A stretch of 63,765 nucleotides of DNA, the filler included, from Olpidium bornovanus S191 (Eukaryota; Fungi; Olpidiomycota), in NCBI GenBank assembly GCA_017911155.1. It is 30 parts of 30 records of this genome, joined end to end, with 100 filler letters (N's around TTAATTAATTAA, not from the genome) between each part and the next. Parts side by side here need not be neighbours in the genome. Positions count along the whole stretch, not along the records: positions 4,107 to 8,516 come from JAEFCI010000799.1; 29 more parts are not named here. One strand, written 5' to 3'. Below are positions 1 to 63,765 of this stretch, piece after piece. The notes beneath the pieces are model-generated. The model saw only the letters and a program-made list of their open reading frames with translations, did not search any database and was not told where the DNA came from. A program made the position numbers and the translations under genes. The first letter of the stretch is position 1; each line of letters starts with the position of its first letter.

Positions 1-295
1 CAGCATCTTTGCGAGACGACTGCGAGGGTCTGGTCCATTCCCAAAATCCAGCCGTTGTCATCTGGATTTCAACTTTCATTTTTAACTCCTGATCCCGTTG
101 AGTAAACTCGTCGATGCATGCGCCATCTGCGCCATACTTTGCCGCTGCCTTTCCCCCACCCCTTATGACCGTGCTCTCGAAGCGCATCCGCCTCCTCGAA
201 CGCGCGTCTGTCTCGAAACGATGACGACAGTCTCCGATATGTGTATACCGTGGCGCCGCAGCGTCGGGGCCTTCCCGTTCCCCAAACCCTTCCAT
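1..295 (-). CDS. Hypothetical protein fragment running off the window edge
   Basis: Stop-free minus frame MEGFGEREGPDAAAPRYTHIG...RDQELKMKVEIQMTTAGFWEWTRP. No family recognised. Confidence 0.2.
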   Translation of the reverse strand, partial: MEGFGEREGPDAAAPRYTHIGDCRHRFETDARSRRRMRFESTVIRGGGKAAAKYGADGACIDEFTQRDQELKMKVEIQMTTAGFWEWTRPSQSSRKDA

Positions 296-2113
296 CAGTG
301 TACTCCTTTTTGCACCTTCCCCGGCCCTTTTCCCCCTGCTCTCCCCCCATGCGTCGTGGGCATTTTTTTTTTCTTTGCGGACGGGGGGGTCGCGGCCACG
401 CAGTGCGGGGGACGAGCCCACGTGGGTTTTGAATCACGTAATTTAATGCGCCGGTCATGTTTCATCGTATTTGCGACCTATCGGGTCCCGAGGTTGGGTA
501 GTAAATCGTTTACGGTTGCTGCGTAGACCCGAAACTTGCCCCGCGGAATCGCATGCGCATTTTTTTTTTTTTTTTTGGATTGCGAACCTGACGCCCGCCC
601 GCGTGGTGCCGGATTTTGATGACAACGCGGCCGCTGGCGGTGGTGGCTTTCGTTTACCTATTCTCTGCGGCACAGTGACCCCTGCTCCTTCGGAGGCGAT
701 GCCAGGAATAACCTTACTCGTTCCGATCTGCGCTCCCCTTGGATGGCCCCGGAATCGGGACGCCGGGCTTATGGGATTGTGCCACGGTTTGGTTCAGGTA
801 AGAGCGTAGGGGTGGCCCCTGGTCGCAATCTCTGGCAAAGCTCACCCAGGGCGTAGTGATCGCCGGAACCAGGGTTGACCACGGCACCGTAATCTTTTGA
901 AAAAAAAATTTTCGTTTTCTTCCGCGGAGAATACCACGGTGTAACCTTGGCACTTTAGGGGACGGTGCTTTAGGTGACGGCGGGCTGCACGTGGGACTTC
1001 ACCTCTCTTGTCTTCCCCTGCTCTCTACTTCTTCAGCGAACCGCCAAAAGGGACTGGTGTTGAGGGATATAACTGGAGGGACAAAACGAGAATGGACGCA
1101 GAGGAAAACGAACCTGCCGGCGGTCACACTGGAAAAGTTTGAAAATTGTATCCAGAAAACTGATGGGATACACAGTGCCAAGCGTAATAACCGACGTCTT
1201 TATTGCCCTACGCGCTCGGCTTGCCCTTCCTTTCGTTCTCAATTTTCCAGCAACACGTGGGGGAAAGCAGCAAGTCGAGAACGAAAGCGAAGGGGTGCGC
1301 AGCAAACAAATTACAGTGTATTATAACCTCAGGGTGTCGGCCAGCTGCCTTCCCGCCCGTCGTCATCGGAACACACCACAACGTGTCGAAGAATTCTGCG
1401 AGGCACACCAAGAAATCTAATTCACCAGCGCGGTGAAACACGTAACCGGCGGGAAGCGCCTACAACGGTGACTAGCCCAAAATGCCGCAGGCGTTATTAG
1501 CACCGTTGTTGTTAACTGCTTCCTCCGGCTGGGCCGAAGTGGGGAAAAGGGAGGGCAAGCGTGCACGGGGAAAAAGCATGAAGGCAGAGGTAGGGAGGGG
1601 GGTGGAGATACGCGAGTCAGTAGAGAAACTGGGGGCGTGCGTGGAAAAAAAAGAATGCTAAACCGACCTGTGCTTGCTAGGCCCAAACACAAATGCGTTC
1701 GCCCTCCTTGACACGTGTGCCGAGGACGAATACAATAAATAGCCTTTGCAGGACAGGCAGTTTCAACGGCATGAAGGGACAAACGGGGGGGGGGGGACCG
1801 GAAGGGAGATATCAACACGACTAAAGCAAGAGTAACGCACAGGGCTGCTAATGAGGGGATGAAGGATTGATACGGTCAAAAAGGCTAAAGGAAAGGAAAG
1901 GTGCCAATACGAATTAAACCAGCAAACGAGTTATATACGCCTTGGTGGGTATCGGGGAAAAAAACCGCTGATCGTGACCGCTGCGAATCGGAGAGTTTGC
2001 CGTTGATACCAGAAGGGGAGAGTGGGGGGGAGGGGGGGATGGAGTGGGGGGAAAAGCAGGAAGACACAGCGAGAGCTTTGTGCAACCTCCGTTTTCCGCA
2101 AACTGCCGGATCC

Positions 2114-2732
2114 TCACGACGCGGAGCATTCGTTTACGTGCCCGCGTTGCCAATGTAATATCTGCGAGCAGGGATCAGTGGGACGCCAGGTGGCAGAAAC
2201 ACCGTCAAACGGCGAAGGCGAGATAAAAGGGTACACCTCCGCGGAGGAAAATGCGACCCAACAAAAGATCGAACGAACGAAAGAATAAGGTTGCCCATCC
2301 GAGCACAATCAGACGTACCTGGCAAGCTCCGTTGCAATACCGCACCATCTTGCACCGCGCGCATGTCAAAGTTTTCCCCACCACCCCGCACGCGGCGCAT
2401 GTGCGCGTGATAGAGAGCTCAGGCTCGTTGCCCTCGATGTTGCGCAGGAGCTCAGGCGGCACCAGGTCCCACGGCTTTTTTTGGTTGCGGTTGGAAAGTG
2501 GGGAGGGTGCGCGCGTGTGTGGTTGGGTGTGGTTGGGTGTGCGTGTGAGTGTGTCCGTGTGAGCGTGTGTGGAAACAATTTGCGGCGCCGTCAGCCGAAT
2601 TGTCAGCGACCGGGTTAGTAGCTCCAGCGCTTCGCCGGCCCTCTCCGATAAACGAAACGCAATCTCGGCAAAAACGCGGGAAACGTCATCGAAGACTACT
2701 TACCATTGTGCGAACGACACCGCTGAAACATG
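2114..2732 (-). CDS. C-terminal MYND zinc-finger protein, 3' fragment
   Basis: CAACGVVGKTLTCARCKMVRYCNGACQ joins ILHWQRGHVNECSAS* across a GT-AG intron (2318-2162), restoring the full MYND C/H pattern. Stop at 2114-2116. Confidence 0.85.
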
Positions 2733-2832
2733 NNNNNNNNNNNNNNNNNNNNNNNNNNNNNNNNNNNNNNNNNNNNTTAATTAATTAANNNNNNNNNNNN
2801 NNNNNNNNNNNNNNNNNNNNNNNNNNNNNNNN
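2733..2832. other. Artificial contig spacer (44 N + TTAATTAATTAA + 44 N), first of 29
   Basis: Identical 100-bp blocks with stop codons in all six frames start at 2733, 4007, 8517, 12084, 13789, 15083, 16629, 17953, 20846, 24357, 27374, 29011, 30783, 32636, 33904, 35575, 40067, 41976, 43109, 45623, 47834, 49020, 50569, 51979, 53395, 55272, 58457, 61002 and 62602. Confidence 0.98.
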
Positions 2833-2851
2833 AAGTTGGCGAACAGCGAAC

Positions 2852-3286
2852 CTCGGCGTTGCTCTCGGCGTTCTTCAAAAGGCCGACAAGGAACTCGGCG
2901 CTCTTGACGGGCCAGCGGCCACGGGTTGTCTTGAAAGCCTTCGCCTGGGCGGTGCGGCCCACGCCTCCGGCAAAGCGGCGGAAGGGCACGCACTGCTTGT
3001 GTTCCTTAACGTCGGCCAGGTACGAAAGTGCCTTGCTGAGCTTCATTCCGCTGATGGCGGCAGCGACCTCCCGGGTGTTCTTGAAGTGGACGCGCAGGTG
3101 CGAGCCCCTGGCCTTGGCGACTGCAAAAAAAAGCGGGGCGAAGGATAACTGTTAGCAGAACGCCCCTTTCGTCCCTCAGCGGCGGCCGGGGCGCGCCAAA
3201 CAGACCACGGGCGAGTGGCGTTCGCGGGAAAGCGAGGTGGGCGTACCCTTCTCGGTCTTTGAGACCGTGGCGGAGTAACGGGTCAT
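2852..3286 (-). CDS. RPL17: 60S ribosomal protein L17 (uL22), 5' part
   Basis: Exon 3286-3247 ([13 protein letters not shown]) plus exon 3120-2852 ([27 protein letters not shown]...[19 protein letters not shown]...[23 protein letters not shown]), with canonical splice sites. Confidence 0.97.
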
Positions 3287-4410
3287 TCCGGTTGCAAATT
3301 CCCTGGAACGGCGATGGGAGAACGCACTGACGACGCCGTCGACCGACCGCGTTAGAAAGCGCCGCCTGTCAAGTAGAACTGGCCCAAGCCGGGGCGCGCG
3401 CCGATCAACGTGGCGCTTTTCCGCCGGTACGGCCCACTCCGTCGCGCCGGAGGGCAGCACGGTTGGCCCGCCGCTCGGCCGTCCGGTGAACATCGCGCGC
3501 GCGTCCCCTTGACAGTTGAGACAAACAACCTCGCACGTCCCCTTGACCCTTGCGGCAAACCTGGCGGAACGCGGGCCGGGCTAAAACCTTTCATGGACGT
3601 TCCTCCACCGGCGGCAACATCCCGCGACGGCTCTCGCTCCAACCTCCTTCGCCCGGGGGCCCCCCACCCCGTCTCACGCCCCGTGCGGAGAGGGGGCGTC
3701 CCGCCGGGCGGAGAATCCTCCTCCGCCTCCGCGGCGCGGGCGGGGGCGGCGAGGGGGGCGCAGCTGTTCGGTTCCGGGGTTCCTCCGCCGGGTATGCCGG
3801 CCGGGACACGACGCGCCGCGGCGGGCACCGGCGAGGAAGCGCTGCTTCTTCGGGGGGAGGAAGCGGGGGGGGGGGGGGGGGGGGGGTGGGCGGGGGGGGA
3901 GGGGGGGGGGGGGGGGGGGGAGGAGCAGTATGAAAAGGCACGTGGGGAAATAGCGAGTACAAAACACGGGGCTTGCACTAACTCGCAGAATGCAAAAAAA
4001 AACAAANNNNNNNNNNNNNNNNNNNNNNNNNNNNNNNNNNNNNNNNNNNNTTAATTAATTAANNNNNNNNNNNNNNNNNNNNNNNNNNNNNNNNNNNNNN
4101 NNNNNNCCGACCCGACGACAACCTTTGTGCGAGTCCGTGCACATTGCTAGGGCCTCCGGCGGGGACGCATTTTACTTTGCACGGCGTAATTGGTTTGTTT
4201 TATTGCCCCCTTCCTTCTTCCTCCATGCGCGCATTATCACCACCACATCCCATCCATCCGTCCCCTGCGTGCGGCGCTCCGTCTGTGACTCTCTTTCATT
4301 CTATCTTTTCCTTCTTCTCCTCCTCTTTGCGCTCTTTGTCACCAGGTCTCTTGCACGCCGCAGGCGACCCCTCTTGCCTGCGCGCTCCGGCACGCTTGAG
4401 ATAGCGAGAG

Positions 4411-4471
<61 letters not shown>

Positions 4472-4651
4472 GGTTTTGGGCGCGGGGCGATGGGGGTTTG
4501 GGGCCAAAAAAAAAAAAAAAAAAAAAAAATAACCGCCTTCCGCCACCACCACCCTTCCCCCCTAACTCCCTCCTTCCCCGAGAAATCACCGGCCCATCGA
4601 AACGAAAGTGAGAGAGAGAGAGAGGAAAAGACCCGAGGGGAACGACGGAGG

Positions 4652-6852
4652 ATGTTGACGTGTCGCTGCCTGAACATCAAGATCCACACCCACCGCCCCA
4701 CGCGCGACGGCGCGACTGGCGGTGGTGCCGCCGGCGGAGGGCAGGCTGTCTCCGGCTCCGACGAGGAGGACCCTTCGTCGTGCCGCGGAAGCCGCGCCCC
4801 GGTGCGGCTTGGCGTTGGAGGCCTTACCGTGGTGCGTCCGTCCGTCGCCGCTGGGCGGACGAGCCGGGTCGAGCGGGGAAGGACGGCCGGGGGGCGGAGA
4901 GGCCGCCTATCTGCGCGTTTTTGCGCGGGCCAGCCTGGCCCTCCCTCTGACTTTCGACCGTGGCCCGTTGCCGTAGGAACAGCCGGCGCTACTGGCGATC
5001 GCGAGAGAGCCGGACCGGGAACCCGCGTCCGTGTCACTGCGCTGTCTCAACTGCTCGTTTGCCGCCTGCTCGTTCGTGGCCCGGCCGGGGATCGGTTTCC
5101 CGGAAACCGCCCGCGATCTGGTCCGGAGGCCGATCCCGACCACGCTGGCCCCCTTAGACGGCCTCGTCCATGTCGCTGAGGGAGCTTTGGTCCGTCGTTT
5201 CACGGGGTCGCGCAGCGATCCTGGTTTGTCTGCCGAGCTAAGCCGCGAAACGTGGTCTTGAAATCCCGCGCCGCCACCCGTGTTGCCCCTTAGACAGCCG
5301 AGGAAGTGGAACTTGCCAAAACGTTACGAGATTACTCGCCGGCTTTCCGCTTGGTGCTCAAAGGCAGCTCTTTGGCGGCTGAGACGGAAGACGATTCCAC
5401 CCCAAAAGGCGCGTGCCCGCGCCGGCCTGCCTAATCCCGACTTGAGAGCCGATCGCCTTTTCGCGGAATATCTTTCTAAGCGCGGGAGATAATGCGCTGT
5501 TTCCCGTGCCGGTGGCGCGAACTACAACGGGCTATGCTGACGCTCTGCTTCGTCGTTTTTTTTTTTCCAGCGCTGCGACCGGAATATGCTGAAGCGCGTC
5601 GATCAATATCATCCGCGCTGTCTAAGTTCCTCGTTAGCGACGCGCGGACGACCGAGGAGGACATTGCTCGGTACAGGGAGAAGATGCTGGCAGACCTACA
5701 GCAAAGACAGCGGGTGGCTGCCCGTCAACAACACTTCTTGTGGAAAACAATCTGTGATGCTCACGCCGGCGACGTGTACGAGCGTTCGAATGCGAAGGAA
5801 AGCTCTCGCGCGGAGGCGACCGCGGAAAAAGGCGAGGCGGCAAGCTCCGCAAGCGGCGCAGCCAAGCCACCGGCCCAGCGACTTTATGCGGTAGACAACG
5901 ATGCAACAACCCCTCCTCCCGCCATGCCGGATGCCGAGCTCGCAAGCCACCCTGCGGCTTCAACGGCTATTTGGTGGGACGTACGGGATAAACGCCTGTC
6001 ACGCGGCCTCCCCGGTGAGCATAATTTCCTGCACTTCGCCGTTAAAGTCTGCTCTCCGTGACGCGAGGTCTTACGACCGGTACACTTGTTTTCCATCATC
6101 GCCCGTGATTCGCAACCCTGCGAACCAAAAACCAGAGGAGCCTGAACTGGCGCTCGGAACCGGCTCAGGTACGTTACAGCGGCACCGACCGCTTGAGATC
6201 AAAATTCCTTTCTGTGGCAATTTTAACGTGTGTGTGCTCAGACCCTGTCCAGCTAGACGTTCAACACGACAAAGAGAACGGTCACGTTGCAAGGGCGGGC
6301 GAGGGAGAAGGAGAAAGAAATTTCGACGACGACAACGATTCGGCGGGGCCAGAAACCAGCGATTTGGAAGGCGAGTCGGATTCGGATGACGTTCCCGGAC
6401 AATCGGCAGGGAGCGGGGAAACAGGTCCGCGGCACGAGTTCGCACGGTACGGCAGGTCCGCGCCGATCAACATCGTATTCCCGCGACAGAAGCCGGGCGA
6501 CACGCGTTCGTCGATCGCCAGTTCGGCCCGGATTCAGATGTCGTTCAGGAAGCAGTCGGCGCGCTCCGGGCCGGCTTTCGGGCGGCACCGGCTCTCCGAT
6601 TCGCCGGCGGGCCGCCGCCGACGCGAGTCCGGAGAAGGCCGCGGGAGCTCGCCGCCGCTTCCCGCCGCGGATTTCGAGGCTGTCAGCTCGGGCCCGCCGC
6701 CGTACCGTCCGGGAGACCGCCCGCGAAGCCGGCCGGCGGCGGCGGCGTCTCCGTTCGTTGCGCCGCACATTCTGGCCGAGCAGGAAGAGGAGGAAATGAA
6801 GCATTCGTTATTCCTCGGGTCCGTGCCGAGGAACCCGAGATCACACTACTGA
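4652..6852 (+). CDS. Multi-exon protein: N-terminal CxC motif, central helical segment, PRAS40/AKT1S1-like C-terminal motifs
   Basis: Starts MLTCRCLNIKIH. Middle exon EYAEARRSISSALSKFL...EEDIARYREKMLADLQQRQ. Last exon has YGRSAPINIV, SIASSAR, FVAPHILAE and LFLGSVPRNPRSHY*. The gene is plausible; the family assignment is inference. Confidence 0.6.
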
Positions 6853-7559
6853 TGATCGACCCCGCCCACGCACTTCCCACCTCCCACGAGTTGTATTCCG
6901 TAGCGCATCCCCGCACGCGAAGTCATCATCTACTGTTTGGTTTGAGTCCCCCTTCCCCTTATCCCCCTCCTCCCCCCCAGATCATGGCAATGCTGGGGTG
7001 AGGGGACGTTACGATGTTAAAGAGCGGAAATCGGTCTGGCAGCGGCCCAACCCCTACATCAGCGGCGTCATGCGTGAAAGTCTGCCAACCACGATGCAAA
7101 CTGTCGCATCAATGTATTATGCGCTCCAAGTAAAAAGAAAAAAAATAAACGTTGCCTTGCTTTGTGATTGTTTTTTTCGTTTTTGAATTACAGGCCTTTC
7201 CCCCCCCCCCCCCCCCTTTGTTGAATTTTTGGAGAATTCGCAGGAGAACCCAGGACGAGCCCGTGAGGGAGAGGACAGAAAGAAGACTGTACTCAGGGCA
7301 TCATGTCGCTATCTCGTTTAGGCCTCTTTTATAGGGTGGGGAGCTAGGATTCATGAACAGGCGTAACAGAGGTTGGTGCTCGCAGTGCATCCGCCACTCT
7401 GCCTTCCCCTTTATTTTACCCCATAATTTCTAAACCCCCGCCTCCCTGAGTGCACCATGCCCATAATCACCCTTATTCTACGTATTCTACGGTTATCTTC
7501 CTTTCGATTTTTTCCTTCCGGTCGGTTTTACGTGTGGCTCTCGCGCTCGCACATGCCGC

Positions 7560-8000
7560 GCTTCTCTCGGAATCCCTCAAACTTGATGCGGTTCGGCGAG
7601 TTGGTGCAGATGTCCGCGACGTTTTTCTGCTGAGCTGACCCGCTCGATGGTGATGACCTTGTCGGTATTGCACCTTTGCAGGTGGTGGTATCGGATGCCT
7701 TTGTGCTTTCATCGCCTTGACGTTTTGGCATCTCGCCGTGAGCTCGGCTGTTTCAGAATTGTCAATATAGAGCAGAGTTGGCTCCTTGGCGATGCACGTC
7801 ATCTATGCTCTTGAATATCAATCTCAACCATGCAACTTCTTGTGCTGCCGCGGATCCGGCGACGAATCCATGATGACGTGGCAACGCATTTTTGGCAAGC
7901 CCACCTCCATGAGATCGGTCCTCCTTGGTACATTGCCACCCATCTCGTCGTCGACGCTCGGGTTTCTCGACAGCCGGCCCAGTCAGAATCCGTAAACATG
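7560..8000 (-). mobile_element. Degenerate Ty1/copia retrotransposon RNase H remnant
   Basis: Frameshifted pieces FTDSDWAGCRETRASTT...GGPISW...QKCVATSS, PTLLYIDNS and ADICTNSPNRIKFEGFR match the copia RT/RNase H C-terminal motifs. Confidence 0.85.
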
Positions 8001-8084
8001 ACGAGGACTGTTACATTTCTTCCAGTCGTTTATGGCACGTTGCGAGAGGTTTTCTCGAGAAACGCACCTCCCACGGGTCAAAGC

Positions 8085-8270
8085 TAGTGATGGGTCCGAG
8101 TTGCCCCAACTGGAGTCCACTCCTTCAACTTGACGGTTCAGACCATGCTCGAGCTGGGATTTTCAACTCGATGGCCGAAGTGAACTCGACTCGAAGCAAC
8201 TTGGGCACCACCTTGTGCCCAACTCGGCTGACTCGAGCACAACTCAGCCTAACCCGCTAAAATCAACTCA
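8085..8270 (+). mobile_element. Possible end of a hAT-like DNA transposon or MITE
   Basis: TAGTGATGGG at 8085 followed by clustered AACTCG/ACTCG subterminal-like repeats. No partner inverted repeat in the contig. Confidence 0.35.
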
Positions 8271-9626
8271 AAAACAAACGCCACTGCTCGCCCCCCCCCC
8301 ATCTTTTTTTTTTCCAAACGCTGCTATCTTTCCAAACGTCGCTTCTTTTCCAAATGCCGTTCGCTTTTTTAAACGCTGTTTGTACAGCTGCATTACATGG
8401 CAGACGTGGCGTCCGTTTCAGGAGCCTCTGTCGCCTCAGTTTGAATGTTGAAGACGTTGCTACTGCCACCAAGGGAACCAAAAGACAGTCCACGATCTGG
8501 TGTTTTTTCGAAGAGCNNNNNNNNNNNNNNNNNNNNNNNNNNNNNNNNNNNNNNNNNNNNTTAATTAATTAANNNNNNNNNNNNNNNNNNNNNNNNNNNN
8601 NNNNNNNNNNNNNNNNGACATCTAACGCCGCTCCTGATCCACCGGCGATGGTTCCTGTTATCCCTGCGTACCTCTGTTCCAGCGCAGCTGTGGATTTAAC
8701 AGCGGTGATGAGTCTCAGGGAGCGCGGGTTTGCCATGAGTGCACTGACCATTCTCCCTCGAGTTCCCACCATGGCCAGGCTGGTACTAGCTGCACGCGCT
8801 CCGAGTGCCACCAGAGGGCAAGCAAATGCCAGTGCACTGACGACTGCGCCAACAATCGGCACGGCCACTTGCGCGTCGCGGAATCCAGTCTCGACTGTAG
8901 TCACTTTCACCTGGATTCCGAACCAGACGTTCCCGATTCCACTGCGTGTCATGCAATCTCCCGGTCTCGGCCAATTCTCGTAGTATATCGGGCCAAAATT
9001 GGGTAGGCGCGACGTGCACGTTCATCGGAGTTCCGTTGCAGACTTGCAGTCCACAACCGGCTATGCCGGTCGCTACTCCACGCTTATCGAAGTGTGCTGC
9101 GTTTGTGATGGCCAATCCTGCAAGGATCCAAGCGAATCTTATTGCTGCGACACAGGTTAAATACTCCTGCGCGATTGCGCGTTCTGCTTTAATCCATTCG
9201 CTCTCGTACCTTGTGCTTCATGTGTTGTGAACGCTCACTTGGTTCCCTCCATTGAGTGTTCATCTCCTGCTTTCACTGTTCTTTCAAGCCAACTGTTTCG
9301 CCTCATGCAGAAGTACCAGAGCATGAACTGGCCGAACAGACAGACGCTCAGAGCGATGATTGCTATTCCAGCAATTCCGACCCAGGAGCCATTCGCGTAC
9401 GGGCACAGCAAGTGACAATGATGTTGGACCGCTGTGACAGTATGCCTGCATTCGCACGTGTACAGGCGTATCTCATCTCGCCCAATGAATTGTTCCAGCA
9501 CTGTGCTGTTACTAGCACGATTTTCGCTGGCCACAAGCGAAGGCGTTAATATTGCCGCCCTGCGTATCACAATGTAAGGGCGAACTGGAACATGACCGAG
9601 ATGCGCTCTCAGCTACCAGGGAGAGT

Positions 9627-9806
9627 TTTGTACACACGAGACTCGGGGCAGACGAGCCAGGGGCGTTGAAGAAGTGTCAGTGTGTGGACGACAACGGTGT
9701 GAGCGCCAGAACACGTTTGTACACACGAGACTCGGGGCAGACGAGCCAGCGGCGTTGAAGAAGTGTCAGTGTGTGGACGACGACCGTGTGAGCGCCAGAA
9801 CACGTT
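9627..9806. repeat. Tandem duplication, 89-bp unit, two copies
   Basis: TTTGTACACACGAGACTCGGGGCAGACGAGCCAG...GAGCGCCAGAACACG at 9627 and 9716, near-identical. Confidence 0.95.
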
Positions 9807-10343
9807 GGCCATGCTTGCTGGAAGGCGTCTCTCCGGTCACGCCCTAATACGCTTTTCTCTGCCTTCCTCCCTTTTTGTTCTCCTGCACTCTTTCTGCACG
9901 ATCAGTCACTTTCCGCATAAGGGACAGACACGCCTTCAGAGCCAGGCGACGCGGCGCATGAACACACGAGCGCGCTGAGAAGAGAAGAAAGGGGAGACGC
10001 TCAGGCAAGAGGGTACCAACCACCTCGCAGAAAGAACCTGATACGCCAGTTTGCGTTGGCGGGGATATTTGGCGCGCGCAGCAGCCGACGACGCGGGGCC
10101 TTCGGAGCGCGACGCTCCCCCGTCTGGCTTTCCCCCGCGTCCGTCTCGCGTCAATTCTCTTCCCGCGCTCCCGCCACGCCCCGGGGCTTCCGTCCCTTGC
10201 CCCCTGCCCAGAAAAAGGCAAAAAAAAAGAAAAAAAAAAACAGAAAAAAAAGCTGAACTTCCCGCCAAGCAGCCCGTTTAAGGCCCTGTTCGCGGGGAAG
10301 GCAGCACGAGCCCGCGAAAGGGGAGGGCTCGGAAACACGAAAC

Positions 10344-12083
10344 ATGGAAGGAAGCGGAACGGGCGAACGCCAGGCGGTCACGTTCTACCGTCGCCCGGGT
10401 CTTGGGAAAGACGGGAAGCGCGTCACGGTCAAAACCAACTTCTTCCCGCTGACACGCCTCCCCGCGGGCAATATCCATCATTACGAGTGAGTTCGCTTCC
10501 ACACCCTTTTCGCGGTCCTTTCCCCCCCCCACACACACACCCTTCCCTTTATCCAAAACGCGACTGTCACCTTTGCGTTCGGTTCGGCGGACGCGGTGCC
10601 GTGGTGTGCGGCAGATGCCGTTTCGGCCCTCTTCTCTTCTTTTGCGATTTTGCGTTCGTGTCTGTCTCTACCCCCGTTGCCGAAGCTGCTGCCTTTTTGC
10701 GTAATCGGTTTGCCTCACACTTAATCGCGTGTTTTCTTTCTTATGTTTCCCAGCGTAACAGTAAGTTGGTACCGCGCTCAAACTTGCCGGGGACTTTCGA
10801 AGTCCCGTTCACGCTTGGTTATTCTGGTTGGTGCGAATGGTAACGTTTTGACATTCACCCTGTGTAACATTGCTATTAGATTACGGTGCGTACTGCTATG
10901 TTAGAGCTTGCGGCTGGATTTTGGCTAATTTGTACCACCTAGCCCGAGAAACTACCGGCAGAGTTATACCGGAAGGTGTTCGACGCTTGCCTGCAGTCCA
11001 ACAGGGGAAAGTTCGGCGGGATAGTCCCCGTTTTGTAAGTAAGCTGAGTGCGAATATTGTTGGGGAAGTTTCATTCTTCACCTTATGGTTTAACGACTGG
11101 CGCAACATATTCTTCAGCAATGGACGTGCAAGCGCTTTCGTGCCACGCGAATTGCCGTTCAAAGCTGAGTCGTTCAACGTAATTCCATCGAGATTGCATC
11201 AACTTTGGGAGCGTGACCAGTGCCGTCCAAACGAAACCGATTCACGCATTGCCTATGTCTGCGCCAGATCGTGCTTCCAGAGGACAGCGCGCGGCCAACT
11301 CCCAAGCGTGCTCCGCGGGAGTTCCGCGTGAAAATGCGATGGGTCAGCGAGGTCAACATGGCCGAATTGGGGGACTATCTTCAGGGGAAGGCGCAACTTA
11401 ACAATAACAGTGAGAACATCACCTCGCCGCCGTCGATGTTCGAAGCAGTTATCGCCGTTATGTATTTATTTTATGCTGGAACTTGTTGGTTCTTGTGCAG
11501 TTCTTACGGCGACTATGGCAGTGGACATAGTGCTCCGCAACTGTCCGTTATCCAAGTTCGTGTGTGTCGGTCGGTCGTTTTATTCGCAGACGGAAAGCGC
11601 ATCCCTCGGCGGCGGCGCAGATGTTTGGGGCGGGTAGGTTTTCGCGGTCGCATAAACAAGGGTTTGCATATGTGGATAATTTACAATGTACGATCGTTTT
11701 CACAGGACGTTTCTCTCGGCCCGTCCAGGTGTCGGAAAAATGCTCCTCAACGTTGACACGAGCGCGACTGCATGTGAGGATGAGTTTTGAAGTCTCGGCA
11801 CTTTCAGAAGAAGGCCCCTGACTGACTGTTTGCTTTGTTGTATTCCGTTAGTTTTGAAGGCCGGTCCGCTCATTCAATTCGCAGCGGAAGTTTTGCAGTT
11901 CCGCGGCCCAAACGACCTTAGAAACGGCCTGCACGACCGCCAGCACAAACAACTGGAACGGGCATGCAGGAACATCCGCATCTGCGTGACCCATCGCGGC
12001 GAAAGGCGACCACAGTATAAGATCACCAAGCTGAGCCGCGAGCCGGCATCGCAGCTCACTTTCGAGGACCGTGATGGGAAGAA
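10344..12083 (+). CDS. AGO: Argonaute, 5' part (N domain, L1, start of PAZ)
   Basis: RRPGLGKDGKRVTVKTNFFPLTRLPAGNIHHY; REFRVKMRWVSEVNMAELGDYLQGK; AVDIVLRNCPLSKFVCVGRSFY...LGGGADVWGG; GPLIQFAAEVL...IRICVTHRGERRPQYKITKL. Truncated by the spacer. Confidence 0.95.
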
Positions 12084-12749
12084 NNNNNNNNNNNNNNNNN
12101 NNNNNNNNNNNNNNNNNNNNNNNNNNNTTAATTAATTAANNNNNNNNNNNNNNNNNNNNNNNNNNNNNNNNNNNNNNNNNNNNGCCCCGCCGGGGGCGGC
12201 AGCTTTTATGCGCCGCCCGCAGAAGGCGTTCAATCCTGGGGGAAAAAGCGAGGATCTTCTTTTGTCCCGCGCCGTCTCGCTTGCGCGCGCGGGGAGGAGG
12301 AGGAGTGGGGGGAGGGAGGAAAGGGGGGGGGAGGGGCCCGGGAAACGATCGCGAACCCGGAAACTTGCCCGGGGCGGGATGCTCTCCCGCGTTAGCCCGC
12401 AGACCCACCACCCCGGCGTGCGTCTCTTTTTCTCACTCGCTCACTCACTCTCTCTCACTCTCACTCTCTCTCTCTTTCGCGGCGGCAACGGCAGGAAACG
12501 AGTGGAGCCGGGCGTGACCGGAAAAGCTTTTTTTTACTTTCGGGAGCGGGCGAGCGGGCGAGGGCGGGAGGAGGCGCCGCCGCGCGCGTTCTGCAATCTG
12601 AGACGGGTTTGGAGGGGGCGGCCCGTTTTCTTTCCTCGCGGCGGGACGGTCACGTGACCTCCTGTGAAAAAAAAAACGCCAAAATAATTTAGGCTTTCTC
12701 GCAAAGGTTCTCGTCCGCCCCGCCCTCAAAAAAAAAAGGAAAAGAAACG

Positions 12750-13280
12750 ATCGTTGCGGAAGCTGCGGGACGTCGATCCGGAAAGGTTCGACGGAGGAAC
12801 GGGCGTTCAGAATCGTCGACGGAACGGACAGATTATGGTAGCCGCAACCCCTCGGCTTCGCCGGCGACGGCCGTTCCCCGTGGACGCCGTGCTTTTGCCC
12901 CTCGGAGGGCCCCCTTGAGGCCGAGAGCAAACCAGCGCGGGTCCGGCCCAGTCGAGACGCGGCGAGCTTCCGACGAGACGCGCGGGCCCGCGAAAGCGAA
13001 ACTGAGGCGCGCCCGAGCGGTTTGACCGAAAAAAAAGAGCGGGGGCGCAAGGGTGGAGTCGGAGAGCAAAGGGGATGGGTGGGCTCACAAGCTCGGGCGT
13101 GTGCTTCGGGCGAAACCGGCTAAGCGTTGAGTTTTTCTTGAACAAGGTGAAGGGGGGCAGCGAGCCCGAGAAACAGCGGCCCTCCCAACCCCTATCCCCA
13201 CGGCACTAAGCTTTTTTTTCCAAAGGCCTCGGGGGCGGCGTCGGCGCGGCCGGTGAACCTCGTATAGGCCGAAGTGCCTA
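12750..13280 (-). CDS. Possible multi-exon hypothetical protein
   Basis: Three GT-AG-bounded candidate exons join in phase (TSAYTRKTQRLAGFARSTRPSLGPSEGQKHG...). No family recognised. Confidence 0.2.
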
Positions 13281-14099
13281 AAGAGAGCGCAGCAAATCGA
13301 ACTCGGTAACACGGTTACACATGGCGACCCGGGTGGGCCGCGCCGCAAATCCGGCGTCGGGCGCAGGTGGGGAGGGGAGGGGCCCCTGTGAGGAGAAGGA
13401 AAAGGGGTCGTACATACGTGGTAACAAGGCGCACGTATAACTACCGCGTCCGGCATCAGAGGACATATTTATCCCCTTACCGCGCGGGCCGAGAAATGGC
13501 GGGTGGATTGGGTGACACGTGGTAACAAGGTGCACGTTGTCCCTATTCGCGTATTTCTTTTTTTTTGTTCACCACCTGGGGGGGAGGGGGGGGACTGCTG
13601 CCAAGAGACCAGCAGCTCGGCGCGGCCGAGGTCACTAGCTCGGGCGACGCGGGCACCGGGCGAGATTGGTGCGCAGTGCGCCCGCCAGTTTCGGGGTTCG
13701 CGTCGGCAAGCGTAAGTTTCCGCGAAGCGCGGCCGCCTTTGAACCAATTGATCGGTTTATTTCCGGTTCTCAACCAAAAAAAAAAAAANNNNNNNNNNNN
13801 NNNNNNNNNNNNNNNNNNNNNNNNNNNNNNNNTTAATTAATTAANNNNNNNNNNNNNNNNNNNNNNNNNNNNNNNNNNNNNNNNNNNNATTTTTATTTTT
13901 TTTTCTTTTTTGTTCTTTTCCCATCCCGCGGTTGGCCAGTTTGTCCCCAATTGCAAAAAAACTGCCCGTTGTACTCTATCTCCGTCCCCGCAGGTGCACC
14001 TGTCTCATGTGCCGTTTCGGTCTGGTTTGTAACGGACACTTGGGATCGCGCCGCCTACTCCACTCTTGTTGCTCATTCTGCGTGCGCCTTTTCTGGATC

Positions 14100-14790
14100 T
14101 CAGAATCAACGCCGGCGCCGGCGCCGGAAACGCAGAAACTAACCCACGTTACAAGCCGGCGCTTTTCACGAAAGCCCCAGGCCAGGTTCGGCCGCTCTCT
14201 TCGCCTTCACCCGGACAGGGGGCAGACTTCTACTCGCCGCCGCTTGGAGTGGCGCGGACAGTGCTGAAAAGCTCGCCTGGTGAGCGAAGGGCCCGAAAGG
14301 ATCCACGACCGTTTGCGGGCCGTGCTCTCGTCGCTCAGATTACGCCGCCCGGCGAAAGTAAAATATCGTCCGGGCGGCGTTTGGCATCGAAGCCCCTTGG
14401 CCGGGCTGTGACGGATCCAAAACCAACCGCTCTCCATTTCTCCCCAGAAAGAACAATTCCAGCCGCAAAACATTTATGTTTCGCAAGTTCAAGAAGTTGA
14501 AAGAGGGCAAAGAGCACAGTAACTATGCCCACTGGAACATCAGCAAGGCAACGGCCAAGGCCCAGGAGATTCTGGAAGAGATCGAGCACAATGGCGCGCC
14601 GCCGCCCGGAAGGTTTAAGCCGCGCGTTTTGCCCGGTTTTCGCCGCGAGTGCCCGACCTCCACCTGACGTACCACTGCTGACCCTCATTTCCCAGGGAGC
14701 AAGCACCTGTGTTTATGACCTCGCAGATGAAGCTTGCGGTCGAGCAAAACGAAAGGGAAGAATTGGCCAGCCAGCAGGAGGAAAGAGTTT
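14100..14790 (+). CDS. Hypothetical multi-exon protein fragment
   Basis: Splice-site-bounded open segments RKTFMFRKFKKLKEGKEHSNYAHWNISKATAKAQEILEEIE and MKLAVEQNEREELASQQEERVLY. Unassigned. Confidence 0.35.
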
Positions 14791-15998
14791 TGTACGTGCG
14801 GCGTGTGACCGAGGTACATGTGAAATTGCCATCTGTGCTTTGCGCCCCATTAGCGATCCGGGTGACTACATCTTTCAGGTCGCGCAGCTCAAAAGCAATT
14901 GCGCGTCGGCGGTCTCACCTTTGTTCCAAAACACGTCGAATTTAACTGCCGGCCTCCACCCCCCCCTTCCTCCACTCCCCAAATAGCACTCTCTTTTTCA
15001 AACACTAGTTATGGTGGTCATTGCCATGAACACGATCACAGTGGCCCTCGAAACGGGGCTGGACCCTACAACCGCACCAGAGNNNNNNNNNNNNNNNNNN
15101 NNNNNNNNNNNNNNNNNNNNNNNNNNTTAATTAATTAANNNNNNNNNNNNNNNNNNNNNNNNNNNNNNNNNNNNNNNNNNNNTCTCGCGCGTGGTCGCGA
15201 TGAAATTCATTTGCGAGATCAAATCTTTCGTCGTGCCCAGCCGCTCCCGGCGGGGCCCTTCGAAACTGAGGCAATCCTTTTCGCGCACATGGTAACCGCG
15301 CGGGAAGGGACCGGACGCACAGCGTCGACAGACGTGACGTTGAAGAACGGCTTTGCCGTCGACCTGACCTTCGCTCGACGTCGACGAGCATAAATAGCGT
15401 CCCTTCCGCTCCGTAGCTCGACGTCGAGGTACTGGTTCACCAGAGGGACCCCGGAAAGGGCTGTTCAGGGCCTGCAAAGTGCTTAAATAACGCGACCAGG
15501 TTCTTGCACTGTGCAAAACGCTCTGGTTTAGCACATCTCCGGATACCACAAAAGTCTCGACGGAGACTTCCAATCTCAACAGAAAAGCCATTCCGACGCG
15601 AGAAAATTCAAATGGGACGAAACGAAGTGTTAGGAGTAATGCGCACTTTAACCTAGCTTAGCCTAGCCCACCCTGCCCTCGTTGACCCTCGTCACCTTAC
15701 CTGTAGCGCCTTGCTCAGACCTGACGAGGAAGGGGAATACAACGTTTAAACCTTGCCGCAGTACACAACCTTTGAGGCGAGAAGGGCGGCCTGTACAAAA
15801 AGATTATGGCCGAGCGCCTGTCTGACTCGGTAGCTGGTGCTCAACACACTGTGTGGGCCTACGAGCACCTCATGGACTACCATGCTAAGGTCACGACCCT
15901 CCTCTCCGGGGCCCAAGGCGTCGACCAGTCCGTTTTCGAGGAGATGCAGCGCGTCTTCGACCGTCAGGCTGCCCACCTTCACGGAAGCCTGCTTGTTT

Positions 15999-16177
15999 CT
16001 AGACGGGTTTCACCGACGCTTGAGCGGGCACGCGCAATGTTGCACCCAGGGCGAGCCCGGGCGAGCTTCATCGATCCTTGGGCGAACCTAGGCGGGTTTC
16101 ACCGACGCTTGAGCGGGCGCGCGCAATGTTGCACCCAGGGCGAGCCCGGGCGAGCTTCATCGATCCTTGGGTGAACC
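15999..16177. repeat. Tandem duplication, 89-bp unit, two copies
   Basis: CGGGTTTCACCGACGCTTGAGCGGGC...CATCGATCCTTGGG at 16004 and 16093. Confidence 0.95.
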
Positions 16178-16185
16178 CGCCTCCG

Positions 16186-16400
16186 CAGCCCTGCAGCTCG
16201 GCTTCGCCCTCCGGACCCCGCAGCTCGGCTTCGCCTTCCTTCGGCCCCCGCAGCTCGGCCTCAACCCCGCAGCTCGGCTTCGCCCTCTGGCCCCCGCAGC
16301 TCGGCTTCGCATCTGCAGCTCGGCTTCGCCTTCCTTCGGCCCCCGCAGCTCGGCTTCGCCGTCCGGCCTCCGCGCTCGGCTACGCCGTTTCCGGCCGCCG
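16186..16400. repeat. GC-rich minisatellite, core GCAGCTCGGCTTCGCC
   Basis: About six copies of CGGCTTCGC plus two variants, with variable spacers. Confidence 0.85.
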
Positions 16401-16732
16401 CCGCCTCTTTCCGGCTGCCGCCGCCGCTTTCCGGCCGCCGCCGCCCTTCTCCGCCTCCCTCGCTTCGGCGAACCGGAGACCCGCCGCCTTCTTTTCGCTG
16501 CGCTCGCCCGCGCCGCTCGCCCGCGCCGCTCACCGCCGCCGCATCCCACTGCGGCCACCCCCCCCCCCACTTCCCCCAGCCCCAATTCGTAGCCGGGGGG
16601 ACGTACTTTTTTGACCACCGATGGAGAANNNNNNNNNNNNNNNNNNNNNNNNNNNNNNNNNNNNNNNNNNNNTTAATTAATTAANNNNNNNNNNNNNNNN
16701 NNNNNNNNNNNNNNNNNNNNNNNNNNNNTCGA

Positions 16733-16900
16733 GTGATTCCGAGGATGTGTTGGAAAAGGATCCTCAGCGCGAAGCGAAAAGACGGCCTCTACATCGTAGA
16801 AGAAAAGGCTACGTTCGTGTTGGAAGCAGCTGGCGTATATAGAATCATGGCGGGCCGTGTCCCCGCTGAAATAAACCCACAAATTAAAACGCCCTACCAA
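16733..16900 (+). mobile_element. Possible degenerate copia gag N-terminal fragment
   Basis: YIVEEKATFVLEAAGVYRIMAGRVP loosely resembles the gag N-terminal W..KM...L....LW.IV.G pattern. Weak. Confidence 0.2.
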
Positions 16901-18077
16901 ACAACAGGTTATGAGCCCCAGCTTGGACCTGACGGTTCCCGCAGATCCCCCGCGGCGCCCGCAGCCCTGTCGCCACAGCCGCTGCGCGGCCATCGCCCAT
17001 CCGCCAAAACAAACCAAAAAGCGACCGGACCTGATGGCACCCCAGGCTTGACGTGCCGCTGCGCGCGAGCCGCCCTCGTCACCTTCCTCAGCTCTTCGCC
17101 GCGCAACCGCCATCGCCCGCGCCGCCATTCAACCCCCCGCCGCCAAGCTTCCAAGGAAGTCATTCCAAGATGAGAAAATAATCCTCGGCCCGTTGTGAGG
17201 GGAAGGTGCTGACAGCAGCGTGGCTGACAGCGATCGGTCCAGTCTCGGCTGCCTCAGGGACAGAATAGGTCGGGAGGTCATCCGGAAAACCCGTGGCATA
17301 GAATGGCTTACCTCACGCTACACCCGCTTTACCCGTACTATCCGCGAAACTTACTATTCCGGACGCAAAGAGCGTTAGATTTGCTCAGCCGTATTACCTG
17401 GCTCCCCACCCGCCAAAACGCCGCCGCGCACCGAGAGAGAGAGGAGCCCTCATTTTTGTTTTACTGCCTGGTTTTTTTTTTTTTTTTCCTTTCTTCCGGC
17501 TCTTCGTCCGACCCGAGCCGCTCGTCCGCAGCCCTGTTTGCATACCGGCGGCCGAGCACCTGCCCCGACGCCTGTTTCCCGACTGCCTGAATGTAAGAAG
17601 GAACCGGCGGGGAAGGGCCCTTCCGGAGTTCCTTCCGGAGGAAGTAGCACATAATAAAAATCTGTTCGAAAAACTCCGAGGAGAGGGTGGGGGCCGGGGG
17701 GGACGGGCCCCACGTGGAGTCGCGCCCCGGCCCGCGCGCCCCGCCCCCCTTTTACCCCTGGCACGGAGCGGGGGGAAGGCGGTTTTCCGAAGGGCAGCAG
17801 CAGGGAACCCCCGCCCCCCCCCCCCCCGCCGCCGCCGTTCCAGTCCATAAGAGGAGCCTGCGTTGCGCTCCCCAGAGCGCCCCGGCGTGGGCTTCTTGCG
17901 GTTCGGCCTGTGACCTCCCTGACCCCCCCCCCCCCCCCCCCGGGGGCCCCCANNNNNNNNNNNNNNNNNNNNNNNNNNNNNNNNNNNNNNNNNNNNTTAA
18001 TTAATTAANNNNNNNNNNNNNNNNNNNNNNNNNNNNNNNNNNNNNNNNNNNNCCTCGCAACTTTAACCGCCACCACC

Positions 18078-18154
18078 TGCTCTCCCGCAGATACGTCACG
18101 CCATTCATACACCCTGTGCTCTCCCGCAAATACGTCGCGCCGTTCATACGCCCT
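18078..18154. repeat. Tandem repeat, 39-bp unit, two copies
   Basis: TGCTCTCCCGCA(G/A)ATACGTC...TTCATAC at 18078 and 18117. Confidence 0.85.
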
Positions 18155-18180
18155 TCTCATTACCGACAAAGGCGAGCAGC

Positions 18181-18460
18181 GGGGCAACTACACTCTAATC
18201 TTCCGTCCCGTTTCTCTCGGATCCAGTCCCGTTTCGCTCGAATCCACTCGGTCGGTCTTCCATGTCTCGCTCCTGCGGAGGCGCAATGACCTAGGAGAAG
18301 GAAGGATCAGTCGCCCAGGTTGCCGAAGAGAACGATGAGCACGAGGTTGAAGCGATCTGGGGAAGCACGTTCAGCAAGGTGAAAAGCAATACCTCATCCT
18401 CTGGCTTGAATGGTTGGGGCCGCTCCGCGAGACACCGAGTTCCCATGACGAGCCATAGAT
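18181..18460 (+). mobile_element. Ty3/gypsy chromovirus remnant (integrase C-terminus plus chromodomain)
   Basis: VFHVSLLR followed, with frameshifts, by EENDEHEVEAI and GEKQYLILWLEW, which is the chromovirus layout. Confidence 0.75.
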
Positions 18461-18861
18461 AGAGGTAGACCAACGCCCTTGCGGGCTATATTGTATTAGC
18501 CAGCGAGCTAGCGCCATGCAGTAGCAGGGCGGACCTAGTGGGTCCCTCGGGGCTGTGTTGGCCCCGGGGCCGGTATATGACCTATGGTCCGGGCGGGGCC
18601 GGGTCCACACACCCCCTCTTCACCCCCAAAATGAACACGACCGATCGGAAGCGACATGGGAAGATGAGCGTAAGTTAGACAACGCGCATGAAGCGGGGGG
18701 GGGGGGGGGGGGGGTGGGGGGGGGGGGGGGAAACGGGGGGGGGGGGGGGGGGGGGGGGGGCTGAGGGGCCCCCGCTGCGGCCCGGCGGTATTTCCGTAGC
18801 CGCTGCAGATGTTTTATGCTGACAGGTAGCCCGTCCCGCGGTGGTTTTCTTTTTTGCACAG

Positions 18862-19805
18862 TTCTCCGCCGGCCTGATCAACTCGCTTGAGAAGCGGCAA
18901 AAGCTCGCTTCCTCCGCGCCGGCGCCGGGTGCGGCGGAGGCCGCAGAGCCCGGGAAGCCGGCCGCCACTCCGCCGGCGGAGGCCGTGAACGCGGAAATCG
19001 AGCGTCGCGTGGCGGAACTGGTCGCGGCCGAGAGGGCCCGCCTCGAGGAAAGAGAAAAAGCCCTCGCCCGTTTCGAGGAGGAGCTCGTCGACTCGGCCCT
19101 GGCCGCCGCCACCCCGGCGTCACCCGCGGCGCCTACCCCGGGAGACGGCAGGAGCGTGTCAATCGTCGCCCAGGATGTCGAGGAACTCGTGCGGCGGAAC
19201 AAATTGTGCGTGCCAACGGGCCCGCCGGCTCGGCGCCCGGTCTGGGTTTACCGGGAAAATCCCCCCCTCTGTTTTGTTTTACCATCAATTTTAAAATGCG
19301 GCCGCGAAAAGCGAAATCAGGGTGGGCGGTGGTCTTACCCTCTTTTTTTTTTTCAAAAAAAAACTTTTGTGGCTGAATCATTGCTTTGGACGGTCATCCG
19401 GGCCTGTCGTCGTTCGTTCAGAATAACTATGAAGCCTCTTAACCCGGCTATTACAAAGACTCAGCAAGACGTGGTAGAATGCTACAGGTATGCTCATCTA
19501 CGGCCGTTGTCGGACCCTCATCGCCGTCCCTCTCGCCTTTCCATCGTTGTTTCCTGTTCCGTCCGTGGTCCTCCTTTGTTCGGTCTCTCTTGGTTGATAG
19601 TGGTGGCTTGACGCCACTTGACACGCCATGCATTGCGTGTACTACGACGCTGTAGAACAAAGATCGGAAGACCTTTGGATTGCTGGAGAGAGGTCGAGGG
19701 GTTCCGAGCGAGCGTTAGGAGGGCGCAACAAGTATGTCATTATTTTTTCCTTCATTGACATTCGACGGTGTTTCTTTTATCCAGCTGATGGATGATCTCA
19801 CTTGA
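18862..19805 (+). CDS. MIC19: MICOS subunit Mic19-like; N-terminal exon unresolved in the poly-G tract
   Basis: FSAGLINSLEK; VNAEIERRVAELVAAERARLEERE; TQQDVVECYR; GRPLDCWREVEGFRASVRRAQQ (the Mic19 C-terminal twin-Cys signature). Probable last exon LMDDLT*. Confidence 0.85.
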
Positions 19806-20252
19806 CATTTCCATTGCAACCGGTTTCGCTTTAGGAATTTGTCTCGAACAATGCGTGACGTCGCCGTCGAATGCCAATGCATTATGTGCCGAAAGCAAAC
19901 GGTAACTTAGACGGAGGAAATGCGGCGTAATACCACAAAAGGAAAGGCGGGGATTGTAGCGACCGCAGGAATGCATTTGTGTCGTGACACTTTCGGACTG
20001 ATGCCGTCGATTCGGAAAATGCATCTCCGATGGAACGCCGGCACGCCGGCAAACGGCCGCGTAGCCCACGACGCATTCGTCGCGAGGGAAAGACCCGGAG
20101 GCAGTTAGCTTCCGATGTCTGCAAAATCTCGATTGTGCCAGAGAGCCAGAACGCTTTTCCCGCCTCAAAGCAGGATTCCGCAGTTTCGAAGTCGAGGGGA
20201 ACTCCCGCCGACGGCGGTTCCAAAAAACGAAGCGGCAGAGGATTCGCGTCTA

Positions 20253-20690
20253 TCACTGCGTTTCAACAAGGCCGGCCATTTCATACTGCTTCTTCATAAA
20301 CTTGCGGAGGTCCGTCTTGAACTCGTCCAGCCCGTTGTCGATGTCGCTGGGCTGCTCGTCATCGGATACGATGCTCCCGAGGACCGAGGCCATTTGCAGA
20401 ATGCGCGCTGCGGTGTCGAGTAGACGCCGTTCTGGGGCGAAGCCGTCGTCGAACACGCGCTCGAACGCGGCTGGCAGATATGGGATAGAGAATGAGTCCG
20501 TGCGGACAGGATAAGCGTCACCGGACGAACCGAACACGGGAAGTCGTGAAACGGTCGTGGATCAATTGTTTCTTTTTTTTTTTTTTTTTTTTTTTTTGGT
20601 TCCGGGGACGCGAGACAAACGAACATTTCAATTTGTCCAAAGTCGGGGCGATGACGTGGTCGCGAAAATTGGCAAGTGTCATGGTTCGCA
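20253..20690 (-). CDS. HbrB-domain protein, Bit61/PRR5(Protor)-like TORC2 subunit, C-terminal fragment
   Basis: LRTMTLANFRDHVIAPTLDKLK (exon ending 20625) joins SAFERVF...TAARILQMASVLGSIVSDDEQ (exon from 20470). This resembles the fungal HbrB C-terminal FRDxVIxP / TAxRxLQxxSVL pattern as I recall it. Confidence 0.65.
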
Positions 20691-20945
20691 GTTATGTTTT
20701 GGGAGAAAGGGGTTGTGAGCTATACTCCCGGGCACGCCGGGCGTTATGCACAGTACGGAGTACAACGCAACACTCCTCCGCGCTCGAGTAAACGGGATAC
20801 ATATGGGAGTGAATAAGGTAAAGACAGGTATGAAGACCCGCCAAGNNNNNNNNNNNNNNNNNNNNNNNNNNNNNNNNNNNNNNNNNNNNTTAATTAATTA
20901 ANNNNNNNNNNNNNNNNNNNNNNNNNNNNNNNNNNNNNNNNNNNN

Positions 20946-20988
<43 letters not shown>

Positions 20989-21004
20989 GGCCACCGAGCG
21001 AGAC

Positions 21005-22967
21005 ATGCCGCCCGCGCGGACGGAACGGCCGGACCGGCCGGGAGGAAGTGGAGGAGAAGAAGGAGAACGAGGAGAAGGAGGAGAAGGAGGGGGCGCGCGT
21101 CTGTCTCCGGGGCCCGCCGGCGTTCCCGCGCCGCACCCGCCGCCGAACAGCCACCAGCACCAGCTCAGCGGAAAGACCGCCGCCGCCGCCGCGGACGCGG
21201 ACGTGCCGTTCGTGCCGCGCCAGGTGGCGAGGAAGCGCGGCCCCGACGCGGCGGCGTCGTTTGCGGCGGCGGCGCGGGCCGTGGCGGCCGACGCCCGGTT
21301 GGAGCAGGTGGCCGGTGCCTTGGAGGGGCTGTTCGACGACGAGAACCTCGCCGTTAACCTCCACGGCCTGAGGACCGCCATGGAGAAGCACGGCGAAGAG
21401 GGCTACTGTACGTCTTGTCTGCCTGTCTGTCTCTATCTCTTTCTCTCTTTCTGCCCCACCTTCTCTCTCTCCTATTCTTGTCGGGCTTAACAAAAAGCCC
21501 GCGGGAAAATGGGGAGGTGGGGCGCAGGGGCAACCTCCCGTTTACCGCCTCCGCCCTTTTCCGGACCCTCCCCCCTGATGACCATGCGCCGCCGCCGCGC
21601 CGGCGCGCGTCTCCGCCAGACGTCGACATCAGCTACCTGCTGCGAACGACCCCGCTCGCCGCTCTCGGCGTGACAGTGGAGACCGTCGCCGAAGCGGTGC
21701 AGCAGCGCTCGACGAAACTAGAGGTCGGGTATTTCACTTTGCTTTCGCGCGTGCCGCGTGCGGAGGCATGAAAGCCGGCGGGCGGGCGGAGAAGGGAAAA
21801 GTGGGGGGGGGCGGGGAGCACGATTTTGACCGGCGCCGTTTTTTTTTTCCATTGTTCGATTCGACAGGTCAATCCCGCAAAGAGGCGCGTTCGCCGGCGG
21901 AAGCCGTACTTCACCATGAGGGACCCCGACAAAGACGGCGCGGTCGTGTACGTGGTGCGTTTTCTTGTTTTCTGGTCGGGGGGTTGGCGGACGTGTGGTT
22001 TCACGCGGGCAAATGAAGGAAAAGAAAATGAAGGAGAGAAAGCAAATAAGACGCCACGAGGCCACACAAAAAAAGGCAGTCGTTTAAATGCGCCGCCGCG
22101 GGGCCCATCCGGATTCCGCCCCGCCGAGAAGAGGCCACCGCCGCCTGATGCTGTTATGTCGGCGCGCGGACGCGCGCTTCCCGCCCCCAGGAACGCCTCC
22201 CCACCGGCAAGGCGAAGGGCGCGGATTGCGCGGCGCGACTGAGGAAAATGATGTCCGCGGCCGGCCGCGTCGTCGACGTCAGCTTTCCGCTGTGCGCCGA
22301 CGGCCGCGTCCGTCCCCAAAGCGGGTTCGCTTTCGTGGAGTTCGAGGACGAGCGTTCGGCGGACAGGGCCGTCGAGATGTTCGACGGGAATCCGCCGGCC
22401 GCGGGTGGCCCGCCACATCCCGCGGCTGCGCCGCTTTGGGTAATGAAGAAGTGAGTTTCGGGTCGCGGAAACTGGCGCGCGCCCAGATCGAGGGCGGGAG
22501 AGAGTTTACCGGGCTTCTGGACAGCCCCACCCCACTGGGGGTTATGGTGTTTCCCGGCGGAAAAAAAAAGCAAAGGAAGCAAGGTCCGGGTGGATCGAAA
22601 AATGGCGGAACGTGTTTTCTCCCACTCCCAAGCGCCCGGCCGCCGCTCGGTTTTCTTCTTGACGGCCGGTCGACCCCGCCCCCCGGCTGTTCTTCTGCTC
22701 TCTTCGCGCGCCGAACACAGGTCGAAATGGCACGACTTCGCAGACGAATACCGGGAAGTTCTAAGCAAGGAGTACAAGGCGGATATGCAGGTGGCCGCCA
22801 AGGCGCGGTGGCAGCACGAGCGAGAGCATTTGGCATCGGCTCGGGCGGCGCCGGCGGACGATTCCACGGAGGAGACTCTGCCGGAGCGGCCGCCGGGAGG
22901 CGACCCTCCCAGGGCAGCGGCAGCGGAACCACCCAATACAAAGATTGTATTCGAAGACTCCGATTAA
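21005..22967 (+). CDS. La-motif plus RRM protein, LARP7-like
   Basis: LEGLFDDENLAVNLHGLRTAMEKHGEEGY / VDISYLL...AEAVQQRSTKLE (La motif); GRVVDVSFP...SGFAFVEFEDERSADRAV (RNP1); post-RRM helix KWHDFADEYREVL; stop at 22967. Confidence 0.8.
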
Positions 22968-23146
22968 CGAGAAACGACTTTAGTTGGAGTCGGGGAGAAC
23001 ACATAGAAAGAAAAAGCGGGCCTCGATTTGTTTCCGGGGTTTCGGTTGCAAAAAGGAAACCAAGAAAAGGAGGAGGGGAAGTGGGTGGTGGGTGGTGGGG
23101 GGGGGGGGGGGCACTTTTTTTTGGTTTGAGAAAAAGCAATCCATTT

Positions 23147-24356
23147 TTAATCGTAAAAATCCACGAAAACGTTCGGCACGCTGAACTTCTGGATATCGTC
23201 CTCCAGGCGCTTGAGCTGGCTCTCCATGTTGACCTTCCTGGCGATCTTGGGCACGGTGTCGACGGTGAGGCTCAGCTTCTGATAGTCGGTGTTGAGCCTC
23301 TCCCAGTTCTTCTTCAGGCCGTCCAGCACGGCCACGCGCTCCTCCTCCGGCAGAAGGACGAGGCCGCCGCCGCCGCCGCCACCGGCCGCTTCCGCCGCCT
23401 GCTCCGCCTCTGCTGCGAGCTTCCGCCGGGCCTCGGCGGCCTCCGCCTTTCGCTTCACGAGGTACTCCGGCGGCCGGCCGTAATCCGGCTTGCGCACGTA
23501 CTCCGGGCCGGGGGGGTTCGGTTTCTTTGGATCTTTTTAATTTTTATGTATTTTTTTTACGTCCAAGGCCCCACCCCTTTACCGCCACCTCCCCCCCCCC
23601 CACGCACACACGCCCTCTCCCTCCCGGGGAGAGGGAAGGGAGGGAGGAGAGGTGGAGGGAGGGGTCGAGGGTGTTGTCAGAGTGATGATAGGGTTCATCT
23701 CTCTATGTTCGTTCCGTCAAATTCCCACTCCAGCTTCCCCCCCTCCCCCCCACCGCCTCCCCTTGATCTTCTCTCTCTCTGTCTCTTTCTCATCCCCTCT
23801 CGATCCCCCCCATCCCCCTTCCCCCTCTCCGTAATTCAACGCGGCACGCACTCGAGTGGATGTTCTCCAGCGCGTTCAGCCTGATGAAGTCCTTCTTCGT
23901 CTGCGGCAGCACCTTGCCCAGCTCGTCGTGCTTGGGGACGGGAGGCCGCAGCGGGCCGACGACCGTGGCGTTGTGGTGCGGTTTCCGGGCAGCGCCTGGC
24001 CGGGTCGCCGGGGGAGGGGAGGACAGAGAGTTTTACTTTTTTATTTTATTTTATTTTATTTTATTTTATTTTATTTTTTTTCTGTTATGACCAAAAAAAA
24101 ATGCCGGAACACAACACCCGCCGTCACTGACGCGGGCATCGAAAAAAAGGAAAACTCACGCTCCTTCAGGCGCTCCTCCCCGGCGTGCTTCTTCAGGAAA
24201 GCGTCGGGCCGCTCCTTGGTCACGGCCGGCGGACCCATGCCGGCCGCCTCCCTGCGGCCGGCCCTGTGCTCGGCGCGTGCCTGGCTGGAAAACTTTGAGC
24301 GGTACTTCGCCTTCTTCTCGGGCGCGCGAGCCTCCTCGGGGATCAGCCGGTAGACG
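23147..24356 (-). CDS. ENKUR: Enkurin (axonemal microtubule inner protein), N-terminus truncated
   Basis: VYRLIPEE...KYRSKF...MGPP...PDAFLKKH; PPVPKHDE...KKDFIRLNALENI; YGRPPEYL...GLKKNWERLNTDYQKLSLTVDTVPKIARKVNMESQLKRLEDDI. Confidence 0.93.
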
Positions 24357-24602
24357 NNNNNNNNNNNNNNNNNNNNNNNNNNNNNNNNNNNNNNNNNNNN
24401 TTAATTAATTAANNNNNNNNNNNNNNNNNNNNNNNNNNNNNNNNNNNNNNNNNNNNCACGGGTTACGTTTCCGAGTTACAGGAAGTACAGTCGCAAAACG
24501 ATAACCAAAACATGAGGGGTATACAACAATGAGCAGAAGCTGCCTACTGAAATGGGAGGACTTGGAGCCGCGCCGCTGTCGCCCCGCACCGGTGCGCGGC
24601 CG

Positions 24603-24638
<36 letters not shown>

Positions 24639-25003
24639 GCGGCCGCCACTGAGCGGTTTTCTTAATTTTGGGGGAGAATTTACAGGCAAGCGCATAGACG
24701 ACAAAAATAATCAGAGGGAAGTAAAGGAAATTATTTATTGAGAGGGGCATTCTTGGGAAGGAAATTTACACATAAGGGCAAAGATGGAAAACAATAACAG
24801 AGAAGAGCACAGTTGAAGTATATTTACAAAGGAACACTTTTTTTGGTTTGTGGATGTTGATGACAGAGCTGGTTGTGAAGTGTGCACAAGAAGCAGTGTG
24901 CAGAGCTGGGCACAGGCAAAGCGATGCCAGAAGCGACAGCAGAAGCAATTGTCCGAGCAGCTTGCATAATAAAAGCCGGACCAGGTGCATAGTTTTTATT
25001 TTC

Positions 25004-25136
25004 GCTGTATACCAACTCCACGATCAGTACTTGTTCGTCGATATCAGAACGAACAAGCGAGCCAAACATTGTGCTGTATACCATCTCCATAATCAGCGCT
25101 TGTTTGTCGATATCAGATCGAGCAAGCGAGCCAAAC
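25004..25136. repeat. Tandem repeat, 69-bp unit, two diverged copies
   Basis: GCTGTATACCA...CGATATCAGA...CAAGCGAGCCAAACA at 25004 and 25073. Confidence 0.85.
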
Positions 25137-25678
25137 ACGTTACGTTATACGGGCTCAGGAATTCGCCAGCAAAGCTGTTCGGGGGCAACGCATGCCAGCA
25201 GGCTTTTGAGGCAAGCGGCCCAAAAACAACCCTCGCAAACCCACCATCTCTCCGGACGGGATTCCAGTTAGGCCAGCTGTCACCAGATAATGTCCCTTTG
25301 GGTTTGATCCGGCGTGGGCCGTCGTTCCGTGCCGTAAAGTGCTGAAACGCGGCGTGAAACAAGGGGGTTGAGGGGGAAGACAGAGGAGCACAGCGCACCG
25401 GGGCCCCTTAAATCTTCTTTGTTAAAGTGGGTAGAATCTTGAAATAGAGCAGCTCCCCGGGAGCTCCTTCCGAAATTTCAAATTCGTGGGGCGCAAGTCG
25501 GCCGCCGTGGAACCTTTTGTTTTTGAATTGGAAAGTTACGTTTCGGTGCACGGCCACGAACTGCGCCAGTCCAGCTTGCACTTCTACATCCCGTCCGGCC
25601 CCCAACTGTGTCCGTCAACCACCCGCACACCGGAAACGCTTGGAAACGCCTTCCCCCTGCCCAGCCCTGCCGAGAAAC

Positions 25679-27352
25679 ATGGTGCGTCCGTGGCCTTCCC
25701 ACCGCCGCAAACCGCGCATCGCCCCGCTCACTGCCATCCTGCTGCTCCCTTGTGCTTTCCCGTGACGCGTTGGCGAGAGACGTTCGAACCCTCGCTGTCT
25801 CCTTGTGAAACGTCGCTCACTCGACGTGACGCCACGCCTCCCTGTGTAGCCGCCCGTCAAGAAGTCGTCCGGCAAAAAGGTTGCCCCGGCCCCGTTCCCC
25901 ACCAAGAGTGCCGCGAAGAAGGCAAAGCCCGTAAACCCGCTCATTAAAGCGCGGCCTAGGAACTTCGGAATTGGTGGGCGGCCTCGTTATATGTGGTGGT
26001 AGCCCCACTGCGTGGTTCTTCCAGAAAAGGGGAAATGACGTGGTATCGGTTGCCCGCGATGCTTAATGGGGGGGTACTCCGGGTCGTCTTTCCAAAAACC
26101 GCGGGAAAGGAGCTATGGAGTTTTGCGGTTGGCCGGATCGTTGTCGGCGAACGGTTTTGGGCGCGCGCTGGATTCATTCGAAAATCTCCCGGAGCTGTCA
26201 CCAGGTGACGCGGCCTTTCAGCAACGAGCCAGCCGGTGGTCGACTGCTCTATTCGGATTTGTGCGATATGCCGCCCTGTGCCCGGAGCGGGGAGTACCTC
26301 AGTACTTTTTTCTCCCGACGAGCAACCTCGCCGTGGTTAATTGCAATTCACCGCGTCCACCCCGCTCTCTCGACTTTTCCGCGTTGCTTTCGACGACGTA
26401 TGGAGGCTTATCTGCATTACGCAATTCTAAGTCTCCTGACTAAGACGGCTCCCTTCCTGCATACCCGGCTTTTCCTGTTCGTTGCTTTTGGACTGGCGTG
26501 GATTAACCGACCTCCAGGCGGCGATATCCAGCCTAAGCGTGACCTCACCCGGTTTGTCAAGTGGCCTGAGTATGTCCGCCTCCAGCGGCAAGCCAAGATC
26601 CTGCGGCAGCGCCTCAAGGTGCCGCCTTCTATAAACCAATTCACCAATGTTCTTGACAAGAACATAAGTCCGTGCTCGCGCCGTTATCACCATTGTGTTG
26701 TGTCTTATTCCCAGGAATATGGCTGACCTCGGCCGGCTTGGTGATTTGGATGACGTTAGGCGCTCAGATTTTTAAACTTTGCAAAAAGTACCGCCCCGAG
26801 ACTCCTGGTGCGAAGAAGATTCGCCTCCGCGCCGCCGCCGAGGCCACTGCTGAGGGCAAGAAACCTGATCCGGGGAAAAAGCCCATCGTCCTCAAGTTCG
26901 GTATCAACCACATTACTGCTCTTGTTGAGGCCAAGAAACCGGCTCTCGTGATGATTGCTTATGATGTCGACCCTATTGAGGTAAAAACGTCTGGCATTCT
27001 GTAAGGATACCTGCGTCTTGGTTAGCCGGAATAGTAACATTGTGTGCCTTGCCATCAGATCGTTCTTTGGCTCCCTGCCCTGTGCCGCAAAATGGGCATC
27101 CCGTACTGCATCGTTAAGGATAAGGCCCTCCTTGGCAGGATGGTCCACCAAAAGACTGCGACTGCCATCGCCATCGTTGACGTTGGCTCCGAGGACAAGT
27201 CGGACTTCTCCTCGATCGTTTCTGCCGTAAAGGCTAACTACAACGACAAGGCTGAGGAAATCCGCCGCACGTGGGGCGGAGGTATAATGGGCCCTAAAAG
27301 CCGGGCAGCCTCGCGCAAGAAGCTCGCCGCCGCCAACGAGAATACCAAATAG
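25679..27352 (+). CDS. RPL8: 60S ribosomal protein L8/L7a (eL8), complete
   Basis: Exons 25679-25681 (ATG), 25850-25973 (KKVAPAP...[14 protein letters not shown]), 26518-26667 ([24 protein letters not shown]), 26760-26980 and 27059-27352. All introns GT-AG. Confidence 0.97.
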
Positions 27353-27473
27353 CTTCTGTTCAGCGCGCCATGGNNNNNNNNNNNNNNNNNNNNNNNNNNN
27401 NNNNNNNNNNNNNNNNNTTAATTAATTAANNNNNNNNNNNNNNNNNNNNNNNNNNNNNNNNNNNNNNNNNNNN

Positions 27474-28658
27474 ACATGCTCGTGGAATTGGCCATCAGAG
27501 TACAGGCCTGGCGAAGTTGTGTGGGCGTGTCTGCAAAAAGGGAACGAAAAAATTTGGAAGCCTGCCCAGGTCTTGGAAGTTGTCCGGGGGGACAGGTTAT
27601 CGGCGTCAAATCTGTCACCTTTTACCGACCAACATACCGCAAAACGGCAGCGTCGGGATGACGGCGCACTTGCACCGCAGGATCTTTCATTACCCGACCA
27701 TGTTCCCCCCAGAACAGCGTATACGGAAAGCGACCCATCAGGCCCAGAAATGCTCAGCAATGCAGGCTCTCCTGCGGGCCGCAGCACAGACGAAAAGCCC
27801 GTATACCGGCTTCGCCAACTCCCGGTCGCCAGTTTCGACTACAACGTCGGCCAAGAGCCCTCGAAACTTTATCTGATGGAGGAGGTGAATGTGTCATCAC
27901 TGGACATCAATCCATGGACTGCGAGGTCGCTAGAAAATCTCGGGCGCGAATCTGACGAAACATGGCATTCCGCTGTCATCCAAGCTGTCAGTTTGTCGTC
28001 GACTTGGGGCGTGGCCGCTTCGAGACAAACGACTAAAATCAAGGCCGAGAAGACATCAGCTTTACTTAGCGAAGGCTGCATTTCTACGTCGCCAGAATGC
28101 CGAGATAGCAAGTGTTTTTATCCTTGCTTCCGTTTCGGCACAGAAGAAATCAGAGTGAACGATCTTGTGGAGCTCCCTACTCTTGACAACCCGGGAAATT
28201 TTCCTGTCCCCGCAGTGGTCAGGGGATTGCAGTTCTCAAGGGACCCCATCAAGAACAGGATGTACCTGGAGGTGACAAAAATCTGGAGCGCAGCAGCTGG
28301 CGATGCCAAAGCGCTGCCGTCCTGCTCGACCCTCTGGATAACTGGCAACCTGTTTCGGTTGGTAACTTTGAGCGAAGACGGAGGGACCCGACGGGGCCCG
28401 CAATTGCATCCGCACGCTGCCAAGTTCGGTTTTCAGCCGGTCCTGGAGAACAGGGAAGTCGGAGCCGAGGGGGGTAACGAAAACGGCGACAAAAAGGAGA
28501 GAGAAGGGGACGCTGCGGACCACGAGGAGGACAAAGGGTCGGAGATGGTTCTCCAGGCCACAGTTTCGGTGTGCGAAATTGCAGGCAAGGCTTACGCGCA
28601 TCTGCTTGGCGGTCGGCCAAGGCGGATGCCAGTTGTCTCCCGCGGCGGGCTGGAATGA
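27474..28658 (+). CDS. Cryptic loci regulator 2 (Clr2)-like protein, C-terminal domain
   Basis: YRPGEVVW, WHSAVIQAVSLSSTW and FRFGTEEIRVNDLVEL resemble the Clr2-family motifs (R.GE.VW; W..AV..A; F.G.E.I.V.D.V). Long 379-aa open frame. Confidence 0.7.
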   Translation, partial: TCSWNWPSEYRPGEVVWACLQKGNEKIWKPAQVLEVVRGDRLSASNLSPFTDQHTAKRQRRDDGALAPQDLSLPDHVPPRTAYTESDPSGPEMLSNAGSPAGRSTDEKPVYRLRQLPVASFDYNVGQEPSKLYLMEEVNVSSLDINPWTARSLENLGRESDETWHSAVIQAVSLSSTWGVAASRQTTKIKAEKTSALLSEGCISTSPECRDSKCFYPCFRFGTEEIRVNDLVELPTLDNPGNFPVPAVVRGLQFSRDPIKNRMYLEVTKIWSAAAGDAKALPSCSTLWITGNLFRLVTLSEDGGTRRGPQLHPHAAKFGFQPVLENREVGAEGGNENGDKKEREGDAADHEEDKGSEMVLQATVSVCEIAGKAYAHLLGGRPRRMPVVSRGGLE

Positions 28659-28821
28659 GATTTCATTAGCCTCCCGTACGCGCCCTTGTGAATTGTTGTT
28701 GCCCGTCTGGCTAAATCGCCCGGTGCGCGGGCGCACCCATCCCGCTTGGCGCAGGCAATTGCAAATCTGAGCCTAGATAATGTGCCAAGAACGAAATACA
28801 GAAAGCGCGTTAGCATCGGAA

Positions 28822-28847
28822 TTGCTACACCTCGGTGAGCTTCGCTC
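28822..28847 (+). repeat. Dispersed repeat family, copy A
   Basis: TTGCTACACCTCGGTGAGCTTCGCTC, identical to the start of the copy at 39840. Confidence 0.85.
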
Positions 28848-30007
28848 CTTTAGAGACAGCAACATGGTCTAGACCTAGCCCGAAGTGGCCCATGGTCAGA
28901 TATTTGGCACGGGGTAGCCCCCGAGGCGTTAAAATGGCCAGTTGCACGCACGCACACCTCGATAAGGGGGCCGCAAATGAAACGAATGCAAGGATGCCAG
29001 TGTGCATAAANNNNNNNNNNNNNNNNNNNNNNNNNNNNNNNNNNNNNNNNNNNNTTAATTAATTAANNNNNNNNNNNNNNNNNNNNNNNNNNNNNNNNNN
29101 NNNNNNNNNNAAAAACAAAAAAAAAACCCCCCACACCGCCGCCTCAAGCCGCCCGGCCCGGACGGCACTCGCTGCCGCAAGCTCTTACGCACCCCACCGG
29201 CCCCCGCGCCCCGCACCCCGCGCCGCCGTTTCCACTCCCCCCTTTCCGTCAGAGAACTCCTCGCTCCCAGAAGCGAGTCGGCTCCAGGTGCGGCGAGGGC
29301 GGGCGGCGGGGGTTGTGCCCTTCCCACCCAACCCCCCCCTTCCCCCCCACCTTTTTCCCTGGAAAGAGGGGGATTGGGAGGCGGGCGGCGGGTTCCGGGG
29401 AAGTCCGGCGAGGAGATGCACGCAAGGCGCGCAAATTAACGGGAGCGAAACGACTTCATCTGCGACGCAATCCCTTCCCACAGCCCTCCCCAACCGTGAA
29501 CTGCTGAGTTGGAGAAAAGTAACGTGCGTCGTCAGGTGCTCCCGGGAGAGGGCACTTCTCCGCTACCCTCTCCAATCCGCCTCCGCCGTGCTGCCGGAGC
29601 TTCGCGGGAAAGGCGACCATCGTACGGCCGCACCAACGCCCCTCCTTCCCAATACCCCCCGGAGTTACGGGCGTCTGCCTCCGGCTGTTTTTCTGTTGCC
29701 GTCTCTCTGTCGCGCGTGTTTCGGCGTATCCTTTGCCCTTGCGCTGCTGCAGTTCCGCTTCTCTTTCGTGTGCTGTTTTCTGGCCGAATCCGGCCTGCCC
29801 ATGTTCACCGCATAAAGGGCACCCCCTCCCCCACCCCCTCCCCTCCCCTCCCCCTCCCTTCCCCCCGTCCAGCGAGTCCGCGCCGGCTTTCCTTCGAGCT
29901 GATTGGAAAAACGTCTGCCCTGCCTCTGTTCCCCCATCCCCATCTCTCCCCGCCACCAAGCCTGCCTTCCCTGTCTCCAGGCGCCCCTTTCGCCGTCACT
30001 CTGGACA

Positions 30008-30782
30008 ATGGCCGATAACGCCCATCTGCACGCCCACGAGTATTATAGCACGGGAGACAACGCTCCCTCCGCAGCGTCGCTGTGGCGGAACCGGACTTTC
30101 AGCGAGGTCAGGGGGGAGCTTCGCTGAAAAAGGACGCGAGGACGAAGAAGAAGAAGGAGAAGGAGAAGGGGTGGTGCTGACTGTGTGCGGTCCGCCCGAC
30201 GACGCCTTCTTCAGGCGAAAACCAAGGTGAACGGGTCTCTGGAGAAGGCGCCCGAGTCCAGGTACCGCAGAACGCGCAGAGGGTCTCACGGTCGGTATAT
30301 AAAGGAGGTGCAGTTCATCGTCGGTCTGCTATGCCCCGGAGCTTACAGGCTCGCTCACCCGCGGTTCTATCGCCGGTTCGATCCTGCGAAAAGATGCGTT
30401 GTCGTCAAAGCCCCGGAAATTTTTGATAGACGTGGAGGAGACTCAACGGCAGCTGGTAGCGCAGGAGGACACGGACGGTGATTTTCAAATCACCGTCAAC
30501 GACGTTGGGCCGAAAGTCATCAAAGTCGGCACGGCCGACTCGGGCGGGTTCCTAAAGTACGACATCCGGGGGACGTATATGCTGTCCAACCTGCTGCAGG
30601 AGCTGTCGCTGGCCAACGACTACGGACGGAAGCACATCGTGCTTGACGAGATGAGGCTCAACGAGAATCCCGTGAACCGGCTCTCGCGGATGATCCGACA
30701 GCATTTCTGGAACGGCCTCACCCGGCGAATCGACGCCGACAGCATTGAGCTTATTTGCGCGGACCCGAAAAACCGCACCATG
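30008..30782 (+). CDS. NTH1: Neutral trehalase, 5' part
   Basis: PKA-type sites RNRTFS and RRGSH; [18 protein letters not shown] (Ca-binding domain); [13 protein letters not shown]; [31 protein letters not shown]. Confidence 0.96.
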
Positions 30783-30924
30783 NNNNNNNNNNNNNNNNNN
30801 NNNNNNNNNNNNNNNNNNNNNNNNNNTTAATTAATTAANNNNNNNNNNNNNNNNNNNNNNNNNNNNNNNNNNNNNNNNNNNNCCCCCCCCCTCTTTTTTT
30901 CCCCCCCCTCCCCCCCCCCCCCCT

Positions 30925-30964
<40 letters not shown>

Positions 30965-31119
30965 GCCCTCTGGCACGGCGGCTGCCGCCTGCCGCGTCGC
31001 GAGGGGAGCCGCGGCAGTTCCGCCGCCCGGGCAGGCGGTCCAGGGCGAGCGCCCGAAAAAGGAACGTAAAAGAGCAGCGAAGGGGAGGCGCCACCACTGC
31101 CCCGTGTCAATTCCCCGTC

Positions 31120-32518
31120 TTGGCGAAGCATCGTCAGCAAATGGGCGAACCGCCGCGCGGTGCGAGCGGCGGCCGCCCCGGGTTGCCGGCGCCTGCGCCT
31201 AGGCTTTCCCCGCCGGGTCCTGTACATCCTCTCCCCGCCTGCTCCGGCTGCGGCAGCAGCTGCGGGACGGCCTGCCCCGCGCCGGACTTGGACTGCGGTG
31301 GCGTCCTGGATCAGCTTAAAAGGCTTATATCGGCCGACCAGCGCTACAGCGGCGTCTTATCCGCTGTGCAACGCGTCGTCGGCGTCGGCGACCGCGGCGG
31401 CCAAGCAACGGGCATTCCCGAAGCTTCGCGGCAGTGTCCCGGACGTCCACCAATTTTGTACACCGCGAACCGCGATGCGACAAGTAACGAGAACCCTGCG
31501 CAGGATTGCGCGAGCCACGTAGGTGATCAAGTGGACATGTTCCTGAAGGCCTTCTTGCGATTCAGGAATTACGACGTCGAAAGTGCGGCGGCCCTACTGC
31601 TCGGCTACGTACGTCAACTGGACATAGCACTTCTCTCTTTCCGCTGGCGGGACTCCTAAGATATTCCCTCGCTTGCATTCGCAAACTTGGTGCGCAATCC
31701 AAGTGGGACTGTCGAACCAAAGTTTTGGGCCTCGGAGACGGGTGCGTGCCCAGATTCGCGCCCTTTCCGAAAGTTTTCGGGAGAAAGGGATGACGAAGCG
31801 GCCGCATATCGGCTGTCGTTCCAACCGCGCGCGGCCTATGTTCGAACCCTGAAACCAGGCCCCTTCCAAACTCGACCCGGGATGCCCTCCTCTCGTCGTT
31901 CATCGCCCTTCCCCCTGGCACGAGGGATCTGGAGGGACGCCCGATCGTCCTTTTTTGGTCGTCCAGGGTCCTGCCCGGCGTGTACGGTGCTGTGGACGTC
32001 GTCCGCGCGCTCTGGCTGGTCCTCGAGCGTGTGCTCGTCGACGACGTCTCCCAGAGCAAGGGCGTCTGCTTCGTTGACGACGCCGCGGGTGCGGGAATGG
32101 TGCGTCGTCGCGCTGCTTCGGGCGGTTTTTCTTTTGTTTTCCCGTCGAGGCTTTCGCCCCGTCTCCGCGGTGCACGTTTTTCCCACTAACGTAGTCGAGA
32201 CGCCATCAGGACAACGGCGACAGGTTAATGCTCAAGCTCCTCGTCCGCCACGTCCAGCACCGCATCCCGCTGCGCCTGGGGTCCGCGTACGTCCTCCGGC
32301 CGGCCACCCTCTTCTACGTGCTCTGGCCGCTGTTCAGGCGCGTGATCAAACCCAAACTTGCGCGCCGCGTGACGATCATCCGGGGGGCCTCCTGGCGCGA
32401 GGAGCTCGCCGAACGCGTGGGGCCCGCCGGCGTGCCGCGCGAGTGGGGGGGCGACCTCGACTTCGACGAGCGCCGCTGGGTGAAGGCGGAATTCTCCCCG
32501 CTGTTCGCCGACGATTAG
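31120..32518 (+). CDS. CRAL-TRIO (Sec14-like) lipid-binding protein; start uncertain
   Basis: DMFLKAFLRFRNYDVESAAALLLGY (CRAL-N); ALWLVLERVLVDDVSQSKGVCFVDDAAG; PLRLGSAYVL...KPKLARRVTII...VPREWGGD. Confidence 0.85.
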
Positions 32519-32792
32519 AGTCACCCTCCCCCCCATCCCGTCCGAGGCTTCGCTGCCCCACCCCCGAAGACCCCCCCCTCCCCCCCCCCCCCCCCCCCCC
32601 CCGCCCCCCTCCCCCCCCCGCCCCCCCCCCACAGANNNNNNNNNNNNNNNNNNNNNNNNNNNNNNNNNNNNNNNNNNNNTTAATTAATTAANNNNNNNNN
32701 NNNNNNNNNNNNNNNNNNNNNNNNNNNNNNNNNNNCATGACTGCAGCACAAAAATCTCGGAGATATCTCGGAAAACACTCCCGCAGACTGAC

Positions 32793-33729
32793 ATCCTTTT
32801 CCAACCGTGTACACTCAGCACAGTAGTACGCGTCTGATACACCTGGAAATTTTGTTCGCGCGCCCGTTTAGCACGGCGAAACGGCTCACCGTGACCAGGA
32901 CAACAAACACAGGCTCCCGCTCTCACCTGGCGCGCCGCAAATCACGCAACGGCCCTGAAAGGACCCGTAATTGCACTCGTCGCATATCCGGACCAGCGTT
33001 GCCGGACGGACGTAGCTGTCACAGATGACGCATTTGCCTTTTCAAATAGACAGCGCTTTCAGCGGGAAAACCTGTTTTACCAGGGCAAAGGGGTAAAACT
33101 TGGACGCCGAACAAAAACGCTGCTATAAGGCCTACCGTCACACTTCTCGCAAAGGCGTCCGATTGCTACGAAAGCGGGCGTCAAGCGGCGAGTACGGAGA
33201 TGTTAGGCAAACCGCCGCCTCGCTTTTCTGGCGAACAAAGCAGGCTATCTCAACTGAACACGACGAACCAAGACGCCCTGCAGCGCCTACCGATTCCGGG
33301 TAACTTCCGACTGGCAAACAGAAAAAAGGGGACCGCCGGAGGGCATGCGGAAAACAAAACAGAAGATCCGCGGCGGTGCCTTGTTAGCGAACCCAAAAAG
33401 GGAGACTCAGCGCCATCGGCCAGACGGCATGGGGGCGGGACAAACCAGAAGACGAGATCCTGGAGAGGTAAAGAAAAGCGTGAGTCGATACGCGAAGGTA
33501 TTACGCGGCAGCGTGGAGCTGGTTCGGAAACTCACCGGATGGTGCTGCGAGGTGAGGATATTGAGAGCGCGAGGTGTTCCGACGGGGAAGGGGCGGCGGC
33601 ACGGAGAGAATAAACGCGCGGTCAGTAGGCCTCGCGGAGTCGGTTTCGCGCGCAGCGCGGAAAGCACGGGACGCGGCGGCCGCACACGGCGGGCGGCAGG
33701 CAAAGCCACTCTCCGCGCGACTTTATCCC

Positions 33730-33771
<42 letters not shown>

Positions 33772-33785
33772 GTTACCTTGGCCAT
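32793..33785 (-). CDS. PHF5A: U2 snRNP SF3b subunit PHF5A/Rds3, 3' end missing
   Basis: Seven GT-AG exons (33785-33777, 33544-33536, 33459-33446, 33310-33291, 33165-33136, 33037-32927, 32842-32793) splice to [81 protein letters not shown]. Confidence 0.97.
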
Positions 33786-33856
33786 AATATGGGCCTACGC
33801 GGGGAGCGCGGTGCTGCTGCTGCTGGCGCTCCTGAACTGTCGGCTGCGGCCGTTTT

Positions 33857-33897
<41 letters not shown>

Positions 33898-34003
33898 TCA
33901 CCCNNNNNNNNNNNNNNNNNNNNNNNNNNNNNNNNNNNNNNNNNNNNTTAATTAATTAANNNNNNNNNNNNNNNNNNNNNNNNNNNNNNNNNNNNNNNNN
34001 NNN

Positions 34004-35344
34004 AGAGGCCGCCACGTCGGGCGCCACGGCGGGATCTGTCACGTCGACATTCCATTTGGCGAGAAGGCGCTCGACCTCAGTCCTCAGCCCCGAGTAGCTG
34101 AACGCCATCTTCCGCTTCCCATGGTTCGTCGACATTGGCACTGGGAACAAATAAGCATCCGGGTTGCCCCGCTCGGCCACCAGCTCCAGTGCCGCTCCCG
34201 CCGGACCTCCCACGCCGTGCAGCCACGGTATCCGAAGCAGGCGCGCGGTCTTGTCAAAAGCCTCTCCGACACTCTCATCTCCGCTTGCCGCGAGGACCTT
34301 GTACTGGCCCACATCCTCCGCAAGAACGATCATTGTGTGTCCGCCGCTGATGAGAAGGGCCAGGAAGGGGAACGACGGCGGTTTCCGAGCCGAGAAGCGC
34401 GGTGTCAGTGCGTGGGCTTCCTTGGTTGTAGGACGTAAGTTAAACGGACCGCACGTTAGTCCACGTCGTGCAAACGCAACCGCGTCCTCACACGTCCAAT
34501 TGTATCCTCTGGCAGATTCAGTCGCCCACCATATGGTTCACTGCCACAATCGGCTTCCGCGCGACTGCAGCAAGCGCGCAGGCGACATTGATCCCGACCG
34601 CCAAGCACGGCGATATTCCGGGACCGCGCGTCACGGCCACCGCATCCAGGTCCTTCAAATCCAATCGAGCGTCGTCAAGCGCTTGCCGAACCAGAGCCGG
34701 GAGTTCAAGTGCATGGCTGGCCGCTGCGGCGTGCGGATATATGCCGCCCAGCGGTTCGTGGATAGTCGTCTGGTGGTGAATACGCTCCGAAAGGATCTCC
34801 CGCCGCGAGTTAATCACGGCTACCGCTGTATCGTCGCATGAGGTCTCAATGCTGCAGACAAAAGCGAATATGGAGAACGTCAGGCGAAATCGTGAAAACC
34901 CGAGCAAACGGACACCTAATCTTTCTGCCGGGCCGAGCACCCTTCCGCGGTTTCCCACCCTAGTATCTTTAGGACTCTGCCGTCCGGGGCAACGTTGTCC
35001 CAGCTCCGTCCACTATCCTCGTCCGCATTCGCCGTGTCCGGCGTGTGTACTTCAGCAGACACGTCAACTGCAGCGAGAACCGTCGGCAACGCTTCACTTT
35101 GAAACGGCGGACCTGCGCACGGCGCGGTGCCCCGCGTTCGAATGGCTGCGGTCCCGAAACCGAACAAGCGGTCGGAAGTGCTCGGACGGTGCAGGCGCTG
35201 CAGGGCGAGCGAGAATGGGGAGAACGCTGGCGCTGGGCAACGTGGACTCCACGAGGAGGACGGGCGGCGGAAGGCGAGGGCGTAAACGACCGCAGCCACT
35301 CGCTGCGGTAGTCGCGGCACGGCGGATACTGCTGCGGTCGGCAT
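34004..35344 (-). CDS. QRI7: Mitochondrial tRNA t6A37 threonylcarbamoyltransferase (Qri7/OSGEPL1, TsaD family), 3' end missing
   Basis: LGIETSCDDTAVAV; HEPLGGIYP; AVTRGPG; VNHM; LLISGGHT; DESVGEAFDKTARLL; FSYSGLRT; basic presequence-like N-terminus. Confidence 0.93.
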
Positions 35345-35674
35345 TCTGGCCCAAACCGGAACAGCTCCGTCTATTTTACGAAAACGTCCCGCTCTCTCTG
35401 CCGGCGCCACCACCAAAAAGCGAGCGAGGCGTATAAAAATCCAACCATAATTTTTTCCCGCCACACGGTAACAAATCCCTTGGTGCCCAGCGAACCCCGC
35501 CCTGCGGCCACCACAATTTTCGCAATTTGCTGTGTCACGCCCAGAAGAAAAGCTCTTTCAATTGTTTGGGCATGNNNNNNNNNNNNNNNNNNNNNNNNNN
35601 NNNNNNNNNNNNNNNNNNTTAATTAATTAANNNNNNNNNNNNNNNNNNNNNNNNNNNNNNNNNNNNNNNNNNNN

Positions 35675-35822
<148 letters not shown>

Positions 35823-36624
35823 AACGAAAACAAGAGGTCGTTCCTGAACCAGTAGGCTTTGGGCCTACAGGGAGTTTTCGTTCGCTTTCTAAGGTCAAAA
35901 GTTTCCTATGCTACTCTCCACGCGGCCGTCATCAACACTCACGTGAGACACGTCCAGGAAGGAAGGAACGAAGGAAAATGCCGGCCTTTACCCTGGTATT
36001 TCCGTGAAGCACAGAACTGGGTTCCCAGGTTTAAGTTAAGGTGTAAAAAAGGGCATAGCCCCTCTGTCTAATTTTCATTGATCTATTTCCGAGGGAAGCC
36101 CCGTTCTGGTGTGCACGCCTAATGCTTCAGAGGGGTTGTCCGGTTCTGGTAAGTGCCCCTTGCATTGCGAGGGAGGAAGGGTGTTCCATTCTCTTGGCCC
36201 CCTGCCTCTTCAAAGGGAGCGAAAGTGAGGACAGGATGCGCGTCGTGTAACCCCCCTTTTAGTATTGTATCGTAAAAAGAGGTAGGCCGTATATAATATC
36301 CACAGGGATGGTTTTATGCACGGCAAGAAAGATTACGTGGCATTACGTAGTGAAAATATGACATAATTGTCCTTAGACACGCCCTCTTGGGCCGTATGTA
36401 TCAGTTCACGTGTAAAGTGTATGGGAAGGATACATTCGGACAAAACCTCGATGGACAAAATGACAAATATATGTCAAGAACACGACATAATGGCGACAAA
36501 TGCGCGGCGTGCGAGCGACGATGGGCGGGGAAGAGGGAAACGAGCAGGGAAACATGCATAAAAAAAAAAACGAAGATCAAAGGAAGAATGCCAATTTCGC
36601 CGGATTCATTCCTAGCCATCATTG

Positions 36625-36822
36625 CCTGCATCCTCACGCGCATCCATCCTCACGCGCCTCCATCCTCACGCGCCTCCATCCTCACGCGCCTCCATCCTCC
36701 ATCCTCGTCCATCCTCATCCATTGCCTCCATCCTCACGCGCATCCATCCTCCCGCGCCTCCATCCTCACGCGCCTCCATCCTCCATCCTCGTCCATCCTC
36801 ATCCATTGCCTCCATCCTCACG
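36625..36822. repeat. Minisatellite: 16-bp CATCCTCACGCGCMTC units with an 84-bp higher-order repeat
   Basis: Direct reading; ATCCTCGTCCATCCTCATCCATTGCCTCC recurs at 36701 and 36785. Confidence 0.9.
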
Positions 36823-37365
36823 GCTTTTGAGCCTTCCACGGCCTTGGCGTGCCTTGCAGGTCAAGACAGGCCCAGAACAAGACATGAGCCGTTCCTTCGG
36901 TTTGACGCCGAGCGGCGCAATGCTTTCCCTGACTGGGTTGGCATAGGCGAGCATGTAAAGTCTCGTATTTGCTTGCTGTCAGGGGTTTCCTTTCTACCCT
37001 GTCATTCACCAGCGGCCAATCTTATCCCCACCTGAGGTCAGCGGCACTGTCGAGGTAGAACAGTCATTTCGGGTTGGCGTGGTGGCCATGATCCCGTCAA
37101 ATAGGCGAACGTTTACGTAGCACAGATTGCGATCAATGCGGCCACTGAAGGCTTCGTGGAAAATATACATATATATATATATGACTGATCTATGGGCGTT
37201 GCAATCCGTATATGCGAAATTTGCGCAAACACAGATTTTTTTGAAAAGCGAAGGTAACACGTGGAGGAAGTTCGAAGACAACCAATGTCGCAGTACGAAC
37301 TTGGTAGGGGAAAAAGCTCGAATATTACAACTTAGCAGAAAGCCAGAAACCGACCGCTTTTCAGA

Positions 37366-39250
37366 TCACAGGATATAGCGTTCAACCTTCTTCCTCAGTT
37401 CTTCCGTTCTCTCCTCATTGCTCATTTCCGAAACTGCGCACGCACTCCTCCGCGACAACTCCTTCACCGACCGAGCCATATACGGCGGCAGCAACAGCGT
37501 CGCCTCCTGCTCGGCTTGCGTCCGCCCCGGGTCCCGCCGTAGTCGAGGGGAGAGGAGCGACTCGGAAAGGCAGGAGCGGCAGCCATAGCAGATGAACGCG
37601 TCGATGGGGTCCGGAGAGTGCCGAACTAAAGTGGGCGCCGAGGCGAGCAGCGGTTTGGACGCAGCGGAATCCGACGTCACCGAGCTGGCGGCGTCACCCG
37701 GGGGCAGTGAGACGGTAATACGCCGCACCCAGTCGGCGGTGCCCGGTTGGGTCGCACTGGCCATTCATGGTGCAATGGTCGTATGGGGCACAGGAAAGCG
37801 AAACTTTAAGATTCGTAGCGAACAGGAAGTAAGGCCGATAAAAAGACACTCACGAAAAGCAGATGGGGCATCTCCAGTGCTGCCGATCACTCGATGCTCT
37901 CGTGGTCACCTTCGCGACCGTCCGAGCGACAGTTGAGACCGTTGCAGGAAAACCCTTGTCAAGCCCGACGATGAAATCTGAAAGACCATGCGATAGATAA
38001 GTAAGAGTCGTGCGTCAGGAAATTGATAACTACATTACAAATATCTCGCGATTTGCATGGGCGATAGAATCACTTCACGCGACGCGGCGGCGTAAATCAA
38101 TCAGAGCGTACCTTCGGTCAAGCGCTCTATGCTTCCCTTGACTTGAGACCGCGGTATCAGTAAACGGGTATGTACCAGCGAACGGTCCAAACCTAGGTAC
38201 CAGTTATAGATGCCAATCTCCTTTGCAAGCAGGTCGCTCAAAGGCCGCAAGAATGTCAACGCGCCCGACGTGCACTGGTCGGCAGAGTTCAAAAAACCTT
38301 AGAGCGATATGATGTGTAAGCTCGCAAGTGAGCAACTCCGCGTCAAAAGCGGACACGGCGATCAAGGGATCTCCTCGTTTCTGCATACCTTCACATCCCA
38401 GATCGCCTACGTCCTTGTTGACGACAGCAGTTTCCTGTGGCATCACGTACCCCCGTCCCTCGGAAGTCAAGGACAAGGCCCGCACAGCGAGCCTCGTCAT
38501 CGAATTCCCGAACATAACAACCTGGCATCGTTCTCGCCGCGCGATCGACGCCAGGAGCCTGATCCGCAACTGCCTGACGAGCGCCTCGCGGCCGGAGCCC
38601 TTCAGAACTTTCAGAGCGGACATCAACTGCTCCGTGCTGTTCGTAGAGTCAGCCGGGACGAAAGAAGACTGAATCGCCGATCCGGCCGCGTTGGAAGATA
38701 CGGACAGCAGCCTCGGTTCTCCGGGCGCTGCATCGATGTCGTAGGCGGCTTCGAGGGAGCAACCGACGAACTCAAAGCCGGACAACTCGGCGACCCGTCG
38801 CGCCGCGTCGGCCGTGGCGGCGCGCTTCTCCGCGCCCTCGCAGAAGGCGACCGACTCGTCGACGTGGGCAACGACGGCGCCGGAAAACAGCCTCGGCGCC
38901 TGCCGGCCCAGCTTTTCCGCCGCGTCGCCCTGCAAGGCGCGGAAGGCGTGCAGAAGCAGGCGGGAGGCGGGACCGCCGGAAAAGGCCAGCAGGACGCGGG
39001 CGCCTTCGTCCGGCGCCTGGGACAGCTGCGGGCGGACCCTCTGCACGCTGGCATGGAACTTGTGCCTGACGCCGGCGATGAAGCAGTCTCTGCAGAAGAG
39101 GGCGTGGCGCAGCGCCACGTTCGCCGGTCTCCGCTTGCACTTCCCGCAGTCCTTTCCGCGGCGGCTTTCGGACGCGCGGAGCGCCCCGGCGGCCGTCCCG
39201 TCGCTGCGCGCCCGGTGTTCGTCTCCGGGTCCTGCTGCCGCGTCGCACAT
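37366..39250 (-). CDS. CTU2: Cytoplasmic tRNA 2-thiolation protein 2 (Ncs2/CTU2)
   Basis: CGKCK...FCRDCF; VLLAFSGGPAS; VAHVDES; FGNSMTRLAVRALSLTSEGRG; RPLSDLLAKEIGIY; C-terminal ICYGC. Confidence 0.93.
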
Positions 39251-39419
39251 GTACACCCCCCGGTGGTGGCTGCGGGTGGGTGGCACGGCCGGGTAGGGCG
39301 GTCTGGAGGGGTCGGAGTGTGGCGCGCCGACGGGTAAAGGAATTGAAACGTTCCCCTGTTTTCTCCGACTCGACCGAACAAAATAAAATAAAACAAACAA
39401 ATAATAATAATAATTTATC

Positions 39420-39491
39420 CTCCGAATCGGGGAATCGAACCCCGGCCGTCCCGGTGAGAGCGGGAAATCCTAGCCACTGGACCAATTCGGA
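39420..39491 (-). tRNA. tRNA-Glu(CTC), intronless
   Basis: TCCGAATTGGTCCAGTGGCTAGGATTTCCCGCTCTCACCGGGACGGCCGGGGTTCGATTCCCCGATTCGGAG: 7-bp acceptor stem, CTC anticodon, GTTCGATTC T-loop, T-rich downstream sequence. Confidence 0.96.
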
Positions 39492-39711
39492 CTGCGAGAT
39501 CTGGGTCAATAACTGCGCCCGAAGGTTACAAAACGGTTACATACAGCTCCAATGACCCTTAAGGCTTCCCTCACAAATACGATTGCACAAATGACAGTAT
39601 GTTAACCCAACAGTTACGTTGGCCTTCAAAGTCCTTTTCCACAGTTACATTGAGGGTGACCCCGCATGAGGCAACGAATAATCTCACCGTTTGTGATCAA
39701 AAACGAGACAT

Positions 39712-39970
39712 TTGCTACACCTCGGTGAGCATCGCTCCCTCAGTTATAGCGCCAGGTTACCCTGCCGTTCACCCAGAAAAATGGTTGTCAAAAGGCATTA
39801 TCACATCTTAAAGTTAAACTAAAACATACGTCATGTCTATTGCTACACCTCGGTGAGCTTCGCTCATTAAGAAATAGCGCCCGGCTTACCCTTGACGCTC
39901 ACCTGGAAAAGCGTCGTGAAACGGCGTATCATACATCAGGAATGACATGAAGTTGGCGTTAAAACATTTG
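39712..39970 (+). repeat. Dispersed repeat family, copies B and C (diverged tandem pair, period about 128 bp)
   Basis: TTGCTACACCTCGGTGAGC(A/T)TCGCTC...ATAGCGCC(A/C)GG...TTACCCT...TCACC...GAAAA at 39712 and 39840. Confidence 0.85.
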
Positions 39971-40265
39971 ACGTATCTCAGCGTCATAGTGTTAGATTGA
40001 ACGCAAAAGCCCCGTCGCAAAACCCCAAAAATAAACAACTGAAAATTAGAATGAAACGACAGGAAANNNNNNNNNNNNNNNNNNNNNNNNNNNNNNNNNN
40101 NNNNNNNNNNTTAATTAATTAANNNNNNNNNNNNNNNNNNNNNNNNNNNNNNNNNNNNNNNNNNNNCAATAAAAAAAAAAAAAAAAATAAAAAAAAACCC
40201 CCCCCCCCCCCCCCCCCATCCGTCGAGCTTCGACCCAGACGGAGCGAGAAGAGCGAGAGACATCG

Positions 40266-41975
40266 ATGGCGGACGACGACGAGGTGGACGCAAACCCTGC
40301 TGCCGAGGGCGAGCACGGCGGGCCGAGACTCGCCGTCCCGAGCGAAGCGGCCGCCGCGGACGAAGCTGCCGGTCGCGGATGGGAAGGACGACGAGGAGGG
40401 GGAGGAGGAAGAGGTGGTGGCGGTGACGGCGGCGATGGACAAGTCCCGGCGACCGCAGCCGGCTTCCGGCTTCCGGCTTCCGAGCCGGACGCCGCCGCAG
40501 GCGGGTCCTCGGGGTGCGGCAGGCTCGCCGCCGGGCGCAAGGGCTCCTCCGTCGGAGAAGAGAACGATGGGGCTGCCGCCGCCCTTTCTTCTGCCGCCGG
40601 TGCGGCCTACCCTCCCGTTCCGCCGTCCGCCGCCGTGATCAGGCGCGTGAGCCCGCGGGGGAAGAAGCCCCGGCTGCCGCCGGGAAAGCCCGACGACGGC
40701 GTCGCCGCCGCCGCCGCCGCCTGCGAGCCTGCCCCGACGTCGGCAGTGGCGGCGGCGGCGGCGGCGGCGGCGCCTGCGGTGGAGCGGAAACAAGGCGCGA
40801 AGCCCAGGGCCGCGAAGCGCATGGCCTCCTCCTCTCCCGCCGCCGCTGCCGGCCCTCGCACCGCCGAGTCTAAGCTCCGCGAGGGGAACGTCGAGCCCCG
40901 GCTGGCCAAGAGGCGCCGCAGCGTGCCCTCGTCGCCCGTCGCCCGCTCGAACGACACCGTTCCCGCTCCGCCCGCGCCGCCTGTCCGGTCAACCAGGGCG
41001 CGTCCCCGCTGGCACAACGCGAACTACCTGCTTTTTCTCGCCCTCAGGCAGCACCCCCAGAAGGCCGTTCCGAGGACGGAGCTGATACTCGCCGCGTTGG
41101 CGCTGGACGAGAAGATCTCGAAGGAAAAGGGACTGCCCAGGGTGTTTAAGGGAAAGGTCCGGCGACCCGTCTTCCACCCCCTCCCCCTGGGGTGGTTTTT
41201 TTTTATTTACCCTAACAAGGCACGCTTTTTTGTCCTGCGGGACCGGAACCAGACAATGCTTTAACCGTCGAACTCTTTGGTTCCCAGACACCAATGAACA
41301 CTGCCTCCGCGACGCTCACGTGCAACACCGACAAATTTTTTGTGTCCTTCCGCCCCGAGGGGTCTCGCAGTATGTGGTTCAGGCTTGCCTTCGAGCCGGC
41401 CGACTTCGACTCCGCCGTCGCCGCGTACGACTCCTGGGTCTGCCGACTTGTGCAGCACGACTGGCCGCTATGCTTCGGCAGGCGCATCCTCCTTCTTGAC
41501 GACGCGCGAACCAGGGCCATACCGGGCCTGCAACAGCGGATCCAGAAGTGGGACAAGGAGTGTGCGGAGCAGAGGAAAGCCGAAGAGTCCTTGAATCTCC
41601 TCGCCCGCGGCACCCCTTCAAGGTACGAGACCAGGGCGCGGGTCGCCGGGTCGCCCGGGTCGCCCGGATCAGACAAGGAGAACAAGGACAAGGCGGAGGA
41701 GGGCGAGGAGGGAGATGCGGAGCGAGGGGTTCGAAGGTAAGGCGCGGCTCCAGGCCGAGCTCGCCGAGCGTTCGGAACGTTGGTATTGTGTTTGTGCGCT
41801 CCTTGCACCGCCGCCAAACCTGGTTCCGTTCTCGCCGCCGGACAGGTTGGAAATGGCAAGCGCGTCCTCGGTCAAACGACAACCGCTCGAGACCGCGGAC
41901 GCGGACGCGGGCTCCGGATCTTCTTTTCCGAAAGGGGATCCGCGTCATTACCTTTCGCCGTTTCCCGAGGGCATG
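40266..41975 (+). CDS. HARE-HTH (ASXL-type winged-helix) domain protein, 5' part
   Basis: Low-complexity N-terminus, then WHNANYLLFLALRQHPQKAVPRTELILAALALDEKISKEKGLPRVFKGK|TPMNTASATLTCNTDKFFVSF, matching the HARE-HTH TP.N..SA.L motif. Confidence 0.7.
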
Positions 41976-42076
41976 NNNNNNNNNNNNNNNNNNNNNNNNN
42001 NNNNNNNNNNNNNNNNNNNTTAATTAATTAANNNNNNNNNNNNNNNNNNNNNNNNNNNNNNNNNNNNNNNNNNNNC

Positions 42077-43108
42077 ATGAACTGTCTCAACAGCGTCTTC
42101 AAAATCGGCGAATTGGACGAGAGGAACTCTCTCAAATGCCAGCTGAATAACTACATCCTTTTCGGTTCCTCCATCCTCCTGGTCGCCGTGATCCTGGTGA
42201 AATTCCTTGCCGCGCTCCAGCTCGGCGGACAGCCGAACCCGGAAGACTGCGACAAGTTCGTCATAATCCAGGTCCCCTGTTACACCGAGGGCGAAGATTC
42301 ACTAAAAAAGACCTTGGACAGCTGCGCCGGTCTGCGGTACGACGACAAGCGGAAGCTCCTTTTCGTCATCTGCGACGGCATGATCGTCGGTGGCGGAAAC
42401 GACCGCGCGACCCCGAAGATCGTGCTGGACATCCTAGGGGTCGACGCGAGCGTGAACCCCGAGCCCTTGGCATACCGCGCCATCGGCGACGGTTCGAAAC
42501 AGCTGAACTACGGCAAAATCTACTCCGGCCTTTACGAGTACGAGGGGCACGTGGTCCCTTATCTCGTAGTGGTGAAGGTCGGGAAGCCATCGGAGCGCGC
42601 CCGGCCAGGAAACCGCGGCAAGCGCGACTCGCAGATCATCCTCATGAATTTCCTCAACAGGGTGCACTTCGACACGCCAATGTCGCCGATGGAGCTGGAG
42701 ATGTACCACCAGATCAAAAACGTGATCGGCGTGCACCCGTCGTTCTACGAGTACATTCTCATGGTGGACGCCGATACCGAGGTCGTCCCGGACTCGCTGA
42801 ATCGGCTCATCTCGTGCATGATGCACGACGGGCGCATCATGGGCCTCTGCGGCGAGACTCAACTCGCAAACGAGGACAGGTCAATCACGACGATGATGCA
42901 GGTCTACGAGTACTACATCTCCCACCACTTGGCCAAGGCCTTCGAGTCGCTCTTCGGGTCGGTCACATGTTTGCCGGGTTGTTTCTGCATGTACAGGATC
43001 CGGACGCCGGCAAAGGGAAGCCCCTTGATCATTTCGAACGACGTCATCGCCGACTACTCGGAGTGCATCGTAGACACTTTGCACAAGAGAAACTTGCTTT
43101 CGCTCGGA
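42077..43108 (+). CDS. CHS: Chitin synthase, division 2 (class V/VII-like), internal fragment
   Basis: [12 protein letters not shown]; [14 protein letters not shown]; [10 protein letters not shown]; [10 protein letters not shown]; ILMVDADT; GLCGET; [29 protein letters not shown]; [11 protein letters not shown]. Confidence 0.98.
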
Positions 43109-43243
43109 NNNNNNNNNNNNNNNNNNNNNNNNNNNNNNNNNNNNNNNNNNNNTTAATTAATTAANNNNNNNNNNNNNNNNNNNNNNNNNNNNNNNNNNNN
43201 NNNNNNNNCCCCCCGGCCCCTTTCCCCAAAACCGGAGAACCCC

Positions 43244-43276
<33 letters not shown>

Positions 43277-43299
43277 TGCCGGACCAAGGGTAAACTCAC

Positions 43300-45444
43300 G
43301 AGAGCGTCTTCAATCATCTTGACTGCCAGCATGATGTTTCCGATTTCGCGAAACGCTTGGAACACGAAAGTGTGCAGGTCCGCGTAGCCGAGAACCGGGC
43401 GCAGTATCGCCTGGAAGTAGTCGTACGTCCCTTTTCATTGCGCGAAAAAGAAAAAAAAATGTGGGCAAAGTCGAACAAATCTTTTTTGGCCGGGCGGATT
43501 GTGGGCACAAAAAAAAAACAAAAAAAAGGGAGGAAAAAGGCGCCGCCGAGCCGATGATGACGACCGACTCCGATTTATTACCCTGGGGTCCGTACTCGAA
43601 GAGAGGCAGCTTGAAAAATTGAGGTAGCGCCGGCCCCAGGGTCCGAACGTACAGGGTGGTTTCTTGGCTGAGCTGCGCGCGCGGTTTCGATCAGAGGCGA
43701 CGAACGGGAGACCGGGGGACGGCCTCGTCCCCAAACGGAATTTTTTAAACGGCGTGATCGGCGGGGTGCGGTGGTTTCGTTACGATCGGCGAAAGCTATA
43801 TATATATATATAAGAAAACTCACCAAAACCTTCAGGTATTTCAACATTTCTCCTATCACGACGGGAACACTCCGCCGGCCGATCAGCCGCACGATGGTCT
43901 GGAAGTGCACCGCGTCGACGAAGTTGTTGAACGTGCGATACTTGACGTTGTTGAGCAGGTGTATGTTCTTACAAACGCGCAGAGGCGGCGGCAACCATCG
44001 GTTTCAAGAGTTTTTCATTAGGAGACACACTGAATCCCTTTCTTTCTCTCTCCCTCTCTCTCTCTCTCACTCTCTCTCTCTATCTCCGGTTTTTCTTTTT
44101 TCCCGAACGGTAGACGAAACGGCGGCGATGTTACCTTGGCGCCGTACATGAAAATTTGGTTTGACTTTGTCAGCGCCGGCCGCGCGACCGGGTCGGCTAT
44201 CTGTACAGTTGATCTCACGAAACTTCGGTAGGAGGACGACATCGGGTGGGGGAAAGGAGGGTGAACGGAATAGTCAGCTTAGGTTCCCGTCACAATACCC
44301 ACCTGTCACTACTTACGTGGCCCCTCGAACGGCCGAGGGGGAGAGAAAGAGAGAGAGGTAGAAAAAGAGAAACAGGGTGTGTGTTGGGGGAGGGGGAGGG
44401 GGGGGGGAGGAGAATACCGGTTCGTCACGGAATTGTAGCAGAAGTTCGCGGCGAAATCCCCGGTCAGCTCCGCGACGACGTGCGAGATGACCCGCCCTTC
44501 AAACGAGTTCAGCGACGTGCGGTCGTCCATCTCGACGTGCATGTCCTCGAACGGGTCGAGGTCCAGGAACTGGCTCATCAGCTCGTGCGTCAGCCGCGCG
44601 TTCTCGACGAGGTTCTCCAATTCCTGCCCGCGCGGTTTCGGTTTTTTCGCGAAAAAAAAAAATAAAAAAACGCGGATCAAAATACATATCCCTGTTGTTT
44701 TTTCCGGCGGGAACGAAAAAAACCGCAAAAAAAGGGGGGTTGGGGGGGGGGGGGGGGAACGCTCGCCGTACCACCACGGCGCAGATGTCGCTCGACTCGA
44801 AGCGGGTTATGGCCATGTCGAGGCTTTTTCGGATATGCTGGTTTACCGTCTGCGCCACGAACTTGGCGATGTTGACTTTCCGCCCCAGAAACTGCGGATC
44901 AGAAAAAGCTTGCTTTTAAGTGTTGTGTGCTTCCCTCCCCCCCTCCGCCCTGCAAACCGTCCGGCTTCTCTCTCTCCCTCTCTGGCGCGCAAGCAACTAA
45001 AAAAAGGGGGGAAAAAAGCGGGCAACAATCGTCTTTGGCAAACCTGGTACGTTTTCGTCCGCAAGATCGGTTCGTATCCGGCGACCAACGTCTCCCACTG
45101 CGTGTCCACGTTGTTCGCCATGTCGTTCACCCTGGTTTTGAAGCTCTTGTCCAGGCGCATGCTAAAAGGTTTTCCGAAAGTAATGATCTGCACCGATTGG
45201 AATCCGGCGCGCGGTCACGCGCGCAGATCCCCTCCCCCCCTCCCCCCTCCCCCACCCAAAAAAGAAAGGAAAGAAAGAAGGAAGAACCCAAAAAAAGAAA
45301 GGAAAAAAAGAAGGAAGAAGGGGGGGGAGGAAGGGGGGGGGGACATAACTCGAGGGAGGGCGCTGACCTTGACGCCTTGACTTTGAACGACGCAAAAATC
45401 TTCTCGCTGATCTTGAAGATGAACTGGTCAAAACACAGGTTCAT
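43300..45444 (-). CDS. CYFIP: CYFIP/Sra1 (PIR121), WAVE regulatory complex subunit, internal fragment
   Basis: NLCFDQFIFKISEKIF; KSLDMAITRFESSDI; ELENLVENARLTHELMSQFLDLDPF; GRVISHVVAELTGDFAANFCYNSVTNR|FVRS; NNFVDAVHFQTIVRLIG; KLPLFEYG; QAFREIGN. These are colinear with CYFIP1. Confidence 0.93.
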
Positions 45445-45723
45445 CTGAGAGTTTCCGGGGAATCGAATTTTTTTTTCCCGTACCGGTGACCAAAAAAAGA
45501 ACATGAAAAGGAGAATAAGAAGAAAGAAGACGAAGCGGGGGCGAGAGTGCGAGTGTGCACGTTTGAAAAAGTCGGTTAACAGTTATTTTTTTTTCTTTTT
45601 TGAAATGCGGGTCGCAAAAACCNNNNNNNNNNNNNNNNNNNNNNNNNNNNNNNNNNNNNNNNNNNNTTAATTAATTAANNNNNNNNNNNNNNNNNNNNNN
45701 NNNNNNNNNNNNNNNNNNNNNNC

Positions 45724-46571
45724 ATGCCGTCGTCGCCGGCGTCCGCCCTTGTCGCGGACGACCAGGCGGAAGCGTCGGTTGACGTCCCGGAAGAGAAACT
45801 TGATCCCGACTCGTGTCGCTTCAAGGCTGCCCAGCTCTTCAAAGAGCGCAACGAGGCGTTCCGTAAGGCGGCCACGGCGTACTGTTCGGGAAACGCCGTT
45901 GGGATTGGCAAGGGCCGGATACTTTCTAGTTACTTTTCTGACGAGGGCCACCGGCTCAACCGGCTCGCCAAATTGTGGGAGGTGAAGGCCGCGACGGCGA
46001 AGATCGAGCAACAGCTCAAGTTGGTTTCCTCTTCATACTTTCGTCTAATCGGTTTGGAAGTTGCGCTGTTTTTTTGACGTTCTTCCCCCCCATACTGTGC
46101 TGTTTTTCAAGCGCCTCTCGGTAATATCGCCCACTTCAATTTTTTTCTTGAATATTGGTTTTATTTGCAGGGCCCAGGGAAACTCCTCCATTGTTGACCT
46201 TCACGGGCTGACGACGGCCGAGGCCCTTCCCATTGTCCGCCGATTGACGGAAAGGTGGTGGAACCAAGGTGTGCACGCGGACTGCGCAGGTGGCCGTCCA
46301 AAGTTCTTACCGCGCCTCTTTCCTGTGCACGGCGGCGTTTTAATTCTCGGTTCGAACGCCACCAAAATGAAATCCGGTTTTCCGTAACTTGGCAGCTGGC
46401 CAGCCGAAAAACAGCGCGCCGCTGACGTTCATCTGCGGCCGTGGAATCCACTCGCTCGGTGGCGTCGCGAGGCTCTTCCCCGCCGTAGCGAAGGACCTTG
46501 TTGAAAGCGGCTGGGACGTCTCACTCGAAGAGCTCGGCTGCGTCGTCGTCAAGAGAAAGCTCCCGAAATGA
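45724..46571 (+). CDS. DUF1771 plus Smr-domain endonuclease (Cue2/N4BP2-like), 3' part
   Basis: ERNEAFRKAATAY...YFSDEGH; IVDLHGLTTAEAL; LTFICGRGIHSLGGVARLFPAV; stop at 46571. Confidence 0.88.
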
Positions 46572-47181
46572 GTTAGTTACCTTCCGGCCCTTGCTTGGGA
46601 GGCCGATCAAAGCCACTACAGCTTTCCATTTTTTTTTCTTTCTTTTTTTTATATATACGTTTCCTGCACCTGCTGGTGTTCCACGTTCTCCGCCTTTTCG
46701 CACGCTTTATTCGCGTTTTAGCGAGCACCTCGACGGGTAACACCCTTTTTTTTCCGCCAAAGTTTTAGGTTCACGCTTCCCTGATCATTTTCACCAGGCC
46801 GCAAGCTTGCAATCTACCAATCCCCTCCTTTCCCGTCCCCTTCCTCCTTCTCCTCCCTCCGCTCTCGTCCCCGGAGCCTTCCGTGCCGTTCGAGCTCAGA
46901 CAAATTGAAGCCGGGACTCGCGTCGCCTTTTTCCCATCATGTTTCGGTTCCGTGGCCCAAGATATTCTCCACCCGTATCCAAACCTCGTACACTGCCCGG
47001 CACCGTCCCGGCCATGAGTCGCTACCGGTTATACCCCGCAGGACGCAAAAGTCTTTTGTTCCAGGTTCTCTGTCTACTTTCAGCGGCTGGGTCGGCGTCA
47101 GGAGCGGAATTGGAAGGCAGGTCACGTCCGCAGGCCGATCAAAGAATCCGACTTCTGAAACGCGGGCCACAAACCTTCTCA

Positions 47182-47619
47182 TTATCTTCCTGGGCGGCGG
47201 CCCTGTTCGCCGCGAATGTGCCGGCAAATCGACCGAAACAAAGGTTCAGCCCGAAAGCTTTCCTTGCGCATTTCTCGGTTGTCCAGCATTTCTCCTGCCG
47301 CTTGCGCTCGCCACGCTGTGTTGGAAGGAACGTTGAGCCACCTCCACAAGTCGCCCACGTGTTCTCTAAATTCCGCCTCGCTGCGAACCCATGAGGCGGG
47401 ATCGGCGGCATCACGGTACCGGGGCAGCAAAGCGTCCGCAAGCCCGGTGAAGGCGCGCGTGCAGAGTCCAGGCCGCAAGCCCCCCCCCCCCTCCTCCCCG
47501 TGCTTCTGCTCCATTTTTCCGGGCCGGCGCGCCAGCGCCGCTCTCGACACGGATCTCGCCCGCTTGGCCCGGAACGGTCCGAGGCTGGAAAACTTTTTCT
47601 TCCTGTCGCCCCGGAACAT
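47182..47619 (-). CDS. Hypothetical protein fragment
   Basis: Protein-like open segment DALLPRYRDAADPASWVRSEAEFREHVGDLWRWLNVPS. Unassigned. Confidence 0.25.
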   Translation of the reverse strand: MFRGDRKKKFSSLGPFRAKRARSVSRAALARRPGKMEQKHGEEGGGGLRPGLCTRAFTGLADALLPRYRDAADPASWVRSEAEFREHVGDLWRWLNVPSNTAWRAQAAGEMLDNREMRKESFRAEPLFRSICRHIRGEQGRRPGR

Positions 47620-48673
47620 CCGCGGTGTCTTCTACTCCTTGCTCGATCGGCCGCATTCCGAACGCCGCTTCTGCGGGAACTCGCTAATCCAAAGCGCGGC
47701 GCGACCGGGGCACACCGCTCTGTTCTTCGGCCCGCCGGGCATCGGGACTCGTTCTTGCACCAGACACCTCCGCGCTTGAACCGGGGGAGGGGGGAAAGGG
47801 GGGAGGGGGGGGGGGGGGGAGAGAGAGGGAGGGNNNNNNNNNNNNNNNNNNNNNNNNNNNNNNNNNNNNNNNNNNNNTTAATTAATTAANNNNNNNNNNN
47901 NNNNNNNNNNNNNNNNNNNNNNNNNNNNNNNNNGAGAAAAACTCCGCGCCGGTCCAGCCGGTCCAGCCGGTCCAGCAAGTTTGGTTGATGTTCAACCGTG
48001 AACATCTTTCTAGCTCGTCGGGCGGGAGAGCCAAACAACAACAACAACAACATGTAATGTTGTGTGTGTATAATATATGCAGGTACACAGTATATATTAA
48101 ACGCATCGAACTGGTTATAACATGTCTAGATTTGGCCGATTTCGGCAATTTGTCCAGTTGCAACGACGTTCCCGGGATTCAAACGGTCACCGGCAAGCAC
48201 GTTCTCGCCCGAAACGTCGGTTAGGGTTAGTGGTGATGGCGGCGCCAAAACGCAGCAGTGATTTTTCCTAAGCGCGCCCACCGGCCGCACGTGAAAGAAG
48301 AAGTGCGGTGGTTTAATGCGGTGCGTTTCTTGCGGAGAGGGACTGTCCCTACGAGAGAACGTGCCGGTGTCTGTATTTTCCACTCATAACTTTTTTTTTG
48401 ATTGCCCAGCTCAGTTAATAATTATTCGGCTCTTCCCTCCCCCAGTTTTTTTTTTGGTCACGAACGGAAACAATTGCCTCGGGGCTGAGGCAGCAAGTGC
48501 ATGACAGCACATGTTTCAATGGTGATTGATTTCCGGGCGTCAACCTCTCCCCCTCAAATCCCTCAATCCCTCTTTCCCCCCCCTCCCCTCTCGCCTTCTG
48601 AGCAAAACGACCGCGGACCCCTTTGTGCCCGCGCGCCGAGCGGGCGCAGTGCGGACACCCGAGACCAAGCAAA

Positions 48674-48920
48674 CTGGGGGTCCACGGCCTGGCAAACTAC
48701 GTGCGGTCCTGCTCAAGGCGGCCGCTCGGCAGGACGCAGGTGTTCCGCCCGTTGGGCGGGAAGGCGCGCCGGAAGAAGGATGCCGCCGACGCGGCGGAAG
48801 CGCGAGACCGCGCCGGCGAAGCGGAGTCGGCCGGTCTTGTGCGCGCTGTCGTGGACGGCAACTCCTTCGTGTACAACCTCTACTTCACCAACCGCCTGGA
48901 GTGGGTCTGCGGAGGCAGGT
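48674..48920 (+). CDS. Asteroid (ASTE1)-like XPG/PIN nuclease, first exon
   Basis: (L)GVHGLANYVRS...AVVDGNSFVYNLYFTNRLEWVCGG matches the MGxxGLxxYV / VDGxx..Y.LY....W..GG N-terminus. Confidence 0.75.
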
Positions 48921-48933
48921 GGTTTTCCCTCCC

Positions 48934-49011
<78 letters not shown>

Positions 49012-49203
49012 CCCCCCCCNNNNNNNNNNNNNNNNNNNNNNNNNNNNNNNNNNNNNNNNNNNNTTAATTAATTAANNNNNNNNNNNNNNNNNNNNNNNNN
49101 NNNNNNNNNNNNNNNNNNNATGTTAGAGTCAAGCAAAGAAAGCCAATAATGGTCTCCGGTGTGCGTCTCCCACGGATGCGAAGTGGGGAAAAGCACGTTT
49201 GTG

Positions 49204-49850
49204 TTACGAATTTCTGTCCGAATCCCGTCTAGTGTACATGTGAAGTGATATAAGGAACCGCCATGCGGACCTGCCATAACGCTTCTGGCATTTTTCATAA
49301 TGTTGTTTCCAGTTTTTTTTCTTTCCGCCGGAGTTTTGAGTCCGTCTGAGTGGCCAAATTATGCATCTCTGATATGGAATTCGCAGGTTTTTCTAGAAGG
49401 TAGCGAATGTCTGGAGATTCCCCGAGTTGCAACTCAATTGGTATGGTATGCAAGCACGTTCAGCATGCCCACCTGTGGGGCTAGGCGCGACTTCCCGTAC
49501 GCCCAGCACAGGTGACTCCTATTCGTTCACATAAAGCAAAGTGTGTACGGGATGAATCCGAAGTTTGCCGCCACCGGCAAAGTAAACGACAGAGGGGAGG
49601 GAGGGGGGAGTGGGAGGGAGGAAGGAGTGTTCGTGGCCCGTCGCGGAGGAGCGAGAACTGCCGCGTATTCCTTCTCGAACGTATCAATACCGTGGAACTG
49701 TCTGACAGGAAGGGAACACCGGATCTTACTTTTGAGCTCGACTCCGCAACTTACTGTTTTCTTGTCCACTGATTTTATCGTGACTACTTCGCTCCGGCCG
49801 CGCTGCGCGCGGTGCTCTAGCACCGTCAACACCTCATCATTTTGCATCGT
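49204..49850 (-). CDS. Hypothetical multi-exon protein, 3' part
   Basis: In-phase GT-AG exons give ESPVLGVREVAPSPTDIRYLLEKPANSISEMHNLATQTDSKLRRKEKNWKQHYEKCQKRYGR. Confidence 0.3.
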
Positions 49851-50034
49851 TTGGCGTGCTTACACGTCGTCTTCAGCTTAACGCCTCCCGAGAGCGAATC
49901 CGTTAGCACTATTTCCGCTTTCTGGGTGGTCAAATTCGGGTGAACCATTCTCAAGCACTAGCCATCAGAGTTTGCTGATCATTGGCTCTTTTAAGCCCTG
50001 CCCACTCCCTCCCACCCCATTTTTGCCGGCGGCC

Positions 50035-50072
<38 letters not shown>

Positions 50073-50907
50073 TCCGGCCGCGGGCGATGTTGACAAGGAA
50101 CGAAGAGAGAACGCGACAGCAAGGCGCCGGCAGGACCTGGTCAGCCACCACCACACACCGACTATCTACCGTACAACTTCCTAGGGTAGAGCAGGGCATA
50201 CCCGGCAAAACGCCACCTTCCGCCACCTCTATGCGCAAAAAGCATGCAACATCCTCCCCTCCTTCCGTCCTTCCTTCCTTTTTTCTTCCCTCCTTCCTTT
50301 CTTCTTCTTTCCTTCCTTTCATTCTTCCTTCCGGGACCGTTCCGCGGAGAAAACTCGCGGAGATTTCTACATCCAAATATGCGTTGGATTTATGCTTTGA
50401 GATGTGATCAAATTAATGCATTAGATTCCGCGTCGAGTTCTGATTCAACATGGAAATTTGTGTAAAAACCTGCATCTAATTCTGCAGTGGATTTTGCCCT
50501 TAAATCTTCTTGAATCTATTTCGGATTTTTGCTAGACTCTCGATTATATCCGCGGTGGATTCTGCTTCNNNNNNNNNNNNNNNNNNNNNNNNNNNNNNNN
50601 NNNNNNNNNNNNTTAATTAATTAANNNNNNNNNNNNNNNNNNNNNNNNNNNNNNNNNNNNNNNNNNNNACATGCTGCAATAATTGTTATTCCGCACGCGA
50701 GAAAGGGAAATGAAGGAACATAAGAACCGAGCCAATGGACATCAGATAGTCAAAGTAGAAGACGCGCTTCCCGGCAAAAAAACGCAGACACGCAGGACAT
50801 TATTGCAGTACGAGTGGAAAAAGGGACAGAGGAGCGCAATCGACGGGGCAGACGTGTTGAGCAACTAGAGAGAACGTTAACCAGCCTTCTTCCGGAAAAA
50901 TCCCCAC

Positions 50908-51978
50908 CTTTCCGCAGATCTCCGCGCCCAGGAATGAAGCAAACTGGTCCTTGGTCCGAACGGCCGCGAAATACTCGGGGATGCGACCGAAACGGGGCTC
51001 TCGGAGCTGAGTATCGGCCGAAACGTCGGCAGCGTTGGAGAACCTGCCCAGCTCCAGCGCAAGCCGCTCGCGAATTCCTAGAATGCACAAACAAACAGTG
51101 TGATTATGCCAGACCTAACCCTCAATTAGCACCAACGCCAAATCCTCGCAAGAGTTACGGAATGAACCGTCCGAGTGATTTCCTGACTCCCTTCCGCATT
51201 TACCTTTGAGAGCCGCGTGTCCTCCCGTGATGACGACATTGCTGAAACAGGTGGCCCGCTTGTCGGCATCGCACGCCATCAGGGAGCAGTGGATAGCATC
51301 GGGAAGGGGAAGCGTGTCCGGCTTGCCAGCTATTTCGGGCCGGAAAAGCGGGTCGGCAACGCAGTACCGAGCACGACCGATGCTGACCTATCCCGGGAAG
51401 CCGATCAACAAGAAAAAAAGCCCCACGATCCAAAGGCGACCCAAGCAGAATGAATATGCCAGATAAATGATACATTGTCACGCGGCAAAAGAGCGGAGAC
51501 TTCAAAGTTACCTTTTTCCCGCTCCACTCGAGCGTCTTCCTATTTCTATCCGCACTGTCGCCGATACCAGGCGCCGAGGTAGGAGGCGTGGGTGCGCCCT
51601 TCGCAGCGGCGTCACATTCGTTTGACTCGCCGGCAATAGTGACCCTTTCATCAATTTGCAATTCTACTTCGTCGGCAGTCTCCACAATCCCGCTGCGAAT
51701 TGCCGCCTGAGCGTCTCCGTCGTTTACAGTCTTCTCAGGTTCTCCCCCACCTCCAGCTGCCGCCGGCGATGTTCTCGTCGAAACAGTCAGGTCGGCCTCC
51801 GGGCCTTCTTGATGATCTGACTTCATCTGGTCGGCCGCTGCTGCCATGGCAGCCGGTTGCGCCGTCTCAGTTCCAGGGACACCCGCCCAACCGTCCGCTT
51901 TCCGGGCCTCCTTGCCCACCCACGTTTCTTCCTCCGCGGTGCCAACCGAGGTGTTTGGTTGGCGTGATGTAGTTGGTA
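50908..51978 (-). CDS. ARP9: Nuclear actin-related protein, Arp9-like, 3' part
   Basis: Exon 51387-51204: IGRARYCVADPLFRP...AIHCSLMACDADKRATCFSNVVITGGHAALKG. Exon 51077-50908: IRERLALEL...RIPEYFAAVRTKDQFASFLGAEICGK (the IPEYF/SFLGA motif typical of Arp9). Confidence 0.75.
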
Positions 51979-52078
51979 NNNNNNNNNNNNNNNNNNNNNN
52001 NNNNNNNNNNNNNNNNNNNNNNTTAATTAATTAANNNNNNNNNNNNNNNNNNNNNNNNNNNNNNNNNNNNNNNNNNNN

Positions 52079-53311
52079 CATGTCCTCCGTGTGACGTTGC
52101 GTTGTAAGCTTGCGGAACTCGGAGTCGGGCAGCACCCGATCATTTCTGTCAGCTCGGAAAGCCGGGTGCTGGAAGCCCTAAGCTTGCTTTGTGCGATAAC
52201 GTCGTTGTCACAGCCGTTCGGAATTGGTTTTGGCAGTTGTGGGGGGGAAGGGGGGGGGGTGGCGGGGGCGACCCGCTAACCCGTGTACGCGAATCATTGG
52301 TTTTTTTTTTCATTTGTTAGGCGAGAAGAATGTATCCTCGCTCGCGGTAGTGAACGCGAGCGGTTGCTTGGTGGGCAACATAAGCCTCGCCGATGTGAAG
52401 GTTCGCTCACTGTTTGCGTATAGCTGGATTTTGCAACCGCCGGCCAAAAACGGAACGATAGGAACTCAGCGTGCTTCGGCCTCGCGCGCGCCCTTCTCTT
52501 TTCACAGTACGTGATGAAGAGTGACCAACATTCGATGCTCTGGAACACGTGTTTCCAGTTCATCCAGAACGTCAGATTCAAAGAAGTAGGGGGGGGGGGG
52601 GGGGGGGGAATGGGGGGGGCTTTTTTTTTTGCTTCCAAAACGATTTCTCTATCATTTTTTTTTTTTTTGTTTCCGACGCCGCGACGGGCGGCGGGGGGCT
52701 GACCCGCCGCATTTTTCCCGCACAGGGAATTGACGACGGACGGGTAAAATTTTTTTATAGCGTCTGAATTTGAAAGCATCCCCACATTCCAAAATCCTTC
52801 TGCTGAACTTTCTTGATTTGCGGGTGCGCTCGTTTCAAAACAGGACAAGGTGTGGGAAAGGACTCGTTTCCGCAAGCTGCGAAGCGGACGTTTTCGTCGA
52901 CGCCCCCTTCTCGTTACTGACGGACTCCGGCGCGATTCTTTGCGTGTTCTCCCTCGCGCGTGCGTAACTCATCAGGTGCCAGTGTTCGACGTACGGCGCG
53001 ACAGCACCGTCGGTTTTGTGAGTCAACAGTCGCTCTGCAAGTCGCCGACCTAACTTTTTCACTTCCGGGTCGCGGGTTGTTTTTTCGAACGCCCGAAAGA
53101 TCAGCTAAAAAAACGTCTTTCGTTTGTTTCCCGCCCGCTTCCCTTTCAACATTCCCCCCCCCCCCCCCCTTCCGTCCCGCGCGTTCAGGGTATCGCGAAG
53201 CTGATCGCCGTGCACGCCCACCGGGTTTGGGTTATTGACGAGAACAACAAGCCGTGCGGGCTCGTGAGCCTGACGGATGTCCTGCGGATGTTCGCTACGC
53301 ACGGAGTTTAG
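52079..53311 (+). CDS. SDS23: CBS-domain protein Sds23-like, 3' part
   Basis: VSSLAVVNASGCLVGNISLADVK; LWNTCFQFIQNVR; VPVFDVRRDST; AKLIAVHAHRVWVID...GLVSLTDVLRMF*. Confidence 0.85.
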
Positions 53312-53494
53312 AATTTTTTTTTTTTGTTTTCCGCCCGCGCGAAGGAGGGACGGGCTTGTTGGGGAGGTGGGGGGTGGGAGGGGGGGAAGGGGGGNNNNNN
53401 NNNNNNNNNNNNNNNNNNNNNNNNNNNNNNNNNNNNNNTTAATTAATTAANNNNNNNNNNNNNNNNNNNNNNNNNNNNNNNNNNNNNNNNNNNN

Positions 53495-54917
53495 CCATGT
53501 CTACCTCGTTTTCATCGTCGATCACTATGGGTTGCCGAGGGTCCATAGGTGGCTCGCTCGGTGGAGGAGGTCCAAAGCTGGGCTGAGGCTGCTTGGACTT
53601 TGGAGCACTGCAGAGTCTGTGCAGGGCCACTGGTATCTGCCGGCCGAACTTAACGAACAACGATGCGATGTCTTGTGGCGTCAAAGGCAGGTCGTGAATG
53701 CGGAGGAGGATCTCATCCGGATTCTGAGATATAATGTTGACGAGCGCTTCTTCGTCACTGACGGAGAGTTGCTCCTGTGCAATTTTCTCTGTTAAACAAG
53801 CGGTGCAAATTTCACGTTTGAGTGATTTCACAATACAATACCAACAACCACAGATATACTACCTTCACGCTTCTCGTTCTCCGGCGAAGAACGTCTGTTT
53901 CTCCGCAAGCCGTTCTCTCGGTAGTACGCTTCAATCCACGATGGGGACCCCGCACTGTGTTGCAAACTCCTCGTCCCGTGGTACTCGTAGTATGTTCCGC
54001 TCTTGCTGGATGAATAGTGCTCTCGGCGAGGATAATCTGTCCGTCTGTGTCCTGAGCTTGGTGAATCTGGCTTGGCCGGAGCACAAAAAAATTAGAATAA
54101 ACGCAAAAAGGTATGCGCCTGGCCACTTTTTTTGTGGAAAAAGCGTCGTTATCCCTTCCCCGTTGGAATCCCAGTTGTGCCGCGAAAACGACGAACCTGA
54201 ACGACCAGAGGACACGTTCCTGTCTGGGAGCGGGCGGCCGTATTGGTGGGACAGCCTGTTGGGACTGTATGCAGACCCTGACGCTGACGGTCCCCTCGGC
54301 GACGACGGACTCCGCGAGCGAGGTTTCCGCTGGTATTCACGCACCGATGACGCTGAAGCACTGTACGCCGCTAAGGGAGCATTACTCTCCAAGTTTCGCA
54401 ACATCGGAAGGTGGTAACCCTCAGCAAAAAAAGCGGAGGAGGTTGGCACCACCGCCGGAAACTTTCTGATCCGGGGCTCCAACTTGAACGCCGACGACGT
54501 TGCCTCCCCCTCGTCGTCCAAAATCTCGCCCTCCTCAAGTTCCCCCCCAGCCCGCAGCGGCGATGCGAAGGATGTTCGCTCTAGTGATTGCGTCTCCGGC
54601 AAAAACTGCATCGCTGTCGCCCGCGGTTGTGCAAGCGCAGGGTGCTGCGCGGTTGGTACCGCCGCCGTTGGTGTCGATGTAAGCATCGTTGTTACAGGAT
54701 GGCCTGGTGAGCCCGCCGCTAGGTTTCCAGCCGAGGTTGACGCCGGTCCCGGCACCTTAGCCAAAGCGCCTTCGCGAGCCGCCCAGCGAACCGTCTGTTC
54801 CCCGTGCTTCGCTACTCCGTGCACTGCCGGAAAAACGGCCCTGTCAAGCGTTTCGGCGCTGTTTCCGGATGCTCCTCCCGGCCCGAGAGGGACGTTAAAA
54901 CCGCGTTGCATGTACAC
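53495..54917 (-). CDS. Hypothetical low-complexity protein with an EEGEI motif, 5' part
   Basis: Long open frame with GELEEGEILDDEGE and RSRSPS. Downstream exon EEALVNIISQNPDEILLRIHDLPLTPQDIASLFVKF. Confidence 0.5.
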
Positions 54918-55402
54918 GGAAAATGCCCACGCTGCGCGAGAATGCGAGAGCGGGACGGCTGGAGAGCTTTAACGACGTGAGCAAAAGTGCACCCCGGTTT
55001 CCTCGCCAAACCTGACGGGTTACGCGTGGTTAACGTCGCTGCCTCTCCCTCTTCCGGTCTCCTTCGCTGGTGCCGCGATGGGACTGGCAACGGGCGGATA
55101 AGGAGAGGGGGCGGGGAACGGAGGGACGACGGACTTCCTGTGCGCGTTGTCCCTGCCCGGTTTACAGGCGCCGTTTGTGCACGTGGCCTCTGCGCACGTG
55201 ACCGCAATTTAATTGTTGCCCGTAACCACAGCATATATTTGCCAGATAACGTGACTTCACGTGTGCATGGANNNNNNNNNNNNNNNNNNNNNNNNNNNNN
55301 NNNNNNNNNNNNNNNTTAATTAATTAANNNNNNNNNNNNNNNNNNNNNNNNNNNNNNNNNNNNNNNNNNNNACATGACTGAAGTAGATTGCTCTAAGCTT
55401 TT

Positions 55403-56655
55403 CTAGTTCTTCGGCGGCTCCAGCCACGCAGGCAAGCTCCGCCCCTTGATCGCGAGCCCGTGAAGCTTCTGCAGCGTGGGTTTGACGCAAATGGAGCAAA
55501 GCACGTACACGAAGATTGCCGAGCACTCTTGTCGGACAACCGCCCGGCCGCGCAGACGCACAGATAACTCGAAGGCGTCAGGGAGCGCTCATGGGAACGT
55601 GCACGCCGGGCGCATGCCTGTTTGTGACCTCCGAAATCTTCACTCACCGCGCATATCATCGCCTGGTAAGTTCCGGTGGCTAACACCCTGGATGTAAGTC
55701 CAGGGAGTGAAAGGGAGAATCGCGACGACGACGCCCTCGTAGCTGTCCCGACAAGAGCGATGGTGCGAGGGCAGAGGAAGAAAGACGTCGCAGATCGAGC
55801 AGCGATTGGCAAAATTTAACGTTCCCGCCGTTCGCGAGCGGCAAACCCTTAGGCCGTAATACCCTTTTTTATTTTTTTCTTCTTTTTCTCCGGTCGGCGG
55901 GAGGAGAAGACGAAACTCACGCGCTGGAAAAGAACCTGAAGAACGCTAACATGCAGAGCGCGACCGCAAGCGACGACCGGAAGGCCATCTTGGACCCGGC
56001 GGTGATCGTGGCTCGCAACTGCTGCTCCAGCCGCTCGACATTCTTGTTTTTCCCTACGACCTGGAGCTCCTTCTGCTTCTCTTTCTCGACTGTGATCGTT
56101 TTTTTTTTTTTTTTTTTTTTTGCGCGCAGAGGGGGGACACGCCGGACAGCGAAAAGTTCAGGCGTCACAGTCCAACAGGGCATCCCGTCCGAGGTGAAGG
56201 GAGCGCCGGAAAAAGGACGGATGCGCGGAAGACTGCGGAGGAGGGAGAATGGGGACGCGGCGCACTCCGCTCTGACAGCCGTTCCGCCTGGTTCCTCAGC
56301 GATATGTAGTCGCGCTTCCTGTACAGCTTGGTTTGGGAGACAAGGAAAATTTTTTTTTAAAAAAAAAATGCCGAATCCTTCAAGGGAGGGGCGTCGGCCT
56401 CGTCAATCAAATGAAATGCGAGCAGCAGAAGATGCGCGGCGCTTCCGTCAGGGCAGCTCCGCTCTCCGGCGGACGCTTACCGGGCAGAGGGGGGCCGGGG
56501 ACGGTGGTTTTGCAAGCCTGGCCACGGGCCACCAGCTCTGCTCGCAGACACCGCGGGGCCGCACGCCCGGCACCTACCAGCATGTAGGTCACGACCTCCG
56601 TGGCGATCGCCGCGAGCACCGACAGCAAGACGACCTGGAAAAACGCGTTCAGCAT
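55403..56655 (-). CDS. TMCO1: TMCO1 (Oxa1-superfamily ER membrane protein), complete
   Basis: Five GT-AG exons: MLNAFFQVVLLSVLAAIATEVVTYML|LYRKRDYISLRNQAERLSER|IEKEKQK...FFSSA|YEGVVVAILPFTPWTYIQGVSHRNLPGDDMR|ECSAIFVYVLCSICVKPTLQKLHG...*. Confidence 0.94.
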
Positions 56656-57860
56656 GGCTTGACCTGCTCCAAGCTCAGCAGGGAGGCGGGGAGAACTCGG
56701 AACGGGAGGGAACTTCCTCCAGATTGCGAGGTACGGCCGGATTTTCGGTCACAGCCAGCAGGGGCGAAGGCGAGGGCGAATCCAAGGGTCATGTAAATTC
56801 GCTGTCCACCGCAAAAAAAAATGTATGCAGCGTTCCCGCGGGTTCGCACGCATCAAAATGCACCAGCTTGGGAGAAGAGGGAGAACATAGATAAGATTGC
56901 AGGTAAGAACAATTGAAACACTACAACCATTGGCTGACCATTATAACCTGGCCATAGACATTTCGTTTGGCCAGGCCGCATGGACTTTTGAAAGATTCAA
57001 GACGCTCACACCAGCTTCTGGACTATTGAAAAAAGCCAGTTTTCTTCCTCGTGGTCGGCAAAGTGCAGTACGGCCTCCAGGAGAAACCTGTCATCAGAGG
57101 AGCCCCTCTCCGCGGTGCTCTTATATCGCTGCTCGTCGTTGGCTCGTGCATGTTCGTGCCAGTAGATAAAGTCAAGTCGGCATGGGAGCACGGCGTTTCC
57201 TCACTTGCCCTCAGTTCCAACCACTCCTCGCTGGCGGATGGACGCGTCAATGTTGTAATGAATGCCTTGAAGAATGTCTGCTTTCCTCCATTGACTTCCG
57301 TTCCTTCTACAGCCGCCAGCCGGCCTAGGACATTGCGACACGGTGGAGCCCGCCTTTTATTCGCTTCGTGTGCGTTCTGTTCCTGCCGCTGCTACTCGCC
57401 AGTGGCCAACACGGTGCCGCGTACACGCGCATTGTTGACGCAACGCGCAAAATCTCATCAAACCTGCCACACGGCGAAGTGGTGGGATGCAAACACTGGT
57501 GCCGCTGCTGCAGTGGAAGAGTAGTTCAGCAACTTTGGAGTCAACGAGGTGAGGCGCACTGCTGAACTCAGTTCCAACCGGACTTTATATAAACCCGCTC
57601 CTTTAAAGTCGCACAGCAGGGGCTCTCGCAGTCTTGCTGCAAACTCCGCAATGTCACCGAAATCGTAGCCCCAAGAACTTCCAGTCAAGAATGAGGTTTG
57701 CGTAGCAGCCAATTTTGCCCTTCCTGCCGCGCTGCTCCGCCTCTAATAACCGGACTTGGCCCACATATATTGGAAATCCCGCTAAGACAGAGATTGTGCT
57801 TTTGTGCGGATATTCGTTCAGTTTTGTACAATCATTCTCCGGTCTCTACTTCTTCCACCA

Positions 57861-58456
57861 TCAGGCTGAAGCCGCCGAAATCTTCTGCTTCTCAACCTCA
57901 GCACCCTTCGCCTCGTCAACAGCAGCATTTTCGGGTCGGAGGGCGCGCACAGTGGCACCCGCGCGCCACATCTCATGGTCGCGCAGTTCGGCCAACTCCT
58001 TCTCGAGCTCGCGACGGTATGATGGGCTCGAATTCTTCTGGAGCGAGCGGGCTGTCTCGGAGCCATCTTTAACCTTCGCGTATAATTCCTCAAACACCGG
58101 CTTGACCGCCTTGTGAAACGGGCGGTACCAATCGAGGGCTCCTCGTTGCGCAGTTGTCGAGCAGTTCGAGCTATTTGTGAAAGGTTGCCACAGTGAGTTG
58201 AGGGCCCGGAAGGAGGCACAGTTGGCGTCTGCAGCGACCTTGACCTTCCGAGCAATACGGGGGCACGCTTCGCTAAAAACAAAACTGCAGCGTCGTCCAC
58301 ATTCGCCCAATCCACCGCCGCTACCCCTCCGTGTCACCTCCGACCATCCTTTTGACCTGTAACCGCCGTTGACCGCGCTGCTACCTTCACGCGGGGTGCC
58401 CTCATCACCGAGTGCCGAAAAAGGGGTTGCAAGCTACTCACTACATCCAGTCCATG
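57861..58456 (-). CDS. ILV5: Ketol-acid reductoisomerase, 3' end
   Basis: MDWMY|SNCSTTAQRGALDWYRPFHKAVKPVFEELY...GSETARSL...RELEKELAELRDHEMWRAGATVRALRPEN. Confidence 0.95.
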
Positions 58457-58556
58457 NNNNNNNNNNNNNNNNNNNNNNNNNNNNNNNNNNNNNNNNNNNN
58501 TTAATTAATTAANNNNNNNNNNNNNNNNNNNNNNNNNNNNNNNNNNNNNNNNNNNN

Positions 58557-59945
58557 TAGAAACGGCCCACAAACGCCGTTTTCCCACAGGTGCGCAAAAA
58601 ATGCGATGGTTTGGATAGTCTGCGTAACAGACGATATAGGCAGTATAATTGGTCAACAACCGGTCATTGGGACATGTCTCAGCAAACTCGAATTGCACCA
58701 GGACATTGAAATACCGGATGCGCAGTAAGCGTACCTTTCCCAGTCCCATTTCGTCAGCCAAAATACCATTCAGACCGTTCTCGTAGAGACTTATCAGCCA
58801 TTCCAAGCCACGAAGCTGATAATCTCGCATAACTCCGCCAGTGAGCAGTTTAGGTTGCCGCGGGGATACGAAGGACCCGTCGTTGACAGTGCGCGTCTCC
58901 TGTCCTGAAACGGCAGTGTCGAGGTAATCGACAGAGTCTTCATCTTCGCGGAAGGGACTAACACGAGATCCGGAAGTCGCCGGTACGGATGAAACCTTCG
59001 GCCGCTTGGTCTTTTCCACGTAAGAACGAGCCAAAGTGCCGTTCTCCGCATTCGGTCCCTTCCGCTTGCGTTTTCCCTTGGCAGGCACGCCTGCGGCGGC
59101 GGAAGCAGCCTGCGCGGCGGTCTTCAAACGGGCGGCCTCCTGCTGCTGCTTCATTTTCTTTGCGAGAAACTCGCTGTAATGGGTGGATTGTTCCAACAAG
59201 TAGTGCAAACGCTGCATTCGCTGGTGGTCTACGTGTGCGTTGAATTCGACCAAGTCCTTCGGGAAAGAACGCAAAAGACCACGTGAGAATGTCGTTCGGC
59301 GCGGACAGAAACAGCAGTGACCTGCGGAGCGTGCTCCCCGACCGAGACAAGCAGCAGGGAACCACCTTCTCTGCAAGAACCTTAAGAGTCTCGCGATCCG
59401 CCTTCATCGGAGTGGTGACTTGTCGCCGCTGCTCACCGGAAGGACAGAAAGGTAGTGAGCGCCGACGGCCACCCGGAGGACGCGACGGGGACTTCCGCTT
59501 CAGAAGTCCCGGTCTGATCCCAGCAGGGAGCAGGAGCGAGGAGGCCCGGCACGGGGCATGCAAAACACGTACCGCGCGATCTGCAGACTCGGCGCTGCTT
59601 CGGGCGTCGCCGTTCGGCATGTTTGTTTTCGACGCAGCTCTGTGGTTTTCCAGAAGCGGGCCGCCAGTCTTTTCCCCTTGGGAGCTGCCCGCCGCCTCGA
59701 CCCCTAAACGTTCCGAGGGGCCGCAGGGGGCGGGGGGCGAAGGGGAAGGGGGAAGAGACACGGCGCGAAAGTCAGGGCGGTAACCGGGGTGGTGGTGGGT
59801 GGGGGAAAACGCAAAAAAAAATTTTCTCTTCTCTCCACCGGCGCAGCTCACCTGAGGCCGCGTACCACCTGCTTGCGGAAGCGGCCACCGCGCGTGCGGT
59901 GGGGGAAGAAGAAGACGCGAGCGCGGACAACAAACCGCCGATCAT
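58557..59945 (-). CDS. HELLS: SNF2-family remodeler HELLS/LSH/DDM1 (Irc5-like), 5' part; start approximate
   Basis: [24 protein letters not shown]; [41 protein letters not shown]|[20 protein letters not shown]. Confidence 0.9.
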
Positions 59946-61119
59946 GAGGGAAGGGCGTGGGGGGAAGAGGGGGTGCGCGGGGGTGGTTGCTCGGGTTCGT
60001 TTTTTTTTTTTTCTTTTGGGTGGGTCGGTGTCGTTCGGCCGGCGCAGGAGGTGACTTTCACGTGACCGGGCGGGTTCCCGGGGCCGGGCCGGCTGCCCCC
60101 CCCGCAACCTCTCCCCCCTTCTTTCTCCCTTCCTTCCCACCTCGCCTGCGCTCACACGAACTTGAACACCAGAGACAACTCGTTCTCGCGAGACGCGTGG
60201 CTCGACGTGTCGCCGGCCCACTGAGATCGCCGTTTGTCGCTCTAATTCCGTCGCGTCTTGTCACCGGTATCGTTCAGCAGGTGGCCGCAGAGTGACTCAC
60301 GACACATCGCCGTTGCTTCCGCCTCGGCAGCACCGCGGACTCGGCGCGGTTCCTCTCCATCAAGTACTCCGCGAGCCTTCCCGACGTCGCTAGTGCCGTC
60401 AACGGTACTTTCGGGCAGAAGGAAAAGCATTTTACGGGAGACTGATTGGCGCTGTTTTTGCCTGTTGCGCCGCGCGTACTGTATATCCAGAAAGATTGTT
60501 GGGGATGCAAATTCAGGGGAGATCGCTCGAAAGTGCTCCAGTGTTTTCACTGCAGGGATGTTATGGTGGGAACATATCAACGAGGCAAACCATTAGTGGT
60601 TGCCCCCTAGGCGGTTTCTGGGCTCACGCCCTTCTGACAACGACGCACCCGTGCCTCGTCCCATCGGATTATCAGTCCATTTGTTTACTCGAACATAAAG
60701 ATTGCTGGCTCTAAATTTCCAAGCGTTTAGGCTAGTCCTGATCAAGGTTCCAATGTTGGAACAGTGGCGTATTCGCGTGGGAGAGTACACCACCGTTTTT
60801 CTGTTGAACAACCATGCAGGTGCCCTCTCTCTGTAAAAGTCGCCGTGCGGGATTATTACCAGTGCGGCCCCTGACTTTCACATGGATAGTGCATCCCTGC
60901 TACACAACAGGCAGTGTGCGATGCGTGCCTGGCGTGTATGTATAAACCTTACCTCACGCGTGCAGATTTGAACGAAATTGGTAGCCCATAAGTCCAAAAC
61001 ANNNNNNNNNNNNNNNNNNNNNNNNNNNNNNNNNNNNNNNNNNNNTTAATTAATTAANNNNNNNNNNNNNNNNNNNNNNNNNNNNNNNNNNNNNNNNNNN
61101 NAAAAAAAAAAAACCAGCC

Positions 61120-62190
61120 ATGCCGGACAACTCCGCCCTCGTTTGGCTTCTCACAAAGAACAACTCCTCCTTCCTCGTGAAGAGGGGCGGCGAGCAGCTT
61201 TCTTCGGAGAAAGGGAACCTGCTGAACAAGAACACGTGGAAGTACTCGGGACTCTCCAACAAGAAGGTAAAAAAAAAAAAATAAAAAGGCGGGCCATCTA
61301 TGTAGGCCGCCTGACTGCTGCGCGGGTCTCCTTCCCACTCCACGCTCGAGAACCGCGAAAGGCGTTTTGCACGTGGCAGAGGCGGCGGCGCTCGCCGAAA
61401 GAAGTTGCCCCAGAGTTGGAGTCGGCGCGTTAGGCTGCACCCCATTACGGCCGGATACACGGGTATCTAACGAGGACGAAGAATGACTGCTTCTCCTCCG
61501 AAACTGGGCCGACCCAGGAGGGCGCCCCGAGAAGATTGTGCCGCGCCTTCCGGTCTCACCGCAGCGGTTGTCCCTTGCTGCTTTCCACTCGTGCGTAGGT
61601 TGTTGATGTCCCCCTCGGAAAGAATAACAAGCCGTACTTCCGCACCGGCAAGATGTCGGTGAGGCTCAACAAGGGAGCCCGAACCAACGCGGTCCGCATT
61701 ACAAAGGAACTCGTTTTGCGTGGCTACCGCGCCGACCTTCACAAGGTAGGCTTTGTTCCGGTTTTTGCGTGACGACAAGGGGAAAATTGTCGCTGGAAAG
61801 TGCTCTTGCGTATAACGGGGTTTTTGGGCAATCGGACTTGATTGTACTGTCGTAGGGGATTTATTTCCAGGGAATGGTTTGGATAGGCAGCGCGCGTTTA
61901 CTTTCTCGGCCTGTTATGAGCTGCAAAGGGCGCATTGTTATCGCGCCCTGCCACCCTTCCCGTGACGGATAAACCCGTTACTTTAGTGGGGCTCGGTCGT
62001 TCTTATCCGTTTGATACATGACTAATTTTGCCTCAACTCTCCCTGGTACTCTACGCTCCCACAGGCCGCTCTCGCGAGGATGACCGCGCTCACACGCCCT
62101 TCTTCCAAAGGTCGCACCGTGAAGACCAAGGGCCGTCGAGCGGAGCGTGCCGCTGCCCGGTCCGCATCTGCCACTAGCGGCCGGAAGTAG
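61120..62190 (+). CDS. RPL28: 60S ribosomal protein eL28
   Basis: Exons 61120-61266 (LVWLLTKNNSSFLVKR...EKGNLLNKNTWKYSGL), 61599-61745 (...GYRADLHK) and 62065-62190 (AALARMTAL...*). Confidence 0.9.
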
Positions 62191-62906
62191 AATTTATTCC
62201 TTTCTTTTCCGTTAATAGGCGTGTGCATCATTGTTCCGATAAAATCAAAAACACTTTAGGGTCCCCGCCATAGCAGGAGTTTTTTTGAGTTGTTCGACTT
62301 GGCGTGCGATGCACTCTTGTACGAGGAACGTGTAGAAATATTTCCTGGATGTCTCCTACAACTTTTATTTCATTATTGTGTTAACTGATTTCTGCCGTTC
62401 CCCGATGTTGCCTAAGACTCCAGCACCACCACAACATCGTCAAAGCCTTTCATCTAATTCCACGTTAAATCCTGCGTCAGGCATGCCTGGTGGGAGCTCG
62501 AGCCGATAGTTGTCTTTTTCGGGCTCGACGTGAGTGACTTTGTAGGGCCCAATATACGGGGCCCTGTACTTGGCCGCAAGGCGGGGGTCGTGCGTGACGG
62601 TNNNNNNNNNNNNNNNNNNNNNNNNNNNNNNNNNNNNNNNNNNNNTTAATTAATTAANNNNNNNNNNNNNNNNNNNNNNNNNNNNNNNNNNNNNNNNNNN
62701 NCGGACGCCAAAATAAAAAAAAAAAGACCGTTGGCCGCGGCCTGCGATGCCTGCACGAAAGGAAGGAAAGAAAAGGTCGGCAAGAAGCCGGTCGGCCGCC
62801 ACACGCCACCACTCTCCCCCACCACCAATTTATATGGCAGAACCGGGCACACCCGGCACGACGCCCTCCTTCCGCCGTCTCGGCTTCTTCTTTCCTTCCC
62901 GTGGCC

Positions 62907-62949
<43 letters not shown>

Positions 62950-63450
62950 GCCCCCGGGGGTGCCAAGAAAGGAAGGAAGGGGGCCCGGCTGCCCCAAAAA
63001 AAAAAAAAAAAAAAAAAAATGCCGCCCGCGCGTGATGCCGGCAAAGAAGAATGGCGCGCCGGTTCCCGCAAAAGAATATCAATAAATAAATAAATAAATA
63101 AATGCCGGCGCGCGGTGCCGGTAAGGAAGGAAATGAGGTGGGGCAGGTGGGACAGCGCGGCGGCAGGACCCGTTCAGTCACCACACGCCCCCGGTGCAAC
63201 CCATACAAATTCTTTTTCTTCTTTTAACTGTGTTGGGATTTTAGTTCGGTATACGCGTCGCGCACTAAACCGGAAAAAAAAATCTTGCTTCGGAATTTTT
63301 TTTTTTTTTTTTTTTTTTTTTGCTTCGGGGATTTCGCGTCTAAAAAAATCTGTTTCAAAACCCCGCATCTGGGGGCGCAAAAAGGGGGTAGAAACGCGAC
63401 TCTGAAATAAACGAGAGAGGGAAAAAAGTCGAGGAAAGAAAAAAAAATAA

Positions 63451-63527
63451 TTTATCAGGGTTTAAGTTCAGGGATAGACCCTGGCGCTTTCTGCGAAAAA
63501 AGCACAGAGCTCACTGAGGTGAAACAT
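63451..63527 (-). repeat. Dispersed repeat family, diverged copy D (reverse orientation)
   Basis: CAGGG...ACCCTGGCGCT...AGCTCACTGAGGTGAAACA aligns by eye to the reverse complement of copy B (CAGGGTAACCTGGCGCT...GCTCACCGAGGTGTAGCA). Confidence 0.55.
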
Positions 63528-63765
63528 GTATTTTTACGTGGCGTTAACTGTTCGTCAACATTTTCCCACTATGGTAACTGTTTTCCTTCACCGGCAAGAG
63601 GTCGGCCAGATGTCAGCGAGCGCGCAAGGGGCCGGGGGGGGGGAGGAGGAGGTAGGGGACTCGGAGGCGCAGGAGGGCATAGTACTAGCGCGCATTGACC
63701 TGGCTTGGCGCAGGCATCTCCGCGCACACGGGTCATGGCAGGAAAAGCCTACAAAAGGGGGCGAA

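What the first reader, a model, noticed from the sequence alone, without database searches (positions are those of the whole stretch)
4652..6852. Candidate fungal homolog of the TORC1 inhibitor PRAS40/AKT1S1
Seen: the last exon has YGRSAPINIV ... SIASSAR ... LFLGSVPRNPR at the extreme C-terminus. Known: human PRAS40 has YAKSLPVSVP (S183), RIAASMR and VFGDLPRPR in that order near its C-terminus, and PRAS40 is generally regarded as absent from model yeasts. Inference: an ancestral PRAS40-like TORC1 regulator retained in an early-diverging fungus, with an extra N-terminal CxC-containing domain (MLTCRCLNIKIH). I could not see a clear TOS (FxMDE-like) motif.
Basis: partly seen in the sequence, partly recalled or inferred. 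Interest (0 to 1): 0.7.

Follow-up and report, generated by a model that had tools for sequence, protein, structure and literature searches.

The report
PRAS40-like gene outside animals
This six-exon gene encodes a 531-residue protein that is related, through rumen-fungus and horseshoe-crab intermediates, to the animal growth regulator PRAS40; the family is therefore probably older than animals, but the parts that dock onto the TOR growth-control kinase complex (TORC1) are poorly kept in this copy.

Summary
The locus is an intact six-exon gene (4652-6852, + strand, 531 aa; one GC-AG intron).

Direct tests against PRAS40 fail:
- There is no Pfam PRAS hit and no PDB hit.
- BLASTP against the human C-terminus gives E 3.9.

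A profile built from the window protein plus its only relatives, Neocallimastigomycota hypothetical proteins, finds one other protein among 5.8 billion. It is a horseshoe-crab protein with a full Pfam PRAS domain (E 1.6e-20).
- Its N-terminal 200 residues match the window protein (BLASTP 2e-8; hhalign 97%, E 2e-11).
- The window, Neocallimastix and Tachypleus genes share intron positions and phases.
- The fungal tails taken together match PRAS tails (hhalign E 2.4e-5). The window's tail alone is marginal (p about 0.004-0.02).

So the CxC domain is ancestral, not an addition.
- YGRSAPINIV is the counterpart of YAKSLPVSVP.
- SIASSAR is a plausible counterpart of the FRB-binding helix.
- LFLGSVPRNPR is probably not the Akt-site region; RRRRES(458) aligns there instead.
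- The TOS position reads VQLDV, without the phenylalanine.

Homology is well supported. A role in TORC1 regulation is inferred and untested.

The parts
4652..6852 (+). Whole coding region, 531 aa. Exons: 4652-4831, 4977-5189, 5294-5408, 5571-6014, 6136-6168, 6242-6849, with the stop at 6850-6852.
   Evidence: The model was built by hand and is in frame. Exons 1-4 and 6 are validated by collinear similarity to cDNA-derived Neocallimastigomycota proteins and to P0018. The start Met aligns with the start Met of all relatives.
4832..4976 (+). Intron 1, phase 0, donor GTGCGT. It lies between GGLTV and EQPALL.
   Evidence: The position and phase are the same in Neocallimastix (GGISI|EQP) and Tachypleus (GGITK|QQP): alignment column 71 in all three.
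5190..5293 (+). Intron 2, phase 0, donor GTCCGT.
   Evidence: Alignment column 157 in the window and in Neocallimastix, 158 in Tachypleus, phase 0 in all three.
5409..5570 (+). Intron 3, phase 1, with a non-canonical GC donor (GCGCGT), a CTGAC branch-like site and a T11 tract before the CAG acceptor.
   Evidence: This is the only in-frame way to join exon 3 to exon 4. Exon 3 is required by homology (EEVELAKTLRDYSPAFRLVLKG matches EESMVTAKMNINYSEVYKLILN). Phase-1 introns lie within a few residues of this point in Neocallimastix and Tachypleus.
6015..6135 (+). Intron 4, phase 1, donor GTGAGC. It precedes the 33-base micro-exon 5.
   Evidence: Splice signals and frame only. This region is not conserved, so the micro-exon is not validated by homology.
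6169..6241 (+). Intron 5, phase 1, donor GTACGT.
   Evidence: In Neocallimastix and Tachypleus a phase-1 intron splits the codon two residues before the TOS Phe. The window intron has the same phase and is followed by D|PVQLDV.
4652..5096 (+). N-terminal Cys-containing domain, aa 1-100, interrupted by intron 1. CxC is at 4661-4669 and CxxC at 5043-5054. The block G-G-x-x-x-[EQ]-Q-P-x-L is invariant.
   Evidence: The invariant residues appear in alignments A4 and A6. BLASTP 2e-8 and hhalign E 2.3e-11 against P0018. There is no Pfam family for it. Zinc binding is my inference.
5294..5368 (+). Conserved block TAEEVELAKTLRDYSPAFRLVLKGS, aa 132-156.
   Evidence: It aligns with NEESMVTAKMNINYSEVYKLILNSQ in Piromyces and with SSQVASLIKSENYSRLFKIILPSR in Tachypleus.
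5579..5794 (+). Long helix, aa 173-244, and a probable coiled coil.
   Evidence: It is the only confidently modelled element in two AlphaFold2 runs (block pLDDT up to 92). It is conserved across the family (I201, Y204, A219 invariant).
6247..6261 (+). VQLDV, aa 331-335: the positional equivalent of the TOS motif, with Val in place of the Phe.
   Evidence: It sits at the same offset after the conserved phase-1 intron as IFLLDG in Neocallimastix and MFDIDG in Tachypleus. No strict TOS pattern occurs anywhere in the protein.
6322..6336 (+). FDDDN, aa 356-360: an alternative, degenerate TOS candidate at the head of the acidic stretch.
   Evidence: It lies 42 residues before Tyr398, compared with 41 residues for the equivalent spacing in Tachypleus (my count). 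MAFFT aligns it with the second Phe of FLLDGFDDE.
6448..6477 (+). YGRSAPINIV, aa 398-407: the counterpart of human YAKS(183)LPVSVP. The Ser is conserved.
   Evidence: The Neocallimastigomycota tail HMM aligns it with YATSVPIKIP (8 of 1000 shuffles reach the score). The same HMM aligns FATSLPISMP in Tachypleus and YAKSLPVSVP in human. The ungapped score is reached in 0.7% of shuffles.
6478..6546 (+). FPRQKPGDTRSSIASSARIQMSF, aa 408-430: candidate counterpart of the FRB-binding amphipathic helix.
   Evidence: A local alignment with the Tachypleus last exon (FPAPDDPEQMVASIKALAMSV) scores 35, reached in 18 of 2000 shuffles. It is not significant against human.
6613..6630 (+). RRRRES, aa 453-458: the only RxRxx[ST] site in the protein.
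   Evidence: Found by regex. It aligns with KRRLNT412 of Tachypleus, which corresponds to human RPRLNT246.
6748..6849 (+). C-terminal tail SPFVAPHILAEQEEEEMKHSLFLGSVPRNPRSHY, aa 498-531.
   Evidence: It matches the Neocallimastigomycota tail FTPPHIIIARTYQNDEAMMH (score 35, reached in 11 of 2000 shuffles). It does not match the Tachypleus tail (1285 of 2000 shuffles reach the score) and matches the human tail only weakly (146 of 2000, p about 0.07).
7144..7149 (+). AATAAA, a possible polyadenylation signal about 290 bases after the stop.
   Evidence: Pattern match only.

Best explanation
**Shown.** Bases 4652-6852 hold an intact six-exon gene for a 531-residue protein. It belongs to an unnamed family known otherwise only from Neocallimastigomycota hypothetical proteins and from horseshoe-crab proteins that end in a full Pfam PRAS domain, the family of PRAS40/AKT1S1.

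The shared layout, from N- to C-terminus, is:
- a Cys-containing domain (CxC ... CxxC);
- a conserved YS-x-x-F-[KR]-[LI]-[IV]-L block;
- a long helix;
- a long acidic disordered linker;
- a PRAS-type tail.

In the window the tail reads, in order:
- the TOS position (VQLDV, Phe lost);
- Y-x-x-S-x-P-I-x-I;
- a candidate amphipathic helix (SIASSARIQMSF);
- an RxRxxS site (RRRRES458);
- a tail (FVAPHIL...) shared only with the fungal relatives.

**Inferred from how human PRAS40 works (PMC6325617).** The tail would lie along TORC1 as a pseudo-substrate. The strand motif would sit on Lst8 and the helix on the FRB surface of Tor. The Ser of YGRS would be a TORC1 site. An AGC kinase acting on RRRRES would release the protein. 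The long helix may dimerise the protein to match dimeric TORC1, and the Cys domain may bind zinc. Because the TOS Phe is missing, docking to Raptor/Kog1 is probably weak or replaced by something else in this species.
For: **Gene model.** The model is in frame, and exon 3 is forced by homology.

**Relatives found.**
- phmmer against 1.84e9 representatives: the only hit is P0001, E 5.9e-4. Its cluster includes Piromyces sp. E2 OUM67084.1.
- Profile search: 14 Neocallimastigomycota proteins plus P0018 (Tachypleus, E 7e-5, 69% query cover, PF15798).
- P0018 against Pfam PRAS: 74.5 bits, E 1.6e-20, residues 307-415.
- Limulus XP_013781055.1 has the same architecture.

**N-terminal homology.**
- Window vs P0018, BLASTP E 2e-8 over aa 1-216.
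- Fungal-only profile vs P0018, hhalign 97.3%, E 2.3e-11.

**Intron positions and phases shared by the window, Neocallimastix and Tachypleus.**
- Alignment column 71/71/71, phase 0.
- Column 157/157/158, phase 0.
- Column 198/193/200, phase 1.
- A phase-1 intron just before the TOS position.

**Tail homology.**
- Neocallimastigomycota tail HMM vs the Tachypleus tail: 14.2 bits, 0 of 1000 shuffles reach it, and the alignment covers TOS through the SxPIxxP motif.
- The same HMM against the window tail: 8 of 1000 shuffles, aligned at YGRSAPINIV.
- Fungal tails vs PRAS tails, hhalign E 2.4e-5.
- Window aa 346-470 vs Tachypleus 300-421: 22 of 5000 shuffles.
- Window aa 408-470 vs the Tachypleus last exon: 18 of 2000 shuffles, with RRRRES aligned on KRRLNT.
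Against: - Neither the window protein nor any fungal relative gives a Pfam PRAS hit.
- No PDB hit, although full-length PRAS40 is in the PDB.
- The window tail alone is not significant against a PRAS HMM (130 of 1000 shuffles), against a PRAS profile (hhalign E 0.34), or against human PRAS40.
- There is no TOS motif with Phe.
- The statistically strong link is a domain that human PRAS40 does not have. If that domain is mobile, orthology would not follow.
- The animal end of the link rests on two closely related horseshoe-crab gene predictions.
- The Neocallimastigomycota tails score better against Pfam Senescence_reg than against PRAS, although below the cut-off.
- The fold of the N-domain could not be modelled (pLDDT below 50).
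- There are no expression data for the window gene, and the GC donor and micro-exon 5 are unverified.
- Nothing here tests TORC1 binding.
Confidence: 0.68

Rival explanations
1. The protein shares only the N-terminal Cys domain and the helix with the horseshoe-crab proteins. Its tail is a lineage-specific disordered region, and its PRAS-like strings are chance or convergent short linear motifs. On this reading it is not a TORC1 regulator, and the N-domain has some other, unknown job.
For: All the strong statistics come from aa 1-220. The window tail alone is not significant against PRAS profiles or human PRAS40. The tail is rich in Arg, Ser and Pro and offers three different look-alikes of FGDLPRPR. 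The TOS Phe is absent.
Against: - The sister fungal proteins match the PRAS tail significantly on their own: 0 of 1000 shuffles and hhalign E 2.4e-5.
- Those matches include a good TOS motif (FLLDG) behind an intron shared with Tachypleus.
- The window keeps YxxSxPIxI at the aligned place.
- The window also has a collinear helix plus RxRxxS match to Tachypleus at p about 0.004-0.009.
- The order of the elements is the same in all lineages.
Confidence: 0.2
2. It is a fungal relative of the plant S40/DUF584 'senescence regulator' family (SAPxxIP and PPHE motifs) and not of PRAS40.
For: All ten Neocallimastigomycota relatives scanned give the same sub-threshold Pfam PF04520 match: E 0.002-0.2, 12.9-19.4 bits against a cut-off of 22, covering profile positions of roughly 4-47 to 133 of 167. 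None of them matches PRAS. From memory, S40 proteins carry SAPVN[IV]PDW and PPHE[YF]LA, which resemble SMPIKIP and PPHIIIA.
Against: - No match reaches the Pfam cut-off, and the window protein gives no PF04520 match at all.
- The signature that defines DUF584, GRxLKGR(D/E)(L/M)xxxR(D/N/T)x(I/V)xxxxG(F/I) (PMC5666833), is absent from the window protein, the fungal relatives and P0018.
- The Pfam matches stop at profile position 133, before that region.
- The hits come from close relatives, so they are not independent.
- S40 proteins are described as plant-specific, and no N-terminal Cys domain is described for them.
- The only non-fungal hit of the family profile is a PRAS protein.
Confidence: 0.05
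3. The locus is not a working gene. It would be either a decaying pseudogene or a mis-joined model.
For: - One intron needs a GC donor, and micro-exon 5 has no homology support.
- The window protein found no copy of itself in the protein collections, only distant relatives.
- A degraded retroelement lies 700 bases downstream.
Against: - The reading frame is open through six exons and 531 codons, with consistent phases.
- All invariant residues of the family are kept, including the start Met and the four Cys.
- Three or four intron positions are conserved.
- The donors share a G[TC]NCGT-like form.
Confidence: 0.05

Closest known systems
Human PRAS40 / AKT1S1 (256 aa; PDB 6sb0_T, 5wbu_P)
   Same: The tail elements come in the same order: the TOS position, then [YF]-x-x-S-x-P-[IV]-x-[IV] with the Ser183-equivalent kept, then a helix candidate, then a basic RxRxx[ST] site.
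   Different: - Human PRAS40 has a proline-rich N-terminus and lacks the Cys domain and the long helix.
- The window protein lacks the TOS Phe (VQLDV against FVMDE).
- It lacks the Trp after the strand motif.
- It has about 70 extra tail residues and a fungal-type end.
- No direct sequence search links the two.
Horseshoe-crab uncharacterised proteins LOC143226316 (Tachypleus tridentatus, P0018) and LOC106465379 (Limulus polyphemus, P0019)
   Same: The overall architecture is the same. The N-terminal 200 aa are homologous (E 2e-8 and 2.3e-11). Intron 1 is at the identical position and phase, and introns 2 and 3 are near-identical.
   Different: They carry a canonical Pfam PRAS domain (74.5 bits) with TOS FDIDG, SLPISMPVW, MFGDLPKRRLNT and no FxxPHI tail. 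Identity to the window protein is only about 22%.
Neocallimastigomycota hypothetical proteins (Piromyces sp. E2 OUM67084.1; Neocallimastix californiae ORY21198.1; Piromyces finnis BCR36DRAFT_581100)
   Same: These are the closest relatives found (tblastn E about 1e-22). Every block is shared, including LWxxIC and the FxPPHI...M.H tail, and introns 1 and 2 are at identical positions.
   Different: They are AT-rich. They keep a good TOS motif (FLLDG). They lack the window's insertion of about 70 aa that holds SIASSAR and RRRRES.
Drosophila Lobe / dPRAS40
   Same: It is the reported fly PRAS40 homologue, longer than the human protein according to my memory, so it may have the same N-terminal part.
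   Different: Not examined here, because no sequence was available to the tools. One paper notes that the proposed link between the Lobe mutation and Pras40 'has not been confirmed' (PMC6924039).
Plant S40 / DUF584 (Pfam PF04520 Senescence_reg)
   Same: Both have an S-x-P-[IV]-x-[IV]-P strand-like motif followed by a PPH-type motif. The fungal relatives give sub-threshold Pfam matches.
   Different: The defining C-terminal GRxLKGR... signature is absent, and the window protein gives no match. No N-terminal Cys domain is described for S40 proteins, which are described as plant-specific (PMC7889505, PMC5666833).

Membership tests
PRAS40 / AKT1S1 / Lobe (Pfam PF15798 PRAS) | Match to the Pfam PRAS profile above its gathering score (27 bits) | tested here: not met
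   No PRAS match at E up to 10 for the window ORFs, the spliced protein or ten fungal relatives. The positive control P0018 scores 74.5 bits.
PRAS40 / AKT1S1 / Lobe (Pfam PF15798 PRAS) | Significant homology to a protein that is itself a clear PRAS-domain member | tested here: met
   Profile search E 7e-5 in 5.8e9 sequences. BLASTP 2e-8. hhalign 97.3%, E 2.3e-11. These matches lie in the N-terminal 200 aa, outside the Pfam domain. Shared intron positions add support.
PRAS40 / AKT1S1 / Lobe (Pfam PF15798 PRAS) | Similarity of the C-terminal tail itself to PRAS tails | tested here: inconclusive
   The family as a whole passes: hhalign E 2.4e-5, and the Neocallimastigomycota HMM against Tachypleus is reached by 0 of 1000 shuffles. 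The window alone is borderline: hhalign E 0.34, HMM 130 of 1000 shuffles, local alignment to Tachypleus p 0.004-0.02, and not significant against human.
PRAS40 / AKT1S1 / Lobe (Pfam PF15798 PRAS) | TOS motif F-[acidic or x]-hydrophobic-[D/E]-hydrophobic, which binds Raptor | tested here: not met
   No match to a permissive TOS pattern in the window protein. FLLDG is present in the fungal relatives and FDIDG in P0018. The positional equivalent in the window is VQLDV, or alternatively FDDDN.
PRAS40 / AKT1S1 / Lobe (Pfam PF15798 PRAS) | [YF]-x-x-S-x-P-[IV]-x-[IV] segment containing the Ser183 equivalent | tested here: met
   YGRSAPINIV aligns with YATSVPIKIP, FATSLPISMP and YAKSLPVSVP. The score is reached in 0.7% of shuffles.
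PRAS40 / AKT1S1 / Lobe (Pfam PF15798 PRAS) | Amphipathic helix that binds the FRB domain (human residues 212-232) | tested here: inconclusive
   SSIASSARIQMSF aligns with QMVASIKALAMSV of Tachypleus (18 of 2000 shuffles). It is not significant against human, and AlphaFold2 models no helix there.
PRAS40 / AKT1S1 / Lobe (Pfam PF15798 PRAS) | Akt-type RxRxx[ST] site near the end of the module (human Thr246) | tested here: met
   RRRRES458 is the only such site in the protein, and it aligns with KRRLNT412 of Tachypleus. Whether it is phosphorylated is unknown.
PRAS40 / AKT1S1 / Lobe (Pfam PF15798 PRAS) | Physical binding to Raptor, mLST8 and mTOR, and inhibition of TORC1 | not testable with these tools
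   This needs biochemistry or complex modelling.
Plant S40 / DUF584 (Pfam PF04520 Senescence_reg) | Match to the Pfam profile above its gathering score (22 bits) | tested here: not met
   The window gives no match. The fungal relatives score 12.9-19.4 bits, E 0.002-0.2.
Plant S40 / DUF584 (Pfam PF04520 Senescence_reg) | C-terminal signature GRxLKGR(D/E)(L/M)xxxR(D/N/T)x(I/V)xxxxG(F/I) (PMC5666833) | tested here: not met
   A regex search finds it absent from the window protein, P0001, P0010 and P0018.

The most novel reading that the evidence does not exclude
The S-x-P-[IV]-x-[IV]-P tail with its flanking TOS and helix would be an ancient eukaryotic TORC1-docking module. It would be present in the opisthokont ancestor attached to a Cys4 domain and a coiled coil, kept in this lineage, in Neocallimastigomycota and in some arthropods, and cut down to the tail alone in vertebrate PRAS40. 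It would also be related to the plant S40/DUF584 'senescence regulators', which would then be candidate TOR regulators in plants.
Probability: 0.15. Interest if true: 0.85.

Novelty: new variant of a known kind. Interest (0 to 1): 0.6.

Why it matters
PRAS40 is described in the literature as an animal-specific addition to TOR signalling (PMC3236823). A 2025 survey of TORC1 components in early-diverging fungi lists its Pfam family but reports no fungal member (PMC11836306).

If this family is accepted, three things follow:
- A PRAS40-type protein existed before animals and fungi split.
- The well-studied human protein is a shortened form. It has lost a conserved Cys domain and a long helix that nobody has studied.
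- Early-diverging fungi would have one more 'animal-like' TORC1 input.

It also gives a concrete target for experiments in tractable chytrids or Mucorales, and a sequence bridge for finding further members.

Tried and rejected
1. **First gene model.** It skipped exon 3 and joined 5223 to 5571. I rejected it when exon 3 proved to be conserved in relatives.
2. **Two of the three large word-indexed searches found nothing.** Low-complexity stretches swamped the 8000-candidate list, and P0001 did not even find itself. A trimmed alignment worked.
3. **Direct tests against PRAS40 were all negative.**
4. **A Pfam Vac7 match** (E 0.034, 14 bits against a cut-off of 28.7) was dismissed as a Ser-rich low-complexity match. 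It dropped to E 1 with the full protein.
5. **Two AlphaFold2 runs** gave pLDDT below 50 for the N-domain, so I made no fold search.
6. **A weak PDB match of the N-domain** to a TRAF-type zinc finger (2d9k_A, E 0.38) is not significant.
7. **The metagenome scan** returned only Neocallimastigomycota-like contigs (L002-L007, Ga0138317/Ga0352989/Ga0352978/Ga0334613), with no closer relative of the window gene.
8. **Attempts to obtain plant S40 sequences** from papers for a profile comparison failed.
9. **The organism could not be identified.** No suitable collection was left to search.
Full report
**1. What is in the sequence**

The piece (4107-8516) is eukaryotic DNA with 46-74% G+C (300-base windows). 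On the + strand, ORF fragments in three frames can be joined by short introns.

My first model skipped a short ORF at 5294-5408. The relatives found later showed that stretch to be conserved: EEVELAKTLRDYSPAFRLVLKG matches EESMVTAKMNINYSEVYKLILN. The final model therefore has six exons: 4652-4831, 4977-5189, 5294-5408, 5571-6014, 6136-6168 and 6242-6849, with the stop at 6850-6852. It encodes 531 aa.
- Four donors are GT (GTGCGT, GTCCGT, GTGAGC, GTACGT).
- The third must be GC (GCGCGT at 5409) to keep the frame.
- Micro-exon 5 rests on splice signals only.

**2. Is the resemblance more than chance?**

In 20,000 shuffles of the last exon:
- YGRSAPINIV vs YAKSLPVSVP is reached in 0.7% of shuffles.
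- SIASSAR vs RIAASMR is reached in 6.4%.
- The best match to FGDLPRPR is a different site, PGDRPRSR, reached in 5.5%.

Direct tests all fail:
- No Pfam PRAS match.
- No PDB match, although full-length PRAS40 is in the PDB.
- BLASTP against the human tail gives E 3.9, in another register.

Taken alone, the motif observation is therefore suggestive at best.

**3. Relatives**

An exhaustive phmmer search of 1.84 billion representatives gave one hit, P0001 at E 5.9e-4. Its cluster includes a Piromyces sp. E2 hypothetical protein. The two proteins are collinear over seven blocks.

Two word-indexed searches failed because of low-complexity sequence. A trimmed three-sequence profile then found 14 Neocallimastigomycota proteins and one further protein, P0018. 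P0018 is Tachypleus tridentatus LOC143226316, found at E 7e-5 in a 5.8-billion-sequence space, with 69% query cover and a precomputed PF15798 annotation.

P0018 scores 74.5 bits (E 1.6e-20) against Pfam PRAS over residues 307-415. Its tail is plainly PRAS40-like: MFDIDG ... FATSLPISMPVW ... MVASIKALAMS ... MFGDLPKRRLNT. Its N-terminus reads MFFFCNCLNVQVHT ... ILDIGGITKQQPLL ... MCSCCG ... NYSRLFKIILPS. That is the window's 'extra' domain.
- Window vs P0018: BLASTP E 2e-8 over aa 1-216.
- Fungal-only profile vs P0018: hhalign 97.3%, E 2.3e-11.
- A Limulus protein in the same cluster has the same architecture.

**4. Gene structure as independent evidence**

I reconstructed the exons of the Tachypleus gene (10 exons) and of the Neocallimastix gene (6 exons), then mapped the introns onto alignment A4.

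| Intron | Window | Neocallimastix | Tachypleus | Phase |
|---|---|---|---|---|
| 1 | column 71 (GGLTV\|EQP) | column 71 (GGISI\|EQP) | column 71 (GGITK\|QQP) | 0 |
| 2 | column 157 | column 157 | column 158 | 0 |
| 3 | column 198 | column 193 | column 200 | 1 |

Intron 3 lies in a gap-prone linker.

Neocallimastix and Tachypleus also share a phase-1 intron that splits the codon two residues before the TOS Phe (D\|IFLLDG and T\|MFDIDG). The window's last intron is phase 1 and is followed by D\|PVQLDV. This points to common descent of the whole gene. It also places the window's TOS position at VQLDV (aa 331-335), where the Phe is replaced by Val.

**5. The tail**

Family-level results:
- A two-sequence PRAS HMM (human plus Tachypleus) scores the Neocallimastigomycota tails at 6.5-8.8 bits, reached by 1-4 of 1000 shuffles. 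The window tail scores 0.1 bits, reached by 130 of 1000.
- A Neocallimastigomycota tail HMM scores the Tachypleus tail at 14.2 bits, with 0 of 1000 shuffles reaching it (maximum 6.7). That alignment runs from TOS through YATSVPIKIP / FATSLPISMP.
- The same HMM aligns the window's YGRSAPINIVFPRQKP (8 of 1000) and human YAKSLPVSVP (27 of 1000) at the same columns.
- Fungal tails vs PRAS tails, profile against profile: 75.7%, E 2.4e-5. The window alone gives E 0.34.

Local alignments with shuffles:
- Window aa 408-470 vs the Tachypleus last exon: 18 of 2000 shuffles. It pairs FPRQKPGDTRSSIASSARIQMSF with FPAPDDPEQMVASIKALAMSV, and RRRRES458GE with KRRLNT412GE.
- Window aa 346-470 vs Tachypleus 300-421: 22 of 5000.
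- Against human: not significant.
- The extreme C-terminus (FVAPHILAEQEEEEMKH...) matches only the Neocallimastigomycota tail (11 of 2000).

- Motif 1 is a real counterpart.
- Motif 2 is plausible.
- Motif 3 is probably not the Thr246 region; RRRRES is the better candidate.
- The window has an insertion of about 70 residues, relative to its relatives, between the strand motif and the fungal tail. This insertion holds SIASSAR and RRRRES, so their homology is less secure than that of motif 1.

**6. Rival: plant S40/DUF584**

All ten Neocallimastigomycota proteins scanned give the same sub-threshold PF04520 match: E 0.002-0.2, 12.9-19.4 bits against a cut-off of 22. The window gives none.

The signature that defines DUF584 (GRxLKGR..., PMC5666833) is absent from every protein here, and the Pfam matches stop before that part of the profile. 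This is not membership. It is a lead that PRAS and S40 tails may share an old S-x-P-[IV]-x-[IV]-P module. I could not obtain S40 sequences to test it.

**7. How it probably works**

In human PRAS40 the TOS motif binds Raptor, a beta-strand pairs with mLST8, and the 212-232 helix lies on the FRB domain. TORC1 phosphorylates the protein, and Akt phosphorylation of Thr246 brings in 14-3-3 and releases it (PMC6325617).

By analogy, which is inference and not shown, the window protein would be a TORC1-associated pseudo-substrate:
- The YGRS(401)APINIV strand would sit on Lst8.
- SIASSARIQMSF would sit on FRB.
- RRRRES(458) would act as an AGC-kinase switch.

The lost TOS Phe argues for weak or altered Kog1 docking. 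The long helix at aa 173-244 is the only element AlphaFold2 modelled with confidence and may dimerise the protein. The four invariant Cys (C4, C6, C83, C86) suggest a zinc site. The fold of that domain could not be predicted.

**8. Novelty**

PRAS40 has been called animal-specific (PMC3236823). The 2025 survey of TORC1 parts in early-diverging fungi lists PF15798 but reports no fungal member in its text or supplements. No paper in the library links PRAS40 with these fungal phyla. The N-terminal domain has no Pfam family.

I rate this a new variant of a known kind. Homology is well supported. Function and taxonomic origin are not shown.

**9. Limits**

- The animal bridge is two closely related horseshoe-crab predictions.
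- The source organism is unknown. The protein is closer to the Neocallimastigomycota proteins than to the arthropod ones, which fits a fungal origin.

Noticed in passing
window 4411-4468, 4506-4529, 4610-4624: Just upstream of the start codon there is a perfect A58 run, an A24 run and a (GA)7.5 run. These are unusual homopolymers for a promoter or 5' UTR. An in-frame upstream ATG at 4490 lies among them, but homologues show that the protein starts at 4652.
   Followed up: partly
window about 7530-8000, minus strand: Broken ORFs read FTDSDWAGCRETRASTTRWVAMYQGGPISW..., LLYIDNSETAELTARCQNVK and QQKNVADICTNSPNRIKFEGFREKRGM. From memory these look like the RNase H end of a Ty1/copia-type retrotransposon pol, degraded by frameshifts and stops. 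Pfam gave no match, so this is unverified.
   Followed up: partly
window 5409-5570: The third intron needs a GC-AG splice (donor GCGCGT). Apart from the T-to-C change it resembles the GTGCGT donor of intron 1. It needs RNA evidence.
   Followed up: partly
proteins P0001-P0013 (Neocallimastigomycota), C-terminal 110-160 residues: All ten relatives scanned give the same sub-threshold match to Pfam PF04520 Senescence_reg, the plant S40/DUF584 family, and none matches PRAS. This may point to an old link between PRAS and S40 tails.
   Followed up: partly
window 8310-8359; also 7200-7216 and 6951-6976: There is an 18-base tandem repeat (TTTTCCAAACGCCGCTTC, 2.8 copies), a C17 run and a CCTCCCCCT-type repeat in the region downstream of the gene. 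Their role is unknown.
   Followed up: no
window 4652-6852 (the protein): The window protein found no copy of itself or close orthologue in the collections searched (5.8 billion clusters; 1.84 billion representatives), only relatives at about 22% identity. The source organism, or at least this gene, therefore seems absent from the public protein sets that were searched.
   Followed up: partly
locus L008 (Tachypleus, 2001-18022) and L010 (Neocallimastix, 1501-3833): Neocallimastix and Tachypleus also each have a phase-1 intron about 25-27 residues after the TOS Phe (codon 446 and codon 333). The two positions are three alignment columns apart. The window has no intron there.
   Followed up: partly
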